Positions 1 to 64,000 of a DNA stretch of 64,000 bases are shown piece by piece. The position numbers were made by a program, and so were the translations under genes. Numbering within the stretch: position 1 is the stretch's first letter; every line of letters starts with the position of its first letter. Location: NCBI GenBank assembly GCA_964515545.1, contig CAZERI010000001.1:269553-333552 (forward strand). Direction: 5' to 3'. This DNA comes from an uncultured Gammaproteobacteria bacterium (GTDB lineage: Bacteria > Patescibacteriota > Microgenomatia > Levybacterales > UBA12049). Under the pieces are notes generated by a model that had not been told where the DNA came from, made no database searches, and was given only the letters and a program-made list of their open reading frames with translations.

Positions 1-30
1 GAACTCGCTCTACCACTGAGCCACATCGGC
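1..30 (-). tRNA. 5' portion of a tRNA gene, truncated by the window edge
   Basis: Reverse complement reads GCCGATG-TG-GCTC-AGTGGTA-GAGC-G-AGTTC, giving an acceptor 5' strand, D-arm and start of the anticodon stem. The rest lies outside the window. Confidence 0.4.
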
Positions 31-70
31 AAGCATTTTTATCCTAAGCAAGCCAGTTAGTTTTAGAGAA

Positions 71-138
71 GAACTCGCTCGTCCATCCCTGTCAAGCAGG
101 CGGATTCGCTTTGCTCCGTCCCACTGAGCCACATCGGC
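71..138 (-). pseudogene. tRNA 5'-half remnant: duplicate of the 1-30 tRNA start with a 40-nt insertion in the D-loop and no T-arm or 3' acceptor strand
   Basis: The reverse complement begins GCCGATGTGGCTCAGTGG, identical to the 1-30 copy. A 40-nt block follows, then GAGCGAGTTC, again identical to the first copy. No CATCGGC 3' acceptor strand or TTCGAAT T-loop lies downstream. Confidence 0.3.
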
Positions 139-372
139 CTGAGTCAAAAGATTAATTCTTCTAGTGCTGAATGAGAGATTTGCACTCCCGTAGGCCTTTC
201 GACCGCCTCGTCTACAGCGAGGTGCGATTGACTACTCCGCCAATTCAGCTCGTCGAAACTCGACTACCAGCCTCCGTGCTCGTTACATCCGCACTTCGGC
301 ATTTTGTCGGTTTCTTCTCTCAAAATGCCTGCAACATTTTGGCAAGAACGTAGAAATAACTAGGATATTCTG

Positions 373-444
373 AGCCGACTGTCGGATTTGAACCGACGAC
401 CTGATGTTTACAAAACAACTGCTCTACCGCTGAGCTAAGTCGGC
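373..444 (-). tRNA. tRNA-Thr (anticodon TGT)
   Basis: The reverse complement folds as GCCGACT/AGTCGGC acceptor, GCTC-AGCGGTA-GAGC D-arm, GTTGT-TTTGTAA-ACATC anticodon arm (anticodon UGU, one U-U mismatch in the stem) and GTCGG-TTCAAAT-CCGAC T-arm, with discriminator T. Length is 72 nt. Confidence 0.75.
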
Positions 445-540
445 ACTTCGGCTACGCTCAGTGTAAACTTAACGTAGAAATTCAGAAGTACGCATAATTG
501 TACCAAAAGAGTGAGGAAGCGGGCAAGTGAGAATGTAGTC

Positions 541-580
541 TCAAAAAGAACAAAACCAGACTGCTGTATGCTATGTCTGG
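541..580 (-). terminator. Rho-independent terminator-like hairpin (minus strand)
   Basis: Minus strand reads CCAGAC-ATAGCATACAGCA-GTCTGG followed by TTTTGTTCTTTTT. It sits ~230 nt downstream of the stop of the minus-strand CDS 812-1522. Confidence 0.4.
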
Positions 581-811
581 TTTGTAATAAGTTCAACTCT
601 TTGAGTACCGAGGTTTTTGGCTGCTCATTTTCTTGAAAAGTAAAATTAGGGAGGCTGTCTCAACGTCGAAGGACGCAAGAACCCCACCTTGTGGTCGCCT
701 TAGGCGACTACCTCAATGAAATGATTTGTAGAAAAAATTAATTGCAACCACCTCTAGTATCAAAGAGTTGACTCAGTATAGTTCTCCATAGAAGGAGTGT
801 CAACCTTTAAA

Positions 812-1522
812 TTAGGGAGTCCAGAGCCCCAGGAGAGTTAACGAGTAGGTGAGAATCGAACCAACTACATTCATAAGAGAGAATCCTCCAACAGGGAACA
901 TCAGAAGGAGAAGGAGAATAAGAGTTCCAAACGAACTTAAGGATAAATACGTGTTAGCTAACCCTTCAGGGAGAATGAGAGCAAAGATCTTTGATCCATC
1001 AAGCGGGGGAATTGGTAATAGATTGAAAACAGCTAAGGAAAGATTAGTAAACATAATATCTACCAAAATATAAGCGAGAAGATCAGTGATTGAGTGGATA
1101 GTGTATGCTGATCTAAAAACTAGATCAAAAAAATACCCTTGATCCTTATGAAAAAAAATCGTGAAGAGAGCGTATGCAATAAGCATCAGAGCGATATTGG
1201 TCGCCGGTCCTGCAAATGACACGAGAGCTACATCTTTTCTACCGTCTTTAAGGTTATAAGGATCAATAGGGACAGGTTTGGCTCCGCCAAAAATAATTTT
1301 GGTAGGAGATAAAAAGAGAAGAAGAGGCAGGAGAATACTGAGAAAAGGATCAATATGAGGCAGGGGGTTAAGCGTTAGTCTGCCTAAAAGCCGAGCTGTA
1401 GGATCACCAAGACGTTCTGCCACAAATCCATGTGCAATCTCATGTAATATCGCAGAGTAAATAAGAACGACAATCGCGATGCCGAAGATAAGTATATTTA
1501 TTGGGATAAAAAATGATTCCAT
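812..1522 (-). CDS. Peptidase M50 (site-2 protease family) integral membrane zinc metalloprotease
   Basis: HEIAHG (HExxH) motif sits in the first TM helix and an LDG-type motif (PPLDGSKI) lies downstream. The protein is polytopic and hydrophobic, 236 aa. Confidence 0.75.
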   Translation of the reverse strand: MESFFIPINILIFGIAIVVLIYSAILHEIAHGFVAERLGDPTARLLGRLTLNPLPHIDPFLSILLPLLLFLSPTKIIFGGAKPVPIDPYNLKDGRKDVALVSFAGPATNIALMLIAYALFTIFFHKDQGYFFDLVFRSAYTIHSITDLLAYILVDIMFTNLSLAVFNLLPIPPLDGSKIFALILPEGLANTYLSLSSFGTLILLLLLMFPVGGFSLMNVVGSILTYSLTLLGLWTP

Positions 1523-1741
1523 ACAATAAAAACCTCCAGATATTAACGTGCCGATTACGCTTAATGTGAGAGGTCGTTGTTGTAATTATAGTCTTTTTTT
1601 AGTATACTATCAATTCGAAAGGGGAAGTCTCTAATCTTAAAAGGAAGAAGAGCAGCACCGTTCTTGCGAAGCAAGATCGAATTTATTTCGAAGGTGCGTC
1701 GAGAAGAAACCTTGGTTTCGTCTCGAGACTAAAAAATTTTT

Positions 1742-1987
1742 ATGGCAATGCAATGTCTTATGTGTCACAAAGGGGTTCAGTACGGACATAATGTGTCCCA
1801 CTCAAAACGCCGAACTGTTCGTACTTTCAGACCTAACCTTCACTCAGCAAAAGTCGTCATTAACGGCGCGCCTAAACGCGTCAAACTTTGTACGAAGTGT
1901 CTCCGTATGTACAAAAGAACCTCCGTTGTTATGGCAGAGATTGAAGCAGAACAGACACCAGCTCCAGAAGCTACTGCACAAAGTTAA
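1742..1987 (+). CDS. rpmB: 50S ribosomal protein L28
   Basis: 81-aa basic protein. The N-terminus C..C..KG..YGHNVSHSKRRT...RPNL matches the L28 family pattern. Confidence 0.8.
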   Translation: MAMQCLMCHKGVQYGHNVSHSKRRTVRTFRPNLHSAKVVINGAPKRVKLCTKCLRMYKRTSVVMAEIEAEQTPAPEATAQS

Positions 1988-2861
1988 TTTCCCCCAGGAG
2001 TTTTAAAACTTTTTCTTTTATTTCAGGATGTCCATTAAAGAATTCTTCCAAGTTCATAGGTTTACCTCCTTCAACTTGTACTCTATTTTCAGGATAAAAT
2101 TTCACTAGCTGTTCTTTTCCATTGGAGAGTTTTAACTTGGTCCATGCATTTGGCCAGGGATAGTAAGCTCGTATCATCCTATCTAATTCTTGAGGTGCTG
2201 GAGGATTGGTACTATCAAAATAGCCACTAGCTCTTGTTATCATCTGGCAGTAAGTAGCTAACGAGTCATCTTGGGGAACGGGCTGGATTTTCTTTTCTGC
2301 ATAGTCATGTATGATAGTGGGTAATCTTTCTGCAGCATCATCAAATAATGAAAAGTGGAGCTTTTCAAAAGTATCATCAGGTTTGAGATCAACTTTCCAC
2401 TGTGAGAGAAGTGGTCCGTGGTCCATCTTCTCATCCATTTTAATGATAGAAACTCCTGTTGTGCGGTCTCCATTAAGAAGGGCAGTCTGAATAGGTGATG
2501 GCCCGCGATAGCAGGGAAGAAGAGAGGGATGAATGTTAAGAGATCCTAATGGAGGAAACTCAATAATTGATTGAGGAATTATTTTTCCATAAGCTGCCAC
2601 GATGAATATATCTGGTTTAGTATCCTTTATCTTATCTAAGAATGTATCATCTAATTTTTCCGGTTGGAAAATAGCAATATTATTTTTTTCTGCATATATT
2701 TTAACCGGAGGGGATGTAAGGACCTTTTTTCTGCCTTGTTCTGTATCAGGAGCGGTTACTGCTCCGACAAGATTAAAGTCTTTACCAATCGCTGCAAGAA
2801 CGGGAACGACAAAGGATGGAGTACCAAAGAAAATCACCCTTAAATTTTTATTATTTGTCAT
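1971..2861 (-). CDS. fmt: Methionyl-tRNA formyltransferase
   Basis: N-terminal Rossmann segment IFFGTP.F.VP.L and the HPSLLPCYRGPSPIQ motif are present. The gene sits immediately downstream of def, the classic def-fmt operon. Confidence 0.9.
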   Translation of the reverse strand: MTNNKNLRVIFFGTPSFVVPVLAAIGKDFNLVGAVTAPDTEQGRKKVLTSPPVKIYAEKNNIAIFQPEKLDDTFLDKIKDTKPDIFIVAAYGKIIPQSIIEFPPLGSLNIHPSLLPCYRGPSPIQTALLNGDRTTGVSIIKMDEKMDHGPLLSQWKVDLKPDDTFEKLHFSLFDDAAERLPTIIHDYAEKKIQPVPQDDSLATYCQMITRASGYFDSTNPPAPQELDRMIRAYYPWPNAWTKLKLSNGKEQLVKFYPENRVQVEGGKPMNLEEFFNGHPEIKEKVLKLLGEINFVQ

Positions 2862-2943
2862 AGACAGTTATTATTCATGTGGGAATTAGTTCAGTGGCAA
2901 GTATCTAGTATTAGGTATATAGAAGAATACTAGATACAAAATA

Positions 2944-3501
2944 CTATACTGTTAGTTCCTCAAATTCCATCTCACCTTTTTTATTTTTCACTGATTTGTA
3001 AAGCTGGCCTTTTTGTTCAAGTACACGCCGGGGGAATAAAATACCTTGGAGGTGGTCAAATTCATGCTGAATAATTGTCGCCATAAATCCTCCAAAGGCT
3101 TCATGGCATTTTTCTCCTCTTTCATTAAGATACGATAGTTCTACTTTTGGATATCGATGAACAATTCCCCAGATATCTTGTAAAGATAGACATCCTTCCA
3201 GTTTTACTTCATGGTGTTCTTTATCAATCTCATCATTACTTGCCAGTTTTTCACCTTCCGGAATTATCAGCTTTGGATTGATAAAGACCCGAAGCGGATC
3301 TTTGCTAGATTCTTTGATAATAAAGAGCTGGAGTGATTTGCCTACTTGAGGAGCTGCAAGTCCCACACCTTCTGGATCTTTTGCATTAAGCAGGCTCTCA
3401 GTCATCTCCTTAATAAGAGAGGTGACATTCTTATCAATTTTTTGAATAGGGCTAGCAATAGAAGCTAAAACTGGCTTTGGTGCTTGAATAATTGGTAACA
3501 T
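2944..3501 (-). CDS. def: Peptide deformylase
   Basis: Motifs GVGLAAPQVG, EGCLS and HEFDHLQG are the three PDF signature motifs. Confidence 0.9.
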   Translation of the reverse strand: MLPIIQAPKPVLASIASPIQKIDKNVTSLIKEMTESLLNAKDPEGVGLAAPQVGKSLQLFIIKESSKDPLRVFINPKLIIPEGEKLASNDEIDKEHHEVKLEGCLSLQDIWGIVHRYPKVELSYLNERGEKCHEAFGGFMATIIQHEFDHLQGILFPRRVLEQKGQLYKSVKNKKGEMEFEELTV

Positions 3502-3555
3502 ACTTCTCAGCTCAACATTATACGCAAAAATTGAAGATCATACAATCGGATCTAA

Positions 3556-5811
3556 CTATGGCGTCTCACCCCATGAGGTAAGTGTCTTTTTTGCACCATC
3601 ATCATTTGGGACGAGATGAGTGAGAATATATCTTAAATCCGAAACACCTTTGTTATAGAGATTTATTTTCTCTTGTCCAGTAGCGCTTTCTGAGAGCTGG
3701 TGATAGAAGATTGCTCGAGCAAAGTATGCATCACGATAATTTCGTTTGAGAGATATAGTATGGGTGAGTTCTGAAATGCCCTTTTGGATTTGATTATTTT
3801 GTCCATACAAGACACCAACGTTGTAGGAAATCTTTGCATCCGTTGGTGCAAGTTTTTTGGCAACAAGTACTGCCTCCAATGCATTCTTATAATATTTCGG
3901 ATCAATTTGGGCCAAAAGATAAAATACTCTTACACGGGATTTCCAGAAGACTACATTATTGGGGTGATTAGTCGTGATATTGTCGCTTAATGCCACTGCT
4001 TGATTTGCAAGCTGGGCCCCGACTGTTGCATTGTTATTAGCGATAAATGCAGAGCCAAGAGTGGCCATATTTAAAGCAAATTCATCCTGGAATACAGGCT
4101 CATTGGGTCTGGTATTGACTGCTGACTGAAGATTGGTGAAAGCAGTCTGATAGGAAGATGCATCTCCGACATGATCCAAATTCATACCTAAAGCATATGA
4201 TACATCCGCAGTCCAAAATCTCACTAACTGAATTAAAAAGAAAGCTCCAATAAGGACTACTGTAGAAATACCAGTCCATTGATAAATGTTGAGAGAAGTC
4301 TGATTCTTTTTGATCTTAGCAGTTATATCCCATTCTAATTTTTTAGTAAGCGGATAATCGCTAAAGAAAAGGAGCCATACGGGAATAAAGTAAAGAAAGA
4401 CATTCATGATAACGACTGAGAATCCAAAAAAGTTAGAGATGATAATACTTAAGAAGGCTCCTGGCAGAGAGACAGCATACAGCCAACTCTCTTTATTGAG
4501 TTCTTTTTTAAGGAGAGACCTTGCCTTCCTAAGTTCTGCAAATGCGATAAAGAAGAAAGTAAGCAGAAAAAGTACGTGTGTTCCCAGCCCTAAAGCGCCT
4601 GTTGTCGCCAGATAATTAAGATATTCATTATGTGCTTTATTGTAGAGATAATCCCATTCTGAAGTAAGGTTGTGTGCTGCCGGACGATGTAAATAATAAG
4701 CGAAAGCATATGTCTCAACCCCTGTCCCAATTAACGGATGAGCTTTCCATATATCAAGTGCTCCTTTCCATACCAAGAGACGGATATCACCAGAGTCTGT
4801 AATATTATTTCCCGTCTTTGAGGCTGTGGGAGACGTAGGAGAGGAAGGAGCACTATCGGTAGCATTTTGGGGAGCCGGAGCAGGAGCTGCATGGAAGGCT
4901 CGAAGACTAAGGATATCTAGCTGGTGAATAGGGGTTCCGCTGGTAAAGTTGAAGAAGAAAAATAAAGCATTAAATACTAAAAAATAAGTAAGTAATTTAC
5001 GAAGTGGAAAAAGCTTTATGAAAAAGAGTCCTATCCAAAACAGCCCATTGGCTGCCCAAAAAGCTAAAAACCCGCCTCTTGTATCAGTATAAAGAAGAGA
5101 CAGATACATAAACCCTGATAGAAGCCACAGCCCAACGAGTTTAGGTTTTTTAAGAGAAGCAAGGAGCGGAATATCAGCAATTTTTTCTTTCTCCCAGATA
5201 GTCATAGCCATGGTAATTGGCAGAAGCGCAGCAAGATATGCAGCTAGCCACGCTGGCTGTCCTAGTGTCGAGAAGATACGAGCAGTAGGCTTAAAGGCGT
5301 CAGTCCAGCATGCAGTATCCAGACTGCCTCTAAATAATAAACATGTTGGATCATAGCCAAAATGTGAAGGCAGTCCCCAAAGTATAACTACAACTGCTCC
5401 CAACAGAGTTGCAAAAAGGAAGCGCTTAGCATCACGGAGAGTACTGTTACTAACAAAGGCATAGTACAAGAGAGTGTACGTAAGAAGAGACAAAAATCCG
5501 CCATTAAAACGTGAATAATATCCCCAAAATGAGACTCGAGAGTCAAGAGAGAAAATGGTTGAGATAAGTTGAGAAAGAAGAAAAAGAAGGATAGGAATAT
5601 CAAAAGGCGTACGTTTGATAGTGAATGTTCTCTCAGTAATCATTTTCACTAACCACGAGCCGATAATAATAACAGCCAGCCCCCATGTTAGCCACATTTT
5701 ATTAAGTTCAAAAAGCTCGGAGGTATTACTCGTTAAGACCAGCGGGACGAAAAAAAGGAGAGCATAAAAAGACCAGCGGATTATCTTGTCACAGTAGGAA
5801 GAAAGTTTCAT
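3556..5811 (-). CDS. O-antigen ligase (Wzy_C)-like polytopic membrane protein with C-terminal TPR repeats
   Basis: The N-terminal two thirds carry ~10-12 TM helices with a central periplasmic loop typical of the O-antigen ligase/PglL family. The C-terminal ~250 aa is soluble and TPR/Sel1-like (repetitive A/Y/L-rich helices). It also contains a Pro/Thr/Ser-rich low-complexity stretch. 751 aa. Confidence 0.55.
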   Translation of the reverse strand: MKLSSYCDKIIRWSFYALLFFVPLVLTSNTSELFELNKMWLTWGLAVIIIGSWLVKMITERTFTIKRTPFDIPILLFLLSQLISTIFSLDSRVSFWGYYSRFNGGFLSLLTYTLLYYAFVSNSTLRDAKRFLFATLLGAVVVILWGLPSHFGYDPTCLLFRGSLDTACWTDAFKPTARIFSTLGQPAWLAAYLAALLPITMAMTIWEKEKIADIPLLASLKKPKLVGLWLLSGFMYLSLLYTDTRGGFLAFWAANGLFWIGLFFIKLFPLRKLLTYFLVFNALFFFFNFTSGTPIHQLDILSLRAFHAAPAPAPQNATDSAPSSPTSPTASKTGNNITDSGDIRLLVWKGALDIWKAHPLIGTGVETYAFAYYLHRPAAHNLTSEWDYLYNKAHNEYLNYLATTGALGLGTHVLFLLTFFFIAFAELRKARSLLKKELNKESWLYAVSLPGAFLSIIISNFFGFSVVIMNVFLYFIPVWLLFFSDYPLTKKLEWDITAKIKKNQTSLNIYQWTGISTVVLIGAFFLIQLVRFWTADVSYALGMNLDHVGDASSYQTAFTNLQSAVNTRPNEPVFQDEFALNMATLGSAFIANNNATVGAQLANQAVALSDNITTNHPNNVVFWKSRVRVFYLLAQIDPKYYKNALEAVLVAKKLAPTDAKISYNVGVLYGQNNQIQKGISELTHTISLKRNYRDAYFARAIFYHQLSESATGQEKINLYNKGVSDLRYILTHLVPNDDGAKKTLTSWGETP

Positions 5812-5938
5812 CTAGAGATTATTTATCCATCGTAGCATATTGGCAAAGCTCCAGCAAGAATGTAGAATGGGGAGGTGAATTGTTAAATTGTTAGATAGTT
5901 TATTGTTATCCTTTAGCAATTTAATAATTTAGCATATA

Positions 5939-7063
5939 GTGATGTTTGATAAGCTTTTTTCATTTTTCTCACACGATATTGGAATTGATTTAGGAACTGC
6001 TAATACTCTTGTATGGGTAAAGGGGAAAGGGATTGTAATTCGGGAGCCCTCAGTTGTGGCTATGCGTAAAAAGCCTAAACAGGTGATAGCAATTGGCAGC
6101 GAAGCTAAAAAAATGGTAGGTAAGACACCTGCTTCAATCATCACAGTACGGCCGTTAAAAGGAGGAATTATTTCCGATTTTGACGCCACTGAAGCCATGA
6201 TTGCACATTATATAAAACAAGTGCATGAAATGTCTGGCCCTATCCAGTCATTCCTAGCTCGCCCTCGTGTTGTTATTGGAATTCCGTCTTCAGTTACTGA
6301 AGTCCAAAGACGGGCTGTATGGGAAGCGACATTATCAGCGGGAGCAAGGCAGGCATTTCTTATCGAAGAGCCAATGGCAGCAGCAATCGGAGAAGGAATA
6401 ACAGTATCCGGTTCAACGGGTGTCATGATCGTTGACATTGGTGGTGGCACTACTGAAATTGCTATTATTTCCCTCGGTGGAATTGTAGTCAGCCGGTCAC
6501 TTAAATATGCAGGAGATGATATGGATCAGGCGATTTTACATTATGTAAGACTTCGCCACGGGTTACTTTTAGGTGAGAAGACAGCTGAGGATGTAAAAAT
6601 TAAGATAGGCAGCGCTTATCAAAAAGGTGCAAAAAAAAATCGCAAAAAACAGGTTACCAAGTCTGATGATAATGAGAATATTGATATTAAAGAAGAGCAT
6701 GGAGAAAAATTAGCCATAATCAGAGGACGTGACATAGAGACAGGACTGCCTCGGAGCATCAGAATATCCGAGTCAGAAATCAGGGAGGCCTTGTCTCCAG
6801 TTCTTGCTCAGATTATTGAAGGAATTGCAGATGTTATTGAGGAAGCCCCTCCAGAGCTGCTCGGTGATATCTTAGAGAGGGGATTATTAGTAACAGGCGG
6901 AGGAGCAAAGTTATCTGGACTAGATCAATTGATCGTTGAGAGAACTCATATGCCGGTTATCCTCTCTGATGACTCATTAACAAGTGTAGTTCGCGGGACA
7001 GGAAAAGTGCTGGATGATGAAGATCTTCTTAATAGAGTAAAAGTAATTGGCGGATTGAAATAA
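5939..7063 (+). CDS. mreB: Rod shape-determining protein MreB (actin homolog) with a ~30-aa Lys-rich insertion
   Basis: IGIDLGTANTLVWVKG phosphate-1 motif and DIGGGTTEIAIIS phosphate-2 motif are present, with overall MreB collinearity. It is followed by mreC and mreD. Confidence 0.9.
   Translation: MMFDKLFSFFSHDIGIDLGTANTLVWVKGKGIVIREPSVVAMRKKPKQVIAIGSEAKKMVGKTPASIITVRPLKGGIISDFDATEAMIAHYIKQVHEMSGPIQSFLARPRVVIGIPSSVTEVQRRAVWEATLSAGARQAFLIEEPMAAAIGEGITVSGSTGVMIVDIGGGTTEIAIISLGGIVVSRSLKYAGDDMDQAILHYVRLRHGLLLGEKTAEDVKIKIGSAYQKGAKKNRKKQVTKSDDNENIDIKEEHGEKLAIIRGRDIETGLPRSIRISESEIREALSPVLAQIIEGIADVIEEAPPELLGDILERGLLVTGGGAKLSGLDQLIVERTHMPVILSDDSLTSVVRGTGKVLDDEDLLNRVKVIGGLK
6620..6716 (+). other. 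Lineage-specific insertion within MreB (QKGAKKNRKKQVTKSDDNENIDIKEEHGEKLA)
   Basis: The segment lies between the conserved IGSAY and IRGRD segments where canonical MreB has none. It is encoded by an A-rich tract. Confidence 0.5.
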
Positions 7064-7114
7064 TTTACTCTTCTGCTGGGCTTGTCCTCATAGGGTAAAC
7101 CTATTACAATATTC

Positions 7115-7915
7115 ATGACGATGCAACGTTCAAATATAGCCATTGTTTTTGTATTTTTCCTCTTTCTATCTTTTCTTTTTTATATTCTTTCACTTACTTC
7201 CATGGGGCAGAGTCTTACTGGTTTTTTGGAGCTGGGGACAATACCTCTGCAAAAGAGCGTTTTTTCTGCCTATGCAGCTAATAATAGTCATCCAAGTGAC
7301 CTACAGAAGCTGAAGGAGCAGAATGCAGAACTTGAGTCTCAGCTTGCTAAATATAAAGAGCAGGATAAAGAGATGCAAGCTCTTAGGGACCAATTTGCTA
7401 CTACTACTCCTTCCTCTTCATCGCTCTTACCAGTTCATATCATCGGACTGAAAGCATTTATCCCTGGAGTTTCACTTCCAGAGCAGATCGTTATAGATAA
7501 AGGAAGACAAGATGGTATTACCAATAATGCTGCAGTGATTTATAAGAATAATGTTGTCGGTAAAGTGGCCATTGCAAATCAGCATGTATCGCTTGTTGAT
7601 CTAAGTTTCAAAAAAGGCTTCTCTGTAACTGCGACTACCTCCCAGACAAATTCATTAGGAATTAGTAAAGGACAGGGGCAGGGAAGTATCCTCTTAGATA
7701 ATGTTGTCCTTTCAGATTCACTTATGAAAGGAGATCTGGTGGTAACAAAAGGAAGTACTGACAGTGATGAAAGCGGGATACCGCCAGGACTTGTTATAGG
7801 GAAAATACTCTCGGTTGATAAAAAAGCCAGTAATCTTTTTCAGACCGCTCGTATCCAACCACTTATAGACGTCACTCACCTTACGACACTTTTTATCGTA
7901 CTTAAATCAGAATAA
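7115..7915 (+). CDS. mreC: Rod shape-determining protein MreC
   Basis: N-terminal TM helix, then a coiled-coil (LKEQNAELESQLAKYKEQDKEMQALRDQ), then a beta-rich C-terminal domain. It lies immediately after mreB. Confidence 0.7.
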   Translation: MTMQRSNIAIVFVFFLFLSFLFYILSLTSMGQSLTGFLELGTIPLQKSVFSAYAANNSHPSDLQKLKEQNAELESQLAKYKEQDKEMQALRDQFATTTPSSSSLLPVHIIGLKAFIPGVSLPEQIVIDKGRQDGITNNAAVIYKNNVVGKVAIANQHVSLVDLSFKKGFSVTATTSQTNSLGISKGQGQGSILLDNVVLSDSLMKGDLVVTKGSTDSDESGIPPGLVIGKILSVDKKASNLFQTARIQPLIDVTHLTTLFIVLKSE

Positions 7916-7921
7916 TGCTCT

Positions 7922-8347
7922 ATGCAAAAGATTCTTATTGGACTGGTCATAATTGCTCTCATATTAGAAGGATCCTTGACATCTCTTCCTTTAGTTCTTC
8001 TTACGCTTCTTCTTTTTCGTATTGCTAGTAAAAGTAACAACGGATTCTTGGTGGCATTCCTATCAGGTATCATTTTGGATGTTTTTTTAGTGAGGCCTAT
8101 CGGACAGACAAGTGTCTTATTTTTGATTGTTTTATTCCTTATTGGAATGTATGAGAAGAAATTTGAGGTAAATTCACTTCCTTTTATAATGATTGCAGCC
8201 TTTATAACATCTTTTGTTTATTTGATTATTTTTCCGGTTCCTGCTAGCTTTATCCAGATAATCACTATGACGTTTTTGGCAGGTTTTTTCTATATAGTGC
8301 TGCGTCTTAAAAAATCCAAAAAACAAGCAAGCGTTAATCACTTATGA
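7922..8347 (+). CDS. mreD: Rod shape-determining protein MreD (small polytopic membrane protein)
   Basis: 141 aa with 4-5 TM helices. Its position between mreC and the PBP2 gene matches the canonical mreBCD-mrdA order. Confidence 0.55.
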   Translation: MQKILIGLVIIALILEGSLTSLPLVLLTLLLFRIASKSNNGFLVAFLSGIILDVFLVRPIGQTSVLFLIVLFLIGMYEKKFEVNSLPFIMIAAFITSFVYLIIFPVPASFIQIITMTFLAGFFYIVLRLKKSKKQASVNHL

Positions 8348-10107
8348 AACATGGAGTAGCTTTTGGAGACTCTATCCACACAGAAAAAATTAAAAGGCGT
8401 CATTTTTCTGAGAATGATCCTCCTTCTTCTATGCGTGGTAAAGTTCTTCTCATAGCGCTTCTTGTCGTAACCGTAACAATTTTTCTCAAAATTGTTTCTC
8501 TTCAGATAGTGCGGGGGGGTTACTACCGGACTCTTTCTGACTCTAATCGTACCAGGACGAGGATTATCTACGCTCCTCGAGGCGTTTTATTTGATCGTAA
8601 TAATATTCCTCTTGTTTATAATCAGCCAGGTTTTCGTCAAACCACCAATGACAAAACGATTATTATGGATCGAGAGAAGGCATTAGATCTTATTGCCAAA
8701 GGTGCTCAGAACATCTCAGTTGATTCTCTTAGGCAGTATCCCTTTAAAGATGCTTTTGCTCATGTTCTTGGCTATGTAGGACAGATCACCAAAGAAGAAC
8801 ACGATTCACCAGAGTATAAAGATTATTTAGCAACAGATCTTATTGGTAAGACTGGCATTGAGTATGAATATGAGAAGCTTCTCCGAGGTACTAATGGCAA
8901 ACAGCTCATAGAGGTAGATGCTACAGGAAAAGAAGTCCGGGTTCTTGGCCAGACTGATCCTATTTCGGGGCAGGATCTCCATCTAACCTTAGATAGCAAG
9001 TTGCAGCAGGCCGTATATACAGCGATGAAAGACGTTGCTAAAGGCGCAGCGATTGTCTCATCCCCCCAAGGAGATATCCTTTCGATTATCTCAAAGCCGT
9101 CGTTTGATCCTAATCTCTTTACTTTGGGTTCATCCTATACCGCTACTAATACAGCATATAAATCAGTAGCCTCGATTTTAACGGGTAATGATCAGCCACT
9201 CTTGGATAGAGCCATCAGCGGAACCTACCCTCCCGGGTCTACGTTTAAAGTTGTGATGGCAGCAGGTGCCTTACAAAGTAAGAAGATTGATGAGTCTTAT
9301 GAGGTAAATGATCAAGGTAAAATTCAAATTGGTCCGTATTCCTACTCCAACTGGTATTACACAGATTATGGCAGAACAGAAGGAAAGGTAAATGTCACTC
9401 GCGGATTAGCTCGTTCCAATGACATCTTTTTTTATGAGCTCGCTGCGAAGATGGGACTTTCTACCCTCGTTTCCAGCGCGTCTCAAATGGGAGTGGGTAA
9501 GGTCTCAGGTATTGATCTGCCAGGTGAGGCAGCCGGAGTGCTCCCTGATGAAGGCTGGAAGAAAAAAAATATTGGGGAAGATTGGTATTTAGGAGATACC
9601 TATATCTATGGTATTGGCCAGGGATATTTACTGACTACACCTCTCCAGGTAAATCTCTGGACACAGATCGTAGCGAATGGAGGAGATTTATATAAACCAC
9701 ATGTGCTTAAAATGGATGATCATCCCATCAAGACTGATATCCTCTCCTCAGCAACAGTAAATTCCGTCCGCGAAGGTATGATCGGAGCGTGTAATGATGG
9801 CGGTACAGCCTGGCCGATTTTTAATTTCAAAGTTAAAAATCCTAGACTCGTAATAGACAATAAAAATATCACAGCTGCTGCCTCAAGCAGTTCGGATATG
9901 CGTCATGTAGTTGTCGCCTGCAAGACAGGTACTGCCCAGCATGGAGGAGAGGAGACGCCCCCTCATGCCTGGATTACGCTCTTTGCACCAGCATATAACC
10001 CAGAAATTGTAGTAACAGTTCTTAAAGAAGACTCAGGTGAAGGTTCAAATGAAGCAGGTCCAATTGCAAAAAGTATTTTGGAGGCGTACTTCACTGAGAA
10101 AAAATAG
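8344..10107 (+). CDS. mrdA: Penicillin-binding protein 2 (peptidoglycan D,D-transpeptidase, elongasome)
   Basis: N-terminal TM anchor, SGTYPPGSTFK (the SxxK active site), an SxN-type motif, and KTGTAQ (the KTG motif). Its 4-nt overlap with mreD (8344-8347) suggests translational coupling. Confidence 0.85.
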   Translation: MKHGVAFGDSIHTEKIKRRHFSENDPPSSMRGKVLLIALLVVTVTIFLKIVSLQIVRGGYYRTLSDSNRTRTRIIYAPRGVLFDRNNIPLVYNQPGFRQTTNDKTIIMDREKALDLIAKGAQNISVDSLRQYPFKDAFAHVLGYVGQITKEEHDSPEYKDYLATDLIGKTGIEYEYEKLLRGTNGKQLIEVDATGKEVRVLGQTDPISGQDLHLTLDSKLQQAVYTAMKDVAKGAAIVSSPQGDILSIISKPSFDPNLFTLGSSYTATNTAYKSVASILTGNDQPLLDRAISGTYPPGSTFKVVMAAGALQSKKIDESYEVNDQGKIQIGPYSYSNWYYTDYGRTEGKVNVTRGLARSNDIFFYELAAKMGLSTLVSSASQMGVGKVSGIDLPGEAAGVLPDEGWKKKNIGEDWYLGDTYIYGIGQGYLLTTPLQVNLWTQIVANGGDLYKPHVLKMDDHPIKTDILSSATVNSVREGMIGACNDGGTAWPIFNFKVKNPRLVIDNKNITAAASSSSDMRHVVVACKTGTAQHGGEETPPHAWITLFAPAYNPEIVVTVLKEDSGEGSNEAGPIAKSILEAYFTEKK

Positions 10108-10501
10108 TAATTCCTACTAGAATATAAATAGTGTTCGTTTATTTTATTTTTGCTCCAGATATTAGACGATAAGCTTTTACCAATTATCCTTACGTTAAGT
10201 CCCCAATGCCTTACTTTATCCCCATACTATTCTTCATTAAAACGTATTCATTTAGCCTTATAATGCTGAGCTTTAGATCCTCAAAATATCATATAGTACA
10301 TTCTAGCCATTCTAGAGAATAATACATAGCTTCAGGAGTACATAATTATGCAAATTAATACTTGCCGTTATAACAAATATAAAATTTATATATGGATATT
10401 TTTATTATCCAGTCATTTTGATGACTTTTTGATACTCAAACAAGAGATGGCAAGAGATCTATCATCTATGTACTATATAGTTAAGGTAAAGGTCCTGTTA
10501 T

Positions 10502-11581
10502 ATGGAAGAGCGTATCTATTGGCTAGGGTTTTCTCTATGTCCCGGCGTTGGCCCAAAGCGATTTAGCCAATTGCTCAGTTCTTTCGGTACAGCTAAAGAA
10601 GCCTGGTCTGCCTCACTTCCCGAGATTGCTGAAGTTATCGGACATACCTACACTAAGAAAATAGGAGATTTTAGATCCACCTGTGATCTTAAGCGTTGTG
10701 TTGAAGAGTTAGATGGAAAGGATGTTTGGTTTGTTTCACTTATTGATTCTCATTATCCAGAGCTTCTAAAAAGCAGCCACAATCCACCCTTTGTGTTATT
10801 TGGTAGAGGAAATAAAGAAGTTCTTTCTCTACCGCAAAAGATAGGCATTGTAGGTACTCGGAGAATAACAAGTTATGGCCGTCAGGTAACGGAAATGATT
10901 ACCAGTGATTTGGTAAGGAATAATTTTTGTATAGTTTCAGGCTTAGCCTTAGGAGTTGATAGTGTTGCCCATGCGACAACTGTTGAAAATAATGGTAAAA
11001 CAATCGCAGTTCTTGGCTGTGGAGTTGATTGTTGTAATCCTTTGAGTAATCAAAATTTGTATAACAGGATTCTAGAGAATGGCAGCTGTATCATCTCTGA
11101 ATTTCCTTTAAGCCAGCCACCGACAACGGGATCTTTTCCGTCACGAAATCGGATTATTGCCGGAATATCTCAGGCTGTAGTTGTTACTGAAGGGGCGCTT
11201 GATAGTGGTGCATTAATTACTGCTCGTGACGCATTTAAAGATGGAAGGAAAGTGTTTGCTGTCCCTGGGCAGATCATGTCTCAACTATCAAAAGGACCGA
11301 ATGAGCTCCTTAAGGAAGGTGCTACAGTAATCACTAGCGGAGAGGATATTCTTAAGCATTTAGGTATTACTGGCAGAAAAGTGAGGGGAAATAAGAATGT
11401 ATTAGGTGATACTAAAGAGGAACAACTCATTAGTAATTTCCTTATGGATGAAGGACTATCGTTTGATGGATTAAGACAAAAAAGCGGAATTGAAACAGCT
11501 GTATTAAATACACTTCTATCCCTCATGGAGATGAAAGGTTATATCAGACTCTCAGATACAGGAGACTACGTCCTTATTTAA
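10502..11581 (+). CDS. dprA: DNA processing protein DprA (Smf)
   Basis: N-terminal SAM-like WLGFSLCPGVGPKRFSQLL. The Rossmann core IVGTRRITSYGRQVT...IVSGLALGVDSVAHATT...AVLGCGVD is present. The C-terminal winged helix is present. Confidence 0.85.
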   Translation: MEERIYWLGFSLCPGVGPKRFSQLLSSFGTAKEAWSASLPEIAEVIGHTYTKKIGDFRSTCDLKRCVEELDGKDVWFVSLIDSHYPELLKSSHNPPFVLFGRGNKEVLSLPQKIGIVGTRRITSYGRQVTEMITSDLVRNNFCIVSGLALGVDSVAHATTVENNGKTIAVLGCGVDCCNPLSNQNLYNRILENGSCIISEFPLSQPPTTGSFPSRNRIIAGISQAVVVTEGALDSGALITARDAFKDGRKVFAVPGQIMSQLSKGPNELLKEGATVITSGEDILKHLGITGRKVRGNKNVLGDTKEEQLISNFLMDEGLSFDGLRQKSGIETAVLNTLLSLMEMKGYIRLSDTGDYVLI

Positions 11582-13169
11582 TAAGATCGATTTGCTCTTG
11601 AGGTAGTTCTTCAGGGACTTGTTCATAAGGAATTCGAGGCGTGCGTTTGCCTGCTGTAAGAATGTGGGAGATTAAAAGGCGAGCCTTGTCCTGCTGATCT
11701 AAAGGAAGGTAGGAGGTGATGAGGTGTTCAGGGTCGATACTATTTTTAGCGATAATTTCTTTATAGAGATGTGAGCTCTCACGTAAGTGTCTTTCATGGT
11801 TGTGAGCGTTATAACCGATCAGTCCGAAGTGTCTGGTATAGCCATAAAGCCACTCCAAATTATCAATTGTTGACCAATAGTTATAGCCTAGGATAGGTAT
11901 TTTTTCATCCATTGCTTTCCATAAAGCGACTAAATGAGTAAGGATATAAAAAGCGCGATACTTATCGCGTACATCTGCTATACCATTTTCTGTAATAAGA
12001 ATAGGTTTGTGATATGAGGAATAGAGATTGCGGAGAAGAGAAAGGAAAAAATCCGGTACGATAGGCCACCCCATGTCTGAAACATATGCACCCGGACGCT
12101 TGGTCTGTCCAAGAAGGACTGTTTTGGGAATACCAGCTGAGTCTTTTCTATTGGTGAGTTTGAATTTAAAGGGATTGAGATCCAAATAGTAACCCGTGTA
12201 GTAATTGCAGCCAATAAAATCCATATGGTTAATTGTATTAACGATCCAGTTTGTCGCATTCACATAATCGACTATGTAGGTATACCGTCTCTCAAATGGA
12301 TCATGCTCATTTTCTGGGCGATACCAGACAAGAGCGTAGGCTATCCCGACAAGCGAGTCTTTATTGCGACTTTTAATGAGATGGTAAGCTCTCCTATGTG
12401 CAGCAATCATGTTACTTCGTGCTTTAAGACCTGCTATTAGGCTACCCCCTTGAGGAGGAAAGAAGTTAGTTACATAGCCAGATATGGTAAGTCCATTAGG
12501 CTCATTAAGGGTAATCCATTGTGGGATATCAGGAAGGAAAGAGAGGACATACTCAACATATTTTTCAAATTCAGTAACAGTTATTTTATTTGTCCAGGAT
12601 CCATTCTCTGAAATCCATTGAGGAAGAGTAAAGTGATTAAGTGTAACAAGAGGAGTCATATCTCTACTTTTTGCAAATTCGATAAGCTCTTTGTACTTAA
12701 GAACAGCTTCCGAGTTAAATACACCTGGCTGAGGTTCAATTCGTGCCCATTCTAAGCTCAAGCGAAGGGAATTAGTCCCAATTTTTGCCATGGTATCAAT
12801 ATCTCTTTTCGCTTTTGATAAGTCCCACCAATCTGGGCCAAATTCACCAGGGGTAATAATATGTTTCTTAGGATTGTTATGAATAAATGCATCCCAATCG
12901 GTGTAACGAGTGGGATCAGGGTTTTCGACCTGAAATGACGAGACTGAAGAACCGAAAGAAAAATGTGCGGGAAAGGCAAGTCTTTCAGTTATATGATGCT
13001 CCACCCAACCATAATAATAGATGTGCTCTATATTGTCACTAGTTTTGTTTGACTTGACACGACCTGTATAATGAAGACTACAATTTGAAGATACCTGATC
13101 GGCCCAAGGTATCTTTCTTTTTTGGCAATATGAAAAATTTAGTAATTGTTGAATCACCCACGAAAGCAC
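11574..13169 (-). CDS. Glycoside hydrolase family 1 (beta-glucosidase-like)
   Basis: LRLSLEWARIEP (the GH1 N-terminal signature), TLNEP (acid/base Glu) and ITENG (nucleophile Glu) are present. The annotated ATG start gives a ~70-aa N-terminal extension that overlaps the topA start, so the true start may be internal or non-ATG. Confidence 0.8.
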   Translation of the reverse strand: MLSWVIQQLLNFSYCQKRKIPWADQVSSNCSLHYTGRVKSNKTSDNIEHIYYYGWVEHHITERLAFPAHFSFGSSVSSFQVENPDPTRYTDWDAFIHNNPKKHIITPGEFGPDWWDLSKAKRDIDTMAKIGTNSLRLSLEWARIEPQPGVFNSEAVLKYKELIEFAKSRDMTPLVTLNHFTLPQWISENGSWTNKITVTEFEKYVEYVLSFLPDIPQWITLNEPNGLTISGYVTNFFPPQGGSLIAGLKARSNMIAAHRRAYHLIKSRNKDSLVGIAYALVWYRPENEHDPFERRYTYIVDYVNATNWIVNTINHMDFIGCNYYTGYYLDLNPFKFKLTNRKDSAGIPKTVLLGQTKRPGAYVSDMGWPIVPDFFLSLLRNLYSSYHKPILITENGIADVRDKYRAFYILTHLVALWKAMDEKIPILGYNYWSTIDNLEWLYGYTRHFGLIGYNAHNHERHLRESSHLYKEIIAKNSIDPEHLITSYLPLDQQDKARLLISHILTAGKRTPRIPYEQVPEELPQEQIDLIK

Positions 13170-15145
13170 GTACTATTAGTAAATACTTAGGCGATGACTA
13201 TCTCATCAAGTACTCAATGGGGCATATCATGGATTTGCCTAAAAGTACTCTTGGCGTTGATATCGAGCATGATTTCAAGCCGGAGCTAGATGTCATTTCG
13301 GATAAGAAAAAGCTCATTAGCGAATTAAAGTCTGCTGCTAAAGGTGCAGAACGGATAATCCTTGCCACAGACCCTGATCGTGAAGGAGAGGCTATCGCTG
13401 CCAATATCAAAGAAGTCCTTGCTCAAAATCAAAAATCAAAAATCAAAAATCAACAATTTGTCAGGATTGTTTTTCATGAAATTACGAAAGAGGCTATCCA
13501 GGAAGCAGTCGAAAATCCGCGTGATGTGGATTATCATTTAGTCGATGCTCAGACAGCGCGACGAGTACTTGATCGATTGGTCGGTTATAAATTATCTCCG
13601 CTGTTGTGGCAAAAAGTTCGCCGAGGCTTATCAGCTGGAAGAGTACAAAGTATTGCACTACGGCTTATTGCAGAACGAGAACGAGAGATTGAAAAGTTCA
13701 ATAAAGAGCCCTACTGGAGTCTGCATGCAATTTTACAAAAAACAGCTCACGATACTGGAGTAGAATTTGAGCTCGTAATGATTGAGGGTAAGAAAGTAGA
13801 AGCCCAAGAGTCTTTTGATCTCTATGATGGCAAGTACACTATTTCTAAGACTAGTATTGATACAGCCGAAAAAGCTTATAAAATCGAAAAAGACATCGCA
13901 TTATGCCAGTTTATCGTTGCGGAAGTTAATGAAAAGCAGGCAAAAAGAAGTCCCTACGCACCATTTACTACCTCGACTCTTCAGCAGGATGCATCCCGTC
14001 GCTTTGGCTATTCAGGTAAAAGGACCATGAGTTTGGCGCAAAAACTTTATGAGGAAGGATTTATTACCTATCATAGAACTGACTCTACAGCACTTTCGCC
14101 AGTTGCTATTAAGCAGATGCGTGATTTTATTCAGAAAGAATATGGTGAGAAGTATGTTCCAGAAAAGCCCCGTTTGTATTTAGCCAAACAGAAATCAGCA
14201 CAAGAAGCTCATGAGGCAATCCGTCCGACGAATATAGGAAGAAATTCAGAACAAGTTGCCAGGGATTTAGATAAAGACTGTGCTAAGCTTTATGATCTCA
14301 TCTGGCGACGGGCAGTCGCATCCCAGATGGCAGATGCGCTTATCCAGTCCACAACTGTCTTTGCAGACAGCACCCCTCATACGACCTATCGCATGAAAGC
14401 AACAGGTTCTGTCCTTGTCTTTGATGGATTTCTCAAACTTAATCCTCAAGCACTTCAAGATACCCAGCTACCGCAATTTGTTTCTGGGGAAGACTTACTT
14501 ACTAAAAAAGTATTTGCCACCGAGCATGAAACTCCGGCTCCTCCTCGCTATAACGATGCTTCAATTATCGCAACCCTTGAGGAGAAGGGGATCGGTCGTC
14601 CCTCCACCTACGCTTCAATCATTTCGACTCTTGTTGACCGCTCCTATGTAGAAAGAGTGGATAAAAGGTTTACGGCCACTCCGGTAGGAATAGCCGTAAA
14701 TAACTTCCTGGTTAAAAACTTTGAGAATATTGATGATATCCCATTTACCGCTGAAATGGAGGATGAGTTAGATCAAATTGCCTCAGGAGAGAAGAACTGG
14801 GTGGCTATGATGAAGGATTTCTATACTCCTTTTTCTCAAAAGCTTATCGATGTGAAGGGGGCAGAAAGGGTTAAGATAGAGACTGAGAAAACAGGAGAGA
14901 AATGTCCGGAGTGTGGCTCTGATCTAGTAATCAGGACAGGCAAATTCGGGAGATTTATCTCTTGCAGTAACTTTCCTGAGTGCAAATTTACGAAACCATT
15001 TGTTGAAGAAACTCAGTTAACGTGTCCTAAAGACGGGGGGAAGATAGTTGTCAAAAAGACTCGTAAAGGTCGAAAATTCTTCGGCTGCTCTAATTATCCT
15101 AACTGCACCTTCGCTGCATGGAAAATAGAGGATATAAAGAAATAG
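13130..15145 (+). CDS. topA: DNA topoisomerase I
   Basis: Toprim begins LVIVESPTKARTISKYLG and the DPDREGE acidic motif is present. The C-terminal Zn-ribbons are CPECGSDL...CSNFPECKF and CPKDGG...CSNYPNC. The start was moved to the ATG at 13130 (MKNLVIVESP) rather than the extended ORF at 13085. Confidence 0.9.
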   Translation: MKNLVIVESPTKARTISKYLGDDYLIKYSMGHIMDLPKSTLGVDIEHDFKPELDVISDKKKLISELKSAAKGAERIILATDPDREGEAIAANIKEVLAQNQKSKIKNQQFVRIVFHEITKEAIQEAVENPRDVDYHLVDAQTARRVLDRLVGYKLSPLLWQKVRRGLSAGRVQSIALRLIAEREREIEKFNKEPYWSLHAILQKTAHDTGVEFELVMIEGKKVEAQESFDLYDGKYTISKTSIDTAEKAYKIEKDIALCQFIVAEVNEKQAKRSPYAPFTTSTLQQDASRRFGYSGKRTMSLAQKLYEEGFITYHRTDSTALSPVAIKQMRDFIQKEYGEKYVPEKPRLYLAKQKSAQEAHEAIRPTNIGRNSEQVARDLDKDCAKLYDLIWRRAVASQMADALIQSTTVFADSTPHTTYRMKATGSVLVFDGFLKLNPQALQDTQLPQFVSGEDLLTKKVFATEHETPAPPRYNDASIIATLEEKGIGRPSTYASIISTLVDRSYVERVDKRFTATPVGIAVNNFLVKNFENIDDIPFTAEMEDELDQIASGEKNWVAMMKDFYTPFSQKLIDVKGAERVKIETEKTGEKCPECGSDLVIRTGKFGRFISCSNFPECKFTKPFVEETQLTCPKDGGKIVVKKTRKGRKFFGCSNYPNCTFAAWKIEDIKK

Positions 15146-15215
15146 TACTTAGTAGTTAGCATAAGGTATATAGGTTTAATGAAATTGCTACATACGAGAT
15201 ACCATTTACCAAATA

Positions 15216-15947
15216 CTAATTAGGACAGGCTGCAAATTCGCAGTTAGGTCCGCTTCTACCCACAGAGCTACCATCAGGGCAAAGTTTGGCCTCTAGTGTA
15301 CACATCCTTCCTTGAGTTTTCTGAGACGGGCTCGGAGTAATTGCCTTAGGACTAAGAGTATTAAGGATGAGTTCTGCCTGCTCTGAGAATCCAGGTAAAA
15401 TGACATCAAAGGTTAATTGATAATAGGTATTGTTAATTTTAAATTGATCTTCACGCCTGCTACAGCGATAAGAACAGTGGATTGTATATTCCATAATATC
15501 GATTCCATTAATCAGTCTTCCTTGCTGATCATCAACAGCAAAAGCAGGATCATTAGCAGTATTACTAGGAGGAGGAAAAGGAGTCGTCGTCTGTGTCTTT
15601 AAGGTAATTGCATTCGGCATATAAGACCCATCAGGGAGCTTTGCCCGCCACGTCATCGCCCCGCTTGATGCAACATCTACGCTAAATGTATCTGAGTAGA
15701 AAAATGAGATATTATCATCTGAGTACTCTTTAGGGTTGTGGAGAGTAAGTTTTTTATTTTTGGAAGTGCTTGGAGGAGTCGGAACTTTAGGAGGAGGAGT
15801 ATGCCGAGTATTCAAAAGGAAGAAGTAGCTTAGTAATGCAAAGATTGCCACGATACCAAAAATGATAAGCATGGTAATAATTCTTACCGAGCCTCGAGGG
15901 GATATGATCATAGATAAAGTATCCCAATCAAAGAGCTTGATTGTCAA
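15216..15947 (-). CDS. Hypothetical membrane-anchored protein (N-terminal TM, Pro-rich linker, Cys-rich C-terminal domain)
   Basis: ORF with an N-terminal hydrophobic helix. No recognisable family. Confidence 0.4.
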   Translation of the reverse strand: MTIKLFDWDTLSMIISPRGSVRIITMLIIFGIVAIFALLSYFFLLNTRHTPPPKVPTPPSTSKNKKLTLHNPKEYSDDNISFFYSDTFSVDVASSGAMTWRAKLPDGSYMPNAITLKTQTTTPFPPPSNTANDPAFAVDDQQGRLINGIDIMEYTIHCSYRCSRREDQFKINNTYYQLTFDVILPGFSEQAELILNTLSPKAITPSPSQKTQGRMCTLEAKLCPDGSSVGRSGPNCEFAACPN

Positions 15948-15970
15948 GAAATAGCTGATAGCTAGAATGC

Positions 15971-17002
15971 TTGAGTATTGACAACCATCTCAAACCGTTC
16001 CACAATCAAGGTATGAGACGTTTGGCATCAGTCATAGCTACTGCACTCCTTCTGTCAACGTGTGTTCCGGCGGTAGCATTCGTTGATAAAGAAGTACCTG
16101 GTACTTCAGCCAATATTTCTGATGTTGTTTTTCCTCCTATAACTGCAGGCCCTGGACATATTTTGCCTGATAATCCTTTTTATTTTCTTGATAAGCTATA
16201 TCAAGAATTTCGATTAGTACTGGTTTTTACTCCTGAGAATCGGGCAGAGCTTCATACACAAATTGCTCAGGAACGTCTAGCTGAGCTACGTGTTGAAGCA
16301 GCTCGCAACAATCAGCAGGGGGTAGATAAAGCGTTACTTGAGTTAGAGCATGAGGCTATGGCTGGAGCTCAGGATATACGGGATGCTGCATCACAAGGAA
16401 AAGAAGTTACTCAACTTGCTCGTAATATTCATCAGGCACTTACTGATTATCGAAGTGCCGTAGAGATAGTTGAGGCGCAAGTTCCTGATACGGCTTTCGC
16501 CCAGAAGCTAGCTGCTACATCTGATGTATTGCGGGATGCTCGGGTTATATCAGAAGATGCCCTGCCTCAAAGTGATATTGAGCATGAGATAGCTGCCAAT
16601 ATAGATACAGAAGTAGATGAGGCTGTTCTGGGGCTTAAGACATCAGTTGATGCATTGCAGAAAAAGATGTCTATCCAGGACCGGTTAGCCAGTAAGGCTG
16701 CAGAGAGAGCAGCCCAAAAAGAAAAGGAAGCGAACATCAGACAGACTGCTAAGGATAGTCAGGCATCTCTGAGAGCAGCGCGAAAGAAAGCAATTCAGGA
16801 TTACTTAGCAAAAGTTGATGCATTGAGAAAGCAGCGTGAAGCAGAGCTTACGACACTAAAACAAACGATCAAAGATCTCCAAAACCAACTAAAACAAATT
16901 GAGCAGCAAGAAAAAACCGACCTTAAGAACATACGAACAGGCATAACTCCTCCACCAAAAGTATCTATTTCCCCTAAACCTACGATAACTCCACAGCCTT
17001 AA
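15971..17002 (+). CDS. Hypothetical secreted coiled-coil protein
   Basis: N-terminal signal-like segment (LLLSTCVPAVAF). Long helical A/E/Q/K-rich region with a KQ-rich tail. No catalytic motif. Confidence 0.4.
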   Translation: MSIDNHLKPFHNQGMRRLASVIATALLLSTCVPAVAFVDKEVPGTSANISDVVFPPITAGPGHILPDNPFYFLDKLYQEFRLVLVFTPENRAELHTQIAQERLAELRVEAARNNQQGVDKALLELEHEAMAGAQDIRDAASQGKEVTQLARNIHQALTDYRSAVEIVEAQVPDTAFAQKLAATSDVLRDARVISEDALPQSDIEHEIAANIDTEVDEAVLGLKTSVDALQKKMSIQDRLASKAAERAAQKEKEANIRQTAKDSQASLRAARKKAIQDYLAKVDALRKQREAELTTLKQTIKDLQNQLKQIEQQEKTDLKNIRTGITPPPKVSISPKPTITPQP

Positions 17003-17024
17003 GAGTGGTGTATAATATGCATCT

Positions 17025-17567
17025 ATGGTCAAACTAGGTGCAGCAGAACTACGAACAACTGTCCCGGATCACGAGCAAATACAATCTGTTAAAAAAAATC
17101 CGGTCTATATCATTATTGATAATGTTTTGGACACCTATAATATTGGAGCTATTTTTCGTTTGGCTGATGCGGTAGCAGCAGAGAAAGTGTTTATCTGCGG
17201 AGCCTCGGAGACCCCTCCTCACACCAGAATTAAAAAAGCCTCGATTAATACGACAGAGTGGGTAGAGTGGGAGTATTTCCGTTCAGCTAAAGACGCAATT
17301 GAGTTCTTACGACAAGACGTTCCTGGGATAAAGATTTATTCAGTGGAACTTGATAAAAGAAGTGTGCCTTATGATAGTGTGGACTACATTTTCCCTACTG
17401 CTCTTATCGTAGGGCATGAATCAGATGGTGTGTCAGAGGAAGCAATGAGGGCATCGGATGGGATTGTCGAGATACCTATGTGGGGAGTGAATAAATCCAT
17501 GAATGTCATGGTAAGTCTGGCTATCGTCCTCTTTGAAGTAATGAAGCACTACCGCGAACAAGCCTAA
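17025..17567 (+). CDS. SpoU/TrmH-family RNA 2'-O-methyltransferase (SPOUT)
   Basis: Motifs IIIDNVLDTYNIGAIFRLADA, LIVGHESDGVS and IPMWG..SMNVMVSLAIV match SPOUT motifs 1-3. Confidence 0.75.
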   Translation: MVKLGAAELRTTVPDHEQIQSVKKNPVYIIIDNVLDTYNIGAIFRLADAVAAEKVFICGASETPPHTRIKKASINTTEWVEWEYFRSAKDAIEFLRQDVPGIKIYSVELDKRSVPYDSVDYIFPTALIVGHESDGVSEEAMRASDGIVEIPMWGVNKSMNVMVSLAIVLFEVMKHYREQA

Positions 17568-17606
17568 CCTCTTGCATAGATTGAACCCTTTTGCTACCTT
17601 ACAAGT

Positions 17607-17840
17607 ATGAGCTCTCCAGAGAAAGAAGGCTTTCTCCATTTTGATCCGGGAGGAGATGACGGGTTACTAGATATTCACCAAACTCAGCCAGTGGATATCA
17701 AACAACTGGAGAAAAATGGCATTACGATTATTGATTTTGACAATCCGCCTGAGGGGATAGTCCTCCTTGGTAAGCCATTTCCTGCAGACTCACTCTGGAG
17801 GAATATGAGTGAACGTCCTCTTCCTCGTAAGCCTCGCTGA
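17607..17840 (+). CDS. Hypothetical small protein
   Basis: 77-aa ORF between two confidently called genes, with no similarity recognised. Confidence 0.25.
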   Translation: MSSPEKEGFLHFDPGGDDGLLDIHQTQPVDIKQLEKNGITIIDFDNPPEGIVLLGKPFPADSLWRNMSERPLPRKPR

Positions 17841-17862
17841 ATCACTGGTAATTATCTTCTAA

Positions 17863-18444
17863 TTGTGTAGAATAGAAAACGTGACTAAGCAGCAACAGCT
17901 CGATCAAATTGCTTCTCAAATTGAAAATTGTAAGATCTGTAAAAAGGATAAAATTGGTGTTGCGGTACCTGGGGAAGGCAATCCAGATGCGGATATCGTT
18001 TTTATTGGTGAGGCTCCTGGCAAGCAAGAAGCCAAATCAGGTAGACCTTTCATCGGACGATCAGGACAGCTTCTCCGCAGTATGATCCGAGAGATAGGTC
18101 TAGATGATGAGAAAGATGTGTATATCACAAGTCCTGTTAAATATCTTCCGGTCCGTGGAACGCCGTCAAGTGAAGAGATAGCACATGGAAGAGTTCATTT
18201 AGAAAAGCAGCTGGAGATTATCCAGCCCACATTTGTGGTTTTGCTGGGCAGAGTAGCAGCCGAAGGAGTGTTGCAGAAAAAAGTTTACGTGACAAAAGAG
18301 CGGGGAGAAGTGATAGAGGAAAAAGACGGCATTAAGTATTTTTTAACGTATCATCCAGCAGCTGTTCTACGCTTTCCTTCAAAATTTAAAGCAGGTATGC
18401 TTGAGGATTTTAAGAAGGTTAAAAATTTAATAGCTAAGTCTTAA
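17863..18444 (+). CDS. Uracil-DNA glycosylase, family 4 (Fe-S type)
   Basis: CxxC at the N-terminus (CKICKK), then GEAPGKQEAKSGRPFIGRSGQLL, the family-4 UDG motif A. YHPAAVLR is motif B. Confidence 0.8.
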   Translation: MCRIENVTKQQQLDQIASQIENCKICKKDKIGVAVPGEGNPDADIVFIGEAPGKQEAKSGRPFIGRSGQLLRSMIREIGLDDEKDVYITSPVKYLPVRGTPSSEEIAHGRVHLEKQLEIIQPTFVVLLGRVAAEGVLQKKVYVTKERGEVIEEKDGIKYFLTYHPAAVLRFPSKFKAGMLEDFKKVKNLIAKS

Positions 18445-19371
18445 CTACGGTAAAACAAGCTTGTATTGTGGAATTTGTTTGAGATGCAGTCTCTCCTTAT
18501 AGCCTCCGTTATTACCTTTACCAAGATCATAGGTAGTGCATTTTTTTTCAATAGCACGTGGGATAGCTGTCCGGACTACAAATTTGCCAAGTCCAGGAAC
18601 AGTATAATCATACCCCATATTAATTGCAGTATAGGTACCATTATGAACCAGATTGTAAGATACAGCGCGGACCACATTATCGATAAGGACGATGAAGTAA
18701 TCAATGTCGTAAAGGTCAAAAAATTTATCAAAGATTTGTCGTCTATGCTCCATAGTAAAGGATGAGTCTTTACCAAAACGTGAAATACTCAAATTAAATA
18801 AGTAGTGCAGTTCCTCTCTTTTTCCTTCCCGGATCTCAATTTTTGAATCTCTGAAGCGTACCTTTAGTTCGCTCTTAATATTTTTTCTTACCTTGCCACT
18901 AAATTGATTGAAATAATCATCAAGGGAAGTAAGTCCTGCCAGATCAGCCTCAAATCGATCTGTATGATGCTCTGCTGTAACCTCACCTACTGTATAAGGA
19001 GAGGCGAGCGAATAGAGGATAGTTGGGTGGGGAAGTTGGTTTAAGAACTCTTGTTCATACTTTTCATAGCCTGGAACGAGCATGACGTGATTGTCATCAG
19101 TGTCTGCGCCACCAAATATTTCATAAAATGGTTTATCCATCTGAAATAACTTTTGGCCAATACCTTTATTTTCATTGTATTGAAGAGGAAGAAGACCAAT
19201 AGGTTGATCTCCATCATACCCAACGACAAAGTGAAGCGGGATATCTAGTGGTTCGATCCAAGCATAACGAAAGTCCCATTCATCATCAATTTTTTTGTGA
19301 GGAGAAAAATGTTGCCACAATGCATTTGCTTCAACTGGATCAGAAATTACCTTAAAAGTTATAGAAGGCAT
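18445..19371 (-). CDS. GNAT-fold (FemAB/CelD/BioF2-like, Acetyltransf_6-type) protein
   Basis: 308 aa. The C-terminal half (FIVLIDNVVRAVSYNLVHNGTYTAINMGYD) resembles the FemAB-like GNAT domain. The assignment is by pattern only. Confidence 0.4.
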   Translation of the reverse strand: MPSITFKVISDPVEANALWQHFSPHKKIDDEWDFRYAWIEPLDIPLHFVVGYDGDQPIGLLPLQYNENKGIGQKLFQMDKPFYEIFGGADTDDNHVMLVPGYEKYEQEFLNQLPHPTILYSLASPYTVGEVTAEHHTDRFEADLAGLTSLDDYFNQFSGKVRKNIKSELKVRFRDSKIEIREGKREELHYLFNLSISRFGKDSSFTMEHRRQIFDKFFDLYDIDYFIVLIDNVVRAVSYNLVHNGTYTAINMGYDYTVPGLGKFVVRTAIPRAIEKKCTTYDLGKGNNGGYKERLHLKQIPQYKLVLP

Positions 19372-19480
19372 GAATATAGTATATCATGAAAAAGAAGACA
19401 TGTTAAGCTATAGGATATTAATATTTTATAGTTTTCTCTTTGGTTAGGTCTACTGTAACAGACATTTAGCAGACCACCAG

Positions 19481-19509
19481 TAGACAAAAATATTTCCTAG
19501 GTGTATAAT
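19481..19509 (+). promoter_or_regulatory. Sigma-70-like promoter (TAGACA-17nt-TATAAT)
   Basis: TAGACA at 19481-19486, a 17-nt spacer, then TATAAT at 19504-19509. The ATG at 19525 would leave a very short leader. Confidence 0.35.
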
Positions 19510-19524
19510 TTTTTTTTGTTCAAT

Positions 19525-20850
19525 ATGTACGGACAGACATTTCAGCTTCACGAAAACGATCGTGATGACCACGCGAAGCGGTTGGGGCTCACTTTATCAG
19601 AGTTCGACCGCTTAGTAATTTCAGCTAACACCGCCTACGAAATTATCAAAGAGCTAGGGCCTTTTTATGGACGAGAGGACAGCCAAGAGCCGACATTCCG
19701 TATAGCTGCTGAGCCTATAAGATTACCAATGGGATCAAGGGAAATACTTATTCAGCTTGGACAGGATTTGCTTATGTTAGGACAAACGCTTAAGAAGCTT
19801 CCTGATAATTACAAATCCATGTTAGGAGAAGATCCTAGTTATTCTGTACCGCCTACGTGGAGAATAGACACAATTATCACTGAAGAAGGAGAACTAAAAG
19901 TAAATGAAATTGAGGGTGTAGACGGTGCTAGTGCGCTGATGATGGCTGAACAGCAAGCATATCATTTGCAAAAGTTTTCAGAATCTACTGCAGCCAAGCT
20001 GATTACAGTGCTAGAGAAGATGGATTTGAAGCAGATTGATGGAGTGTATAAGCTTGCACTTATCCGCGTTGATGTTCCAAATAACTCATGTAGTCCTAAC
20101 GCAGAGAGATTTATAGGATTTATTGATACGTTATCAAATGGTAAAGTCCAAGTGGAGCATATAAATGATGCAGATCTCCTTTCAGGTAATTTGAAGCTAG
20201 ACTGGAATTCATATTCAGGAGTAATAAATGAAGGAACTATACTCCCTCAGCAGCTCTTCTCATATGGTGTTACATCAGAAAAGCTTATTTCAGCTGGTAA
20301 TTACAATGCCTTAGTCAACAAAGGTATTTTCGCCATCTTTTTTGATGAAGCACTCAAAGAGTTTTGGATAGAGAATTTAGGTGAGGATGTCTATTTGAGG
20401 CTTAAGAATATATTAATTCCGTCATCATTCGTTACTACTCGTCAGGAGCTGGCAGATGCTCGCCATGAAGGAAAGGTAGTCAAAGTCTTTTGGGCTGGAA
20501 CAAATACAGCACTTATTAACCGCTCACGTGGAGTTGCACTTCCTTATGGTGATATAGAGCAGAGCAGTGACGAGCGGTGGGAGTACCTGGGTACATTGTT
20601 AGATCAAGGTGTAAAGCTGATCTCACAAGATTTTGTTAAACCAGCACTCATTAAGACATTTTTGCGTAAAAAAGGAATAACTCTTGAACCAGTTGAATGG
20701 TATAACCGTCTTTGTGTAAAGTACGTGGCTGATAATAATCCTAATAACGATGAGATCCCGACTGTCTCATTAACAGGTATAGAAGTAACACTTGGCCCTG
20801 ATGTTATTCCGGCCGGACGAAGATGTGCTTTTACGGCTGGTACCTTCTAA
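19525..20850 (+). CDS. Hypothetical protein (442 aa), possibly a ligase-type enzyme
   Basis: Long ORF. The ATG at 19525 is preferred over the GTG at 19501, which overlaps the -10 box. No family could be assigned by eye. Confidence 0.45.
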   Translation: MYGQTFQLHENDRDDHAKRLGLTLSEFDRLVISANTAYEIIKELGPFYGREDSQEPTFRIAAEPIRLPMGSREILIQLGQDLLMLGQTLKKLPDNYKSMLGEDPSYSVPPTWRIDTIITEEGELKVNEIEGVDGASALMMAEQQAYHLQKFSESTAAKLITVLEKMDLKQIDGVYKLALIRVDVPNNSCSPNAERFIGFIDTLSNGKVQVEHINDADLLSGNLKLDWNSYSGVINEGTILPQQLFSYGVTSEKLISAGNYNALVNKGIFAIFFDEALKEFWIENLGEDVYLRLKNILIPSSFVTTRQELADARHEGKVVKVFWAGTNTALINRSRGVALPYGDIEQSSDERWEYLGTLLDQGVKLISQDFVKPALIKTFLRKKGITLEPVEWYNRLCVKYVADNNPNNDEIPTVSLTGIEVTLGPDVIPAGRRCAFTAGTF

Positions 20851-20900
20851 TACCTCTTGTTATTTTCTTAAATTCTCATTACTATAGCGGTTGATATACC

Positions 20901-21764
20901 ATGGAACGTATAAAAGATTCTCATAGCCATTATTCATCTGACTTACCACATTCAGAAATTCTCTTTAGAGCTGAAAATATCACCTCACGTTATCCGACAA
21001 TAGGTATCATCGGAGGTCTGGGGCCTGATGCGACAGTGGATCTCATGCGTGAAATTAATAATAATACGCGCCTTATGCTCAATGCCCAAAGGGATCAAGA
21101 TCATCTCCGTGTACTTGTCGCGAGTAACGCATCAACACCTGATAGGACGGCTCATATAAATAGTTGGCTAGGGAAGTCAGAAAATGCTGCTGAAGACCCA
21201 TTTTTTCATTTAGTATCCTCATATCTTGACCTAAAAGGAAAGCAAAATCAAAAGCAGAGGGTAAAGTATGTGGGAATTCCTTGTAATACGGCTCATTTTT
21301 ACGTTGATGCTCTCCAGCAGTTTATGGATGAAGATGGAAGTGGGATGAAGATTGTTCATATGATTGAAGCTGTGGCTCAGAAGTTACGAAGGGAGCATAC
21401 TGATATCAGAACAGTTGGTCTTCTGGCTACCTCAGGGACTATAGATACCGGACTTTATCAGGAGGTTCTAGAAGAGAGTGGGTTAAAGGTGTTAGTTCCT
21501 GATCAGAAAGACCAAGCTGAATTAGTAATGAAGGGAATTTACGACGAGCATGAAGGGGTTAAGGCAGGCTCCATAGAAAAACCCCGAGAAAGATTTGTAG
21601 AGGCTTCAGAAAAGCTGAGGGGACAAGGAGCGCAAGCAATTATTGAAGGTTGTACCGAAATTCCGCTTGCATTAGCTCAGAAAGATATAGAGGATATGCT
21701 TGTTATTAACCCCACTACTATTCTTGCCCAGCGGTTGATTGAATTATCAATCTCTTCCAGTTAA
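20901..21764 (+). CDS. Asp/Glu/hydantoin racemase family protein (aspartate racemase-like)
   Basis: GIIGGLGPDATVDLMREI and the VGIPCNTAHFYVD (CNTAH) motif are typical of aspartate racemases. Confidence 0.7.
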   Translation: MERIKDSHSHYSSDLPHSEILFRAENITSRYPTIGIIGGLGPDATVDLMREINNNTRLMLNAQRDQDHLRVLVASNASTPDRTAHINSWLGKSENAAEDPFFHLVSSYLDLKGKQNQKQRVKYVGIPCNTAHFYVDALQQFMDEDGSGMKIVHMIEAVAQKLRREHTDIRTVGLLATSGTIDTGLYQEVLEESGLKVLVPDQKDQAELVMKGIYDEHEGVKAGSIEKPRERFVEASEKLRGQGAQAIIEGCTEIPLALAQKDIEDMLVINPTTILAQRLIELSISSS

Positions 21765-21780
21765 TTAGCTTCTCTGGTGC

Positions 21781-21808
21781 TTGACATTCCTGGAAATGAA
21801 GCTATAAT
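21781..21808 (+). promoter_or_regulatory. Near-consensus sigma-70 promoter (TTGACA-16nt-TATAAT) upstream of the 16S rRNA leader
   Basis: TTGACA at 21781-21786, a 16-nt spacer, then TATAAT at 21803-21808. It lies ~260 nt upstream of the 16S 5' end. Confidence 0.5.
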
Positions 21809-22069
21809 ATCTAGTACGTATGTAGGGATAAGACATAGATTTGTTCTGTGACTCGCTCTTCGCGAGTTTTTTTATCCCAAAATTACTCTTCATTACCACT
21901 TAACTTGTCCGCCTAGAGGCGTGACTAACAAGTAGTAATTCGAACTTTAACAGTCGAAAAGTGGTAGGGAATTTTTTAGATTTCCAAACTTCCCTTTAGC
22001 ATCGCACACGCATTGCTATTTTTTGTTTGGAAATCGACAGCATTTAATGAAGACTATCTTCGTTAAATT

Positions 22070-23538
<1,469 letters not shown>

Positions 23539-23774
23539 AATTTTAACTTTGATTCTAGTAATAGAGGCATAATCTAATGAGGAAAGGGGAAGACATAAAA
23601 CTTGATCTCAACAGCTCAACTGGGTGAGACAAGGAGATGTGTATTAAAGCAACCAAGCTAAGTGAGCAGTGCTTGAATAGTTTCGTTATACTGAGAAACT
23701 ATATAAAAACTACTCTCGCCTCTCTACCACTTTTTGATTGTTAAGGACCGAGTTTGACTCGGTTAAAACAGATT

Positions 23775-23799
23775 AACCATCCGCAAGGATGGTTTTTTT
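23775..23799 (+). terminator. Terminator-like hairpin in the spacer downstream of 16S (AACCATCC-GCAA-GGATGGTT + T7)
   Basis: Perfect 8-bp stem, GNRA-like tetraloop and a run of 7 T. It could equally be a processing stem. Confidence 0.4.
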
Positions 23800-23909
23800 G
23801 TGGATTTGTATTTGTTCTAGCCTCACGGCTATGGTAGAATCAAGACTACCTGTTGGTAAAGGCGCCAGGTACAAGACTATACCTGGCAGCCAGATACCGC
23901 ATGGTATCT

Positions 23910-23982
23910 GGCGCGGTGGTGAAGTGGTTAACACAGCTGTTTGCAGAACAGCCACTCACCGGTTCGAATCCGGTTCGCGCCT
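23910..23982 (+). tRNA. tRNA-Cys (anticodon GCA)
   Basis: GGCGCGG/TCGCGCC acceptor with G7-U66, a 3-bp D-stem, GCTGT-TTGCAGA-ACAGC anticodon arm (GCA) and ACCGG-TTCGAAT-CCGGT T-arm. Discriminator U73 is the CysRS identity element. Confidence 0.7.
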
Positions 23983-24125
23983 CACTTATAAGGAGGTGGC
24001 TTCAATATTAGGTTCAAATCTGGTAAAATAGCATTTCAGCGTATGGATAGTGGCATATAGTAGATAGAAAAATTCATTAGTTTTTCTCCTATTAGCCATA
24101 AGCTCTATGCTAATAGCACGTCTAA

Positions 24126-24198
24126 GGGTTGCTAGTTCATCGGTTAGAACGCTGTCCTGATAAGACAGAGGTGCGTGGTTCGATTCCACGGCAACCCA
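24126..24198 (+). tRNA. tRNA-Ile (anticodon GAT)
   Basis: GGGTTGC/GCAACCC acceptor, GTTC-ATCGGTTA-GAAC D-arm, CTGTC-CTGATAA-GACAG anticodon arm (GAU) and CGTGG-TTCGATT-CCACG T-arm. Discriminator A. Confidence 0.85.
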
Positions 24199-24298
24199 CA
24201 ACACACAACTTACTCATCTCATCGTTTGTTCCTGAGGTTCTATCCTTCAATTTTCCTACACATTTTTTACAGTATTTTAGTTAAATTGTTAGCTTATC

Positions 24299-24541
24299 TT
24301 GAAATACTTAGTTTTTCGTATGAGTAGTGAAGAAGATCAATCATTTTTATGGTGGGTGCTGCCTATCTTTACCTTAGTGACAGTTTTTACATTAGGTGTG
24401 CTGCTTCTCCGTCCAGGAGAGACTGCAAATAAAAGAGACTATGGTACCCAGGTAGGAGTAGGCGGGGGACCTCCTGGAGATCTTAAAACTACCCTTACAC
24501 CTACACCGACTATTGGGTCGCCTGTAGCACCTAGCTTTTAG
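24299..24541 (+). CDS. Hypothetical small membrane/secreted protein
   Basis: 80-aa ORF with one hydrophobic helix (WWVLPIFTLVTVFTLGVLLL) and a Gly/Pro/Thr-rich tail. Weak. Confidence 0.3.
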   Translation: MKYLVFRMSSEEDQSFLWWVLPIFTLVTVFTLGVLLLRPGETANKRDYGTQVGVGGGPPGDLKTTLTPTPTIGSPVAPSF

Positions 24542-26027
24542 GAGATGATTTGAGTTTAAGCCAGAAATCTTCCTGACGGCAGAGATTTTTACTATCCTTT
24601 TTATCCTCTAAAATTTGTTTGACAGCCTCTTCTAAAAAGATTGTATTTTGTGAGCCTTTAGCTAAAAGTAATGTCTCTTTTGGCAGATTATCCTTTAGGT
24701 ATTCACCCGCACGGAATGAAGAATCAAACCAGCGGACTTCTTTAAAGCCTTTTTCATTCTCTTGGATAATCGGGAGGACAAATTCTCGGGTAAGAGGTCC
24801 AACGAGGTAAAGGTAATCAACGATTCCGATAAGCTTTTTTGCTACTTCTTCATGCTCGATACGGGATTCGTTACCTAGTTCACGCATATCTCCAAAAAGA
24901 AATGACACGTCGCGATTTGTTTCTTTCTTTAAGATATCTACAAGATCCAAGAAGGCAGAAATTGACGCTTTCGAGGCATTATAAGAAGAGTCGATGATAA
25001 TACTTTTATTGATACCTTTGAATATGCTTGCTCTTCCTTTAGGAGGCTGATAATTCTTCTCAAGAGATACTTTTATTTGTTCGAGTGTGAGTCCTGCTTC
25101 TAGCCCGACTAAAATGCTGGCAGCAAATACTTCCCGATATTCTTGCGGTAAAATATGGTTAGTAAAGGTAAGATTTATCTCTTCACGTTTGGAGCTATTT
25201 TTAACAAAAAAATCAAAAGAAGATCCTTTAAGGCTGACTCGGTAAAGACCATACGAAATATCGCACGTACTTTTTGTGCCAAAAGTGAGGAGCTTACTGG
25301 ATAATTCTTTTTTTTCAATCTGATTAGTTATATTCGTATCATCAGCGTTATAAATACCTACTTTGCAATGAGACTTAGTAATAATTTTTGTATCCTCCCG
25401 AGCAATATTTGTTATCACTTCTTGCAGTCTATCCTTCTGTGATAGTCCTTCTTTTCTTACTGTTTTATCAAATTGGAGCGAATGAGTAGCAGAGACATTT
25501 AAAGAAATAGCAATATCAGGTTCAAGAATTGATAATAGGTAATCCATGTTTTTTGGTGGATCAGGTTCATCTATTCCCATTTCCGCGACTAAGTATTTGG
25601 TATCTTTGAGGAAATGTAGGTTGAGTGGAGACTTGGCCAGCATCTTAAGCCAGTCTAAAGGTGAGTAGTTTTCAGGCTGCATACCAAGGATACCAAGGGG
25701 AATTCCAGTCTCGGAATTTCCGACAGCCTTAGTTGGGAAGTAATCATTGAGGACTGCTTCAATTGCTTTGCGTGTAGAAGATTTACCTACTGATCCAGCA
25801 ATACCGATAATAGTAGGGTTATGCTTATTTAACGCTTTTTTTGCAAAATAGCGGAGGTAGGAGAGAGTAGATGTAGTAAGCTGGCGTCTCACATAACTAT
25901 TATAGCAAGCGGTTTCATTAAAGCCTACTGAGACTATGCATAAACCTCCATAGTACTTACTTGGCCTCGGTTTACCTGACCGACTATGATTTGATGAGGG
26001 TGTCTTTGATTTGGTAAGTTTAGCCAT
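24531..26027 (-). CDS. Mur ligase family protein (MurF-like UDP-MurNAc-peptide ligase)
   Basis: P-loop IIGIAGSVGKSSTRKAIEAVL and the Mur-ligase C-terminal DSSYNASKASISAFLDL motif. The N-terminal ~70 aa of the ORF overlap the upstream gene and are probably not translated. Confidence 0.65.
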   Translation of the reverse strand: MAKLTKSKTPSSNHSRSGKPRPSKYYGGLCIVSVGFNETACYNSYVRRQLTTSTLSYLRYFAKKALNKHNPTIIGIAGSVGKSSTRKAIEAVLNDYFPTKAVGNSETGIPLGILGMQPENYSPLDWLKMLAKSPLNLHFLKDTKYLVAEMGIDEPDPPKNMDYLLSILEPDIAISLNVSATHSLQFDKTVRKEGLSQKDRLQEVITNIAREDTKIITKSHCKVGIYNADDTNITNQIEKKELSSKLLTFGTKSTCDISYGLYRVSLKGSSFDFFVKNSSKREEINLTFTNHILPQEYREVFAASILVGLEAGLTLEQIKVSLEKNYQPPKGRASIFKGINKSIIIDSSYNASKASISAFLDLVDILKKETNRDVSFLFGDMRELGNESRIEHEEVAKKLIGIVDYLYLVGPLTREFVLPIIQENEKGFKEVRWFDSSFRAGEYLKDNLPKETLLLAKGSQNTIFLEEAVKQILEDKKDSKNLCRQEDFWLKLKSSPKS

Positions 26028-27205
26028 TCCTGAACATGATTCTGAGACATAGCTAGATCAGCAATTTGTCGTGATTTATCCATATTTTTAGTTTGAATAA
26101 GGAGAGTATGAGTATTTGAAAAAGCAGCTCCTACTTCTGAATGATTGGCTAGGTTCTGTGATATGGGGTAATGAGCCTGGTCTAAGACCTCTTTCAAGCG
26201 TTCAGGATTGATAAATTCATCATCGTCAATACTCGATCGGGGAATGCGTAATTTGAATGTAGTATTGGGGCCAAGTCTGTACATAATACCCAGTGGTCTT
26301 GGATCAGTCGAGAGGCTGATAATAGATGGATTTTGAGTCTTTACTGCTTCTTTATAATCAATTCCACGTTTTGCATATTCTATTCTTACCTGCTCCATAG
26401 CTTCCTCCCAATCATTAAGATAATTATGCAAGGAGTCAGGCATATTAGTAAGCTGGTCTTCAGAGATTGCTGGCATACCAGATGCATAAATTTTTGCTGC
26501 ATTGTAGCGTCTTTTATCAAAATAGCGTGGATTTACACCTGTCTCACTTGAATACCCACCATTGGAATGTCTGAAGTAGCCAACTGGTAATACTTTTCCT
26601 AGTCTGTGATCAAGTGCAACGGCTCCTATCCATTTATTTGTTAGCTCCATAGCATCTTGTGAAGAGTAGATAGTCTGCATAACTGGATCTTCATGGACGA
26701 TATGCTCACCAGCGAAATGTCCCGCCCCAGAGCCATCTTTGGCTGGTTCCTCGCCATTTGCTAACTGTCTTGCGTATTCATCTGTAATTCCACACCCCAC
26801 AGGGCTCTTCTTTGGAACGAAACGCTCACCGTCATAATGTCCAAAAAATCCAACACTATTTACCCCCTGGCTATTCATAATCCCAGCAAATTGTTTTTTA
26901 AACTGTTCATCCCCACCAGCACCCAGGGCTCTGACTGAAGCAGTTCGTACACCAACCCTTTCCGGAATCCAGACTCGAGCATCTCCGCAGAGAACAATAG
27001 CCGTTAGCTTCCCAAGTCTTTTATTTTCTTGCCATTCAGCAAGATTTTCCTGTACTTTTGGTTGTCTATTTTGCTCTACTAAAAAATCAGGAGAGACTTC
27101 CAAGATAGGCTCTATATAAGGTTTGGCTTCAATATGTGGATCAGGGAATTCTGATCGATGATTACTTGCTCTTTCAGTCATAGTAGGATCTGGTAGTTGG
27201 GGCAT
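25934..27205 (-). CDS. Hypothetical protein (423 aa)
   Basis: Long ORF with normal composition and no recognisable motifs. Confidence 0.5.
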   Translation of the reverse strand: MPQLPDPTMTERASNHRSEFPDPHIEAKPYIEPILEVSPDFLVEQNRQPKVQENLAEWQENKRLGKLTAIVLCGDARVWIPERVGVRTASVRALGAGGDEQFKKQFAGIMNSQGVNSVGFFGHYDGERFVPKKSPVGCGITDEYARQLANGEEPAKDGSGAGHFAGEHIVHEDPVMQTIYSSQDAMELTNKWIGAVALDHRLGKVLPVGYFRHSNGGYSSETGVNPRYFDKRRYNAAKIYASGMPAISEDQLTNMPDSLHNYLNDWEEAMEQVRIEYAKRGIDYKEAVKTQNPSIISLSTDPRPLGIMYRLGPNTTFKLRIPRSSIDDDEFINPERLKEVLDQAHYPISQNLANHSEVGAAFSNTHTLLIQTKNMDKSRQIADLAMSQNHVQEWLNLPNQRHPHQIIVGQVNRGQVSTMEVYA

Positions 27206-27276
27206 ATAAAAAGTAAAAAAACATTATACACCCAGAGTCCATCTTTGCAAGATGCTTAATTTGTTATAATTCCCTC

Positions 27277-28650
27277 ATGAAAGTTACAACTCTTCATGAG
27301 GCGCAATCTTATTTAGAGTCCTACATCAGGCCGAGTGTCTTTGAACGAGTCCAGGAAGATAGCCACCTTAAAGATCCGTTGGATCGGATGCGAGTTCTTT
27401 TACGCCTTCTAGGTAATCCTGAGAAAAAATTCAAATCAGTCCAGGTAAGTGGAACTTCAGGAAAAGGCTCCACAGCCTATCTTCTGGCCAATATAATAGG
27501 CAAAGCCGGATACAAAACTGGCTTTGCTACATCTCCTCACCTGCAGAGTATTAATGAGCGTATGCAGATTACTATGCGAAAAATTAGTGATGATGCACTT
27601 ATCTCATTAGTTAACGAGCTTATCCCGCAAGTCGAAGCAATCAAAAAGATGCCAGAAGGAGAACCATCATACTTTGAACTTCTCACAGCACTTGCATTTA
27701 TGCATTTTGCCCACGAGAAAGTTGATATCGCTGTTGTTGAAGTAGGACTTGAAGGCAAATATGATGCTACGAATGTACTAGAGCCTTTAGTTGTGATACT
27801 TACCAATATTTCTAAAGATCATACTGATATGCTTGGTACGACAGAGGGTGAAATTGCTGAAGAGGCATTTAGTATTATGAGAAAAAATGAGAGAGGAGAA
27901 ACTCCTCTTGTAATTACAGGAGTGAAGCAGGATTTTCTCCGTAAGAAGCTTCTTAAGAAAGCTGTTTCCCTTCATGAAGACGTAAAAATACTAGGACGAG
28001 ATTTTACGTACTCTCTGCAGAAGAAGACGAAAAACGGAGCAAAGTTTATGTTTTCAGAAGAGGGGGTATCACTATCTGATCTGGAAGTTCGATTACGGGG
28101 GGAATACCAGGTGGAAAATGCAAGTCTGGCTTTGGCTGCTTGTATTAGTTTAGAACGTGTAGGTTTTACTATTCCTGAAGAAGCTAAGCGTCAAGGATTG
28201 AGTACTGCTTTTTTCCCGGGAAGGTTTGAAGTTATTGTCAGCGGGAAGCAACTTATTATATTAGACGGTGCACATAATGAAGCAAAGATGAAAGCTTTCT
28301 TGCAGGCGCTTCAAGCTTATTATCCTCACCAGAAAAAGGTATTTATTGTCGGATTTAAGAGAAATAAAGATACAGCATCTATGATACGTGAGTTATTTGC
28401 GATAGATAATGCAAAATTTATTTTTACTGAATTTAGTAATACAGGTGACTATCTCCGCAGCAATTCGATGAGTCTAGATCAACTGAGATCAAGTAGTGAA
28501 GAAGCTGGCTCTCAGAGAGAGATAGAGTATATAGCATCTGTCCCTGATGCATTTGCTAAGGCGCAGGTGAGTAATAAAGAACTCATTATCGTCACAGGGT
28601 CACTCTATTTGGTTGGAGAGATGAGAGAATATCTTTTTCCTACTGAGTAG
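27277..28650 (+). CDS. folC: Folylpolyglutamate synthase / dihydrofolate synthase (Mur ligase family)
   Basis: VSGTSGKGSTAYLLANIIGKAGYKTGFATSPHL is the FolC P-loop region. The Mur-ligase C-terminal domain includes DGAHNEAKMKAF. Confidence 0.8.
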   Translation: MKVTTLHEAQSYLESYIRPSVFERVQEDSHLKDPLDRMRVLLRLLGNPEKKFKSVQVSGTSGKGSTAYLLANIIGKAGYKTGFATSPHLQSINERMQITMRKISDDALISLVNELIPQVEAIKKMPEGEPSYFELLTALAFMHFAHEKVDIAVVEVGLEGKYDATNVLEPLVVILTNISKDHTDMLGTTEGEIAEEAFSIMRKNERGETPLVITGVKQDFLRKKLLKKAVSLHEDVKILGRDFTYSLQKKTKNGAKFMFSEEGVSLSDLEVRLRGEYQVENASLALAACISLERVGFTIPEEAKRQGLSTAFFPGRFEVIVSGKQLIILDGAHNEAKMKAFLQALQAYYPHQKKVFIVGFKRNKDTASMIRELFAIDNAKFIFTEFSNTGDYLRSNSMSLDQLRSSSEEAGSQREIEYIASVPDAFAKAQVSNKELIIVTGSLYLVGEMREYLFPTE

Positions 28651-29272
28651 GAACAGGAGAGACAGCAGCAGGTGAGGCAGTTACCGGAGCTTGCGTCCCG
28701 CTAACTACTACCGTTGTTCCTGCTACAGACTTTAGCACACTTTGGGCACCAAGTCCTGGAGAGGTTACTAATGACTTATCCAAAATGGTAATAGGAGTAG
28801 AGGTTGTCGTAGTAGCTGCAGCAGGATAGAAAGTCAGGGTAGCAACTGTTCCTTTCCCTGATTTAGCATCACGAAGATTGGCAGGAGTTATGGCAAAAGT
28901 AATTCTTCCTGTAGTCTGGTTAACTCCACCGACAGGGAGCGTCTGGGCTCCAGGGAAGAAGTCGCCAGGCTTAATACTAACGTTAGTAAGTGCTTTTGGA
29001 TCATAAGCGATTTCAAGCTGAATAGCTCGGACTGAGTCCCCTTTAGTATCAATAAGAATATTCGCAGTAGATGGTGTTCCCCTCATGGCAGTGACAGGAT
29101 TGGGAGACATGCTTAAAATCGTATGACCCGCTACAGGTGTAGGAGTCGCAGCTGCTTTATTAGCTGGTGGAGTGGTAGTTTGGGTTTGCTGCTTGGTAGA
29201 TAACGCAACAAAAACAAGAATAATTGTTAGGATCAAAAGGACGATAATAAGACCGAGGGTTTTTTTTGACAT
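28640..29272 (-). CDS. Small membrane-anchored Thr/Pro-rich surface protein with a single beta-domain (candidate cohesin-like module)
   Basis: N-terminal TM anchor (LGLIIVLLILTIILVFVAL), a T/P/A-rich linker, a ~130-aa beta-rich domain and a Thr-rich tail. It is the last gene of a co-directional block of dockerin-bearing genes. The cohesin assignment is inferred from context, not from motifs. Confidence 0.45.
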   Translation of the reverse strand: MSKKTLGLIIVLLILTIILVFVALSTKQQTQTTTPPANKAAATPTPVAGHTILSMSPNPVTAMRGTPSTANILIDTKGDSVRAIQLEIAYDPKALTNVSIKPGDFFPGAQTLPVGGVNQTTGRITFAITPANLRDAKSGKGTVATLTFYPAAATTTTSTPITILDKSLVTSPGLGAQSVLKSVAGTTVVVSGTQAPVTASPAAVSPVPTQ

Positions 29273-29335
29273 AGCTTTAATTAACTCGTTATAAATTCAT
29301 TATTTCTAAAAGAGTTTCCTTTGTCAAATTTCATT

Positions 29336-31195
29336 TCAATCTCCATGCTGTACTGAGAAGTCTCTGAGAAAGAGATTTAAATCGGATTGATTGACATTGC
29401 CGTCGTCAGTAAGGTCTGCCAGTAATTTTTGGGCTGGATTACATGACACAGGAGGTAGGAAGTCGCTATAACAGTCAGCGATCAAGTTGTAGTCAAGAAT
29501 GTTAAGTGTGTTGTCATTATTAGTATCTCCAGTGACAAGGGTTACTGGGTCGAGTTGGAGTTGCGTCTGGTTAGTAGTGATAACTTTGATCCCGGGAAGT
29601 GTTTGGTGGAGATAGTTATTACTCCAGATTTTCATATTGTAACTTCCTCCTGCTATATCTCCAAAATCTATTGATCCTTCAAAATTTCCTTTAACAGTGT
29701 TATAGCTGACTGTTCCTGACTTAGTCATAACTTCCTCACCAGCTTGATTGAGAACCTGGACAGTTACGTTCCTGGTGCCTCTTAACGGATTCTGATTACT
29801 CAGGCACTTGGCGGGATCACGAGGATTAGCCTGACAGGGAGCAGGATTTGGGTTGGCACTGTCTCCGCTTGCTCCGATACCATGGAGAAGGAGAGCTACG
29901 CTGACTGTAAGGTTATTAGGAGTAGGGGTAGAGGTAGGACTTGGAGGAATAGGTGTTGCAGTCGGCCTTGGTGTAGGTGTAGCGGTAGGTAAAGGCGTAG
30001 GAGTTGGAGTAGCAGTTGGGATGGGAGTGGGAGTCATAGTAGGAGAAGGCGTAGGCGTTAAGGTCGGGGTAGGGGTAAAAGTAGGGGTTGGAATTGGCTT
30101 TGTTGGGGTTGGGGTAGGTGTGAGGCTAACTCCAAAATTCCTATCAGTAATTGTATTCCCATGAGAGATGATAACAGAATGAGTAGCTTGGGCAGGTGCT
30201 GTCTGAGTCCACCCTGAGTTAAGAGTTAACTTTACCTCATATGCTCCATCACAATCTCCTGTGAAGGTATAGTGTCCTGATGCATCAGTAGTCGTGGTAG
30301 CTATAGTGGAGTGAGTGGTAGCGTTGGTGAGCTGGACAGTCCAGCCTGCAAGTCCTGTTTCAGTTGTTTCACGTTGTCCATTATTACTTACATCATCAAA
30401 AACATCTCCACTGATAGTTCCTTTGCCTATATCTTGAGCAATCTGCTCATAAATAGTGGTAAGGGCAGTACTTGTTGGAGCGAAATAGTACATTCCTCCT
30501 GATGACGTTGCGATGTCTTTGAGGAGCTGGTCATTCAAGCTATCCCCAAAGCCTATGGTAAAGAAAGTAACATTTTGATTTTTTGAGACTTCTTGGGCTG
30601 CTGCGAGAGCTTTTTTCGCAGATAGTGCTTTGCCGGCTGTATCGGTAGCAGCTTTAGGTATTCCTATATATTCAGTAGCTCCTCCATCAGTAAGAAGTAC
30701 TGCGACATTTTTGACTCCATTTCTATCATGTGCGTTTAAATTTGCTGCTGCAGTTCTGATACCGCACTCAACACAGGTATCACCATATGCAGTAATAGCA
30801 TTGATCGCTGTATGAAGCCTAGTTAAATCGCCGGTCTGGGATTGGCTGGTCGTAGTGAGACTTACTGAACTGAAGACAGTAAGGCTTGCCTGATGAAGCG
30901 GTGTTGCTGTACGTTTCTGGAGGATAGTAACAAAAGCATTTGCAGCATTTTTTGCACTTGTTAGACGAGGTGTTGTGTCAGTTTTGCTCGTAGCGCTCGT
31001 CATACTTCCTGAACGATCAAAAATAATCATAGTATCTGTCGGCTGATCCGCAGTGCATACTTGCGGAGAGGTAGCTGCCCGCTGACGAATATCCTGCTGT
31101 TTTTGTGCTAAGAAGAGAACAAGAGGCAGAGAAATTACTAAAAAGATAATTGTGATAATAATAAGAAGACGCTTCTTACTTTTAATAAATTCCAT
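29336..31195 (-). CDS. Secreted modular protein: signal/TM, vWA (MIDAS), SdrD-B/Cna-B-like domain, Pro/Thr linker, conserved C-terminal beta-domain with dockerin-type tandem Ca-binding repeats
   Basis: vWA carries DRSGSM (DxSxS MIDAS) ...LLTDGG...TIGFGD. The B-type domain is [31 protein letters not shown]. The linker is a (PT)n run. The C-terminus carries [13 protein letters not shown] and [20 protein letters not shown], matching the dockerin DxNxDGxVNxxD loop-helix repeats. Confidence 0.7.
29880..30120 (-). repeat. Coding Pro/Thr-rich low-complexity linker ((PT)n-like)
   Basis: Translates to [56 protein letters not shown]. The antisense strand produces the spurious GV-rich ORF 29853-30164. 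Confidence 0.8.
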
Positions 31196-31218
31196 AGAAC
31201 AGTTGTATTGGTTTTTCC

Positions 31219-33165
31219 TTAATCACCAAACTGTACTGATAATTCTCGATCGAAGAGGTTATTATCAAACTGATTGACGTCACCATCATCTGTTAAGTCG
31301 GTAGCGGTTTTCTTATCATTATCGCAAGCAACTGGAGCTAAGTAGTCAGAGTAGCAGTCAATAATCATATTGTAATCGAGGATATCCAATTTATTATCTG
31401 AATTCGTATCGCCTGAAATAAGTGATACTGTCGGTAAGACATTATTTTTATTTGCAGATATCGTAATAAGTCCTGGAATGAGTCTATGCAGATAGTGGCT
31501 GCTGGCTACCTTGAGACTATATTTTCCTGCAGGGAATGTCGTGCCTAAATCAAAGCTACCTTTATAAGAACCGGAAGTTGGGTCGTAGACAATAGTTGAA
31601 TTGATTTGTTTGACTTGAGTATTATTGGTATCAGTAACAAAGATCGTTGCATCATGTGATGTATGCAGCGGGTTCTTATTACTAAGTGTAGAGCTCGTTA
31701 AGTTAGCATTATCTCCAGCACTGCCTATCCCATGAAGAAGGACATTGAGAGAAAGTGTCGTATTTTGGGGAGTATAGTCTGCAGAAATTTGACAGTTGGA
31801 TGCAGAGTTGCCTACATCGCCTGCGTAGGAGGCTCTAATAGTATCGGTGAAGTCTTCAGGACTTGCTGCAGGAACTGAAATTACCACACTAGCTATACCA
31901 TTAGCATTAGTATTTGAGGTGGTGGCAGATAATTGGGAAATAGTATTTCCGCTCCAGGTAATACTTTTGCCTGATAGTGGATTGCCCGCACTATCTTTTA
32001 GTGTCACAGAAAGTGCTTGAGGAGTATTAGTAAGAGTGACAGAAGGTGGGGAACACACAAGACTTGTTGTAATAGGGTGCTGAGTGACCCCAAAGTCCTT
32101 GTCGGATACAGTGTCTCCTTGAGCAACAGTTAGTGACTGATAATCAGGATTCGTAGGGGTGGTAATATCCCAGTTTGTTTGTAGTGTTACTGAGGCCTTG
32201 TAGTTACCATCACAGATTCCGCTAAAAGTATAAGTTCCTTGTGAATTTGTAGTAGTTGTGGCGCTTACCGCATTTGTTGAAGTATTAGTCAGGGTGACTT
32301 TCCAGCCGGAGAGGCCTGTCTCTGATGCGTCTTGTATTTTATTTCTATTATCATCGTTATAAACTGTTCCACTGATGGTACCTTTACCTATCTCTTCAGC
32401 GATCTGCTTATAAATCGCTGTTAATGTAGCTCCATCGGGAGCAAAGTAAAATTTTCCTCCTGTTTGGGTAGCGATATCTATAAGTAATTTATCATTGATA
32501 CTGTCACCAAAACCGATAGTGTAGAAAGCCATGTTGTATTTATTATGGACATCAACTGCAGCTGCAAGGGCTTTTTGATCGGAAAGTGTTTTGTTAGCTG
32601 TTGAGCCTGAAGCAGGTCCGCCAATATACTGCTGGGCACCTCCATCTGTTAGCATGACGGCTATATTTTTGACACCGCCACGTTCTTTCGCTTTAAAGTC
32701 GGCTTCAGCTTTCCTGATAGCACACTCGATACACGTGGACCCATTTGCAGTTAAGTTATTAATTGCGGTTTTAACGTTGGTTAGATTTTGGGTGAGCGAC
32801 TGAACGACCTTAACACTTTCCTCTGAGCTAATAGTGGTGACACTGACTTCGTGAAGAGGAGTCTGGGTACGTTTGGCAAGGATATCTAAGAATGCGCTTG
32901 AGGCTTCTTTAGCTCGCTTCATTCGAGAGGTACTATCAGTATCGCTGGTGGCCTTCGTCATGCTCCCTGACTGATCAAAGATCATCATAGTATCTGTCGG
33001 CTGGTCTGCAGTACATACCTGCTCTGCAGCATGCTGGCGTACATCCTGCTGCTGCTGTCCTAAATAGAGAGTCAGAGGAACTGCTGCTACTATTAATAAG
33101 AGGGTTAAAAGACCGACCATTCGTCTATCTTTCATTATTTTCTGCCACATAGATACATGCTGCAA
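31219..33165 (-). CDS. Secreted modular protein, paralog of 29336-31195: vWA, SdrD-B-like, Ig-like/beta middle region and C-terminal dockerin-type module
   Basis: N-terminal vWA is near-identical in pattern to the downstream paralog ([19 protein letters not shown]...). The C-terminus carries [21 protein letters not shown] and [16 protein letters not shown]. The start may be an internal Met (MKDRR or MVGLL). Confidence 0.7.
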
Positions 33166-33241
33166 AAAGCAGTGCTACTTACAGACTAATAGAGAGGGGT
33201 GGGCTCTGTCAATAAACACTCAGGAAAATTTTTAAGCGTTA

Positions 33242-36200
33242 CTAATCTCCAAGCTGGATAGAGAAGTCTCTGAGGAATAAATTTATGTCTGCTTGATTGA
33301 CTTTCCCGTCATCATTAAGGTCAGCACGTTGCTTTTCTTGAGCGTCACAAGAGAAGTTAGGCAGGAAATCGCTGTAACAGTCTGCAATAAAATTAAAATC
33401 AAGAATGTTGAGTGAGTTTGTATTAGTTGTGTCTCCGGTAATAAGTGCTACTGCAGGAAGCTGAAGGCGCGTTTGGTCCGTTGTAAGACTTTTAAATCCA
33501 GGAACGAGTTGGTGGAGGTAATTGTCACTCCAAATAGATATCGTATAGTCGCCATCTGGAATATCTTTTACATTTATTGATCCCTCAAAATCACCTTTAG
33601 ACGAATTATAGGTAATTGTTCCAAAGCTGGTAGCAGCTTCTTTTCCGGTTTCATCAAAGAACTGAATCATAACATTCCGTGTCTTTCTTTGAGGATTCTG
33701 ATTACTGAGACACTTAGTGGGGTCACGAGGGTTTTCTTGGCAAGGGGATGGGTTTGGGTTGATCGTATCACCGCTTGCTCCAATTCCATGCAGGAATACA
33801 CTAACATCTACAGTAAGGCCATTAGGCATAGGTGTTGGAGTTGGCTGTCCAGGTGCAAAGGTAGGGGTTGGCTGTGTCGAAGTCACCACTGGAGTAGCGG
33901 TCGGTATCAAGGTTACCTGGGAGGTAATTGTAGGTTTGGGAGTACTACTTGGCTTAGGAGTTGCAGTAGGTTTAGGAGTAGATGTAGCATTTGGCTTTGC
34001 TGTTGGTGTAGGTGCAGATGTCACTGAAGGGTATGGGTCATCAGGGTCAACTGATGGTACTTCAGAGCCGGGATCTTCTGGTGCAGGATAGGAATCGTCA
34101 GGATCAGGATAGTTACTTGGAGGAGAAGGATTGGTCGGAGTACTTCCCTCTCCGCTTGGATCCTGACAGGAAGAATTAACTGCTCTCTCCAGAGTTCTAT
34201 TAAGTCCAACTACTCCAGTATTGATAGAGAGAGACCAATAGGTGTTGGTAGTAAAGCACTGAGCCTTAAATGAGACACTGTATCCTGTTCCATACGGTAG
34301 CTTTGAGGTTATGTAATATCCATCACTATTTGTTGTTGTCTCAGTTATGACAGAGCCATCTCTTGAGACAGTGACAGATACGTTCGCAGCTGAATAACCC
34401 TTTTGATCTTTTACCCGACCGTAGATTACTCCCGTATTGGAAGAGGTATTTTTATCCAAATAAATATACTGTGTAGGCATTGAAGGTTGGGAAAGGACAA
34501 TGGTTTTTGTCTGATAAGCATATCCTTCTGCCTCTGCCTTAACTGATATAGATTTTCCTCCGGTAAAGGTATAGCTGTGACAGCCCGTATTGTCAGTAGT
34601 AACTGTAGAGTATCCCGTAATTGAGATTTTTGAGTCTTTAAGTGCAGTTGCTACACTTCCGTTGCTATAGACACAAATTTTAACTGTTGAATTAAATGAA
34701 GAGTTTGATGGGAGAGGAAGGGTGAGTATTTCGGTTCTATCAATCGATCCTATGGTTACTGTCTTTTTGACATTACTGGGATTCTTCCCAGGTTCAAGCA
34801 CAGCGAAGGCCTGTATTTCGACAGTAGTATTTGACTGTACTTTAAATACTCGTTGAGTCCCATTTCCTGTTCCACTTACTTCGCAGTCAATTGTTTTGCC
34901 TCCGATAATAATTGGTCTTTGATAACAGACATTGACACCAACCTGCGAAAGAGGAGCACTGAATCCTACGGGGGATTGAACCTTTACGGTTAAATTTACT
35001 TTAGGAACCAGGGTAGTAAGCGATATTGTTATCGTCTTGTTTGAAGTAGTCATAGTTGTAGTTTGGGTAGCTGTTTGAAAACCTGATTTTGAGACAGTAA
35101 TGGTGACAGGAGCATTGGTTAGGAGTGAGACAGTTCTCTCTCCTGTACTACTGGTACTGCCACTTTGACACCTTGAGGCATCGGGTTGGACGTCAACATA
35201 GCAGACAGATACAGTTGCTCCTGAAATAGGGGCTGAAGTACCCGTAGTAGCGAGCGCTTTTATAGTCAGATTAGCCTTACTAGATGTTGAGGTAGTAGCT
35301 AATACGACTTGAACAGTTTTGGCTGTTGTACCAAGTGTGGTAGTCGTACTTCCACGAAGCGTTGTTCCCTTTGTGGCTGTTATAGTTACAGCTTGATTTG
35401 CTCCTGCAGTGAGTGTTACTTGTCCACTTGAGTTAGTTGTCCCATGCGGGCAGGTAGCATTCCCACCCCCAGTTGTATTTGCACCACTGGCACAGATGGT
35501 AACAGTAGCACCACTAACAGGGGAACTTGAGCTACTTCCGCCGGTTACTGCTTTTACTGTCACAGAGACATTGCGAATAGGTGTAGGAGTTGCTCCTTTA
35601 GTGAGGCGAAATGATGCTGTACCTTGACCATTGGATCCAAGTGTCACTGAAAGTGGATTGGCAGATGTTGAAGTATAGCCACTAGGGACGGTAATACTTA
35701 CCGAGTATTTACTACCCGCCAGTCCGCTAAATGCATAATTGCCTGTACTTGCGGTTGTCGTTGAAGTTGTGTTGCCATTGCCTGTAGGCCCAGTGTTTGT
35801 GATCTTTACAGTCACTCCACTGACGCCCACTGAATTTCCTTGAGAATCCTGATAGTAAACTTTCCCGGTTACCGATTTTGAGCTAGTGTCTTTAGTAAGA
35901 CGAAATGAGGCCGTGCCCTGACCATTTGAAGGAAGGTTAACAGTTTGATTATTACTGGACACAGTATATCCTGGTGGTCCAACAATAGAGACGTTGTAAC
36001 GTGTTCCAACTAATCCAGTAAAATTAAAGTTGCCTGAGCTATTAGTAGTTTGTTGGGAAGTAGCGCTAGAATCAAGATTTTTTATGGTCACTGTGACACC
36101 TGCAAATCCCTGAGTAACATTATTAGAGCCGAGGGTATAGACAAGTCCTTTAATAGATTTAGAGGGTTTGGGAGTAGGTGTTGGAGTTGGAAGAGAGATT

Positions 36201-36931
36201 TTTTTTACCTGAAAATTTATAGTTGATTTTCCGCCTGATGTAATAGTAGTGTATTGTGGATTGCTTGATATAAGTGTATAGCCAGAAGCTCCTTTCATAG
36301 AAACTGAATATGATGATCCAACGAGGCCATCAAAAAGGTAATTACCACTGCCATTGGTGCTAGTTGTAGCTGTACTTCCCGTACTGCGGTTAGTTATTGT
36401 TATTCCAACATTTGCTACGCCTGCTGTAACATTCGAAGCTGTGTAATAAACTCTCCCTTCAATGGCTTGGGTTTTGGAGGATGATCCGCCACCGCTATTA
36501 TTACCACCCCCAGTACCTGGTGAAGTTGCATTCTTACTGATAATAAAGTTGACTCTACTTGTACCGCTAGAAAATGTGGTATAGATGTTATTTGACAAGA
36601 TCGTATATCCAGGTATAGGGCTCAGAAAGACTCTGTAGGTCTGTGATCCTGCTGCAGAGAGGCCTCCTATATAATAGCTCCCACTTACCAGTGAGCCTGT
36701 TGCGGTAGAGCCACTACTTGTATTAGTAATTGTTACTGTTCCGCCTCCCGTATAGGCTCCTCCACCAGAAATTGAAACCGATCCTGCGATTACTTTACTT
36801 GCGGCCAATGCTTTGCTATTTGGGTTTGATCCGAGGGGAAAAAGAATAACTGATAGTACTGCTAAAATCAGAGGCAGAACGATACTGCGACTTCGAGTCC
36901 TTCTAAGGATTTCTTTAAGAGCAGCTACCAT
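33242..36931 (-). CDS. Giant secreted protein: N-terminal TM, at least 5 carboxypeptidase-regulatory-like/Cna-B-type beta-sandwich repeats plus other Ig-like repeats, long Pro/Thr/Ser linker and a C-terminal module ~75% identical to that of 29336-31195, ending in the dockerin-type repeats
   Basis: Repeated G(R/K)VYY...GVxxVxVTIxN...T..ttT...G.Y.F.GL..G..Y.V units. The C-terminus carries GDTTNTNSLNILDFNFIADCY and [26 protein letters not shown]. The start was placed at the internal Met (MVAALKEIL..., 36931); the ORF as called extends to 37102. Confidence 0.65.
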   Translation of the reverse strand: MVAALKEILRRTRSRSIVLPLILAVLSVILFPLGSNPNSKALAASKVIAGSVSISGGGAYTGGGTVTITNTSSGSTATGSLVSGSYYIGGLSAAGSQTYRVFLSPIPGYTILSNNIYTTFSSGTSRVNFIISKNATSPGTGGGNNSGGGSSSKTQAIEGRVYYTASNVTAGVANVGITITNRSTGSTATTSTNGSGNYLFDGLVGSSYSVSMKGASGYTLISSNPQYTTITSGGKSTINFQVKKISLPTPTPTPKPSKSIKGLVYTLGSNNVTQGFAGVTVTIKNLDSSATSQQTTNSSGNFNFTGLVGTRYNVSIVGPPGYTVSSNNQTVNLPSNGQGTASFRLTKDTSSKSVTGKVYYQDSQGNSVGVSGVTVKITNTGPTGNGNTTSTTTASTGNYAFSGLAGSKYSVSITVPSGYTSTSANPLSVTLGSNGQGTASFRLTKGATPTPIRNVSVTVKAVTGGSSSSSPVSGATVTICASGANTTGGGNATCPHGTTNSSGQVTLTAGANQAVTITATKGTTLRGSTTTTLGTTAKTVQVVLATTSTSSKANLTIKALATTGTSAPISGATVSVCYVDVQPDASRCQSGSTSSTGERTVSLLTNAPVTITVSKSGFQTATQTTTMTTSNKTITISLTTLVPKVNLTVKVQSPVGFSAPLSQVGVNVCYQRPIIIGGKTIDCEVSGTGNGTQRVFKVQSNTTVEIQAFAVLEPGKNPSNVKKTVTIGSIDRTEILTLPLPSNSSFNSTVKICVYSNGSVATALKDSKISITGYSTVTTDNTGCHSYTFTGGKSISVKAEAEGYAYQTKTIVLSQPSMPTQYIYLDKNTSSNTGVIYGRVKDQKGYSAANVSVTVSRDGSVITETTTNSDGYYITSKLPYGTGYSVSFKAQCFTTNTYWSLSINTGVVGLNRTLERAVNSSCQDPSGEGSTPTNPSPPSNYPDPDDSYPAPEDPGSEVPSVDPDDPYPSVTSAPTPTAKPNATSTPKPTATPKPSSTPKPTITSQVTLIPTATPVVTSTQPTPTFAPGQPTPTPMPNGLTVDVSVFLHGIGASGDTINPNPSPCQENPRDPTKCLSNQNPQRKTRNVMIQFFDETGKEAATSFGTITYNSSKGDFEGSINVKDIPDGDYTISIWSDNYLHQLVPGFKSLTTDQTRLQLPAVALITGDTTNTNSLNILDFNFIADCYSDFLPNFSCDAQEKQRADLNDDGKVNQADINLFLRDFSIQLGD

Positions 36932-37058
36932 AGATACAAGGTACGGAAAATTCCAGCACCTCTTTAAGCGTAATCGAGGTAGGTAGTCGCTGTCAACAAA
37001 GCATCTCAAAAAAGTGCCTTCCCAAACCCTATTTTGTCTGATACACTCTATAGATTGT

Positions 37059-37628
37059 ATGGTCCTATCAGACAGAGACATCAAAAAATATCTCAAATCC
37101 AAGCAAATCGTCGTTAAGCCAGCCCCAAATTTAACAGAACAATTAGGCAGTAATTCACTTGATCTTCGACTCGGTAACAGTTTTCGTATTTTTGATCACA
37201 GTAAATTCCCCTTTATTGATCCTTTTGAAAAGAATACCTCAAGTGATGTCACGCGTGAGATTGTGATTGGGAACAAAGAGCGCTTTATCATCCAACCCGG
37301 AGATTTTGTCCTCGGTACGACAATGGAATTTATTGAGATCCCTGATACACTGGTCGGAAGCTTAGAGGGAAGATCGAGTATTGGTAGACTTGGCGTTATT
37401 ATCCATTCAACTGCAGCAAGTGTAGAGTGTGGTTTTCGAGGACATATCACTTTAGAGCTTGCCAATATGGGGAAAATGCCAGTAGCGCTCTATCCTGGTA
37501 TGCGCATCTGCTCCATATCTTTTGCTGAATTAAGTTCTCCGGCAGAAGTGCCATACTATAAAAAGAAGAATGCCAAATATGTCGGACAGTTAGGCCCAGG
37601 AGAGTCCAAAATCCACAAAGAGCGATGA
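37059..37628 (+). CDS. dcd: dCTP deaminase
   Basis: Collinear with E. coli Dcd: SLDLRLGNSFRIF, GSLEGRSSIGRLGV, VECGFRGHITLEL. Start chosen at MVLSDRDI. The stop overlaps the tmk start (ATGA). Confidence 0.85.
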   Translation: MVLSDRDIKKYLKSKQIVVKPAPNLTEQLGSNSLDLRLGNSFRIFDHSKFPFIDPFEKNTSSDVTREIVIGNKERFIIQPGDFVLGTTMEFIEIPDTLVGSLEGRSSIGRLGVIIHSTAASVECGFRGHITLELANMGKMPVALYPGMRICSISFAELSSPAEVPYYKKKNAKYVGQLGPGESKIHKER

Positions 37629-38314
37629 AGCATCATATAGAATTTGATTTGGAACTTCGTAAGAATCCCTACAGAGGGCTTTATATTGTTCTTGAAGGGA
37701 CAGAAGCCTCAGGTAAATCGACTCAGCTTAAAGAACTCGCATCATACTTTAAAAAACAAGGAAAAGAGGTGGTAACTACTCGTGAACCACGTAAAGAAGG
37801 AATAGTAGGAGACATGGTTCATAAGATTCTTTTGGGTGATTTAAAACTCAATCCGATAGCTTTCCAGTATCTCTTTTCTGCTGATCGCATGTTAAATCAC
37901 ACTGATGTCATAGAGCCTGCTCTCAAACAAGGAAAGGTAGTCATCTCTGATAGAAATTTCTGGTCGGCAATTGTTTACGGTATATTGGACAGATCTGAGA
38001 AGGGTTTTAAAAAAGCATCAATGGATCAGTTGCTAGTCGCTCAATCAATTCTTTCTTTTTATCACCAATTTATTGTCCCTGATTTTACATTTTATCTCAA
38101 AATCCCACTTGAAGTCTCATTAAAAAGACTTGGAGGGAAATCAGAAATGAAAGAAATTTATGAAGATGAAGATAAAATCCGTATGATTATTAAAGGCTAT
38201 AATTTTGTCGCAAAAAATTTCTCTGGGGAAATTACTCCCATTGATGGGACTCAATCTATTGAACAGGTTACAAAAAGTATGATAGAAATAATTAGCAAAG
38301 ATTCAAAAAAATGA
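37625..38314 (+). CDS. tmk: Thymidylate kinase
   Basis: GLYIVLEGTEASGKSTQ is the P-loop, the DRNFWSAIVYG DRY/DRX-type motif is present and a lid region follows. Stop/start overlap with the next gene is ATGA. Confidence 0.85.
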   Translation: MKHHIEFDLELRKNPYRGLYIVLEGTEASGKSTQLKELASYFKKQGKEVVTTREPRKEGIVGDMVHKILLGDLKLNPIAFQYLFSADRMLNHTDVIEPALKQGKVVISDRNFWSAIVYGILDRSEKGFKKASMDQLLVAQSILSFYHQFIVPDFTFYLKIPLEVSLKRLGGKSEMKEIYEDEDKIRMIIKGYNFVAKNFSGEITPIDGTQSIEQVTKSMIEIISKDSKK

Positions 38315-38850
38315 TTTTAGGACCGAAAATATTACTCCAATTAGTTAAAGACCAAAAATTAGTTGAGAATCTCTCTGAGAGAGAATTAACCAATCCAGAA
38401 GGAGCAGGATTTGATCTGAGACTGGGGGAAGTCTATAAAATTTCAGGCGATGCGTTCCTCGGTGAGACAGAGCGCAAGACTGCCGATATTGAACTTGTGC
38501 AGGAGTATAAAGAGGGAGAAAAACGAACTATTGTTATTAAGCCCGGAGATTTTTTTCTCATCAAAACAATAGAATCAGTCAACTGTCCTGAGAATTTAAC
38601 AGCCCACATTTATCCTCGTTCGACGACATTTAGGAGCGGTATCTATGTGCGCACGACACAAGTTGCACCTGGGTACTCAGGTGGATTAACATTTGCATTA
38701 AAAAATGAAGGGCCAATCGATGTTACTATCGAGATGGGAGCACGTGTCGTTCATATCCAGTTCACGGAAGTTGCAGGTGGCGGGAGTAAGTATCGCGGAC
38801 AGTGGCAGGGTGGACGCGTCTCGGCTCTGAAAAAAGAAAAACAGGTCTAA
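38311..38850 (+). CDS. Second Dcd/dUTPase-superfamily protein (dCTP deaminase-like, possible dUTPase or bifunctional enzyme)
   Basis: Motifs GFDLRLGEVYKI, PRSTTFRSGI and PGYSGGLTFALKNEG parallel the Dcd motifs but with a shorter N-terminus and a different C-terminus. Confidence 0.65.
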   Translation: MILGPKILLQLVKDQKLVENLSERELTNPEGAGFDLRLGEVYKISGDAFLGETERKTADIELVQEYKEGEKRTIVIKPGDFFLIKTIESVNCPENLTAHIYPRSTTFRSGIYVRTTQVAPGYSGGLTFALKNEGPIDVTIEMGARVVHIQFTEVAGGGSKYRGQWQGGRVSALKKEKQV

Positions 38851-38889
38851 CTCTTGCTAAATTTCTCCTATTCCTCTATAAAGTGATGC

Positions 38890-39492
38890 ATGGCAAAACA
38901 ACAAAAAAATCTCAAAAGAGATATTGAATTTATCTATGAAATTGGGACACTCCGATTCATGCAGCGGACATGGATCCAGTTCCTTCAGATCCAGGTTGCT
39001 GATAATGCAGATCATATTTTCCGCGTGATGTGGATCGCACTCACCTTAGCGAGATATGAAAATGTAAAAAACGAAGAAAAAATTCTCAAGATGGCACTTC
39101 TTCATGATATCGCCGAGACCCGTGCTCCTGATACCAATTATATTTCAAAAATTTATAGTACTCGAGATGAAGATAAAGCGCTGCATCATATGCTAGATGA
39201 TACGGTATTTGCCAAAGAGTTTGAAGAACTATTTAAAGAATACGAGGAAAGAAAATCAATCGAATCAAAAATTGTTAAAGATGCAGATAATTTGGATGTA
39301 GACTTTGAGCTCTCTGAAATTTATGCAAAGGGTCATACCATTAAAAAAAATTGGAAAAGAAGGAATGTGAGAAAGACTTTCTTTACAAAAACAGCCGAAA
39401 AGATGTGGGACGAATTACAGACTGCAGATCCATATTCCTGGCATGCAGATGCGCATAATAAATACAGTTCTGATAAAGACCGCAAATTATAA
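38890..39492 (+). CDS. HD-domain phosphohydrolase (YfbR-like 5'-deoxynucleotidase)
   Basis: Motifs H...HD (ALLHDIAETRAPD) and D are in YfbR-like order. Its position in the nucleotide-salvage cluster supports the call. Confidence 0.65.
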   Translation: MAKQQKNLKRDIEFIYEIGTLRFMQRTWIQFLQIQVADNADHIFRVMWIALTLARYENVKNEEKILKMALLHDIAETRAPDTNYISKIYSTRDEDKALHHMLDDTVFAKEFEELFKEYEERKSIESKIVKDADNLDVDFELSEIYAKGHTIKKNWKRRNVRKTFFTKTAEKMWDELQTADPYSWHADAHNKYSSDKDRKL

Positions 39493-39544
39493 TTGATCTG
39501 GTTTTATCTCTTGTTTGGCTTACCAATCTTTGCTACTTTAGTGG

Positions 39545-40525
39545 TTGATGAACACTTCAAGTCATCCAGAATACCAATACCTCAATTTACTTCAAGAAGT
39601 TTTAGACAAAGGCATTAAAAATGTCGATAGGGGAACAGGAGCTGTCTCGTATAGCCTTTTTGGCAAACAAATTCGATTTGATTTATCGAAAGGGTTTCCA
39701 CTTCTTACGACTAAAAAAGTCTATTGGAAAGGTGTCCTTCATGAGCTCTATTGGTTTATGAAGGGGGATTCTAACATTAAATACTTAGTTGATAATAATG
39801 TCCATATTTGGGATGACTATCCATACAAAATTTATAACGAACACAGAAAAACTGATAAAAAACTCCCAGAGCTTACCAAAGATGAATTCATTGAAAAAAT
39901 TCATACAGACTCAAAATTTGCAAAAAAGTGGGGAGAGCTGCGACATATTTATGGGGAGTCGTGGCGTCGTTGGCCGACAGGAACTGCTCGAACAATTGAT
40001 CAACTTGGTTGGGTGGTTAAAGAGCTGACAGAAGATCCAGATGCCAGAAATGCCATCGTTACCTCATGGGATCCTGAATACCTTTATACAATGGCTCTTA
40101 AGAAGGATGCCAATAGATTCCCAATTTGCCACAACATGTATCAAGTAAGTATCAAAGATGGTAAATTATACCTCCAGCTGTATCAGAGAAGTGCTGATCT
40201 TTTCTTGGGAGTACCATTTAATATAGCCAGTTATGCGCTTTTGACAATTATCCTTGCTCAGATTTTGAAGGTAAAGCCAGGGGAATTTGTCCATACTTTC
40301 GGCGATGCCCATATTTACGAAAATCATATAGAGCAGGTAAAAGAGCAGCTTAAAAGAAAACCTAAATCTCTTCCGTCAGTGACGATAGATAAAAAAGTGA
40401 CTAGTATTGATAATTTCCGACCTGAATACGTCACCCTCTCAAATTATGATCCTTATCCAACACTCAAAGGCGAATTGACTGTAGCTGGCGGATTGTACGA
40501 GAAAAAGAAGAAAGATAAAAAATAA
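39545..40525 (+). CDS. thyA: Thymidylate synthase (ThyA, folate-dependent)
   Basis: RFPICHNMYQ carries the catalytic Cys, and YQRSADLFLGVPFNIASYALLT is also present. Contains a small-domain insertion, 326 aa. Confidence 0.9.
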   Translation: MMNTSSHPEYQYLNLLQEVLDKGIKNVDRGTGAVSYSLFGKQIRFDLSKGFPLLTTKKVYWKGVLHELYWFMKGDSNIKYLVDNNVHIWDDYPYKIYNEHRKTDKKLPELTKDEFIEKIHTDSKFAKKWGELRHIYGESWRRWPTGTARTIDQLGWVVKELTEDPDARNAIVTSWDPEYLYTMALKKDANRFPICHNMYQVSIKDGKLYLQLYQRSADLFLGVPFNIASYALLTIILAQILKVKPGEFVHTFGDAHIYENHIEQVKEQLKRKPKSLPSVTIDKKVTSIDNFRPEYVTLSNYDPYPTLKGELTVAGGLYEKKKKDKK

Positions 40526-40547
40526 ATTAAAAATTTTAAATTAATTT

Positions 40548-41033
40548 ATGAATAAGCCTCGAATTAGTATCATTGTGGCTCTCTCGGATAACCATGTTAT
40601 AGGAAATCACGGACAAATCCCCTGGAATATTCCTGGTGAGCAAAAGCGGGTAAAAGAAATTACTACTCCACACCCTCTCATTATGGGGAGAAAAACACAT
40701 GAGTCGATTGGGAGGATCTTGCCGGGTCGTCTAAATATTATTGTGACATCAGATCTTGCCTATACTGCTGAAGATGGAGAAGTAGTTCATTCTCTTAAAG
40801 AAGGCATAGATTTAGCAACGGAAAAAGATAAGGAAGAAGTTTTCATCTTTGGTGGGGGTAAAATCTTTGCTGAGGCAATGCCTCTTGTTGATCGAATATA
40901 TCTGACGCTTGTTCATAAAACAGTCGAAGGCGATGCATTTTTCCCTGACTATTCAGAATTCACAAAAGTAATTGAAAAAGAAGAGCATGAGCATGAAGGG
41001 TTAAAATATACCTACCTAACGCTTGAGAGGTAA
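40548..41033 (+). CDS. folA: Dihydrofolate reductase
   Basis: ISIIVALSDNHVIGNHGQIPWNIPGEQKRVKEITT..IMGRKTHESIG and IFGGGKIF are classic DHFR motifs. Confidence 0.85.
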   Translation: MNKPRISIIVALSDNHVIGNHGQIPWNIPGEQKRVKEITTPHPLIMGRKTHESIGRILPGRLNIIVTSDLAYTAEDGEVVHSLKEGIDLATEKDKEEVFIFGGGKIFAEAMPLVDRIYLTLVHKTVEGDAFFPDYSEFTKVIEKEEHEHEGLKYTYLTLER

Positions 41034-41034
41034 G

Positions 41035-41394
41035 TCAGTCAAATGTGACAGAAGTATTTAGCCTCTCTTTAAGAAGCTCTCCCACTATTCTTCTATGACA
41101 TGTATCAGATGTCTCTTCCCAACAAAGAAGTGTTATATTGGAGAATTTTAATAAATGCTCAATCAATGAATAATATTTTTCTTTGGTTTTAGTCTCTTTG
41201 AGAAAGGCCTCTCTAAATTCTTCCCATGGTAGATTTTCTTCCTGATACTGAGAGAGAAGTTCGGTTGAAGGAGAGAGGTGAGGCAGCCAGAGATCAAACT
41301 CAAATTCTGGTTTTACTCTACGCATTATACAAATTCTCAAGCCGTCTTTTTCACTTGTTGGTTTTTGGACAGACTTCGTTGAGAGATGGTGCAT
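41035..41394 (-). CDS. DUF488 (YeaO-like) family protein
   Basis: Same length and motif order as YeaO: RV.D....DG.R..V.R.WP, STEL and HH..LV. Confidence 0.55.
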   Translation of the reverse strand: MHHLSTKSVQKPTSEKDGLRICIMRRVKPEFEFDLWLPHLSPSTELLSQYQEENLPWEEFREAFLKETKTKEKYYSLIEHLLKFSNITLLCWEETSDTCHRRIVGELLKERLNTSVTFD

Positions 41395-41395
41395 A

Positions 41396-42259
41396 TTATC
41401 TGAGAGTATGATCTACGACGCCATTAAGCCAGTCCCACGAGGCAAGCGATGAGTCAATTTCAGGTTGAACGGGCCGTAAAATATGAGGGGAAATACCAAC
41501 AGATACTGTATACATACCGTGTCTGAACGCTTCTTCAAAGTCAGAGGAATTTCTTTCTATGCCATCAACAGCCTCAACTGCATTAAGTGAGGTGAGTACG
41601 GGGAGAGACAAGCCACCTGAGAGGTCATCAACTTTTACTCCAGAGAGTCCGCCTTTTTTATAGACATCAGATGAATAGAATTTATTAAAAGCGTTTGTGT
41701 ATTCCTCGTAACCATCTGGCGTAGAAAATCTTTTAATTTGATCTGGATTGAGTTCTACTGTACAAGCATGAATATCTGCTAATCGTTCTTCATATTTACG
41801 CCCTCTGATATGCACTCCTGATCCGGATAGCACAGTATAGTAGGGAAGAACTCCTGATTCCAATCCAGCAGTGTACATTTCTTCAAAGGTTTTTCTTACT
41901 GTATCGGGTTGCTTAGGCTTACCCCTGCTATCAATATAAGTAAAATTCTCAGGATTTTTTGTGAGGATGTTGGTACGAGTATCAGCTGCTATGATTACTG
42001 CTTGTTGCTGGCGATTTCTGATAGACGGATTTTCTTTTAGCTGGCCTAAAATATTGTCAATCTTACCATGCATGATACTGACTACATCCGGAATGTCTGG
42101 CTCTTCACCGGCGGGAATAGAAGTAACTTCTGAGGTAGGAAAGGCATGCTTAATGAAGGCGAGCCTTCTATTACTAGTTCCTGCATAGACGACTAACTCA
42201 GGAGAAACTTTTTCTTTAGATTTTGTGACTTCTGATTGTCCAGGTCTTCTCTGTTCCAT
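41396..42259 (-). CDS. Hypothetical protein with an N-terminal Maf/Ham1-like segment
   Basis: LVVYAGTSNRRLAFIK...VIIAADTRT resembles the Maf nucleotide pyrophosphatase N-terminus. The C-terminal 150 aa are unassigned. Low certainty. Confidence 0.35.
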   Translation of the reverse strand: MEQRRPGQSEVTKSKEKVSPELVVYAGTSNRRLAFIKHAFPTSEVTSIPAGEEPDIPDVVSIMHGKIDNILGQLKENPSIRNRQQQAVIIAADTRTNILTKNPENFTYIDSRGKPKQPDTVRKTFEEMYTAGLESGVLPYYTVLSGSGVHIRGRKYEERLADIHACTVELNPDQIKRFSTPDGYEEYTNAFNKFYSSDVYKKGGLSGVKVDDLSGGLSLPVLTSLNAVEAVDGIERNSSDFEEAFRHGMYTVSVGISPHILRPVQPEIDSSLASWDWLNGVVDHTLR

Positions 42260-42400
42260 AGTATATTCTATGACAAGATTAAATCTTATAGTCTATTCCA
42301 TTATATAAACGAAATTATAAGCATGTCAATAACTATATTGACCTATTTTGCTATCTTGTCAGTCCAAATGAGTCGCTGTATACTGAACAGAATTCAGCCG

Positions 42401-43744
42401 ATGAAACAACTAAAAGTAACAGACCCACAAATTTTTAACCTCATAAAGCAGGAAGAAAAACGTCAAAAAGACGTTTTGGAAATGATCGCCTCAGAGAACT
42501 ATGCTTCAAGCGCTATTATCGAAGCTCTCGGGAGTGTACTCACCAATAAATATTCAGAAGGATTCCCAGGGAAAAGATATTATCAGGGAAATGCTGTTGT
42601 AGATGAGGTCGAATCCCTGGCCCAGGAAAGAGCGCAAAAATTATTTGGCGTGCCATATGTCAATGTCCAGGCGTTATCAGGAGCGCCTGCTAACTCAGCA
42701 GTCTATTTTGCACTACTAAAAGATGGGGAAAAACTCATGGGACTTTCCCTCACATCGGGCGGACATATTACTCATGGTCATCCGCTTGGTCTTTCCGGAC
42801 GGTTGTTTAAATTCGCGCATTATACTTTGGGAAAAGACGGAACACTTGACTATGATGAGATCGAGAAACAGGTCTTAAAAGAAAAACCACAGCTTCTCAT
42901 TTGTGGCTTCACTGCTTATCCTCGCATTATTGATTTTAAACGTTTTGCCAAAATAGCTGATAAAGTTGGCTGCTACCTCATGGCTGATGTCAGCCATATA
43001 ACAGGCCTAATAGTAGCAGGAGTCCATCCTTCCCCTGTCCCTTATGTCCATATCGTAACTACGACGACTCACAAGACTCTGCGAGGCCCACGGGGAGCAC
43101 TCATCATGGTGACTCCTAAAGGGCTTAAGAAAAATCCTGATCTTCCTAAAAATATTGAGACGGCAATTATTCCAGGTCTCCAAGGAGGTCCGCATGATAA
43201 TCAGACTGCGGGTATTGCAGTGGCGCTAAAGGAAGCCAGCACGGCAAAATTCAAGAAATACGGAGAGCAGATAGTCCTCAATGCTAAAGCGCTTTCGGAA
43301 GGCTTAAAAAGTCATGGCTTTGATCTCGTCAGTGGCGGGACGGACAATCATCTTATCCTCATTGACCTTCGCAATAAAAAAGTAAATGGGAGAGTAGCAG
43401 CAATTGCACTGGAGAAGGCCAATATCGTCCTCAATTATAACGGCGTTCCTGGAGATACCATGCCTCCTCTTTACTCATCGGGGATTAGACTCGGTACACC
43501 TGCTATTACCACAAGGGGATTAAAGGAAAAAGATATGAAGAAAGTTGCCAAATGGTATAACGACGCTATTGAAGAAGTGAAAGGGATGGAGCTGCCCTCA
43601 GATGATGGATTCGACAAGCTCACCATAAAGAAAAAACGATCAGAACTGATGAAGAAATATCGAGCCGAAATTAATAAAAATAAAAGACTGGCAGCTATCG
43701 GCAAAGAAGTAAAAGCTTTCATTAGTAAATACCCTCTTCCATAG
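42401..43744 (+). CDS. glyA: Serine hydroxymethyltransferase
   Basis: Motifs IASENYASSAIIEALGSVLTNKYSEG, SGGHITHGHP and the TTTHKTLRGPRG PLP-Lys motif. Start placed at MKQLKV (42401) rather than the extended ORF start. Confidence 0.9.
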   Translation: MKQLKVTDPQIFNLIKQEEKRQKDVLEMIASENYASSAIIEALGSVLTNKYSEGFPGKRYYQGNAVVDEVESLAQERAQKLFGVPYVNVQALSGAPANSAVYFALLKDGEKLMGLSLTSGGHITHGHPLGLSGRLFKFAHYTLGKDGTLDYDEIEKQVLKEKPQLLICGFTAYPRIIDFKRFAKIADKVGCYLMADVSHITGLIVAGVHPSPVPYVHIVTTTTHKTLRGPRGALIMVTPKGLKKNPDLPKNIETAIIPGLQGGPHDNQTAGIAVALKEASTAKFKKYGEQIVLNAKALSEGLKSHGFDLVSGGTDNHLILIDLRNKKVNGRVAAIALEKANIVLNYNGVPGDTMPPLYSSGIRLGTPAITTRGLKEKDMKKVAKWYNDAIEEVKGMELPSDDGFDKLTIKKKRSELMKKYRAEINKNKRLAAIGKEVKAFISKYPLP

Positions 43745-43779
43745 TTGAGCTTACAAAATAAAATTGTTATACTCCTCTC

Positions 43780-44706
43780 GTGCCACATAAAGAAAGTAGA
43801 TTAGGCCAATACGGAGGAAGATTTGAGCCAGCAAGCATTGATTTAATTAATGCTGTTTTAGCCGAAGATAGGCTTTCTCGAGAGAATTATAATGGTGTAC
43901 GTTTATACCTAGACACTCCCACTCCAGCCATTCCAACAGCTGCCGAGCTTCTTAGCCAGATTGATCATGAAGCTCTTGATCCTATACAGCAGCTCCTTGC
44001 CCAAGCACTGGAGACGCAAGCATCAGTTCCTCTTAGGAAGGATGAACAAGATATAGCATCTTCTGTTACTACGCATGAGGCCGTAAGGAAGTACAAGAAT
44101 ACAGCTCGCTTCAGGCAAAGACAAAAAGTGCTTCAAGGCCTCAGGGCCGAAGGACTCTCTGCAGAAGGAGCACGATCAGATTTTGTGGGTGTTACTTTTG
44201 CTGATATTGCCCAGAGTTTGTACAGGCCGTCTCTAACAGAAGGCACATTGATTTCAGACGAGGCTACCTATTCATTTTTTTCGGAACTAATGGATGGGAA
44301 GATCCCTACAGAACATCCTTACGGAGTTAAATCGTTGCTAGGCGTAACAGTTCCTGATGGGATGGTAGTTGGAGTAGAGGATAACAAGCCATCACTTCTT
44401 AAATTTGTTGAATATTCAATAGCTTTTAAAGGAGAGAAGTACACAAGCCAGTTTGCAGCATATGAAAAAGACGCAAAGAGGTTAGTCTTTGAATCGCCTT
44501 CTTCTCTTAGCGCTGATTTTGGTGTGGATTTTGTCGTGCCTCGAAGGACATATGAGAGAGAATATCCAGCCCTAAGTGGTGATATCGGCGCGAGGTATCA
44601 TCATCTTGATCAGATCGATTCAGTTAGTTTTGGGCATGAAATTGATGCTATTTTGGCAGATCATTATAGAGCCTCTTTTCCACAACGCAGCCATTCACGG
44701 CGCTAA
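43780..44706 (+). CDS. Hypothetical protein (308 aa)
   Basis: ORF with somewhat higher GC than neighbours and no recognisable motif. Confidence 0.4.
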   Translation: MPHKESRLGQYGGRFEPASIDLINAVLAEDRLSRENYNGVRLYLDTPTPAIPTAAELLSQIDHEALDPIQQLLAQALETQASVPLRKDEQDIASSVTTHEAVRKYKNTARFRQRQKVLQGLRAEGLSAEGARSDFVGVTFADIAQSLYRPSLTEGTLISDEATYSFFSELMDGKIPTEHPYGVKSLLGVTVPDGMVVGVEDNKPSLLKFVEYSIAFKGEKYTSQFAAYEKDAKRLVFESPSSLSADFGVDFVVPRRTYEREYPALSGDIGARYHHLDQIDSVSFGHEIDAILADHYRASFPQRSHSRR

Positions 44707-44710
44707 TTGT

Positions 44711-47494
44711 CTATGGGGCGACTTCCTGGAAGATGAAGTTAGCTCCTCGGAGTAAATCTGGAGCATTAAGAATAAAGTCTGGTCGCTCCTTTATGCTGAT
44801 AGAAGGATAATTAATATTGTTAGTACATAAGTCCCTCTGGTTGTCAAAATTCCCGCCATTTTGTCCTGCATTGACTACTACTGCACCTTCAATCGAAAGC
44901 TGCCGGTCCGAAACATTGTTTGGACAGTCGGAAGCTCCATCGATAATAAAGCTTCTATCAGCACTAAAGAAGGCTTGGAGATTTCCCGTTCTTATAGCTG
45001 GAGCCGGACATGCAGGAGTCGTCGTTCCTACACCGCTTGCTACATGAATATCTCCTGATACGATAAAGGTAATTGTTGAGCCATTTGGAGTTGTGATATT
45101 GCCATTAAGCGTAAGATTACCATTTACAAGGATGACGTAATTGCCTGCTGCAGGCACATTAAAGGTATTAAGGGTAAGATTTCCATTTGCGATATAGACA
45201 CCATGCGCAAGGTTGCCAGGCAGCGTGCAGTTATTGAGCTGTGGACATGGAGGAGTAGCTCCGCTTGAAAGACTGGTAGGTGTGATATTGGACTGTGAGA
45301 GTACTGTCTGCATATAGCCATAGGACGTCTTAAGCAGATTGGTTCCAAAGCGCTCGTTATAACTAGAATTACCTACCACCCATCCAGCTGTTGAGGAATC
45401 TCCTCTCCAGAAGTAAGGGTTCACACTGCCTGAGAATATTACTCCTGGAGTAGTAGAGCTGCTAGGAAGTGATGCATACGGCCCCTGGCAGGCAGCGTTA
45501 GGTGCTGGCGGGATAGGGTTATTGAGCCCGCTATCAAATCTGACATCAAGTCCATATGCCTGCCACCATGGTTCTCCGCCTTTGATAGCGAAATTAAGAT
45601 TAAGCATACTCCCCGCGTTGCAGGTAGCATCCGGTGCAGCCGGAGTAGCAGTACAGTTAGCTCCTCCAATACCAACGACTGCGTTATAAGAAGGAGGCGG
45701 GCCATTGCGGGGGTTATTGATGACATAGCCTAGAGGCAGTCCATTGTAGCGGACAGTATATTGTCCATTAATCAGACCAGTGATGAGATATGTTCCATCC
45801 ACATTATTAGCAATGATAGGAGTTGGAGCATTACCGGGTAGATTACTGACTGTTATAGCAGGACTTCCGCCATAGTTATTCTCTCCAGCATCAAATCGAT
45901 TATTGTCATTAGGATCTACAAAGACTTTCCCCGCAATAGTGTATTTAGGGAAGTATTGGATATCCTGTCCAGTTAAGTCAGCCCGAGAGGTAAAATTGGA
46001 TGAAAGAGGATAGGTATTCAGAGCATTATAGTCATTAGTACTAACATTGGTAGTAATTGAATAGGTTCCTGGCTCAAGCGCAGGTGAGGTGTATTGTCCG
46101 TTGGCGTTAGTTACCGCTGTTCCCGAGTCAGTAGGTCCTGTAAAGGTAACAGTGACTCCCGCGAGTGCCATATCGACTCCTGTGTTATAGCTGCTATTTT
46201 TATTCATATCCGCATAGATTCTGCCTTGGATTGAATAACCGACAGAGTAGATAGTCGTTGCCTGACTATTGCCTCTATTCACATCAACGACATTATTGTC
46301 ATAATTTACGAAGACTCTGGCTGTGTATGTTCCTTTGGTAGACACATCCCAGGCAAGATCCCGATTATATCTATCGCATCTATTTCCAGGACTTGGGCGA
46401 CAATAATACTGATATTGGCTTCCTATTCCAAATTCTCCTGTCATCATGGAGACGTTGGTATCTCCGACTGTCCCAGTGGCGACAGCTGTTGGCTCGTCTA
46501 TATAGAACCAGTTATAGGTATGCTGGTCGTTTGGATCTCGCGAAATTGCCTGGGCTGTCCCTGTATTAGCAATCGTTACTTTCGGGAAAATATTTTCTCC
46601 AATACCAAAGGCTGTATGGACAGTCCCTGAGCCATCAGTCAGTTGAAAACTAGGGATGGTTAAGTCAGGGTTACCCACGACATAGCGGAAGGTAGCTTGA
46701 TTGTTGTTGAAATTAGTTGGCTCGTTAGGATATTGGTTGAGGGCATCAACGAAAATTCGAGCGTATTGGGGTAGACCGTCTCCAGCAGCCTGGGAATAGG
46801 AGTTAGGACCCAAAAAGTCAGTATTATTAGTCGCACCAGCTCGTGAATCGAAAGTAAGCGTTGCACCTGAGGTGAAGTCAGTACGGACATGACGAATATA
46901 AGTTGCTGTATAGTCAGCCTGGGCAGTGGTAAAAGCCGTGGATTGATCCTGATAGAGGTTAGAATAGACATTGGTTCCATAGGAAGAGCTCGGAGATAGA
47001 TCTCCGATATTTCTGATCTGCGCGTACCAAAAGATCTCCTCATTAGGGTCAAAGTTATATGATTTATTGCCAGCTGCATCTTTAAGATAAAAATTAGTAG
47101 GAGTAAAGTCAGCAGGTGTGGGATATGGGTAAGGATAAGGATAAGGGTAGGGGTATGGGTAAGGATAGCCATAGGGTGTTCCATACGGCGTACCATAGGG
47201 TGTTCCATAGCCTCCTCCAGGCGTACCATATGGAGTACCATATCCTCCGCCACCACAGCTAGGAGAATTAAAATAGCATGTGTTTTGGTAGTTGCCTTCA
47301 TGACTAAGATCTTCGGGGCACATGCATGCGCCAATAAGTCCTCCACCTTGCGAGGCAGGATAGTAGCAAGGGCCAGGTTGGATAGCTCCAATACAAGCAT
47401 ATGCCTTTATTACATAGGGAGTAATCAGAAGGAGAAAAAAAGTAATAACAAAAGATGATGCATATTTGGTTAAAAATTTACTGCTCATATGCAT
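44711..47494 (-). CDS. Large secreted adhesin-like protein: signal peptide, Cys-rich head, Gly/Tyr/Pro repeat, SdrD-B/Cna-B-like domains and an Asn/Thr-rich C-terminal region
   Basis: N-terminal signal (FVITFFLLLITPYVIKAYA). The repeat is (YGTP)n(YP)n. The B-type domains are GRIYADMN...GVTVTF...ANGQYTSP and GKVFVDPNDNNRFD...DGTYLITGL. 927 aa. Confidence 0.55.
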   Translation of the reverse strand: MHMSSKFLTKYASSFVITFFLLLITPYVIKAYACIGAIQPGPCYYPASQGGGLIGACMCPEDLSHEGNYQNTCYFNSPSCGGGGYGTPYGTPGGGYGTPYGTPYGTPYGYPYPYPYPYPYPYPYPTPADFTPTNFYLKDAAGNKSYNFDPNEEIFWYAQIRNIGDLSPSSSYGTNVYSNLYQDQSTAFTTAQADYTATYIRHVRTDFTSGATLTFDSRAGATNNTDFLGPNSYSQAAGDGLPQYARIFVDALNQYPNEPTNFNNNQATFRYVVGNPDLTIPSFQLTDGSGTVHTAFGIGENIFPKVTIANTGTAQAISRDPNDQHTYNWFYIDEPTAVATGTVGDTNVSMMTGEFGIGSQYQYYCRPSPGNRCDRYNRDLAWDVSTKGTYTARVFVNYDNNVVDVNRGNSQATTIYSVGYSIQGRIYADMNKNSSYNTGVDMALAGVTVTFTGPTDSGTAVTNANGQYTSPALEPGTYSITTNVSTNDYNALNTYPLSSNFTSRADLTGQDIQYFPKYTIAGKVFVDPNDNNRFDAGENNYGGSPAITVSNLPGNAPTPIIANNVDGTYLITGLINGQYTVRYNGLPLGYVINNPRNGPPPSYNAVVGIGGANCTATPAAPDATCNAGSMLNLNFAIKGGEPWWQAYGLDVRFDSGLNNPIPPAPNAACQGPYASLPSSSTTPGVIFSGSVNPYFWRGDSSTAGWVVGNSSYNERFGTNLLKTSYGYMQTVLSQSNITPTSLSSGATPPCPQLNNCTLPGNLAHGVYIANGNLTLNTFNVPAAGNYVILVNGNLTLNGNITTPNGSTITFIVSGDIHVASGVGTTTPACPAPAIRTGNLQAFFSADRSFIIDGASDCPNNVSDRQLSIEGAVVVNAGQNGGNFDNQRDLCTNNINYPSISIKERPDFILNAPDLLRGANFIFQEVAP
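47104..47262 (-). repeat. Coding tandem micro-repeat (GTPY/YP units: GTPYGTPGGGYGTPYGTPYGTPYGYPYPYPYPYPYPYPYP)
   Basis: Visible as ggatatgggtaaggataaggataagggtaggggtatgggtaaggatagccatagggtgttccatacgg on the plus strand. Confidence 0.8.
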
Positions 47495-48041
47495 TTAATT
47501 TAAAAGGAATGATTTTAGATTTAATAATTTGTTGATTATTATTCTTGATAATTTTTTCTTTTTGGGCAATATCCATACTTGGATATGCTACAAAAATTAT
47601 TTGGCGGATAAGCTCCTGAGTAAAAAGAATATTGAGGTCTCCTTTGAATCGTAAGGCATCTTTTTTATCAATTCCAACTCTTATTATTGCTGTAGATGTG
47701 GGCTTTATAGGCTCTTCAAATGTGATTTTAAAAGGAATTGTCCCAATCGGTGGAGGAGAATCAGGTATGTCCTCATCCTCGAGTGTAATTTTAAGATTAT
47801 TGATTGCTGAGAGATTTTTTATGCCTGTGAACTTTTTCTTTGATGTATTGTTGAGTATATGGGTAAATTCCTTTGTAGATTGATATCTAAGCTGGTATGA
47901 GGTAGATTTATTTTCAATTCTTATAGTATGTGATGGGAAAAACATAAAAAAAATAAGAGATATATTCCCAGCTAAAAGAAGTAAGAGGATAGAGATCAGG
48001 ATTTTGTTAGAGAGTAGTTTTTTCACAGCCGAAAGGTCCAC
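47478..48041 (-). CDS. Hypothetical membrane-anchored protein
   Basis: An N-terminal TM helix (ILISILLLLLAGNISLIFFMFF) and no motifs. Its last 17 nt overlap the start of the downstream 927-aa gene. Confidence 0.35.
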   Translation of the reverse strand: MDLSAVKKLLSNKILISILLLLLAGNISLIFFMFFPSHTIRIENKSTSYQLRYQSTKEFTHILNNTSKKKFTGIKNLSAINNLKITLEDEDIPDSPPPIGTIPFKITFEEPIKPTSTAIIRVGIDKKDALRFKGDLNILFTQELIRQIIFVAYPSMDIAQKEKIIKNNNQQIIKSKIIPFKLNAYEQ

Positions 48042-48124
48042 TCATAACAGAATGGCTTAGTTCTATTTTAGGATCATTTGGGAAGGGAAGTCAATTACAT
48101 ATTGAAGACTAATTCACTTCCACG

Positions 48125-48153
48125 AAAAACCCCGCCTTGTTGGGGGCGGGGCT
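48125..48153 (-). terminator. GC-rich rho-independent terminator (bidirectional hairpin) at the left edge of the high-GC island
   Basis: Minus strand reads GCCCCGCC-CCCAACAAG-GCGGGG followed by TTTTT. It lies just downstream of the stop of the minus-strand gene 48185-49003. Confidence 0.6.
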
Positions 48154-48184
48154 TTCGTCTCTGTCTCGCGTGAGCGAGGTTGAG

Positions 48185-49003
48185 TTACTTTGTGATGGTC
48201 AGCGTTGTGAAGACGCCGACCAGCGTTTCGGTTTCGGATTGTCCCCCGGAGGGGACGCCGGCGATGAGGTATGTCCCCTCATCCATGCCCATGAGGGCGA
48301 TGGTTTGGGATTGCCCAGCCGGTATCATGGCAACAGTGAGCGGGTCGTTGACCGCGTCCCGTCCCGTGATAGTCGCCGTCAGAGCGTCAGGAGTCGTGCC
48401 ATCGGGAACGCGCAGAAGTACCACGCGATGTGTGATGGTGCCCGTGTTGGTAAGTGTGACCAAGACGACGTCGTGTTCGACGAGTGGCTTGCGCCGTGTC
48501 GAGATTGAGTCATCACTCATTTTGATGGTTAGCTTGGTCGACGTAAGTCCGTCAGGGACGGTCAGGTCGTCCAGTATGGTGATGCCGTTGATCATCGACG
48601 TATCTGAAGTCAGTGCGAATGCCGTGTTGGTGAACGAATATTTTCCCCAAAAGCCTTTGAGGGCTACGGGGACAACAACATTGCCGTATTGGTCGATGGT
48701 GATGTCCTCGGTTTGGAGAATCTTACCGCCGACGGCGTAAAATGCCTCTTCTAGGCCGTAAAAGACCTGCTGCTGCAGGTCTGGCGTGAGCATTTCCCAC
48801 GCACGATGCCGGACATCCGGCTTGGATGAGCCAGCTCGTTTCAGGAACAAGGTCAGTGTTGAGGTCGCCTGCGAGGCGACCTCAGCAGGGGCGAGATTCG
48901 TTGCCGGTGATCCTGCATCCATAGCGCGAGCCACAGAAAACGACGACACGAACGAAAGTGAAAATGCGATGGCCACGACAGTGGCCACGATCCGACGGAA
49001 CAT
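48185..49003 (-). CDS. Hypothetical secreted protein encoded in the high-GC island
   Basis: Start at MFRRIVATVVAIAFSLSFVSSFSVARA (a Sec signal) is preceded by AGGAGA 8 nt upstream. GC3-rich codon usage is unlike the rest of the window. The extended ORF start at 49108 was rejected. Confidence 0.5.
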   Translation of the reverse strand: MFRRIVATVVAIAFSLSFVSSFSVARAMDAGSPATNLAPAEVASQATSTLTLFLKRAGSSKPDVRHRAWEMLTPDLQQQVFYGLEEAFYAVGGKILQTEDITIDQYGNVVVPVALKGFWGKYSFTNTAFALTSDTSMINGITILDDLTVPDGLTSTKLTIKMSDDSISTRRKPLVEHDVVLVTLTNTGTITHRVVLLRVPDGTTPDALTATITGRDAVNDPLTVAMIPAGQSQTIALMGMDEGTYLIAGVPSGGQSETETLVGVFTTLTITK

Positions 49004-49059
49004 TATGTTTTCTCCTTTGCCCGTCTTTCCGGGCTGTCGTACTGAACAAAATTGTTCAA

Positions 49060-49140
49060 GATGGAAAGCTACCGGTAGGGCGGGACAAGGTGACCGGTAG
49101 CTTGGCACTTAGGAGATGCTAAGCACCAAGCTGCCGGTCA
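49060..49140. promoter_or_regulatory. Cluster of palindromic operator-like sites (AGCTACCGGTAG; GACCGGTAGCTTGGCACTTAGG-AGAT-GCTAAGCACCAAGCTGCCGGTC) upstream of the island's secreted-protein gene
   Basis: CTACCGGTAG is a perfect 10-bp palindrome. A second ACCGGTAGCT copy and a 19-bp imperfect inverted repeat lie within 70 bp. Confidence 0.4.
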
Positions 49141-49494
49141 GAGGGAGAAAGTATTGAAGTAACTCATAGGGAGACGATCTGAATAGAAGGCTGCTTTGTG
49201 GGTAGGTAAGCTTTATATCGCAAATGAGATAAGGCTAAAGCTACAGAGGGAAAGAGGCTTCTGTCCAGATAACTCCCTATGGAAAAATAGGCTGTTAAAG
49301 AGCAGTGAGATACTCTAACATATATCCTATAGTCTGTCAAGTAAAAACAGATAAATCAGAATTAGCCTCAGTCTAGATCAGACTAGGAAGGTTGTCAAGT
49401 TCAAGGTGTTTTGGGAATAAAAGATAGAGTGTTTGAGGGGAAAAGTGAGGAAAGTTGGGATGCGCCCCCGCCGAGTCTGACTCGGCGGAGGGCG

Positions 49495-49526
49495 CGAAAG
49501 AAAAAACGTAGGGTGGAAAGGCCACC
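49495..49526 (-). terminator. Rho-independent terminator for the Tat-signal gene (GGGTGG-CCTTT-CCACCC + TACGTTTTTTCTTT)
   Basis: A second GC-rich hairpin (GCGCCCTCCGCCGAGTC-AGA-CTCGGCGGGGGCGC) lies immediately distal. Confidence 0.55.
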
Positions 49527-49538
49527 CACCTTGGTTGG

Positions 49539-49844
49539 TCACCGGCTGTTGAGCTCCGCGGGGAGCTCGACGATCATGCCGGTGTCCCGCACGGAGCGGG
49601 TGCTTTCATCGATCTCGCGATGCGTCGCGGTATCGATGGTGAAGGCGGAAACGACGCCGAGCGTCCACACCCCGTTGGGGTGGTAGACGAGCGTGTGCCC
49701 GATTTCCTTCACACTGGCGTTTTCCGCGGATGCGGAATTCCCCGCCACGTTGGCAAGGACGACAGCGCCAGCAGCGCCAGCAGCGAGCTTGGCTCCGAGG
49801 CCTAGGAACGAACGACGGTTGACCGAATTGGACGTGGTGTCCAT
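49539..49844 (-). CDS. Small exported protein with twin-arginine (Tat) signal peptide, encoded in the high-GC island
   Basis: MDTTSNSVNRRSFLGLGAKLAAGAAGAVVLANVAGNSASA carries the S-R-R-x-F-L motif plus an h-region plus AxA. 101 aa, high-GC codon usage. Confidence 0.5.
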   Translation of the reverse strand: MDTTSNSVNRRSFLGLGAKLAAGAAGAVVLANVAGNSASAENASVKEIGHTLVYHPNGVWTLGVVSAFTIDTATHREIDESTRSVRDTGMIVELPAELNSR

Positions 49845-50374
49845 TGTGTTCCCCTTTCATAGGGATGAAACGATCGGACTTAGATGTCCAGTCAGCCCGC
49901 GCGTGCGAGCATGCCCCGTCCGCATGGGCTGTTGACTGTGACTTACAAGAGACAGAGAATCTCCTCTAAGCCACAGTCATTAGCTGTGTGCGGAATATAC
50001 GTTATTTTCTTTTAAAGATCATCTTCGCTACATTTAGTCATTCGCGAACGAAAGACAAACATAATGAAGATCAGAGCGTACTATAGCACAACCTATAGCA
50101 TTTGTCAAGTATATAGGTCTAATTGAGGATGAGCCAGCCTCGACAAAAGGGCTAATTTTAATACGAAGTCGGGGGGAAAAAGAGAGAAAAAGCAGTGAGA
50201 AAGGAGAAAATAGATGGTGAGCTGCTGTCTCTTGCATAGGACGTATTACCTCCTGAGTAAAGGTATAGGATGAAGTCCGGCGTAAAGAAATACTGGTTTT
50301 TTATTTTGTGTCATAGCATCCTTATTTCTAGACTATAGCACATTTTGTTAAGAATTGAGTAAAGAAAGAAAGTG

Positions 50375-51631
50375 TTATCCATTTTTATGGACAGCTTCTG
50401 ATATTTCCTTCAGACACCACTCGGAATATTTTTTATCTTTTATTTGCCCGCAGTATTTCCCTCTCGCGTTGGGGTCATTCTCCCACGAAGCCACGACACG
50501 GCCTATATGTGAAAAACATTGTTTTTGATCTTCCCTAATAATAGCAGTACAGAAATTGGTAAGCCTATCAACTTTCCCAACATACCGCGTTGCAAGAGAA
50601 CTCACGACACCTATGTTGCAGATACTGCGGTATTCAGAGGTAGGCATGAGTGAGCAGTTGTGACTCATGACTTTAACATCACTTGTTAAGCCTACCTGTC
50701 CACCTCCAATAATCTGAATACAGCCATCCTGATACTCTAAAGGAACCTTGAGGCAGAGGTCGGCAGTAGCTTTCGCATCATAGTGGGTAATAATGCTGAA
50801 ATAAGAGCTTTGGTACTCGTAGCAGAGTTTGAGATACTGGGTCGAAAGAGTATTACAAGGGTAGAGGGGATCAGTAGGACGCATCGTCTTCTCAGAGACT
50901 GAGGTAGCTGTCGAACTGGATGAGTTTTCCATAAAAACACCACTATAGCAGTGTTCTCTATTCGACACCCCAGATAATGTGTCACAAAGCGTGAGAGAAG
51001 GGATAAGGTCGTTATTAGTTATATACATGGCTGCATGTCCTAGTCCATGTTCACATTCTGCAAAGACTAAGGGGCTTAGTGAGTCTTTGTGACAAATTGA
51101 AGTGAAGGTTTTTTTGATACTTTCACCTGAGAGGTTATGATCATGTTCCTTTAAATACTCTTCAACTACTCCATGATAGCATCCTCCCTCACAGGTCGAG
51201 TTACAGCTCATGAGTGTGGTGGGTAGATTTTGAGATGTTTTGTATTCACTCCTGCCTAAGTAATGAGTTACCTGATGGCATCTGGCATAGACAGGCGGAG
51301 AGGATTCATTCGTGGCTAAAAGATCGAGAGAATCAGGTAGGGAAAAGGCTGCTTGAAGGTTATCAGCTACTTTCTGATAACAGGCGTCAGTTCCTCCTGA
51401 TGCTGTGCATGCTGCCATAAGGGACTGGATATATGCATTTTTATCTTCATTTTTTTGGTACGTATGGAGCACTGGAGGGCTTTGGCCTCTCTGGGAGGAA
51501 TTACCCAAAGAGAAGTAGTTCTCTACAGCTGAATCCTGATGGAGAAAAAATAAAAGGAAAAGAGCATTTGAAATAAGAAGAACGCAAATTCCTATGATAA
51601 GGATATGAGATTTTTTAATAGATTTTCTCAT
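50375..51631 (-). CDS. Secreted Cys/His-rich protein, paralog family member A (unknown function)
   Basis: N-terminal TM/signal (ILIIGICVLLISNALFLLFFL). The motifs are CEGGCYHGVVEEY, CEHGLGHAAMY, CYSGVFMEN and DPLYPCNTL. Start set at the internal Met (MRKSIKK) that abuts the upstream paralog's stop. Confidence 0.55.
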   Translation of the reverse strand: MRKSIKKSHILIIGICVLLISNALFLLFFLHQDSAVENYFSLGNSSQRGQSPPVLHTYQKNEDKNAYIQSLMAACTASGGTDACYQKVADNLQAAFSLPDSLDLLATNESSPPVYARCHQVTHYLGRSEYKTSQNLPTTLMSCNSTCEGGCYHGVVEEYLKEHDHNLSGESIKKTFTSICHKDSLSPLVFAECEHGLGHAAMYITNNDLIPSLTLCDTLSGVSNREHCYSGVFMENSSSSTATSVSEKTMRPTDPLYPCNTLSTQYLKLCYEYQSSYFSIITHYDAKATADLCLKVPLEYQDGCIQIIGGGQVGLTSDVKVMSHNCSLMPTSEYRSICNIGVVSSLATRYVGKVDRLTNFCTAIIREDQKQCFSHIGRVVASWENDPNARGKYCGQIKDKKYSEWCLKEISEAVHKNG

Positions 51632-52671
51632 TACGTGCGTTTGTAATTTTTTTGGATACTGGTGATATAAGTATGACAAGCTTCTTTATCTGTACCACTA
51701 AGTGAATCACAGATAAGGGAGGAGTTCTCCTGCCAGTCCTGCATATCCTGAAATATGAGTTCGCCTGCTGCAGCTGATTTGCATTGATACTCAAATTCTT
51801 TATCATGCATACTCTCACACTTAGAGATGATTTTTTCTGCATTACCCTCTGAGAGATAGACTGTCTGAAAACCTAGAGCTGTATAACAGGCTATCTTAAG
51901 ATCACGAACTGATGATTTTTGACAGGCCTTTGCTACGTCGTCGTATGATTTCTGAAATCTGTTCATCAGAACTGCTGGCTGGTTACGACCGCAGGGATAG
52001 GTATATTTAGGCTCAACTGTGTTACAAGGGTAGAGAGGATCTGAGGCTTTATAAAAAGTATCTAATGCATCTCGGGAAAATTCCATAAAGACGCCGTCAT
52101 AACAAAATTGGGTTGCACCTTCAGGCAGCTTTTCGCATGTCTTAAGAGCCTCTTTCAAGTCAGTATTTTTGAAATAACTAGCTATCCCATGTCCTATTCC
52201 GTGGATACAGCTCGCGTATGGCCCTGAACCGCTTTTTCCTACTTGCTGACAGGCTTTTTCGGCATCTTGCAGAGAAGAAAGATCAGTACGAAAAGCTCGA
52301 TCAAGTAGCCCATGATAGCAGCCAAAAGCAAAGTCAGCCGTACAAAGAGTAATACCTATGAGTCCTTTTTTCTCAAAGATGAGCTGTCCGACATAATGAG
52401 CATAGTCATGTGCCTCCAGCTGTTTGGAATTATCTTTACCATAGGTATCAATAACGTTTTGCCAGGCAGCTTCCACTCCGCTCTCATCTGCAATTTTTTT
52501 AATAGCGTTATACTCTTGGGTATTTCCGATTGCACTTTTTTCGGAGGTAGGCTTTAATGTATCTTTAGGAGCAGGTGGTTTAGTGGATGTTATGAGAATG
52601 AGGCTGCTACTGACGAGGCTTAAGATAACTACCAGGATGATAAAGGAATTCTTGTGTATTTTAATTTTCAT
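51631..52671 (-). CDS. Secreted Cys/His-rich protein, paralog family member B
   Basis: Signal (IILVVILSLVSSSLILI). The motifs are FGCYHGLLDRAF, CIHGIGHGIASYF, CYDGVFMEFS and DPLYPCNTV. Start set at MKIKIH (52671); the extended ORF reaches 52785. Confidence 0.55.
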   Translation of the reverse strand: MKIKIHKNSFIILVVILSLVSSSLILITSTKPPAPKDTLKPTSEKSAIGNTQEYNAIKKIADESGVEAAWQNVIDTYGKDNSKQLEAHDYAHYVGQLIFEKKGLIGITLCTADFAFGCYHGLLDRAFRTDLSSLQDAEKACQQVGKSGSGPYASCIHGIGHGIASYFKNTDLKEALKTCEKLPEGATQFCYDGVFMEFSRDALDTFYKASDPLYPCNTVEPKYTYPCGRNQPAVLMNRFQKSYDDVAKACQKSSVRDLKIACYTALGFQTVYLSEGNAEKIISKCESMHDKEFEYQCKSAAAGELIFQDMQDWQENSSLICDSLSGTDKEACHTYITSIQKNYKRT

Positions 52672-52696
52672 AAGCTTTGTATTAGTATAATAGTAC

Positions 52697-53860
52697 ATGA
52701 TGATAAAAAAAATCAGCCATTTTTTCAAATTGCACCTTCGCTTTCTCTTAGTTGTCCTCTTAGTAATCAATATTGGAATTATCATTACTTTCAGCTGGCG
52801 CTTGATCGAGACATCAAAAGATACAGCTGAATTGGCAACTTCTGCTCAGGCTAAAGAAATAGTAGGTATTAAGTCTACAGCTAACTCAACGCTTCAAGCC
52901 ACCCTATATCGGCAATTAATTGAGAGGGTAGGGCCAACTCAGGCTCAGGAGGATCTTTATCACTCAGGACTGCCATTTGACGGTCAGACACATCTTATCA
53001 ACCATTCTGTTGGTGACTGGCTTTATGGCAAATATGGCACGAAAGGACTTGCGTACTGTAAGGATTATTTCTTATCCTCTTGCTATCATGGCTTTTTGAT
53101 CCGATTTATAGCGGATAAAGGGATAGATGATATGGGTGAGGTGATGAAGGGGTGTTGGCAGATAGGAAGGGCTACTGCCTCACAATGTGCTCATGGAATA
53201 GGCCATGGGCTTTTGGCGTGGGATGGTTATAAAAATTTACCTGAGGCATTAGCTGATTGTGATAAAGTGGCTGACCTTTCATCAAATTTTCCCATCTATA
53301 ACTGTTATGATGGCGTCTTTATGGAAAATAACTGGGCAGTCCACAATGGAGAACCGTCACCAGATAGATGGGTAAAGGAATCTGATCCTACCTATCCTTG
53401 TTATGACGAGAGGATAGCTGAAAAATATAGGAAGGGATGTTGGTCTAATCAGCCTCAAGTCATGTATAAAATTTTTGGTGGGGACGTTACTAAAGTTGCA
53501 AAAGAGTGTGAGAATATTAAGGCTAAAGAGTATATTGATACCTGTTTTGACTCCCTGGCTCGTCAAATAAATCCTGTAGCTCAAGGAGATATAAAAAAAG
53601 TCTTTGATCTCTGTAATAAGATGCCAGTGGGCTGGAAAAATCCATGTGTCAACTCTAATGTGGGCGCTTTCTTTTCAGTAGGTGATCGTGAGCTTTCTTT
53701 CGTACTTTGTCAGATGATTCCTGAGAGTGGTGTTAAGGGGTGCTATGAGACACTTCAGCAGAAAATTAACTCTTATACGACTAACCTTGAAGAGAGAACT
53801 GATCTCTGTAAGAAAGTTCCTGCTCTATTTAGATCCGAAGCTTACTGTCCTTCTACTTAG
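52697..53860 (+). CDS. Secreted Cys/His-rich protein, paralog family member C
   Basis: Signal/TM (LLVVLLVINIGIIITF). The motifs are SSCYHGFLIRFI, CAHGIGHGLLAWDG, CYDGVFMENNW and DPTYPCYD. TATAAT at 52686-52691 lies only 5 nt before the ATG, so the transcript may be leaderless. Confidence 0.55.
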   Translation: MMIKKISHFFKLHLRFLLVVLLVINIGIIITFSWRLIETSKDTAELATSAQAKEIVGIKSTANSTLQATLYRQLIERVGPTQAQEDLYHSGLPFDGQTHLINHSVGDWLYGKYGTKGLAYCKDYFLSSCYHGFLIRFIADKGIDDMGEVMKGCWQIGRATASQCAHGIGHGLLAWDGYKNLPEALADCDKVADLSSNFPIYNCYDGVFMENNWAVHNGEPSPDRWVKESDPTYPCYDERIAEKYRKGCWSNQPQVMYKIFGGDVTKVAKECENIKAKEYIDTCFDSLARQINPVAQGDIKKVFDLCNKMPVGWKNPCVNSNVGAFFSVGDRELSFVLCQMIPESGVKGCYETLQQKINSYTTNLEERTDLCKKVPALFRSEAYCPST

Positions 53861-54353
53861 GTACATAAAGAATTCCTGAGGCCTCTTTTTTCCCGCTGCA
53901 GCCAATTCCGATAATTGAAGGGGTTCCTTCAATGAATGAAAGATCAGTTGTTATAGAGGCTTGTGCTTCAATTCTGAGAGGTTCCTGCCTGGCTAGCGTT
54001 ATATAGGTAGTGGTCTTTCCATTGTTTTTAAAGGTAATTGTAGCTGTTTTTTCGACTCTAATAATACGAGGAGATAACACACAATTATCTATCTCAATTG
54101 TAGTATCACCTACAGCAATCTGTGAGACTTTATCTTGATAAGCTTTATATTCATTTTTATTCCACGACTTGTTAGCTGACTGTAAAATTTGTGTGACAAT
54201 AGGTGAAGTCTGTTGATTGGGATAAATGAGGGAAGAGAGTGCGGGGTAGTAAAAAAAAGCTGCAACCCCGCCAAGTATGAGGTCAAGTATCAGTAAGAAT
54301 AAAAAAATGGTACGGAGGAGATGTGTACTTACCAATTTAGCAAAGGAGAGCAT
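53853..54353 (-). CDS. Hypothetical membrane-anchored protein (166 aa)
   Basis: An N-terminal TM helix (LILDLILGGVAAFFYY), then a beta-rich domain. Unassigned. Confidence 0.35.
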   Translation of the reverse strand: MLSFAKLVSTHLLRTIFLFLLILDLILGGVAAFFYYPALSSLIYPNQQTSPIVTQILQSANKSWNKNEYKAYQDKVSQIAVGDTTIEIDNCVLSPRIIRVEKTATITFKNNGKTTTYITLARQEPLRIEAQASITTDLSFIEGTPSIIGIGCSGKKEASGILYVPK

Positions 54354-54427
54354 TTCTTTATTGTAGATTCTGTAGTAAGCAAAGACAAGAAATTGTTCTT
54401 TATTCCTGGATTACCTATACTCATCTT

Positions 54428-55924
54428 ATGAGTAGGATTAAGAAAAAATATCTCATTTTTCTCATAGTTCTATTGCTCCTTATAGATATTGTTGGAGGAT
54501 TAGGCTGGTATATAGTCAATAAAAGTGACTATTTCAAAAAAGCTAAAAAACCTAATGTTATTCTTATTTCCATTGATACATTACGGCCCGACCACTTAAA
54601 AACTTACGGATATCCAAAAAATACGTCTCCTAATATTACTGCTTGGGCTAAGGAGAATGCCTACATTATGCAAAATGCCTATACATCAGTTCCTATAACC
54701 TATCCTTCATTTACCACTCTTATGACAGGTATTTCTCCCTTTGAGACACATATCTACAACAATGGTATGGTAGGAAAAGATGAAAATAATAAATTTGTTA
54801 TTTTTCCTAATCCAGGATTTAATTCAATCTCTCAGACAGCTCCAACTATTGCTTCGACTCTCCGAAGTAAAGGGTACACAACTGCGTCATTTATTGAAAA
54901 CTACGCTTTGCGAAATGACGGAACTAATCTAAGTCAGGGCTTTGATACCTATCAGGTAGCGGGAGAAAGTCGTGATACAACAAATGTCACCGATAAAGCT
55001 CTCAAATGGATGCAGACCTTTGGCCAGAGTGATACTCCTTTTTTCCTGTGGGTACATTTTTTAGACCCACATGAGACCTTTACTCCGCAGAAAGAAAATG
55101 CCTGCAGATTTAGTTTGTCTTACTGCAGGATTATTAATCAAAGAGGCATAGAAGAGTTGGCAAAAGATGCAAAAGTTCAGTCAGGCTGTCATCTTACTCC
55201 TTTATCCCATGATCAGATTGGGATTCAAGAGACACTTTATGATGGAGAAATTTATCAGACAGATAATTCTGTTGGGAAGCTCCTATCATTTATAAAGAAA
55301 AATGATCTTGATAAAAATTCAATTGTTATTCTTTATAGTGATCATGGTGAAGGTTTTGACCACAACTATTATTTTGCCCATCCGAATGTCTTGTATGAAT
55401 CGACAGTCAAGATAATGATGATGATCTCACTTCCTGGCATAAAGGCTGGTGGTAAAAAGATAGTAACTCCTGTTACGAATGCAGATGTCTATCCAACTCT
55501 GATGTCACTTCTTGGTCTATCGTCCCAGAAAAATACAGCTTCTTTTGCCCCTCTCCTAGCCAAAGATAATAAGGAGGGAAAAGACCCCTCACCAAGAACT
55601 CCTATTTTTTATATTGATCAGAATGCCAGTAAATTTGCTGTGAGAAAGGGAGACTATAAATACATCTATACCATAGCGGAAAGATCAAATAAGTGTCTTG
55701 CCCAACAGACGGAAGAGTTATATAACATCAATTCTGATCCTCATGAGACAAAAAATCTTGCGACTCAGATGAGTTCAGTGAAGGAGAGCTTAAAGTCATT
55801 ATTACTTGAGCATTTGGAAAAAACAAAAATAGTCCCTACAGAAAATCCCGAACCTACTGGTATTCGCCCTTCTACAAAACAAGAAGAAGAGGTCCTAAAA
55901 TCTATTAGAGATTTGGGATATTAG
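54428..55924 (+). CDS. Sulfatase / alkaline-phosphatase-superfamily protein, membrane-anchored
   Basis: N-terminal TM helix. ISIDTLRPDHLKTYGY is the metal-binding DxLR.D motif. VHFLDPHETF and SDHGEGF are typical sulfatase/LtaS/EptA motifs. Confidence 0.7.
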   Translation: MSRIKKKYLIFLIVLLLLIDIVGGLGWYIVNKSDYFKKAKKPNVILISIDTLRPDHLKTYGYPKNTSPNITAWAKENAYIMQNAYTSVPITYPSFTTLMTGISPFETHIYNNGMVGKDENNKFVIFPNPGFNSISQTAPTIASTLRSKGYTTASFIENYALRNDGTNLSQGFDTYQVAGESRDTTNVTDKALKWMQTFGQSDTPFFLWVHFLDPHETFTPQKENACRFSLSYCRIINQRGIEELAKDAKVQSGCHLTPLSHDQIGIQETLYDGEIYQTDNSVGKLLSFIKKNDLDKNSIVILYSDHGEGFDHNYYFAHPNVLYESTVKIMMMISLPGIKAGGKKIVTPVTNADVYPTLMSLLGLSSQKNTASFAPLLAKDNKEGKDPSPRTPIFYIDQNASKFAVRKGDYKYIYTIAERSNKCLAQQTEELYNINSDPHETKNLATQMSSVKESLKSLLLEHLEKTKIVPTENPEPTGIRPSTKQEEEVLKSIRDLGY

Positions 55925-57244
55925 CTAGTTATGTGGCATAAAGCTATTGTAATAAAGAGGCTTAATACTCTCAAAGAGAGAGAATGCTCCTGTATGGACG
56001 GGAACAGGTAGTTTCTCTGGCCAGTTGATATCAGACACAGCGTATCTACGGGCCTTAAATAAGAAGTTGTTAGGGAAGTAGCCTGTCATATCAGTTGTGT
56101 AAGGGCTTAAGAAATCCCAGACTACTTTTTTATCCTCCGTTACCTCGAAGATATGTCCTTTTGGCCCGTCAGTAATAAGTGTGTTGCCATTTGGCAGTCG
56201 CTGTGCTCCTCCCACAATAGGAGCAAAGAAACGGACTTTATCTATGACACCCTGCCCACCGTCAAATTGCCAGACTATCTTATTGGTCTTGGGATTTATT
56301 TCCACAACTCTGCTGCCAAAAGAGGGAAAAGGATTAGGGTCTCTTGCAAAGCCATTATCAAAGACTAAAATATTTCCGTTTGATAGCAGTGTGGGATCAT
56401 GCTGAGTATTAAGCATGTCCTTAGGTGATCGCCAGATAATCTCACCATCACTTTTCCGAATTATAAATACTTCATTTAGCGATCTCATGCTGACAATGAA
56501 TCCTTCAGTGCCGTCAATGGGGTTATGAGATGCGTAGGAGAGTCCGTTGGTATAGGTCCAGGCGAACTGGGGCATTGAGCTGCCTAAAAGATCCTGCGCA
56601 GGATCTAAGTGTTCGTAAGAGTGCCAAGACCAGACTACTTTTCCCTCTCTATTTATCTCAACTAAATTATCTGAAAATACAGCTCCATTGAGAGTAGTAT
56701 GAGGGACTCCTCCTTTAATCTGGTTAGCTATTTCCTGGGGAGTCTGCTCCCACAATGAGAGGAGAATATTACCATTAGGTAAATCGATAAAGTCATGATG
56801 CATAGCTTCATTTTTATATTCCCAGACTACCTTTGAGTTCCAGTCCAGCTCCTGTATTGTTCCGGTATTGCCTCCGGGAGGAAGAGGGTGGCTATAGGTG
56901 GGTGCTTCCATGACTACCAGTAAATTACCGTTTTTCCTCAGCTGTGAATAGAGAGGCTGTTTATTTGTTGTCCACGTATGAATCTTATTGCCTAGCAGAT
57001 CGAGAAGGTAGATCTCGCCTTTAAAGTGAGGGTCTGCATTGGCTATTCGATTATAAGGAGAAATTAATGTATACCCGGGGGAGACATTTTCAAGGTTAAG
57101 GATAGGGGATGTGTGGAAGCTGCTGGAGGTATTGCTGAATGGTCTTACGAGAAAAATATAACCGAGGATATAGAGGAGGAGTAGACAACAGATTGCATAA
57201 CTAAAAAGGGGAAGTATTTTTAATTGCTTTTGGTTGGTGGACAT
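55925..57244 (-). CDS. Arylsulfotransferase (ASST)-like beta-propeller protein, membrane-anchored
   Basis: N-terminal TM helix. Repeated NGN(L/I)L blades (NGNLLVV, NGNILLS, NGNILVF, NGNTLIT) with the W/D patterns of ASST-type propellers. The assignment is by pattern only. Confidence 0.45.
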   Translation of the reverse strand: MSTNQKQLKILPLFSYAICCLLLLYILGYIFLVRPFSNTSSSFHTSPILNLENVSPGYTLISPYNRIANADPHFKGEIYLLDLLGNKIHTWTTNKQPLYSQLRKNGNLLVVMEAPTYSHPLPPGGNTGTIQELDWNSKVVWEYKNEAMHHDFIDLPNGNILLSLWEQTPQEIANQIKGGVPHTTLNGAVFSDNLVEINREGKVVWSWHSYEHLDPAQDLLGSSMPQFAWTYTNGLSYASHNPIDGTEGFIVSMRSLNEVFIIRKSDGEIIWRSPKDMLNTQHDPTLLSNGNILVFDNGFARDPNPFPSFGSRVVEINPKTNKIVWQFDGGQGVIDKVRFFAPIVGGAQRLPNGNTLITDGPKGHIFEVTEDKKVVWDFLSPYTTDMTGYFPNNFLFKARRYAVSDINWPEKLPVPVHTGAFSLFESIKPLYYNSFMPHN

Positions 57245-57312
57245 TGTAGATAGTCAGAGTCATTGTTATTATGCAGCTGAGCATTCATTTTGTAAATATG
57301 CCTCGTTTCTTA

Positions 57313-57341
57313 TTGCAAAGCAATCTCAATTTAGCTATAAT
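57313..57341 (+). promoter_or_regulatory. Sigma-70 promoter for rpsB-tsf (TTGCAA-17nt-TATAAT)
   Basis: TTGCAA at 57313-57318, a 17-nt spacer, then TATAAT at 57336-57341. Confidence 0.5.
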
Positions 57342-57415
57342 ACTTTCTATCACACACATCCGGTTGATGTCCTTGCCAAATTACAACTGACCGGATGGCG
57401 GAAAAAGGACACACT

Positions 57416-58273
57416 ATGAAAAATATTACACTTGAAGAATTACTCGAGGCAGGTAGCCATTTTGGACACCAGGTAACCCGCCAAAACCCCAAAGCACGCG
57501 ACTATATTTTTGAAGCTCGCGATAATGTCCACATCATTGATTTAGCCAAAACAAAAGAAGGATTAGATGAAGCTGCTGATTTTGTTAAAGAATTAGCTCA
57601 GAAGGGTGGCAGCATGATCATCCTGGGAGCAAAACGTCAGGCAGAACCTGTTGTACGCGAACAAGCTAACAAGGCTAAAGACGCAGGAATCGATGGACTT
57701 TACTTTGTAAGTAACCGCTGGATTGGCGGAATCCTCACTAATTTCTCAGAAGTAAGTAAAAATTTCAAAAGATTGAAAGATCTGACTAAATTCATGGATA
57801 CTCCAGCAGATAAAGCCAGTTTTACTAAAAAGGAAATTTCCCTAATGGAAAAGGAACGAGCTAAGCTGGAGAGTTTTTACTGGGGAGTTCAGGATATGAC
57901 AAAAGTTCCGGAAGCAGTCTTTATTATAGATACTCACTTAGAAGATTTAGCAGTAAGGGAAGCAATTGCAACTCATATCAAGACAGTTGGTATTACGGAT
58001 ACCAATGCTGATCCTACGATTATCGACTACCCAATTCCAGCTAATGATGATGCTGTCGGGTCAGTTCAGCTTATCGTATCTCACATAGTAGACGCGTTTA
58101 TTGAAGGACGAAAAAATGCTGGCAAAGAAGAGGTAAAGGAAGAAAAATCTCCTGCAAAAGAAGGGAAAGAGGCTAAAAAAGAGTCCGAAAAGACTGAAGA
58201 GAAGCCAGTTGAGAAAAAAGCTCAGGATAAAACTGAAAAATTAGTAAAGAAAAAAGCGAAAACGAGCAAATAG
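57416..58273 (+). CDS. rpsB: 30S ribosomal protein S2 with Lys/Glu-rich C-terminal extension
   Basis: N-terminus reads LEELLEAGSHFGHQVTRQNPK. Start chosen at MKNITLEE (AAGGA RBS upstream); an alternative ATG lies at 57395. Confidence 0.85.
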   Translation: MKNITLEELLEAGSHFGHQVTRQNPKARDYIFEARDNVHIIDLAKTKEGLDEAADFVKELAQKGGSMIILGAKRQAEPVVREQANKAKDAGIDGLYFVSNRWIGGILTNFSEVSKNFKRLKDLTKFMDTPADKASFTKKEISLMEKERAKLESFYWGVQDMTKVPEAVFIIDTHLEDLAVREAIATHIKTVGITDTNADPTIIDYPIPANDDAVGSVQLIVSHIVDAFIEGRKNAGKEEVKEEKSPAKEGKEAKKESEKTEEKPVEKKAQDKTEKLVKKKAKTSK

Positions 58274-58348
58274 CGTATGGCTTATAGCTGATGGGATTCC
58301 CATATAGCGGAGTGAGCAATAGGCTATATGCCATAAGCAACAACATAT

Positions 58349-58804
58349 ATGGTAAACGCAAATATTGATCTTCTAAAAAAACTCCGTAATGAATCCAGTG
58401 CAAGTATTGCTGATTGTCGTCTCGCGCTTGAGGAAAATGATAATAACTACGATAAAGCTGTCGAATGGCTTAAAAAAAGAGGGCTAGAGAAAGCTGAGAA
58501 AAAATCAGACCGCGAGACACATCAGGGAATCGTTGAAGCCTATATCCACAATGGCGGTAAAGTAGGAAGTCTTATCGTCCTTCTTTGCGAGACAGATTTC
58601 GTTGCTCGTACAGATGAATTCAAAAATTTAGCTAGAGAAATCGGGATGCAGGTCGCAGCTATGAACCCTGAATCTGTAGAAGCGTTATTAAAGCAGGAGT
58701 ATATCAGAGATAGTTCCCAGACGATTGAAAGCCTTATTAAAAGTGTTATAGGTAAGTTGGGAGAGAATATCACACTCAAAGAATTTAAACGCTTTGAAAT
58801 TTAG
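58349..58804 (+). CDS. tsf: Elongation factor Ts (short form)
   Basis: The N-terminal UBA-like segment is LKKLRNESSASIADCRLALEENDNNYDKAVEWLKKRG. A single dimerisation/core domain follows, 151 aa. Confidence 0.75.
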   Translation: MVNANIDLLKKLRNESSASIADCRLALEENDNNYDKAVEWLKKRGLEKAEKKSDRETHQGIVEAYIHNGGKVGSLIVLLCETDFVARTDEFKNLAREIGMQVAAMNPESVEALLKQEYIRDSSQTIESLIKSVIGKLGENITLKEFKRFEI

Positions 58805-58829
58805 TCACTCTTTTAGGTATACTTAACGC

Positions 58830-59387
58830 ATGGATACCATTAGTCAGCTCCACGAGCAGCTACAAAAAATCATTGATCTCATTAAGACAGATATCGGTAC
58901 TATCCGAACTGGGCGAGCAGCTCCAGCTCTTGTTGAAAATCTTCAGGTTGTCACATATGGCGGATCTACTAAACTCCGTATTCTTGAGTTAGCAACTGTT
59001 GTCGCATCTGATTCTCAGACACTTGTTATCACTCCTTTTGATCAAGCGACACGTGATGATATTAGAAAAGGTATTATGGATTCAGGCAGTGGACTTAACC
59101 CATCTGATGACGGGCATGTACTTCGTATCACTATTCCACCACTTTCTAAAGAGAGACGTGAGGAACTTATTAAGATGATGAATCATAAGTTGGAGAATGG
59201 AAGAATCATGGTAAGACAAGCTCGCCATGAAGCAATGGCCACTAGTAAAAAACAGCTCGAAGGTAAAGAAATATCAGAAGATGATCTTACTCGTTTTGAG
59301 AAAGAGATCCAAAAAATTGTTGATGAGACGATTGAGGCAATCGATTCTATGGGTAAGCAGAAAGAAGCCGAACTTCTTCAAATCTAA
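58830..59387 (+). CDS. frr: Ribosome recycling factor
   Basis: 185 aa. LQVVTYGGSTKLRILELATVV...ITIPPLSKERREELIK is collinear with bacterial RRF. Confidence 0.9.
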   Translation: MDTISQLHEQLQKIIDLIKTDIGTIRTGRAAPALVENLQVVTYGGSTKLRILELATVVASDSQTLVITPFDQATRDDIRKGIMDSGSGLNPSDDGHVLRITIPPLSKERREELIKMMNHKLENGRIMVRQARHEAMATSKKQLEGKEISEDDLTRFEKEIQKIVDETIEAIDSMGKQKEAELLQI

Positions 59388-59399
59388 TAACTCACTTTC

Positions 59400-60578
59400 A
59401 TGATACTTACAGCTTTAGTTTTTCTTATTATTTTAAGTGTATTAGTTCTCATTCATGAGTTAGGACACTTTCTCGTTGCTAAGAAACTTAATATTAAAGT
59501 CGAGGAATTCGGATTTGGTCTTCCTCCAAGAATCGCTGGTATAAAAAGAGGAGAAACTCTCTACTCAATTAATTGGCTCCCTATTGGCGGATTTGTCAAA
59601 ATGTATGGAGAAGATGAAGCTGGATCAGGAAAAATTTCTTCCAAAACTTCGGGTAAGTTAGCTAAAGGCCAGAATCTAAAAAGAGCTTTCTTTGCCAGGT
59701 CCGTAGGTCAGAGAGCAGCAGTAGTCGTTGCTGGAGTAGTCATGAATACTCTTTTGGCAATCATTATTTTTTATGCGTTTATTTTTCTGTCAGGTTTTCG
59801 GACAGAGTTACCGCTTCTTAGTAATCATCATTTTTTTGGTGTAAATCAGACTGTCAAAACTGAAATTACCATTGATAGTGTAGAAAAAAATTCTCCTGCG
59901 TCTCAGGCAGGAATTGTGCCAGGGGCACGTGTGATAGCAGTTAATAATAACAAAGTATCAGACATTGAGAGTTTTACCGCCCAAATAAAAAAGAATGCCG
60001 GTAGAAAAGTGAGTATTTCCTATATAGATCCAACATCCAGAAAAGCTAGTGTTAAGACAGTAGTTCCTCGCAGCAACCCTCCTAAAGGTCAAGGAGCATT
60101 AGGAGTCAGCCTCTTTGGTATGCGTACAGCAATTCTTACCTATGAGACACCGGTGCAAAAAGCATTCTCGGGGATTACCCATCCTGCAAATTTGCTTGTA
60201 TATAATTTTGAGATTATAGGGCAGTTGGTGAGAGCTTCCATCAAAGAACATACGGCAGCACCGTTGAGTGAGGGAGTTTCGGGACCTGTTGGGATTTATT
60301 CTATTGTTGGAACAATTGTCCAGATTCCTGATATGAAAGAAAGGCTTCTTGAGTTGCTAAATTTAGCTGGAATTTTATCAATATCTTTGGCGTTCTTTAA
60401 TATCCTGCCTATCCCAGCACTCGATGGAGGAAGGTTCTTTTTTATTCTTATAGAAGGAATATTTAGAAAGAAAGTTGATCCGAAATATGAAGCAGCTGCT
60501 CATACTGTGGGTATGGCAATCCTTTTAGCACTTATCCTGCTTGTTACTTTCAAAGATATCTTCCAGTTTATCCTCTAA
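59400..60578 (+). CDS. rseP: RseP-type site-2 protease (M50 with PDZ domain)
   Basis: HELGHF (HExxH) in TM1, a central PDZ domain (VVAGVVMN...GARVIAVNNNKV) and a C-terminal LDG motif (PIPALDGGRFFFIL). Confidence 0.85.
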   Translation: MILTALVFLIILSVLVLIHELGHFLVAKKLNIKVEEFGFGLPPRIAGIKRGETLYSINWLPIGGFVKMYGEDEAGSGKISSKTSGKLAKGQNLKRAFFARSVGQRAAVVVAGVVMNTLLAIIIFYAFIFLSGFRTELPLLSNHHFFGVNQTVKTEITIDSVEKNSPASQAGIVPGARVIAVNNNKVSDIESFTAQIKKNAGRKVSISYIDPTSRKASVKTVVPRSNPPKGQGALGVSLFGMRTAILTYETPVQKAFSGITHPANLLVYNFEIIGQLVRASIKEHTAAPLSEGVSGPVGIYSIVGTIVQIPDMKERLLELLNLAGILSISLAFFNILPIPALDGGRFFFILIEGIFRKKVDPKYEAAAHTVGMAILLALILLVTFKDIFQFIL

Positions 60579-60730
60579 TATCTCGAGACAAAACTACGTT
60601 TTTTCTCGACAAGCCTTTGAAATGAATTCGATCTTACTCTGCGAGAACGGCTCCGCTTTTCTTCCCTCTGAATACAATTTTAAATAAGCTTCCCCTTGTC
60701 TTTCTTTTCCTTACCTTCTATACTCCAACT

Positions 60731-61882
60731 ATGGCTGAAGAAAAATTACAGAGACTTCCAGACCCACTTGAGCTTGTTAAAGAAGCGTGGATTATTTATA
60801 AGAAAAGCTTTTGGACTGTTGTCGGTATCGGAATACTAGCAATTGTCGGGATGGTTTTGTTATTTTTACTTGCTGGAATTTTAGGACTGGTTGGATATTT
60901 TGGGCTTGGAGCTAAAATAAATCCAGGATTCTTCGGATTGGTAGGGATACTTGTCATAGTAGTAGCAGTTGGCGGTATCGCATTATCCAGTTGGTCAAAT
61001 GCAGCTATTTTTCTCGCTATTAGTAAGTGGAAAGAAGATAGAAAAATCAGTGAGAATATCAAAGATGCTAAACCTTTTATAGTACCGTTTTTCTTAACGT
61101 CTCTCTTAGCTGGTCTATTATCTATCGGAGCATTCCTTTTATTTATTGTCCCTGCTTTTGTTTTTGGTATTTGGTTTTCAATGTGGAAATTTATTCTTGT
61201 TACAGAGGGGAAATCTGGACTTTCAGCGCTTCATACCAGTCGTGAATACGTAAGAGGCAGATTCTGGAGTGTCGTGTGGCGAGTAATTGCTGTCCATTTA
61301 CCGGTAATTATTTTGGGTATGCTTTTTGCTAAAGGGGGAGAAGGAGATGCTACGGGTCCGATTAATGGTGTTTATCAGATTATCTCATTACTCCTGATCC
61401 CTTTTTATATGATGTACGATTTTGTCCTCTTTACCCATTTGAAAAAAACCGCTGGAGCTGTCACTAAAAATATTCCATCAAGAAGTAAGCTACTTTATCT
61501 GCTAGTCCCTCTCGCTGGGTATATCATAGTTATCATAAGTGGAGTACTCGTAGTTCCTACGCTGCTTAAAATGTTTTCTTCATTGAGTTCAGGTATTCCA
61601 GGAAGTGAAACAGTGCTTCCAGTTGGTAAAAATACAGTGAAGCCAGGTACAGCAATAGTGTATGGGCTGACTAATTACTATCTCACCAATAAGAAATTTC
61701 CAGACACTCTTGAGGTATTAACAACAACTCATATCTTAACAAGTGTTCCAGTTGAGCCTACTACGGGATTACCTTACCGATACTCTGTATTGAAGGATGG
61801 ACAGGATTTCAAGCTTTGTACCCCTACCTCAATTAAGCCGGAAAAATGTATTACGACTGAGTCTCAGAATTTTGATCTCTAA
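60731..61882 (+). CDS. Hypothetical polytopic membrane protein with a soluble C-terminal domain
   Basis: About 6 TM helices in the N-terminal 260 aa. The C-terminal ~110 aa includes a pseudopilin-like PTTGLPYRY segment. Unassigned. Confidence 0.4.
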   Translation: MAEEKLQRLPDPLELVKEAWIIYKKSFWTVVGIGILAIVGMVLLFLLAGILGLVGYFGLGAKINPGFFGLVGILVIVVAVGGIALSSWSNAAIFLAISKWKEDRKISENIKDAKPFIVPFFLTSLLAGLLSIGAFLLFIVPAFVFGIWFSMWKFILVTEGKSGLSALHTSREYVRGRFWSVVWRVIAVHLPVIILGMLFAKGGEGDATGPINGVYQIISLLLIPFYMMYDFVLFTHLKKTAGAVTKNIPSRSKLLYLLVPLAGYIIVIISGVLVVPTLLKMFSSLSSGIPGSETVLPVGKNTVKPGTAIVYGLTNYYLTNKKFPDTLEVLTTTHILTSVPVEPTTGLPYRYSVLKDGQDFKLCTPTSIKPEKCITTESQNFDL

Positions 61883-61928
61883 TACTTGAGGAACCCTCCC
61901 AATTCTGCTATATATAAGTGACTCTTCT

Positions 61929-62717
61929 ATGTATGATTTAGTTCGTTTACTGCACGAGAAACAATTCGTCACCTACCAAAAGGAAGGAATTAATATAGCG
62001 CAAGTCTCGACAATGTATGATGGTTTTCGTACCGCTCGTGAACTCCTTTATGATCTCGTTGATAAGACAACTGTTTTGTATCTCTCAGGAGGTCGGACTC
62101 CCAAAGATCTTTATGAAAACCTAGCCAACGATAAAAAAATTATGTCTGGGGCAGTAGCACTCATCGATGAGCGGTATGGAATCAAAGGACATAACACCAG
62201 TAATGAAAAAATGATTGAAGAGAGTGGTCTCCTTCCGTACTTTAGGGAAAATGGTGTACCATTTTATCCCATTCTTCAGGAAAATCAATTAGGACTTCAA
62301 GAGACAGCAGATAATTATGATATGACGCTTCGTTACCTTTTTGCTGGTTTTCAAAAACGAGTGGGTATACTGGGTATTGGGCTTGATGGGCATACTGCAG
62401 GCATCGCAGGTAATAGACAAAACTCTGCTGAATTTTCAGTTCAGGATTTTCATAATAGGATGTTTGATGATGATCAGAAAAATATGCTTGCATCATCGTA
62501 TGCAGATCTTCAGGGAATGTTCAAAGAACGTGTCAGTATGACATTTTTAGGTCTTTCTATGATTGATATCTTTATTGTCTTGGTTTTTGGTGAGGATAAA
62601 AAAGATGCACTTACTAAAGTTTTTTCAGAGGGCAGTGAAGAGGAAATCCCGGGGAGATTTTTCAAAAGACCTGAAATTGCTAGAAGAACACTTCTTATTA
62701 CAGATCAGAAGGTCTAA
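61929..62717 (+). CDS. pgl: 6-phosphogluconolactonase (NagB/RpiA/CoA-transferase-like fold)
   Basis: VLYLSGGRTPKDLYE and ILGIGLDGHTAGI are the 6PGL/NagB signature motifs. The gene lies upstream of zwf. Confidence 0.7.
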   Translation: MYDLVRLLHEKQFVTYQKEGINIAQVSTMYDGFRTARELLYDLVDKTTVLYLSGGRTPKDLYENLANDKKIMSGAVALIDERYGIKGHNTSNEKMIEESGLLPYFRENGVPFYPILQENQLGLQETADNYDMTLRYLFAGFQKRVGILGIGLDGHTAGIAGNRQNSAEFSVQDFHNRMFDDDQKNMLASSYADLQGMFKERVSMTFLGLSMIDIFIVLVFGEDKKDALTKVFSEGSEEEIPGRFFKRPEIARRTLLITDQKV

Positions 62718-62719
62718 CT

Positions 62720-63025
62720 ATGACAGAGATACCCCGTGCTTTTTCTCATGAACCAGTTTCTATCTTTGCAAATAAAGAAAGGCAACTAAAAGAAGAAATA
62801 GAAAGGACTACGACGGATTTTACTTCTGTTGTGAATTCACTAACAGCAATTCATGGTATAGAAGCTGGCCAGCATGCTGTCTCTTTCTTAAGCGGTTATG
62901 TCAGCTTGCTTTCACATTTGTCGTCTCTTCCTGGAGATATAAATATCAGAGACATAATGTCAGGAATTGCTGCAAATATGGAGCATGAAGTAGAAGACAC
63001 TCTGACAGTGTACACAGAGGAATAG
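62720..63025 (+). CDS. Hypothetical small protein (101 aa) between pgl and zwf
   Basis: The ORF is 4-nt spaced from pgl and no motif was recognised. Confidence 0.35.
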   Translation: MTEIPRAFSHEPVSIFANKERQLKEEIERTTTDFTSVVNSLTAIHGIEAGQHAVSFLSGYVSLLSHLSSLPGDINIRDIMSGIAANMEHEVEDTLTVYTEE

Positions 63026-63081
63026 TAACTGATAGGTAACTAATGTACATACTTTCTAAAATAGAGTAGTATTGATAAAAG

Positions 63082-64000
63082 ATGGAAATGATAATGTCTC
63101 CTTTTGTCCTCGTTATTTTTGGTGCAACCGGTGATCTGACTAACGTCAAATTAATGCCTTCTCTTTTTAATCTTTTCAAACAAGGAATACTGCCTCATGA
63201 TTTTTTTATTTTTGGTTTTTCAAGACGGGATATCAATGATTCAGAATTTTATGATCTTTTCTCCAAATACTCCGATGATCCATTATGGTCTGATTTTACT
63301 CAGCACCTTCACTATCAAGCAGGGAAATTTGAAGAAGAAGAAGGGTACGAAGAATTAATCCAAAAGCTGGCTAAGATTGATGAGAAAATGGGTGCCTGCG
63401 TAACAAGGTTATTTTATTTGGCTACGCCTCCTAACAATTATGAGGAAATTCTGGATAAACTTAACTCTACGAAGTTAGCAGAAGGATGTGGACAGGGGAG
63501 TAATAAATGGACCAAAATTATCATTGAAAAACCTTTTGGGAGGGATCTAGAGACAGCAATGCATCTTGATCAAAAATTAGCAGAAATTTTTGAAGAGAGA
63601 CAGATTTTTCGAGTCGATCATTATCTAGGTAAAGAAAATGTCCAGAATATGATTGCTTTTAGATTTGCTAATAGTATTTTTGATCCTGTCTGGAATAGTG
63701 AATATGTAGATCATGTACAAATAACATTTTCAGAAAAAGAAGGAGTTGGGAAAAGAGGAAAGTTTTTTGATGGGGTAGGTATTTTACGGGATGTCGGACA
63801 AAATCATCTCATGCAGTTAGTAGCAGCAGTTGCTATGGATCAGCCGAAGTCCTTTACCAAAGAAGATGTGAGGGATGCCAGAGCAGCAGCTATACAATCT
63901 ATTAAGATTATCCAGCCTGAGATGGTTGCTGCTAATGTAATCCGCGCTCAATATAGGAGCTATAAAGAGGAGAAAAATATTGATCCCTCATCAAAAACTG
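63082..64000 (+). CDS. zwf: Glucose-6-phosphate 1-dehydrogenase (3'-truncated by window edge)
   Basis: VIFGATGDLTNVKLMPSLFNL is the NADP-binding motif and RVDHYLGKE is the active-site motif. The ORF runs off the end of the window. Start may be 63082, 63088 or 63094. Confidence 0.85.
   Translation, partial: MEMIMSPFVLVIFGATGDLTNVKLMPSLFNLFKQGILPHDFFIFGFSRRDINDSEFYDLFSKYSDDPLWSDFTQHLHYQAGKFEEEEGYEELIQKLAKIDEKMGACVTRLFYLATPPNNYEEILDKLNSTKLAEGCGQGSNKWTKIIIEKPFGRDLETAMHLDQKLAEIFEERQIFRVDHYLGKENVQNMIAFRFANSIFDPVWNSEYVDHVQITFSEKEGVGKRGKFFDGVGILRDVGQNHLMQLVAAVAMDQPKSFTKEDVRDARAAAIQSIKIIQPEMVAANVIRAQYRSYKEEKNIDPSSKT

Follow-up and report, generated by a model that had tools for sequence, protein, structure and literature searches.

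A Patescibacteria operon encoding three X-dockerin-tailed, adhesin-like proteins and a membrane-anchored cohesin: a probable system for non-covalent surface display

Introduction

Patescibacteria (candidate phyla radiation, CPR) are thought to depend on attachment to other cells, but little is known of the molecules involved except in a few Saccharibacteria. A locus in a 64-kb stretch of DNA, hereafter called the window, raises the question of whether three large exported proteins and their small membrane-anchored neighbour might constitute an attachment device based on a cohesin-dockerin interaction. Here, we describe the modules of the four proteins, their conservation in related genomes and the readings that they allow.

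Organization of the locus

The locus is a predicted four-gene operon of a member of the Patescibacteria (candidate phyla radiation, tiny genome). The genes, denoted A to D, were found as minus-strand ORFs exactly where the first-pass annotation had placed them (Table 1). At least three sequencing runs yielded the block A-B-C-D with identical gene order, and the gene call of A is present in public assemblies. The true start of B is probably the ATG at 33150, since the orthologues in three related loci (L001, L010 and L013) begin with MWQK or MWQR. The promoter-like sequence just upstream of D is a consensus match only, as the 18 promoter-like sites of the region are no excess over the 16.8 expected from shuffled sequences. 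No LPXTG-like motif was found near the C-termini of these proteins, no sortase TLxTC motif in any frame of the 64-kb window and no detectable second cohesin besides D in that window. The numbers of Cys residues are even in A, B and C, in keeping with export.

Table 1. Features of the A-D locus, in window positions. In cleavage sites, the hyphen marks the cut.
Feature	Position	Strand	Remarks
Gene A	33242-36931	minus	1229 aa from gene-caller ATG; ORF extends to TTG at 37102; coordinates confirmed by translation
A signal peptide	36797-36931	minus	Sec-type, ALA-AS site
A SdrD_B / CarboxypepD_reg / SpaA prealbumin-like arrays	~34202-36634	minus	
A Pro/Thr stalk	33824-34012	minus	63 aa
A X module	33437-33823	minus	beta sandwich, LHGIGASGD...YLHQ; aligns with B and C X modules
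A dockerin	33245-33436	minus	two Ca-loop/helix segments; loop 1 degenerate, Thr at positions 3 and 5
Gene B	31219-33165	minus	ORF found at this position
B VWA with MIDAS	32404-32991	minus	
B SdrD_B	32152-32376	minus	
B Big_1	31825-32016	minus	
B X module	31414-31788	minus	aligns with A and C X modules
B dockerin	31222-31413	minus	Pfam Dockerin_1
Gene C	29336-31195	minus	ORF found at this position
C leader with conserved motif	31070-31195	minus	
C VWA with MIDAS	30443-31033	minus	
C SdrD_B	30128-30409	minus	
C Pro/Thr stalk	29915-30124	minus	70 aa
C X module	29531-29911	minus	beta sandwich packed on dockerin; strands at model residues 3-131
C dockerin	29339-29530	minus	loop 1, helix 1, linker with conserved Cys pair, loop 2, helix 3
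C-D spacer	29273-29335	minus	promoter-like TTGACA-17-AATAAT at 29327-29299, 11/12 matches, just upstream of D
Gene D	28640-29272	minus	210 aa, membrane-anchored single-cohesin protein
D TM helix	29198-29266	minus	residues 3-25
D Thr/Pro linker	29123-29197	minus	residues 26-50, ~25 residues
D cohesin	28700-29122	minus	residues 51-191, single 141-aa beta domain
D short Pro-rich tail	28643-28699	minus	

The C-terminal tails are predicted dockerins

Paired segments of ~22 residues had been described at the extreme C-termini of A, B and C. They are indeed present there, the quoted segments being those of C and close variants occurring in A and B. A search of all six frames of the window with an HMM of these tails retrieved only the three copies (next best E = 1.3), which argues for paralogous modules rather than chance. 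With Pfam PF00404 (Dockerin_1), whose curated gathering cut-off is 22.9 bits, all three tails score below the cut-off within the full-length proteins (C, 22.6; B, 19.4; A, 15.7 bits); as isolated tails, C (27.9 bits) and B (24.9 bits) pass it and A (21.0 bits) stays below. The same HMM matches 47 of 48 tails of the family at E <= 0.01 (best, 4.2e-11), and the top 21 sequence matches of the tail-family profile in the PDB are all dockerins. Weak EF-hand matches were also obtained with a few family tails.

The dockerin pattern that we looked for consists of two ~22-residue segments, each with Asp/Asn at positions 1, 3, 5, 9 and 12 followed by a helix. Five of the six tail loops fit this ligand pattern if the Thr that B and C have at position 3 of their second loops is counted. 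Among the 48 family tails, D4, D15, D41, D45 and D52, together with the non-ligand D44, are invariant or at least 90% conserved, and the other Ca-loop ligand positions show majority-level conservation in the consensus; the invariant residues of the family are G3, D15, C22, C32, D41, D45, V48, D52, N54, F56 and R58. Conservation of Asp/Asn at the Ca positions had been set beforehand as a check that might refute the assignment, and it was found across the 48 homologues. In the AlphaFold2 model, the tail of C forms three helices (model residues 140-149, 161-167 and 177-188). Profiles and models thus indicate that A, B and C end in true dockerins. The first-pass annotation had matched them to the type I dockerin pattern; the dockerin part of this claim stands on the Pfam and PDB profile matches, but bare type I modules they are not, as each belongs to a dyad with an X module whose homologues are type II XDocs.

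An X module forms a dyad with each dockerin

A conserved beta module of ~125 aa (LHGIGxxGD...YLHQ), which had escaped the first-pass annotation, directly precedes each dockerin. The AlphaFold2 model of the last 193 aa of C, i.e. X module plus dockerin, has a pLDDT of 91.7 and a pTM of 0.86, the latter indicating a rigid two-module unit. The ten best matches of this model in a Foldseek search of the PDB are all type II XDocs, aligned over 186-199 columns, with the chains 2b59_B, 3kcp_A, 4wi0_B, 4fl4_C, 5g5d_B, 4u3s_B, 5k39_B and 5m0y_B among them. At the sequence level, the X-Doc family profile matches the CipA XDoc 2b59_B with E = 7.1e-8 (YTLKISRATYL...GDIVKDNSINLLD aligned with YtvKvKtdkYL...GDinnDnklnilD). 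Using phmmer, residues 478-615 of C match the same chain (E = 3.2e-4), and residues 1107-1224 of A match the ScaA XDoc of Acetivibrio cellulolyticus, 4wi0_B (E = 4.6e-4). Sequence and model comparisons alike indicate homology of the dyad with type II XDocs, the modules by which cellulosomes are held on clostridial cells. A weak Por_Secre_tail match (E = 0.068) was also seen in the X module of C.

Gene D encodes a predicted membrane-anchored cohesin

The proposal that D is a membrane-anchored protein with a Thr/Pro linker and one beta domain of ~130 aa agrees closely with the layout that we obtained (Table 1). The further suggestion that this domain is cohesin-like was borne out: with Pfam PF00963 (Cohesin; cut-off 24.1) it scores 45.6 bits (E = 1.1e-11; residues 78-179), and a cohesin fold is seen in its model. 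An unrelated fold of D and a lack of dockerin matches for the tails had been named beforehand as outcomes that would count against the proposal; neither was observed. A precomputed match to PF00963 is present in nearly all of 116 homologues of D. In the AlphaFold2 model (pLDDT 88.9), strands span residues 51-191, and the best 50 Foldseek matches in the PDB are all cohesins, the top one being 6kgd_A (E = 1.4e-8, TM 0.80). Similarly, a profile of 83 D homologues matched only cohesins in the PDB. D is therefore predicted, from sequence and model, to be a true cohesin.

Relative to type I cohesins, those of type II have an extra alpha-helix between strands 6 and 7 plus beta-flaps. DSSP detected no alpha-helix within residues 51-191 of the D model, and the Foldseek TM values are lower with type II (0.52-0.63) than with type I cohesins (0.70-0.80). 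Because of this helix-free model and its better superposition on type I, a type II assignment of D was rejected. The pairing of a compact, type I-like cohesin with a type II-like XDoc would thus have no solved precedent among the structural matches.

The N-terminal helix of D shows a heptad-like stripe (T5, L8, I9, L12, T16, L19 and A23) kept at 90% or more in the 83 homologues, whereas the positions in between are 31-60% conserved. Since a cleaved signal peptide would behave otherwise, this pattern points to a membrane anchor.

Payloads and export leaders

From N- to C-terminus, A, B and C are arranged as export leader, binding payload, stalk, X module and dockerin. At the place of the stalk, B has an Ig-like Big_1 domain and no Pro/Thr-rich stretch. 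The payload domains named in the first-pass annotation were all recovered, namely VWA/MIDAS in B and C, SdrD_B/Cna-B-like domains in A, B and C, and six CarboxypepD_reg stretches in A. In Pfam searches, A matches CarboxypepD_reg with E = 2.2e-33 over these six stretches and SdrD_B with E = 1.4e-22 over four, and VWA is matched by C (E = 4.9e-16) and B (E = 3.5e-14). The DxSxS motif of the MIDAS is intact (DRSGS at residues 60-64 of C, DQSGS at residues 64-68 of B), and the downstream Thr and Asp ligands are supplied by LLTDGG (C) or MLTDGG (B); metal binding is predicted from these motifs.

The leaders of B and C have a hydrophobic stretch of ~22 residues and a strongly conserved motif, PLT..QQQ(D/E)xR(Q/S)(R/H)A; neither shows a canonical AxA cleavage site. 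B and C could thus stay tethered by their N-termini, which would change their topology. The motif is found in 27 ORFs near cohesins of relatives, 20 of them dockerin-tailed, and also in the consensus of the global X-Doc family. Classical AxA signal peptides occur in A and in many X-Doc relatives (ALA-AS, AYA-A, TFA-Q and AHA-A).

Conservation of the dockerin/cohesin gene pairing

Of 54 related genome loci, mostly from Levyibacteriota, 29 have a dockerin-tailed gene immediately next to a small cohesin gene and in the same orientation; in 25 of the 29 it is upstream of the cohesin gene as in the window. The other 25 of the 54 loci have no adjacent dockerin gene. The gaps between the paired genes are 0-80 nt in the 29 genomes, with cohesin identities going from 58% down to 29%. 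Up to 3 kb from the cohesin gene there are 0.176 dockerin genes per kb, compared with 0.020 per kb at 3-10 kb, an 8.6-fold enrichment. The pairing is thus conserved across Levyibacteriota, and the adjacency supports D as the receptor for the dockerin tails. Moreover, a cohesin and an X-Doc are fused in one polypeptide in some relatives (e.g. locus L001, 7692-9839), which represents Rosetta-stone-type evidence for a partnership. A metagenome-assembled genome whose cohesin gene is isolated (L031) codes for an X-Doc protein on another contig, which is also in line with a partnership. Two small cohesin paralogues are found in one locus in L013, L026 and L030.

The X-Doc module family comprises 1,293 clusters (50% identity) at E <= 1e-30, and its members carry mainly binding domains and few enzymes. 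In 58 dockerin proteins encoded next to cohesin genes in relatives, the payloads are of adhesin type, with SdrD_B (15), VWA (13) and CarboxypepD_reg (12) represented; of the 26 families that these proteins match, the 25 commonest include no glycoside hydrolase. Some homologues are already automatically annotated as cohesin or dockerin proteins, the domains being detectable with standard HMMs.

Proposed mechanism and alternatives

We consider it likely that A-D form an operon for the non-covalent surface display of adhesins through an X-dockerin/cohesin interaction. From the features described above, we infer binding between the cohesin and the dockerins, a surface location and any role of A-D in host attachment. 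A, B and C would be exported by the Sec pathway and their leaders cleaved, after which Ca2+ would fold the dockerins. The X-Doc of each would then plug into the single cohesin of D on the outer side of the membrane, and the membrane-proximal stalk region (Pro/Thr-rich in A and C) would project the payload through the envelope, where a ligand carried by a partner cell or a matrix might be bound by the VWA/MIDAS and Cna-B-like domains. All three proteins would compete for one type of socket, which other X-Doc proteins encoded elsewhere in the genome would probably share. The dockerin would thus functionally replace the LPXTG/sortase anchor of Gram-positive MSCRAMMs.

The modules might be real and D nevertheless not their cognate socket. 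The X-Docs would then bind another cohesin, whether encoded elsewhere in the genome or present on sister cells or a host, D would take other dockerins, and the adjacency would reflect a shared surface-protein island. The 25 of 54 related loci that have no adjacent dockerin gene fit this scenario, as do the very large size of the X-Doc family (1,293 clusters), whose genes also occur away from cohesin genes, the two cohesin paralogues per locus in L013, L026 and L030, which imply specificity groups, and the combination of a type I-like D with a type II-like dyad. However, D is the one detectable cohesin of the 64-kb window, dockerin genes are locally enriched 8.6-fold near the cohesin, and the short gaps (0-80 nt) and shared orientation hold in 29 genomes over cohesin identities from 58% to 29%. 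We regard a non-cognate D as unlikely. It is also quite improbable that A, B and C are anchored N-terminally by an uncleaved leader, their X-Docs serving as cross-links to cohesin that loop back to their own membrane or bridge to neighbouring cells, in cell-cell cohesion or a surface lattice. This possibility comes from the leaders of B and C, with their ~22 hydrophobic residues, conserved motif and lack of a canonical AxA site, and from the recurrence of the motif in 27 ORFs near cohesins (20 dockerin-tailed) and in the global family consensus; such strong conservation suggests a function beyond Sec targeting. Nevertheless, ordinary cleavable signal peptides in A and many X-Doc relatives indicate that an N-terminal anchor is not general among X-Doc proteins, and the payload-stalk-anchor order of A and C matches that of wall-anchored adhesins, in which the anchor is C-terminal.

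Finally, the tails might act independently of cohesin, as Ca-dependent stabilizing modules, carbohydrate- or wall-binding modules, or export/sorting tags, with D an unrelated small surface protein of cohesin fold. For many non-cellulosomal dockerins and cohesins no partner has been demonstrated (PMC9012536, citing Peer et al. 2009), and the weak EF-hand matches of a few tails and the weak Por_Secre_tail match in the X module of C could be read in the same way. Every solved homologue returned for the dyad is, however, a cohesin-binding module, most of them crystallized with a cohesin, and the conserved gene pairing and the cohesin/X-Doc fusions would make little sense without an interaction, so that this scenario is very unlikely.

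Display of A, B and C on D through their X-Docs may be part of something larger. We tentatively suggest that in Levyibacteriota, and perhaps other Patescibacteria, X-dockerin/cohesin could be a general, exchangeable surface-display system. One conserved TM socket, possibly oligomeric via its conserved helix face, would take a large, fast-evolving repertoire of X-Doc proteins (adhesins, lectins and a few enzymes) marked by a lineage-specific export leader, and the cohesin plus X-Doc proteins of relatives would allow head-to-tail chains. This repertoire, rather than pili or sortase substrates, might set the partner cell or substrate to which these ultra-small bacteria attach.

Comparison with known systems

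Type II X-dockerin/cohesin anchoring is known from Clostridium thermocellum and A. cellulolyticus, in which the XDoc of CipA/ScaA binds SdbA, OlpB and Orf2p (PMC5141474), and its structures include PDB 2b59, 3kcp, 5g5d, 5k39 and 4u3s. The locus shares with it a C-terminal X module and two-segment Ca-binding dockerin forming a rigid dyad, a cohesin partner in an envelope protein and, as we infer here, a role in cell attachment rather than enzyme assembly. Unlike in that system, the socket is a single cohesin on an N-terminal TM helix and not an SLH-domain protein, the cohesin model is compact, helix-free and closer to type I, and the X-Doc is found on adhesins, without glycoside hydrolases, and not on a multi-cohesin scaffoldin. 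Furthermore, a Cys pair is conserved in the inter-segment linker of the dockerin, and the host belongs to Patescibacteria. A cellulosome, in which a scaffoldin with several cohesins integrates glycoside hydrolases bearing dockerins, was rejected, given one cohesin in the window, on a 210-aa protein, payloads of the VWA, SdrD_B, CarboxypepD_reg and Big_1 types, and the lack of glycoside hydrolases in the 25 commonest families of the neighbouring dockerin proteins in relatives.

In Ruminococcus flavefaciens, the XMod-Doc of CttA and the ScaE cohesin (CohE) form a mechanically strong, load-bearing adhesion complex (PMC4266597). This system is the closest in logic, with a single-cohesin, cell-anchored protein taking the C-terminal XMod-Doc of a non-enzymatic binding protein. 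A sortase fixes ScaE covalently to the wall, unlike D, which carries a TM helix and lacks an LPXTG, and the payload of CttA consists of two carbohydrate-binding modules, in contrast with the VWA/MIDAS and Cna-B-like payload here. The CttA XDoc was not among the structural matches returned for the C dyad, and these gave no support for a relation to type III modules.

The module order resembles that of MSCRAMMs and pilus-tip adhesins such as SdrD and UafA, with an N-terminal ligand-binding region and a B-type/Cna-B stalk, followed by a low-complexity spacer and an anchor at the C-terminus. In sequence searches, matches were obtained to SdrD (10ps_A, E = 8.9e-9) and UafA (3irp_X, E = 1.8e-6), and NCBIfam MSCRAMM_SdrD is matched with E = 3e-9, the MSCRAMM scores of ~33 bits lying far below the cut-offs of 1700-2500. 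Unlike in MSCRAMMs, there is no LPXTG and no sortase motif in the window, and anchoring would be non-covalent, Ca-dependent and exchangeable. A sortase-anchored MSCRAMM, which would have a C-terminal LPXTG ahead of a hydrophobic stretch and a positive tail, was rejected on the lack of LPXTG near the C-termini and of TLxTC in the window and on these low scores.

Cohesins and dockerins also occur on adhesion-type proteins of non-cellulolytic organisms, such as Archaeoglobus fulgidus and ANME archaea, and have been proposed to function in surface assemblies or cell-cell contact (PMC9012536, which cites the survey of Peer et al. 2009). Such reports, as represented there, are mostly domain censuses with no defined cognate pair, in contrast with the specific operon described here, which is conserved across a phylum-level lineage. 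Closer to our organism, SEML1_0315 of the epibiotic saccharibacterium Southlakia epibionticum is a dockerin-domain envelope protein that is essential in Tn-seq and was proposed to function in host adhesion or glycan targeting (PMC10633639). It shares with A, B and C a dockerin and an origin in Patescibacteria; the locus differs by its candidate cohesin partner and its operon, neither of which is described in that work.

Significance

The principle of X-dockerin/cohesin surface anchoring is not new; its novelty here is its use for VWA and Cna-B-type adhesins in Patescibacteria. The locus supplies a concrete candidate receptor-ligand pair, with one small anchored cohesin and three adhesins bearing plug modules, in an arrangement that is kept throughout a phylum-level lineage and belongs to an X-Doc family of more than 1,000 sequence clusters. 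If the pair binds, it would explain the retention of large adhesins by a wall-poor organism for which the window shows no sortase. X-Doc or cohesin probes could then label or capture uncultivated Levybacteria and find their binding partners, and type II XDoc anchoring, including the mechanical strength known from R. flavefaciens (PMC4266597), would extend from fibre degradation to cell adhesion.

A four-gene operon with a shared C-terminal unit

The first-pass annotation had proposed four open reading frames, three of them ending in repeated tails, and we confirmed these by ORF calls, a tail HMM and several assemblies. Genes A, B and C code for secreted modular proteins and gene D for a small anchored protein of 210 residues. 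All four are co-directional, separated by intergenic gaps of about 77, 23 and 63 nt, and the block was assembled with unchanged gene order from several sequencing runs. Each of the four proteins already has a database entry, none of which bears a name. A, B and C have in common a C-terminal sequence of ~64 residues made of two loop-helix segments (22 and 21 residues in C). The shared unit is in fact longer, ~190 residues, as a ~125-residue beta module (LHGIGxxGD ... YLHQ) lies N-terminal to the two segments in all three proteins. An HMM of the three tails, run on all frames of the 64-kb window, detected no fourth copy, and an HMM of the D beta domain matched D alone, with no second cohesin in the window.

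The C tail, the spacer and D lie in a single reading frame, yet five stop codons interrupt read-through translation. The 63-nt spacer harbours a near-consensus sigma-70-like site on the minus strand directly upstream of D (29299-29327; TTGACA-17-AATAAT, 11 of 12 matches). Promoter-like sites, this one included, are not enriched in the region; by its sequence, the site might confer separate or boosted expression of D.

Coordinates of the operon features and of proteins of related loci that combine a cohesin with an X-Doc
Feature	Sequence	Position	Strand	Description
Gene A	window	33242-36931	minus	ORF
Gene B	window	31219-33165	minus	ORF
Gene C	window	29336-31195	minus	ORF
Gene D	window	28640-29272	minus	ORF
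Leader of B	window	~33040-33150	minus	N-terminus
Leader of C	window	31070-31195	minus	N-terminus
Transmembrane helix of D	window	29198-29266		D residues 3-25; heptad-like stripe T5, L8, I9, L12, T16, L19, A23
Cohesin + X-Doc protein	L001	7692-9839		
Cohesin + X-Doc protein	L010	7974-9947		
Cohesin + X-Doc protein	L015	6811-8268		
Cohesin + X-Doc protein	L018	6157-7842		
Cohesin + X-Doc protein	L026	14220-16331		
Cohesin + X-Doc protein	L040	6626-7945		
Cohesin + X-Doc protein	L045	2321-5059		
Cohesin + X-Doc protein	L050	4079-5377		
Cohesin + X-Doc protein	L061	2-1303		

The tails are X-dockerin modules

Within the full-length proteins the tails scored 22.6, 19.4 and 15.7 bits against Pfam Dockerin_1, just below the cut-off of 22.9. 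Scanned alone, those of C, B and A reached 27.9, 24.9 and 21.0 bits, respectively, and the lower score of A fits the presence of Thr at two of the ligand positions in its first dockerin loop. We collected 47 homologues of the C-terminal module and aligned the resulting 48 tails, 47 of which match Dockerin_1. Of the ten Ca-loop ligand positions, six are invariant or almost so and the others are canonical in the majority of tails; conservation extends to the NLFLRE motif of the second helix and to a Cys pair in the inter-segment linker. The 21 best PDB sequences retrieved with the family profile are all dockerins. The identification of the tails as dockerins, already made in the first-pass annotation, is thus borne out by the Dockerin_1 matches, the family profile and the conserved Ca-loop positions. 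A T9SS-type or sortase-type sorting signal was rejected: a weak Por_Secre_tail match (E = 0.068) is the sole hint, no LPXTG motif is present in A, B, C or D, and no sortase signature was found anywhere in the window.

In the model of the last 193 residues of C (pLDDT 91.7, pTM 0.86), a beta sandwich packs against a three-helix dockerin. Its ten best PDB matches, all with full-length alignment, are type II X-dockerin dyads, including those of CipA/ScaA, CipB and Acetivibrio cellulolyticus ScaA. Sequence alone gave matches of C residues 478-615 to 2b59_B (E = 3.2e-4) and of A to 4wi0_B (E = 4.6e-4), and the X-Doc family profile matched 2b59_B at E = 7.1e-8. Based on these fold and sequence matches, the tails of A, B and C are XDoc-type modules, like those by which cellulosomes are attached to cells (PMC5141474), and not bare type I enzyme dockerins. 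The earlier interpretation therefore stands in the main, but it had overlooked the X module, and its 'type I' label for the tails does not hold.

D carries a cohesin on a membrane helix

D scored 45.6 bits against Pfam Cohesin (curated threshold 24.1). Nearly all of its 116 homologues, which range from 137 to 243 residues (mostly about 190-220), have a precomputed cohesin match; where a source is named, it is Candidatus Levybacteria or the Patescibacteria group, and a few entries already bear the label 'cohesin protein'. The AlphaFold2 model, built on an alignment of 83 homologues (pLDDT 88.9), shows the N-terminal helix followed by a disordered Thr/Pro linker (26-50) and a beta sandwich (51-191). 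A Foldseek search of the PDB gave cohesins for all 50 top-ranking matches (E = 1.4e-8 and TM 0.80 for the best), and the family profile retrieved only cohesins among PDB sequences. The Pfam score, model, Foldseek matches and profile agree with the initial proposal of a cohesin-like receptor as regards its fold. As the modelled cohesin has no helix and superposes better on type I cohesins, we refrain from classing it as type II.

D is anchored through its N-terminus. Among the 83 homologues, the stripe residues of the helix are 90-100% conserved and the intervening ones 31-60%, so that conservation falls on a single face of the helix, as would be expected of a membrane anchor that is retained. 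Judged from this pattern, the helix is such an anchor rather than a throw-away signal peptide. The stripe also suggests helix-helix packing, by oligomerisation or with a membrane partner, and the D helices perhaps self-associate in the membrane.

Payloads and export of A, B and C

In both B and C, a VWA domain whose DxSxS MIDAS motif is intact comes before an SdrD_B/Cna-B-like domain, and B has an additional Big_1 domain. CarboxypepD_reg, SdrD_B and SpaA prealbumin-like domains form the arrays that make up the payload of A. A Pro/Thr stretch of 63-70 residues separates payload and X-Doc in A and C and is absent from B. Dockerins aside, SdrD and UafA gave the best sequence matches in the PDB, and the payload-stalk-anchor order is the same as in wall-anchored Gram-positive adhesins. 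Another secreted protein, of 927 residues (44711-47494, minus), combines GTPYG/(YP)n repeats with a single SdrD_B domain and has no dockerin; it is a further surface protein, held by other means.

All three proteins are exported. The signal peptide of A is of the classical kind (..KALA|AS). B and C share the leader (A/S)(I/V)PLT(V/L)x(L/I)xxQQQ(D/E)xR(Q/S)(R/H)A, preceded by a ~20-residue hydrophobic stretch and devoid of a canonical AxA/signal-peptidase I site; it matched no model of Pfam or NCBIfam. Such leaders were found in 27 ORFs around the cohesin genes of relatives (at L010, L011, L013, L021, L036, L038, L040, L054 and other loci), 20 of them dockerin-tailed, and the leader is visible in the global X-Doc family consensus.

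Cohesin and dockerin genes are paired in relatives

A scan of one genome per species yielded 54 loci coding for relatives of D (29-58% identity), mostly in Levyibacteriota or Patescibacteria MAGs; several of the 54 were deposited under other phylum names. In 29 loci a dockerin-tailed gene directly adjoins the small cohesin gene on the same strand, and in 25 of these it is upstream, as in the window. Dockerin genes number 0.176 per kb at distances of up to 3 kb from the cohesin gene, versus 0.020 per kb at 3-10 kb. Some loci (L013, L026 and L030) alternate dockerin, cohesin, dockerin and cohesin genes; in one MAG (L031) the cohesin gene is isolated and an X-Doc protein is encoded on another contig. 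At L001 (1.08-Mb contig, cohesin 48% identical), two X-Doc-tailed VWA proteins, one with its own N-terminal cohesin, are encoded upstream of the anchored cohesin. About ten relatives likewise encode single proteins with a cohesin at the N-terminus and an X-Doc at the C-terminus; none is encoded in the window. Such proteins resemble adaptors, and their assembly into head-to-tail chains is possible in principle.

The neighbouring dockerin proteins of relatives (n=58) harbour mainly SdrD_B (15), VWA (13), CarboxypepD_reg (12) and Big_1 (6) domains, along with a few CBMs and a single subtilase; the 25 most frequent of the 26 matched families include no glycoside hydrolase. Searching 1.84 billion representative proteins with the X-Doc profile returned 1,293 clusters at E <= 1e-30, with the X-Doc nearly always at the extreme C-terminus. 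Payloads there are chiefly CBM_4_9, F5/8-type-C, Ig-like, VWA and SdrD_B domains, with few enzymes.

Genetic environment

Divergent from the operon lies a dcd-thymidylate kinase-dcd cluster (37014-38850, plus) with two dCTP deaminase/dUTPase-like paralogues, syntenic with the adhesin operon in distant relatives (L001 2629-4564; L063 3032-4973). A conserved protein of 421-423 residues without Pfam match is encoded between two Mur-ligase-family genes (25934-27205, minus), an arrangement kept at L001 (12460-13725). The 16S rRNA gene (22069-23535) is followed by tRNA-Cys and tRNA-Ile genes (23910-24199); no 23S rRNA gene is present anywhere in the window, and the rRNA genes are thus unlinked. Two genes next to each other (50375-51679 and 51631-52785, minus) code for Cys/His-rich paralogues with CYHG, CEHGLGH and CIHGIGHG motifs and N-terminal hydrophobic helices; the one scanned had no Pfam match. 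Unrelated to the adhesin operon, an island at ~48100-49900 has a GC content of 0.535 against a background of ~0.40 and no Pfam or Rfam match. Its ORFs code for a secreted-looking protein of 307 residues (48185-49108, minus) and one of 101 residues with a twin-arginine-type signal (49539-49844, minus). The island may be of foreign origin, or it may reflect an error of assembly or binning.

Proposed mechanism and comparison with known systems

We are highly confident in the domain assignments of the four proteins, and we consider it probable that the X-Docs of A, B and C are bound and anchored by the cohesin of D. After export, the Ca-loaded X-Doc would bind this cohesin at the outer face of the membrane. 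A membrane-proximal stalk region, the Pro/Thr stretch in A and C, would hold the VWA or Cna-B-like payload outward, where it would engage a ligand borne by a partner cell or a matrix. One type of socket would be common to A, B, C and X-Doc proteins encoded elsewhere.

The main alternatives, all less likely, concern the partner and the anchor. D might not be the cognate partner of these X-Docs, a reading favoured by the type I-like fold of its cohesin and opposed by the recurrent gene pairing. The same pairing also speaks against the idea that the dockerin tails function without any cohesin. Given their unusual leaders, B and C might instead be anchored N-terminally, with the X-Doc contact cross-linking rather than retaining them; A has its classical signal peptide.

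Docking of A, B and C onto D would follow the same working principle as the type II XDoc/cohesin anchoring of Clostridium thermocellum and A. cellulolyticus (PMC5141474). Closest in logic is the XMod-Doc:ScaE pair of Ruminococcus flavefaciens CttA, a non-enzymatic binding protein held by a single-cohesin anchor (PMC4266597). Five features set the A-D system apart from these: its anchor is a transmembrane helix, where the others use SLH domains or sortase; its cohesin has a compact, type I-like form; its payloads are adhesins of the MIDAS type; a Cys pair is conserved in its dockerin; and its host belongs to a Patescibacteria lineage. A cellulosome is ruled out, since the system has neither a multi-cohesin scaffoldin nor a glycoside hydrolase.

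Non-cellulosomal cohesins and dockerins are widespread, according to Peer et al. 2009 as cited in PMC9012536, and an essential dockerin-domain protein is known in an epibiotic saccharibacterium (PMC10633639). Peer et al. 2009 aside, our literature search found no link in this sense between cohesins or dockerins and Levybacteria, Microgenomates or CPR, and no description of this operon or of a CPR cohesin partner. The chief interest of the A-B-C-D operon is that it offers a mechanism of attachment that can be tested, in a lineage that is uncultivated and probably dependent on partners.

Follow-up and report, generated by a model that had tools for sequence, protein, structure and literature searches.

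A putative cohesin-dockerin surface-display operon of a Levybacteria-type bacterium, with a portable X-module-dockerin tail

Four minus-strand genes lie at positions 28640-36931 of the 64,000-nucleotide stretch of DNA analysed here (the window). Three of them were confirmed as the ORFs of a first-pass annotation, encoding proteins of 619 (A), 648 (B) and 1286 (C) amino acids that share a C-terminal tail of about 190 residues; the fourth, a small cohesin gene, lies just outside the interval that this annotation had covered (29336-36931) and had been missed by it. Profiles of the tail and of the cohesin matched only these four ORFs within the window. In the sequence collection, proteins A and C, the cohesin and an ortholog of A (P0016) are unnamed.

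Gene A (29336-31195, minus strand, 619 aa) was delimited from the ORF list, Pfam and alignments, and its product consists of a leader helix (residues 10-30) followed by an 11-residue motif, a vWA domain (56-251) with DRSGS as its MIDAS, an SdrD_B domain (263-356), a 72-aa P/T linker (357-428) and the tail (429-619). Gene B (31219-33165, minus strand, 648 aa, or 638-643 aa from alternative starts) encodes, in this order, a leader, a vWA domain with the DxSxS MIDAS motif, an SdrD_B domain, a Big_1 domain and the tail. Gene C (33242-36931, minus strand) yields 1229 aa from the ATG at 36931, the start (M58) used in public gene calls; the longest ORF extends to a TTG at 37102 (33242-37102, 1286 aa), a reading that overlaps the divergent dcd gene. 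Its product starts with an N-terminal hydrophobic leader and continues with a CarboxypepD_reg/SdrD_B-type beta-sandwich array (Pfam CarboxypepD_reg in five stretches, E 5.7e-33, and SdrD_B in four, with vWA absent), a P/T-rich linker and the tail.

The next gene downstream of A (28640-29272, minus strand) encodes the 210-aa cohesin protein, in which a membrane helix (residues ~6-24) is followed by a P/T-rich stalk, the cohesin (~48-195) and a short P/A/S-rich C-terminus. The spacer between both genes is 63 nt long, in frame and with five stop codons inside, and contains a promoter-like site, TTGACA-17-AATAAT (29299-29327, minus strand), with 11 of 12 consensus matches, which is a sequence match only.

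The tail, previously considered a single module, is composed of two domains, a beta-sandwich of about 127 aa and a dockerin of about 64 aa. In gene A the X-module-like sandwich, delimited by AlphaFold, Foldseek and a PDB profile search, corresponds to 29531-29911 (minus strand, residues 429-555) and contains a Cys-loop insert (spelled out as 12 residues), and the dockerin to 29339-29530 (minus strand, residues 556-619). The tail of gene B (31222-31761, minus strand) comprises a sandwich (residues ~469-584) without the Cys-loop insert and a dockerin (585-648; 31222-31413), and that of gene C a sandwich (33437-33817, minus strand, residues 1096-1222 of the 1286-aa reading) with the LHGIGxxGD motif and an 11-aa Cys-loop insert, and a dockerin (33245-33436, minus strand) with two Ca-loop/helix repeats. 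Across the family, the sandwich loop motif LHGIGxxGDNxNP is strongly conserved.

The scores with Pfam Dockerin_1 (PF00404) were 22.6, 19.4 and 15.7 bits for A, B and C, respectively, against a gathering cut-off of 22.9, the assignment in C being otherwise based on family-level evidence; among 81 family representatives, 44 matched Dockerin_1 at E<=1e-4, with a best E of 4.3e-9. Two tandem loop-helix segments carry the ligands of a dockerin at positions 1, 3, 5, 9 and 12, in such a way that in protein A loop 1 reads D557-x-N-x-D-x-x-L-N-x-x-D568 (ligands D557, N559, D561, N565 and D568) and loop 2 reads D594-x-T-x-D-G-x-V-N-x-x-D605 (D594, T596, D598, N602 and D605). The inter-repeat linker of A holds a conserved pair, Cys575 and Cys585, and in an alignment of 82 sequences the Ca-ligand positions and both linker cysteines are invariant or at least 90% conserved. 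As Pfam and NCBIfam contain no model for the sandwich, and the dockerins fall just under the Pfam threshold, the proteins are under-annotated in public collections.

An AlphaFold model of the 191-aa tail, built with the 82-sequence alignment, reached a mean pLDDT of 91.3 and a pTM of 0.86. The strands of the gene A sandwich showed pLDDT values mostly of 94-98, with 63-84 in the insert loop, and the dockerin helices (tail residues 138-146, 159-165 and 175-187) values of about 85-96; this run superseded an earlier one with 11 sequences, in which the sandwich was confident and the dockerin had a pLDDT below 50. In the model the sandwich stands directly before the dockerin and is packed on it as one rigid unit. 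The best PDB match of the tail profile was 2b59_B, the X-module plus type II dockerin of CipA (E 5.2e-7), in an alignment that takes in the last part of the X-module and the entire dockerin. With Foldseek, all of the best nine PDB matches (E 1e-6 to 3e-5) came from Coh-XDoc complexes and were X-module-dockerin (XDoc) dyads of type II; about 190 columns were aligned, and the target-normalised TM was 0.57-0.61 for the XDoc-only chains of about 156 residues and 0.34-0.35 for the longer CipA chains of about 305 residues. From the profile and the model, the tail is most likely a type II-like XDoc dyad.

That the small protein is a cohesin was supported by Pfam Cohesin (PF00963; E 1.1e-11, 45.6 bits where 24.1 are required) and by a family profile. 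Besides 6kg8_A (144 positions, E 1.7e-10), this profile matched over 20 further solved cohesins of the PDB, and both type I and type II were represented, the latter including those of ScaB and SdbA; phmmer, run on the PDB with the single sequence, gave nothing useful, and the profile was required. When 76 related loci were analyzed together with the window, 147 ORFs with the tail and 40 small ORFs with a cohesin only were found. All 40 small cohesins have an N-terminal hydrophobic helix, and the arrangement of a tail gene followed by a small anchored cohesin recurs in Levybacteria-type (CPR) genomes.

These data point to the four genes being a cohesin-dockerin surface-display operon, probably of a Levybacteria-type (CPR/Patescibacteria) host as judged by the heterogeneous labels of its relatives, a reading to which we assign a probability of about 70%. 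It is a cellulosome-style docking reading because the tail appears as an XDoc "plug" and the next gene encodes an anchored cohesin as its "socket". The operon would thus encode three exported multidomain payload carriers, two of them adhesin-like with vWA-MIDAS and SdrD_B domains and one with a long beta-sandwich array, each ending in an XDoc dyad in which the X-module-like sandwich would be packed on a Ca-binding dockerin. The small protein of the last gene would be held by its N-terminal helix in the membrane, exposing a single cohesin on its P/T-rich stalk. After export, the dockerins would plug into this cohesin, probably in a Ca-dependent manner, and the payloads would be interchangeable in their display on the cell surface, where they might adhere to a host or a substrate. 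The 210-aa anchored cohesin is therefore the likely receptor of the three XDoc tails; the support for their binding is gene adjacency, as 32 of the 40 small cohesins start 300 nt or less downstream of a same-strand tail gene, with gaps mostly below 100 nt.

The leaders of both partners differ. Behind the leader helix, a Q..R..[AE] motif was detected in 35 of 50 and in 39 of 81 tail-bearing proteins, in contrast to none of 36 small cohesins, a difference that fits released clients as opposed to a retained anchor. The leader helices of the clients are long and are followed by no canonical AxA signal-peptidase site, so the tail-bearing clients might remain membrane-anchored themselves.

The tail could instead bind another cell or surface, such as a cohesin-like protein of the host or, through the sandwich, a glycan or cell-wall polymer, leaving the adjoining cohesin to serve another client. 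The strongly conserved loop motif of the sandwich would be compatible with such a role, and so would the many tail-gene clusters with no adjoining anchor gene, as a small cohesin was present within the retrieved DNA in only 34 of 77 sources. CPR bacteria are also thought to be host-attached, and an essential dockerin-domain protein of a Saccharibacterium has been speculated to target glycans (PMC10633639). Against this stand the repeated same-strand adjacency of tail and anchor cohesin described above and the closest structural matches, namely XDoc dyads whose structures were solved with a cohesin bound. Moreover, proteins of about 400 aa that join a cohesin-like domain to the same tail recur among the relatives, as expected of a self-contained cohesin-dockerin network. 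Dockerin_1 was detected at E<=0.01 in 7 of 10 of these proteins (six above the cut-off, 24.8-31.2 bits); their other domain, aligned without leaders to the anchor cohesins with hhalign, gave a probability of 99% (E 2.8e-18), but Pfam Cohesin exceeded its cut-off in only 3 of the 10 and a PDB profile search was weak (E 0.046), so we name these domains cohesin-like. Taken together, binding to another surface seems unlikely.

The docking reading is also in line with the spread of the tail, which the first-pass annotation had proposed to be an autonomous targeting module and to be sought on other payloads in related genomes. A word-index homology search with the tail of A returned only 9 hits, badly under-reporting the family, so an exhaustive profile search was needed; this recovered 3709 cluster representatives at E<=1e-3, and the full tail is present in at least 963 protein clusters (E<=1e-30). 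Of 153 proteins retrieved, 147 have the end of the full tail no more than 3 residues from their C-terminus, and the tail was indeed found on many payloads, including VWA, SdrD_B, CBM_4_9, GH99, pectate-lyase-like, esterase, lectin and PG_binding_1 domains. The proposal of an autonomous, portable targeting module is therefore supported by these sequences, as two domains and not one, and the adjoining cohesin gene turns it into a concrete docking mechanism.

The relationships among the three paralogs were then compared along their length. The shared C-terminal block of A and C is evident (BLASTP E 6e-100), although its identity over 191 aligned residues is 64% (123/191), below the ~75% given before, and the copy of B is, as had been noted, more diverged (47% to A and 42% to C). 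A and B do share a vWA plus SdrD_B head, which at 54-56% protein and 60-61% nucleotide identity is not the "near-identical" unit described; the head of C lacks vWA as stated, but it is not wholly unrelated, since its repeats give weak SdrD_B-type matches to the SdrD_B domain of A and B (28-37% identity, E 5e-4 to 0.02). The mosaic of same head with different middle, and different head with same tail, is thus real, and separate phylogenies of the two modules are incongruent: in the head tree A and its ortholog group with the B lineage (99% bootstrap), whereas the tail tree unites C with A and the A ortholog (100% bootstrap). An 11-aa insert with two cysteines is common to A, C and their orthologs A' and C' in a relative; among 290 surveyed tails it occurs in only three distinct proteins (seven entries), plus C'. 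The tree incongruence and the shared Cys insert support that module exchange between lineages occurred.

The first-pass annotation had interpreted this mosaic as recombination between tandem paralogs, and a recent or ongoing process of this kind, or gene conversion, could keep the tails similar. The three genes are tandem and co-oriented, the tails of A and C are closer (64%) than those of A and B (47%) despite the sister heads of the latter, and the similarity between A and C starts within the repetitive P/T-linker, a plausible crossover site. However, the nucleotide identity of the A and C tails is just 67%, and third codon positions are near saturation, with identities of 0.37-0.45 (0.45 for the A-C tail) against 0.29 by chance. 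The third-position difference between A and C (0.55) is slightly below that of the ortholog pairs (0.61-0.62), an excess of similarity that could stem from codon usage shared within one genome. In a sliding comparison no stretch along the A-C tail stood out, and no conversion tracts were found; likewise, the four-point sums are those of an additive tree ((A,A'),(C,C')) and call for no conversion, the A-C distance of 0.48 not being below the expected 0.45. Finally, the relative has the order C'-B'-A'-cohesin-folC, the same as in the window, and the same mosaic, with orthologs only 53-79% identical. The presence of the mosaic operon in this relative, the near saturation of synonymous sites and the lack of conversion tracts indicate that the mosaic is old; recent recombination with sharp nucleotide breakpoints is not supported, and an ongoing process is highly improbable. 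Together with the P/T linker before it, the XDoc dyad forms a portable cassette, and one exchange between the A and C lineages, before the divergence from the sampled relative, probably accounts for the pattern.

A role of the tail in secretion or sorting, as a C-terminal signal of the kind of a T9SS CTD or a sortase signal, is barely credible: the tail lies almost always at the extreme C-terminus, but its weak match to Por_Secre_tail (PF18962; 13.9 bits against a cut-off of 27, E 0.068, in protein A only) is insignificant while the dockerin and XDoc matches are significant, the proteins end in the last dockerin helix followed by ...VQxGD with no LPXTG-type motif, and T9SS, a system of diderm Bacteroidota-type envelopes, is unexpected in CPR bacteria.

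As a putative surface-display system, the operon most resembles the type II XDoc/cohesin pairs of Clostridium thermocellum (CipA XDoc-SdbA, 2b59) and Acetivibrio cellulolyticus (ScaA XDoc-ScaB, 4u3s and 4wi0), its top profile and Foldseek matches. As in these, the sandwich is predicted to pack on the following dockerin in a rigid dyad with two Ca-binding loops, and the proposed partner is an envelope-attached cohesin. The differences are also clear, as the tail is just 16-20% identical in sequence to the solved XDocs, the XDoc is placed on every client here and on the scaffoldin only in cellulosomes, a lone cohesin on an N-terminal membrane helix takes the place of the SLH-domain protein as anchor, the payloads of the window are vWA/SdrD-type adhesin-like and not glycoside hydrolases, and the Cys pair of the dockerin linker and the LHGIGxxGD motif are particular to the tails described here. 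The window is not a cellulosome locus, having one single-cohesin protein and no glycoside hydrolase or CBM payloads, and no multi-cohesin scaffoldin was found among the retrieved related loci, though CBM_4_9, GH99 and pectate-lyase-like payloads occur elsewhere in the family.

In Ruminococcus flavefaciens, the XDoc of CttA binds the sortase-anchored cohesin of ScaE (type III). The likeness is that a non-enzymatic, adhesion-type XDoc protein plugs directly into a single cell-anchored cohesin; ScaE, however, is attached to peptidoglycan by sortase and not by a membrane helix, the type III XDoc has structural inserts, and no type III complex appeared among the Foldseek matches listed. SdrC and SdrD, MSCRAMM adhesins of staphylococci, have in common with the window proteins the SdrD B-type beta-sandwich repeats and a stalk-like architecture, but the latter lack the A-domain and the LPXTG anchor, and their attachment would be via the dockerin; their NCBIfam Sdr scores, 31-35 bits against cut-offs of 1700-2500, exclude membership.

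Peer et al. reportedly surveyed cohesin and dockerin modules in 2009 and found them outside cellulosomes, dispersed among bacteria and archaea. The locus is a non-cellulosomal member of this known cohesin-dockerin kind, which shares with it the presence of both modules in cellulosome-free organisms with putative functions; unlike the scattered modules, both partners belong here to one operon, in an arrangement conserved across the lineage, and the XDoc family is lineage-specific, with about a thousand clusters. In the literature on CPR, Levybacteria, Microgenomates or OP11 we found only passing mentions of cohesins or dockerins, such as a dockerin-like protein and a "cellulosome anchoring protein" in SR1 (PMC3812714), besides the Saccharibacterium protein cited above (PMC10633639).

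The attachment of CPR/Patescibacteria to hosts and particles is largely unexplained, and few of their large surface proteins have been given a role. The locus offers a mechanism that is easily testable, both partners being small soluble domains, and that would explain how many surface payloads are swapped onto a common anchor within one lineage. The domain shuffling noted in the first-pass annotation also extends beyond three local paralogs, being the usual way in which a large XDoc-tagged family evolves. More tentatively, and with considerable doubt, Levybacteria may organise much of their cell surface by a lineage-wide "plug-and-display" system, made up of a membrane-helix-anchored cohesin, leader-cohesin-XDoc adaptors of about 400 aa, possibly chaining head-to-tail, and around a thousand XDoc client families that include adhesins, lectins, CBMs and hydrolases, many of them with a leader helix followed by QxQQDxRxxA, a motif absent from the anchors. 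If so, these episymbiont-like cells would attach and feed through this system, and the cellulosome principle would have been put to use a second time, independently, in contacts between cells or with particles instead of in cellulose degradation.

Four co-oriented ORFs, separated by 23-76 nt, were found on the minus strand of the window at 28.6-37.1 kb. These are gene C (33242-37102, minus strand; 1286 aa in its longest reading, from a TTG at 37102), gene B (31219-33165, minus strand; 648 aa), gene A (29336-31195, minus strand; 619 aa) and a cohesin ORF (28640-29272, minus strand; 210 aa), the last lying outside the interval considered in the first-pass annotation. In public gene calls gene C starts at the ATG at 36931 and encodes 1229 aa, in such a way that its overlap with a divergently transcribed dCTP-deaminase-like (dcd) gene (37014-37628), present in the TTG reading, is avoided. 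The start of gene B is also ambiguous (648, 643 or 638 aa), and its relatives start with MWQK... or MEHVSIWQK.... According to Pfam, A and B carry VWA and SdrD_B domains, in both cases with the DxSxS MIDAS motif intact, B has an additional Big_1 domain, and the repeats of C comprise five of CarboxypepD_reg and four of SdrD_B type. Dockerin_1 was near-threshold at the extreme C-terminus of A, B and C (22.6, 19.4 and 15.7 bits, respectively, for a cut-off of 22.9), and a clear Cohesin domain was detected in the 210-aa protein (45.6 bits for a cut-off of 24.1). Profiles of the tail and of the cohesin matched only these four ORFs within the window. Judged from sequence, the real feature of the region would be a lineage-specific operon for docking between a cohesin and XDoc tails (an X-module-like beta-sandwich followed by a dockerin), a kind of system that is already known.

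A tail profile was built from the three window tails and eight database relatives and searched against 1.84 billion representatives, yielding 3709 proteins at E<=1e-3, of which 963 reach E<=1e-30, and all of the best 150 matches covered its full 180 positions. The tail ends three residues or fewer from the C-terminus in 147 of the 153 proteins retrieved, and is preceded by N-terminal parts of 0 to 1279 residues. Its best match among PDB sequences was 2b59_B, the X-module and type II dockerin of C. thermocellum CipA (E 5.2e-7), in an alignment that runs from the final strands of the X-module through the entire dockerin. With a shallow alignment, AlphaFold modelled only the sandwich well; with 82 sequences, all 191 residues of the tail were modelled with a mean pLDDT of 91.3 and a pTM of 0.86. 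This predicted structure has the XDoc dyad fold, and its nine best Foldseek matches in the PDB were all type II XDoc dyads from cohesin-XDoc complexes (E 1e-6 to 3e-5), with target-normalised TM scores of 0.57-0.61 for XDoc-only chains of ~156 residues and 0.34-0.35 for chains of ~305 residues, over about 190 columns. Both EF-hand-like loops are intact in A (D557/N559/D561/N565/D568 and D594/T596/D598/N602/D605), and across the family these positions are invariant or at least 90% conserved, as are the Cys575...Cys585 pair of the linker between the two repeats and the LHGIGxxGD motif with which the sandwich begins. The sandwich gave no significant family match of its own in Pfam or NCBIfam.

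The tail is portable across the family. Among 81 representatives, Pfam detected SdrD_B in 13, VWA in 12, CarboxypepD_reg in 8, CBM_4_9 in 7 and Cohesin in 4, together with single cases of GH99, pectate-lyase-like, BD-FAE esterase, Spherulin4, CBM96, F5/8 type C, ricin-type lectin, PG_binding_1 and S9 peptidase domains. This variety of payloads gives good support to the earlier proposal that the tail is an autonomous targeting module.

The 210-aa protein consists of an N-terminal hydrophobic helix, a P/T-rich stalk, the cohesin domain (about residues 48-195) and a short C-terminal extension, and a profile of 33 such small cohesin proteins matched solved cohesins, including the type II cohesins of ScaB and SdbA, with an E value of 1.7e-10. 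A tail scan of one genome per species found 76 tail-carrying loci, which together with the window contain 147 tail ORFs, mostly in tandem sets of two to five, and 40 small cohesin-only ORFs, all 40 with the N-terminal hydrophobic helix. The operon is conserved: 32 of these 40 have a tail gene upstream on the same strand, at most 300 nt from their start. Another 55 ORFs, most of them of about 400 aa, join a cohesin-like domain and a tail. Cohesin scored above the Pfam cut-off in three of ten such proteins sampled, and their leaderless domains aligned to the anchor cohesins in hhalign with a probability of 99% (E 2.8e-18). In L004, L005, L011, L017, L024, L027 and other loci, proteins of this kind with a leader (about 400 aa) are encoded just upstream of the small cohesin; none was found within the 64-kb window. 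They could act as adaptors, or form head-to-tail polymers if cohesin and dockerin are cognate.

The C-terminal tail common to the three proteins (residues 429-619 of A and 469-648 of B, and the last 191 aa of C) is real (A against C, BLASTP E 6e-100), at an identity below the ~75% first proposed: over 191 aligned residues we measured 64% for A-C, 47% for A-B and 42% for B-C. The heads of A and B, described as near-identical, are not so, because their identity is 54-56% in protein and 60-61% in nucleotides. Head and tail are joined by a 72-aa P/T linker in A versus a 108-aa Big_1 domain in B, and it is at the P/T linker that the similarity between A and C starts. In the sandwich part of the tail (~127 aa) identity is 61% for A-C and 36% for A-B, and in the dockerin part (~64 aa) 70% and 66%.

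A relative, represented by contig L077 (Logan SRR27197493), keeps the gene order of the window: C' (partial), B' (P0013, 642 aa), A' (P0016, 605 aa), a 208-aa cohesin and folC. Separate neighbour-joining trees (100 bootstraps) place A with the B lineage in heads, ((A,A')100,(B',(L031_3711,B)))99, and with C in tails, (C,(A,A')84)100, where the pair (B,B')100 branches elsewhere. The tails of A, A', C and C' also have in common an 11-residue insert with two cysteines, PCQxNPRDPxKC, which among 290 tails surveyed appears outside these four only in a cohesin-plus-tail protein of another genome (L001_3841/P0012). B, B' and L031_3711 alike have the Big_1 domain. Their tails lack the insert, as do those of the next vWA outgroup, in which the P/T linkers are short. 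The most economical reading of these sequences is that a single cassette of P/T linker and XDoc was exchanged between the A and C lineages, most likely replacing an insert-less tail in A.

This exchange is old. Third positions show an identity of 0.45 between A and C and of 0.37 between the A and B heads, compared with 0.29 by chance, and sliding windows contained no high-identity tract. By the four-point condition, Kimura distances fit ((A,A'),(C,C')); the internal branch is short (0.045), and the A-C distance shows no deficit. These data place the exchange slightly before the split from the L077 organism. Neither the sliding windows nor the Kimura distances gave any indication of ongoing conversion. 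Domain shuffling among A, B and C is thus genuine, given the disagreement between the trees and the shared insert, and typical of the family, but ancient rather than ongoing. In both its observation and its interpretation, the first-pass annotation holds in part. Separately, the tail of the C lineage changes faster (C-C', 53% identity, with C' at L077 1-2346) than those of A-A' (71%) and B-B' (79%), and between B and B' the head (56%) is less conserved than the tail (79%); selective pressure is uneven across the modules.

Many proteins of these loci have a leader with a basic N-terminus, a hydrophobic helix of ~20 residues (often ...IPLT..L) and, about 10 residues on, the motif QxQQDxRxxA(A), found in gene A at 31073-31105 (minus strand; residues 31-41) and at the equivalent site in gene B. 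The pattern Q..R..[AE] follows the leader helix in 35 of 50 cohesin-plus-tail and 39 of 81 tail-only proteins and in none of 36 small anchor cohesins; it also occurs in other secreted ORFs there. It does not match the canonical AxA site of signal peptidase; a lineage-specific signal for processing or sorting is one possible role.

The window, with a G+C content of about 40%, contains a bacterial 16S rRNA gene (22069-23535), and its thyA, folC and Mur-ligase genes share 59-85% identity with those of tail-carrying loci. Correctly labelled loci come mostly from Candidatus Levy(i)bacteria or 'Patescibacteria group'. Many public MAGs with a Levybacteria-type locus, including chromosomes of 1.1-1.6 Mb, are labelled 'uncultured Gammaproteobacteria', 'Lysobacterales' or 'Methylomirabilota' (L003, L005, L006, L008, L017 and others), labels that look wrong because their thyA and folC are 45-80% identical to those of the window. 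In several relatives, too, the cohesin-dockerin locus is flanked by folC and, at its opposite end, by the compact nucleotide-metabolism cluster (37014-41033, plus strand; dcd-like, thymidylate kinase, second dcd-like, HD-domain protein, thyA and folA). Elsewhere in the window, a secreted-looking protein of 927 aa (44711-47494, minus strand) has a GYGTPYGTPYPYPYP repeat and SdrD_B-like repeats and lacks an XDoc tail. An island of ~2 kb (48100-50000) has 53.5% G+C, compared with ~40% in the genome, and no Rfam match; it holds ORFs of 307 aa (48185-49108, minus strand; signal-like N-terminus) and 101 aa (49539-49844, minus strand; twin-arginine-like RRSFLGLGAKLAAGAAG leader), and could be of foreign origin or the product of a chimeric assembly.

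In the proposed working of the operon, the A, B and C proteins would be exported via their N-terminal leaders, their dockerins would fold on Ca2+ and then bind the cohesin encoded by the last gene, itself presented on its stalk off the membrane. The cell surface would thus display the vWA-MIDAS and beta-sandwich-array proteins, with adhesion as a plausible role. The closest analogues include the type II XDoc-cohesin anchoring of cellulosomes and the CttA XDoc-ScaE pair of R. flavefaciens. The operon itself is not a cellulosome, since the window contains no multi-cohesin scaffoldin and no glycoside hydrolases. In a full-text literature search of incomplete coverage, no cohesin-dockerin system was described for either Levybacteria or Microgenomates, and an earlier account is possible; there were only passing mentions of SR1 proteins of dockerin type (PMC3812714) and of an essential Saccharibacterium protein with a dockerin domain (PMC10633639). 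The domains are already known; what the conserved operon adds is a testable model of how a CPR lineage organises its surface.

Follow-up and report, generated by a model that had tools for sequence, protein, structure and literature searches.

The window (the whole 64-kb stretch of DNA that was analyzed) belongs to a tiny CPR/Patescibacteria bacterium. Three adjacent genes, here called A, B and C, lie within it:

50375..51631, minus strand: paralogue A, 418 aa, A-type subfamily; alternative TTG start at 51679
51631..52671, minus strand: paralogue B, 346 aa, B-type subfamily
52697..53860, plus strand: paralogue C, 387 aa, C-type, the most conserved of the three subtypes

The open reading frames are located where the original prediction, made from this sequence alone, had placed them, and genes called independently in other assemblies likewise have products of 418, 346 and 387 aa. 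The TAA stop codon of B overlaps the ATG start codon of A (TAATG), and the start codons of B and C, which are divergent, are separated by 25 nt. A scan for promoters and terminators gave results indistinguishable from those for shuffled sequence.

Based on pairwise BLASTP (A–B 3e-18, A–C 3e-18, B–C 7e-35) and a three-way alignment with 44 invariant columns, the three proteins are paralogous, as had been predicted. Their identity is 22–29% at the amino-acid level, where dN/dS among them would be subject to saturated synonymous sites. The motifs C-x7-CYHG, C-x-HG-x-GH[GA], CY-x-GVFME and DP-x-YPC are each found in A, B and C. The predicted motif series is thus present in full, except that the first spacing is seven residues, not six.

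A populous family with three ancient subtypes

The family of A, B and C comprises 5846 cluster representatives (50% identity), and the profile match of A has an E-value of 2.8e-88. Pfam and NCBIfam scans of the three proteins returned only noise, profile searches of the PDB using 3-, 45- and 72-sequence alignments gave no sequence match for the family, and a search of full-text literature for the family motif strings retrieved nothing relevant. The family is nameless and undescribed in the literature searched, which agrees with its designation as uncharacterized in the original prediction.

Loci often carry 2–7 family copies, in genomes of ~1 Mb. Some family-bearing MAGs carry an archaeal label; at one such locus (L028) the neighbors are GatB, DUF5667, a fumarate reductase-like protein and malic enzyme, which are not decisive for the label. 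Methylocystis rosea SV97 has a 38%-identical copy, whose neighbors (acyl-CoA dehydrogenase and an ABC-2 transporter) provide no functional clue.

Nine other genomes encode ~835-aa proteins with the arrangement cupredoxin-B-A, in which B is domain 1 and A is domain 2. A is 41–49% identical to residues ~475–850 of these fusions and B is 39–43% identical to residues ~130–495; B is also 54–55% identical to the cupredoxin-B proteins P0236 and L008. The domain order of the fusions is the order of the B and A genes in the window. C-type orthologues in other genomes are 57–72% identical. Given that A and B match separate domains of the fusions, we conclude that the three genes represent ancient subtypes rather than the recent threefold amplification that had been proposed.

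Membrane anchor and repeat architecture

Each protein starts with a candidate membrane anchor:

51548–51604, minus strand: N-terminal anchor of A (hydropathy, K/R-rich N-terminus)
52588–52644, minus strand: N-terminal anchor of B (hydropathy, K/R-rich N-terminus)
52736..52792, plus strand: N-terminal anchor of C, residues 14–32 (hydropathy, K/R-rich N-terminus, AF2 helix 3–46)

The single hydrophobic stretch in each has a mean Kyte–Doolittle value of 2.7–2.9 across 19 aa and is preceded by 3–4 Lys/Arg; by the same measure, no second stretch of this kind occurs in A, B or C. This combination fits an N-in anchor or an uncleaved signal that leaves the Cys-rich domain extracellular, and bears out the signal or anchor predicted for all three.

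The AF2 model of C (pLDDT 93, pTM 0.82) is all-alpha. At least seven tandem units of ~33 residues, each with a Cys pair, are present in the family, and hhalign comparisons of units of ~31–37 residues against one another place them in register with 80–96% probability. The further Cys pairs that had been noted do exist: there are eight, with members 7–14 residues apart and a period of ~31–47 residues. Among 457 domains, Cys 121/129 are both absent from 25 and singly absent from 3, and Cys 271/283 are both absent from 7 and singly absent from 3. Such pairwise loss would be expected if each helical hairpin held a single disulfide, the pattern of the Hcp/COA7 Sel1-like proteins, and suggests that the pairs form disulfides. 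By regular-expression search, the CxxCH motif of c-type cytochromes and the HExxH motif of zinc peptidases are absent from A, B and C.

An invariant His/Met/Glu cluster in the first repeats

The conserved motifs bring together a set of residues at equivalent places in the three proteins:

50927..51277, minus strand: invariant cluster in A (H119, H123, H153, H195, H199, M234, E235)
52081..52410, minus strand: invariant cluster in B (H88, H92, H120, H157, H161, M196, E197)
52991..53326, plus strand: invariant cluster in C (H99, H103, G106, C121/C129, H131, C153/C164, H166, G169, H170, C188/C203, F208, M209, E210)

In 457 unique instances of the domain, drawn from hundreds of genomes, the motif residues are 96–100% conserved, and thus the motifs are far beyond chance. 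The five His are found in 453–457 of the 457 domains (99–100%), the Met in 448 (98%) and the Glu in 446 (97%). The equivalent positions of later repeats are not conserved (D205, for example, in 260 of 457). This confinement to the first units points to a local site, not a feature of the repeat. Judging from sequence, the five His would be clustered in space and the set would form an extracytoplasmic metal site, probably for copper, although F208 and M209 could be core residues rather than ligands.

Association with an atypical cupredoxin

In many other genomes, single polypeptides have the arrangements cupredoxin-B-A and cupredoxin-B-C; in the window the parts are split between a B-A operon, the C gene and a separate gene for a degenerate cupredoxin-like protein. 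The cupredoxin domain is absent from A, B and C themselves, and no WPAS-HDH cupredoxin is encoded within the 64 kb. A cupredoxin module with Asp in place of the blue-copper Cys (WPAS-HPxH...HDH) is fused to the family or encoded beside it in 48 of 79 loci. Of 438 family proteins, 83 contain the fused module, and among 60 long ones Pfam Cupredoxin_1 is detected in 21 (best E 1.1e-18). The linkage is seen in 37 of the 55 loci of at least 12 kb if the small cupredoxin-like protein described below is included.

In profile searches against the PDB, the ~95-aa module matches amicyanin (1.8e-7) and the C-terminal cupredoxin of NirK (1.2e-9). Amicyanin, plastocyanin and the NirK cupredoxin domain are homologous to this partner module only. 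The His-Cys-His-Met set of type 1 blue copper proteins is not kept in the module: Asp77 aligns with amicyanin Cys92, and the residues vary where amicyanin has His95 and Met98. It differs further from blue copper proteins in having new invariant WPAS-x2-H-P-x-H and H-D-H motifs. With the ligand set replaced, the module is not a canonical electron-transfer blue copper site. Stand-alone copies are named 'plastocyanin' by JGI, and three of the four sampled adjoin family genes.

The fusions lend indirect support to the proposal that the family carries a metal center. Copper would be the most likely metal, both from the nature of the partner domain and because extracytoplasmic sites usually hold it through His and Met.

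The gene that follows C in the window encodes a cupredoxin-like protein:

53853..54353, minus strand: small cupredoxin-like protein of 166 aa with a membrane anchor; its gene is convergent with C (8-nt overlap)

Its Pfam Cupredoxin_1 match has an E-value of 0.16, and hhalign against the profile of the fused cupredoxin gives 70.8% probability (E 3.8e-5). Homologues occupy the same position in nine other loci. The model of this protein is of low confidence (pLDDT 58) because the homologue search gave three sequences; the top Foldseek matches of the model are all cupredoxins (EfeO, 3.9e-4; 4hci; amicyanin; FtrB). Cys152 lies at the blue-copper Cys position, Tyr replaces the His that relatives have at the first His position, and the C-terminal His/Met ligands are missing. 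The protein is a degenerate cupredoxin. Its loss of the His ligands found in relatives is an observation we count against a metal function. Separately, a GC-rich 272-aa ORF downstream of A was considered as a cupredoxin and rejected (hhalign probability 0.2% against both cupredoxin profiles).

Genomic context in the window and in other loci

Further neighbors in the window include the following:

44711..47494, minus strand: surface protein of 927 aa, Cys-rich at its N-terminus, with a low-complexity YGTP/YP run (Pfam SdrD_B, 1.2e-10)
54428–55924: sulfatase-like neighbor (Pfam Sulfatase, 1e-40)

The original prediction pointed to the sulfatase and to an arylsulfotransferase-like propeller (Pfam Arylsulfotrans, 1e-22), from which A, B and C might be enzymes or binders for sulfated or glycan substrates. 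Although both Pfam matches are real, and a fusion with a polysaccharide deacetylase exists in one of 60 family members, we consider this function very improbable. A survey of the 79 other family loci recovered no homologue of either neighbor, both are missing at the syntenic position of L007 and L008, and the 'sulfatase' has T-Y-P-S-F aligned to S-S-P-A-R (2qzu) and S-T-P-A-R (7oz8), and so is without C/S-x-P-x-R. The proposed context is therefore not conserved.

Syntenic homologues of the 927-aa protein adjoin family genes in L007 and L008, and in 19 other loci a different protein of 800–940 aa, with Cys-rich modules and YYTP repeats, lies between the C-type and cupredoxin-B-A genes. Membership of the 927-aa protein in the cassette is possible but weakly supported. 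An Nramp metal-transporter gene adjoins a family gene in at least six Gemmatimonadaceae loci; within one bacterial family this may be inherited gene order. CopA, CopZ and NirK were not seen in the window, and no copper-handling genes were found among the neighbors at other loci that were annotated or read by eye.

Helical repeat proteins are mostly binding scaffolds. The family could be a non-catalytic, metal-free Sel1/TPR-like surface scaffold. Packing, or the shaping of a fixed groove for peptides, would then account for the conserved His, Gly, Met and Glu, and the candidate ligands would be the Cys- and Tyr/Pro-rich giant protein, pili, a cell-wall polymer or a host cell. The generic helical-repeat fold with internal repeats is consistent with this, as ARM, TPR and Sel1 repeats are the only structural matches of the C model in Foldseek, and so are the large surface proteins that are conserved neighbors (19 loci plus 4) and the type IV pilus genes near the family in about 10 loci. 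Concatenation, which takes many arrangements and reaches up to 7 family domains per protein, is likewise typical of adhesin-like proteins. A scaffold nevertheless seems somewhat unlikely to us, given that seven polar or ligand-type residues are 97–100% invariant at 20–25% overall identity, in the first repeats only, whereas the binding surfaces of paralogues normally diverge; it also leaves the repeated, specific fusion to a His-rich cupredoxin unexplained.

Comparison with known systems

The closest parallels in architecture are Helicobacter HcpB/HcpC and human COA7, Sel1-like repeat (SLR) proteins that, like the family, combine tandem helix-turn-helix repeats carrying Cys pairs with an oxidizing compartment. 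In COX2, the CuA domain adopts the cupredoxin fold. COA7 has 30–36-residue repeats with Cys pairs spaced 7–10 and an intra-repeat disulfide, binds heme through His/Met and acts on the assembly of the CuA site of COX2 (PMC8892353). Its likeness to the family may extend to the use of His/Met and to a role at a cupredoxin-fold copper site. SLR proteins differ in being without the invariant His5/Met/Glu cluster, the membrane anchor and the cupredoxin fusions. At the level of sequence, membership of the family among them fails: the Sel1 Pfam model PF08238 has no match in A, B or C at E ≤ 1, and PDB profile searches recovered no Hcp, COA7 or other SLR chain at E ≤ 10. Membership by way of COA7 was also rejected (hhalign probability 0.45%). 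The Foldseek match of the C model to the SLR structure 4bwr is marginal (E 0.046, TM 0.18).

Heme synthesis and respiratory chains are usually missing from CPR bacteria. This weighs against a reading in which the family consists of COA7-like heme proteins with His/Met axial ligands, acting as extracytoplasmic redox factors that mature or reduce Cys-containing partners (cupredoxin domains or the Cys-rich surface protein, for example). Five invariant His also exceed the needs of an axial pair, and no sequence relationship to COA7 or Hcp proteins was detected. Such a function would draw on the shared architecture with COA7, for which heme binding by His/Met is described (PMC8892353), and on the conserved Gly that adjoin the invariant His and Met of the family, but we regard it as distinctly improbable.

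For the metal-binding reading, EfeO offers a comparison. In EfeUOB iron uptake, EfeO joins a cupredoxin 'Cup' domain to a helical M75/imelysin-like metal-binding domain. The fusions resemble this layout in that an extracytoplasmic Cupredoxin_1-type domain precedes an all-helical one whose metal-ligand residues are conserved; in addition, the EfeO Cup domain and FtrB are among the best Foldseek matches of the 166-aa neighbor. The helical part of EfeO is an imelysin bundle, however, whereas that of the family is a repeat, probably disulfide-stapled, without the HxxE motif context. Peptidase_M75 did not match the family in any Pfam scan, EfeO (7wgu) was not in the best 50 Foldseek matches of the C model, and no genes resembling EfeU/Ftr1 or EfeB/DyP were noticed in the most frequent neighbor families of the loci. 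The cupredoxin and M75 domains of the EfeO family are a topic of PMC9174327 and PMC3143127.

A candidate surface metal site

We infer that the family is probably a new cell-surface metal-binding module. In our preferred explanation, which may well be correct but which we hold tentatively, A, B and C are ancient subtypes of an undescribed surface solenoid family with a metal site and a cupredoxin partnership. The N-terminal helix would tether A, B and C to the exterior of the cell membrane. The ectodomain would be a solenoid of about eight helical hairpins of ~33 residues, each stapled by one disulfide. In hairpins 1 to 3 or 4, HxxxH, CYHG, HGxGH and GVFME would be presented on successive helices, and their residues would form a metal or metal-cofactor site. 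The family would act physically with the atypical cupredoxin (Asp for the blue-copper Cys; invariant H, H and H-D-H) and also with further copies of itself. At the surface it would probably capture metal or carry out redox chemistry, with domains arranged much as in EfeO.

A further reading, which we consider unlikely, is that the family represents a new kind of extracytoplasmic metalloprotein. On the stapled solenoid, a multi-histidine copper centre would be completed or served, across the domain interface, by a Cys-less 'His4Asp' cupredoxin, forming a cell-surface oxidase or metal-capture machine of the CPR. The centre would possibly be binuclear (HxxxH+H and HxxxH+Met/Glu), and the adjacent Tyr/Pro-rich giant surface proteins would perhaps be the modified substrates. 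On this reading, many of the CPR 'plastocyanins' would not be electron carriers.

The CPR/Patescibacteria account for a large share of bacterial diversity. Their way of life is attachment to other cells, and few of their surface proteins have a known function. Seven invariant ligand-type residues coupled to an atypical cupredoxin constitute a concrete, testable hypothesis for one such family. If nothing is bound, the family would still join Hcp and COA7 as a third lineage of disulfide-stapled helical repeats, and a very populous one. If a metal is bound, it would be an unrecognized surface system for metal handling or redox chemistry in organisms thought to be without respiratory chains. The interpretation of the 'plastocyanin' genes in CPR genomes would then change too, perhaps including those that have been invoked as electron donors to NirK (PMC5581439, PMC12931201).

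Three divergent paralogues of an undescribed family

The Cys/His-rich genes A, B and C are ORFs at the positions of the original prediction, and independent gene calls in further assemblies of this organism agree on products of 418, 346 and 387 aa. These genes and the neighbours discussed below are as follows.

Features of the window around A, B and C
44711-47494, minus strand: 927-aa surface protein with a YGTP/YP run
48185-49003/49108, minus strand: island ORF with a signal peptide
49539-49844, minus strand: island ORF with an RRSFLG twin-arginine-like N-terminus
50375-51631, minus strand: A, ORF of 418 aa
51631-52671, minus strand: B, ORF of 346 aa
52697-53860, plus strand: C, ORF of 387 aa
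53853-54353, convergent with C: small anchored cupredoxin-like protein, 166 aa

BLASTP comparisons (A-B 3e-18, A-C 3e-18, B-C 7e-35; identity 22-29%) uphold the proposal that the three are paralogous, and their three-way alignment has 44 invariant columns. All four predicted motifs, C-x7-CYHG, C-x-HG-x-GH[GA], CY-x-GVFME and DP-x-YPC, were found in each protein, the spacing of the first being x7 and not x6 as originally given. Each N-terminus is K/R-rich and is followed by one strongly hydrophobic stretch of 19 residues, with no second such stretch. Such N-termini are the mark of an N-in membrane anchor or uncleaved signal, as had been predicted, with the Cys-rich domain expected to be extracellular. 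The stop codon of B overlaps the start codon of A (TAATG), which makes translational coupling of the two probable. B and C begin on opposite strands, their start codons separated by only 25 nt (52672-52696), and a perfect TATAAT at 52686-52691 ends 5 nt upstream of the ATG of C, which suggests that the C mRNA is leaderless or near-leaderless and that the B and C promoters overlap neighbouring coding sequence.

Pfam and NCBIfam scans of A, B and C returned only noise, family profiles built from 3, 45 and 72 sequences matched no PDB chain, and a full-text literature search with the motif strings found nothing relevant. The family is real and, as first supposed, undescribed. In a word-indexed search C matched 535 proteins, for the most part from Patescibacteria, all named hypothetical and without a Pfam domain. 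An exhaustive profile search gave 5846 cluster representatives at E<=1e-3 (4116 at 1e-10), with up to seven domain copies in single proteins. A scan of species-representative genomes yielded 77 loci, the majority from CPR lineages (Levy-, Davies-, Gottesman-, Nomura- and Zambryskibacteria, Paceibacterota, Saccharimonadales). Distant members, ~25% identical, come from Gemmatimonadaceae, Longimicrobium, Solirubrobacterales and Limnocylindrales, and some MAGs with family genes carry a putative archaeal label. One isolate, the cultivated methanotroph Methylocystis rosea SV97, has a single copy (L043:9995-11263, NZ_KB889963.1) that is 38% identical to C. Because this copy is far nearer the CPR sequences than the remaining non-CPR members are, horizontal transfer is possible.

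The threefold amplification suggested originally is not supported: comparison across the family shows A, B and C to be old subtypes rather than products of a recent amplification. Nine loci (L010, L011, L040, L042, L049, L056, L057, L064, L066) encode 831-851-aa fusions with a cupredoxin at ~25-120 followed by two helical domains, the first 39-43% identical to B over the full length of B and the second 41-49% identical to A. The order of B then A in the window, with its codon overlap, is this layout as two genes, minus the cupredoxin. Further concatenations are also common, with 28 cases of cupredoxin-B, 12 of cupredoxin-C, 9 of cupredoxin-B-C and 6 each of B-C and A-C. The C-type is best conserved, with 57-72% identity across genomes.

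Helical repeats and a conserved His/Met/Glu site

The high-confidence AF2 model of C (pLDDT 93, pTM 0.82) has a long N-terminal helix, then ~17 helices and one small hairpin. The 16 Cys form eight sequence-adjacent pairs (121/129, 153/164, 188/203, 235/248, 271/283, 306/317, 338/349, 371/384). When the family alignment was cut into ~33-residue units compared profile against profile, the units matched in register (U5-U6 95.9%, U5-U7 96.2%, U6-U7 95.6%, U2-U5 94.7%, U3-U6 90.7%, U4-U7 91.1%, U1-U2 79.6%). In a set of 457 unique domain instances, conservation of the Cys is 94-100%, and a missing Cys is usually accompanied by loss of its sequence neighbour (121/129, both absent 25 times and one absent 3 times; 271/283, 7 and 3 times). 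Together, the model, the adjacent pairs, the in-register units and the pairwise losses indicate that the ectodomain is a solenoid whose helical hairpins each have one putative disulfide as a staple. Foldseek with the model of C matched only generic ARM, TPR and Sel1 repeats at TM ~0.2; there is therefore no close solved fold.

In the same domains, H99 (457/457), H103 (455/457), H131 (453/457), H166 (454/457), H170 (456/457), M209 (448/457), E210 (446/457) and F208 (436/457) are nearly invariant (C numbering). The conservation of the His/Met/Glu set equals or exceeds that of the structural Cys, despite an overall identity between subtypes of only 20-25%. These positions fall on four consecutive long helices (HxxxH 99-103, CYHG 129-132, HGxGH 166-170, GVFME 206-210), with an invariant Gly near each motif. 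They are not a feature of the repeat: the residue +2 from the second Cys is His in the first two units, Asp in only 57% of cases in unit 3, and not fixed in later ones. We take them to make up one functional site, local to the N-terminal third of the ectodomain. Neither CxxCH nor HExxH motifs occur in A, B or C.

Association with cupredoxins

A Pfam scan of 60 longer family members gave Cupredoxin_1 in 21 (best E 1.1e-18), a plastocyanin/azurin family domain in two, and polysaccharide deacetylase and FG-GAP domains in one each. A profile of the ~95-residue cupredoxin module detected it in 83 of 438 family proteins; by locus it is fused in 48 of 79 and stands alone in 7. The module or the small cupredoxin-like protein described below is present in 37 of the 55 loci of at least 12 kb, and the 18 loci with neither are mostly those of non-CPR members. 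Its matches to amicyanin (1.8e-7) and to the C-terminal cupredoxin of a NirK-type protein (1.2e-9) mark the module as a true cupredoxin. As aligned, its metal site is rebuilt: P-A-S-x2-H-P-x-H and H-D-H are invariant, the Asp falls opposite the blue-copper Cys92 when amicyanin is aligned, and there is no conservation at the His95 and Met98 positions. Stand-alone versions (2284 matches, named 'plastocyanin' by JGI) are abundant in CPR. Of four sampled on long contigs, three have family genes as neighbours: one shows translational coupling to such a gene, and another precedes four tandem paralogues. Fusion and neighbourhood with the cupredoxin are the strongest functional clue available and suggest that a His-rich, Cys-less cupredoxin is the physical working partner of the helical domain.

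Thousands of small CPR proteins named 'plastocyanin' or 'cupredoxin domain-containing' (P0268-P0387, L084-L087) have Asp at the blue-copper Cys position and an invariant WPAS-HPxH/HDH. Such Asp-type proteins are, to judge from these residues, unlikely to be classical electron carriers. Published models place a CPR 'plastocyanin' as electron donor to NirK, and may concern proteins other than the Asp type.

The 166-aa protein next to C has homologues at the same position in nine other loci. A weak Pfam Cupredoxin_1 match (E 0.16), hhalign to the fused module (probability 70.8%, E 3.8e-5) and Foldseek matches from a poor model (pLDDT 58), almost all to cupredoxins (EfeO 7wgu top, 3.9e-4; B. anthracis Cupredoxin_1, amicyanin, FtrB), point to a cupredoxin-like fold. 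It keeps Cys at the blue-copper position; Tyr replaces the His of its relatives and the C-terminal ligands are missing, so it probably has no metal site of the usual kind.

Gene neighbourhoods

At least 45 of 79 loci have two to seven family genes within ±10 kb, an undercount because the ORF filter removed overlapping genes such as B. A cassette recurs in Microgenomates-type CPR: a C-type gene, a small membrane protein (75-135 aa), a large secreted protein and a cupredoxin-B(-A) fusion. The large protein (800-940 aa; 19 loci) combines several four-Cys modules with long Tyr/Pro/Thr repeats of the YYTP type. Synteny links the window to two other loci, L007 and L008, in the order 927-aa surface protein, B or cupredoxin-B, C and small cupredoxin-like gene, with rpsB, tsf and frr farther along. 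YGTP and YP repeats occur in the window protein (44711-47494) and YYTP repeats in L042:10595-13258 and 18 other loci; the YYTP-type proteins are covered by no Pfam family. Such Cys-rich Tyr/Pro/Thr(/Gly)-repeat proteins could be partners or substrates of the family.

Type IV pilus genes occur in ~10 loci. At least six Gemmatimonadaceae loci (L053, L054, L060, L061, L062, L082; about 9900-12400 in 20-kb loci) share the order glnA, distant family gene and convergent Nramp-type transporter gene (PF01566, 4.6e-18). The family gene of L071 has a DUF4142 (ferritin-like) gene directly next to it.

A sulfatase-like gene (54428-55924, plus strand) and an ASST-like propeller gene (55925-57244, minus strand) had hinted at processing of sulfated or glycan substrates. 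Only in the window lineage do they separate the cupredoxin-like gene from rpsB; at that position L007 and L008 carry different genes or nothing. Neither has a homologue in any other family locus. The sulfatase-fold match of the first is real (PF00884, 1e-40; N-terminal anchor), with T-Y-P-S-F in place of the formylglycine-sulfatase C/S-x-P-x-R, and it is probably no sulfatase but an enzyme of the alkaline-phosphatase superfamily with a Thr nucleophile (LtaS/EptA-like chemistry). The hint is therefore unsupported, and a glycan- or sulfate-processing role for the family is very improbable.

Directly downstream of A, a ~1.9-kb island (48150-50000) has 52-63% GC against ~40% for the genome; neither of its ORFs has a Pfam match. 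An independent assembly (L001) also contains the island, which is therefore probably acquired DNA and no chimera. A complete 16S rRNA gene (22069-23535, plus strand) is followed by tRNA-Cys and tRNA-Ile (23910-24199, plus strand), and with no 23S rRNA in the remaining 40 kb of the window the rRNA genes appear unlinked. Three large consecutive ORFs (619, 648 and 1286 aa) occupy 29336-37102 on the minus strand. A Pfam group scan of 33 window ORFs found CarboxypepD_reg in three, SdrD_B in three and VWA in two. We guess that these domains belong to the three large ORFs, which would then be another surface/adhesin-like block, typical of episymbiotic CPR.

Proposed function

We propose, tentatively and as a quite possible reading, that the ectodomain is a helical solenoid with each hairpin disulfide-stapled, that the invariant His5/Met/Glu set of its first repeats forms a site for a metal or metal cofactor, and that the ectodomain would act at the cell surface with a cupredoxin partner and other copies of itself in metal capture or redox chemistry. 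By analogy, copper is the most likely metal of the putative site, since the partner is a cupredoxin and copper outside the cytoplasm is characteristically bound by His plus Met (CopC, PcoC, CusF, PHM-type sites). Counting against the metal reading, A, B and C have no fused cupredoxin, the adjacent cupredoxin-like protein is degenerate, and the 64-kb window contains no WPAS-HDH cupredoxin and no copper-handling gene; F208 and M209 could also be core residues rather than ligands. A binding scaffold that holds no metal is, beside so conserved a residue set, somewhat unlikely. That the site is a truly new type of extracytoplasmic metal centre seems doubtful.

The nearest architectural analogue of this putative metal-binding arrangement is EfeO, in which a cupredoxin 'Cup' domain is combined with a helical metal-binding domain. 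In structure the closest analogues are HcpB/C and COA7, Sel1-like proteins with disulfide bridges. COX2 has its CuA site in a domain of cupredoxin fold. COA7 binds heme via His/Met and serves the assembly of that site (PMC8892353). Membership in the EfeO and Sel1-like families fails on sequence, and these likenesses indicate how the proteins may work and are no classification. A COA7-like heme protein is improbable.

The fold class, helical repeats with probably one disulfide each, is already known; what is new is the invariant His-rich site of the family and its obligate-looking partnership with a Cys-less cupredoxin. Methylocystis rosea SV97 provides an experimentally tractable host for the family.
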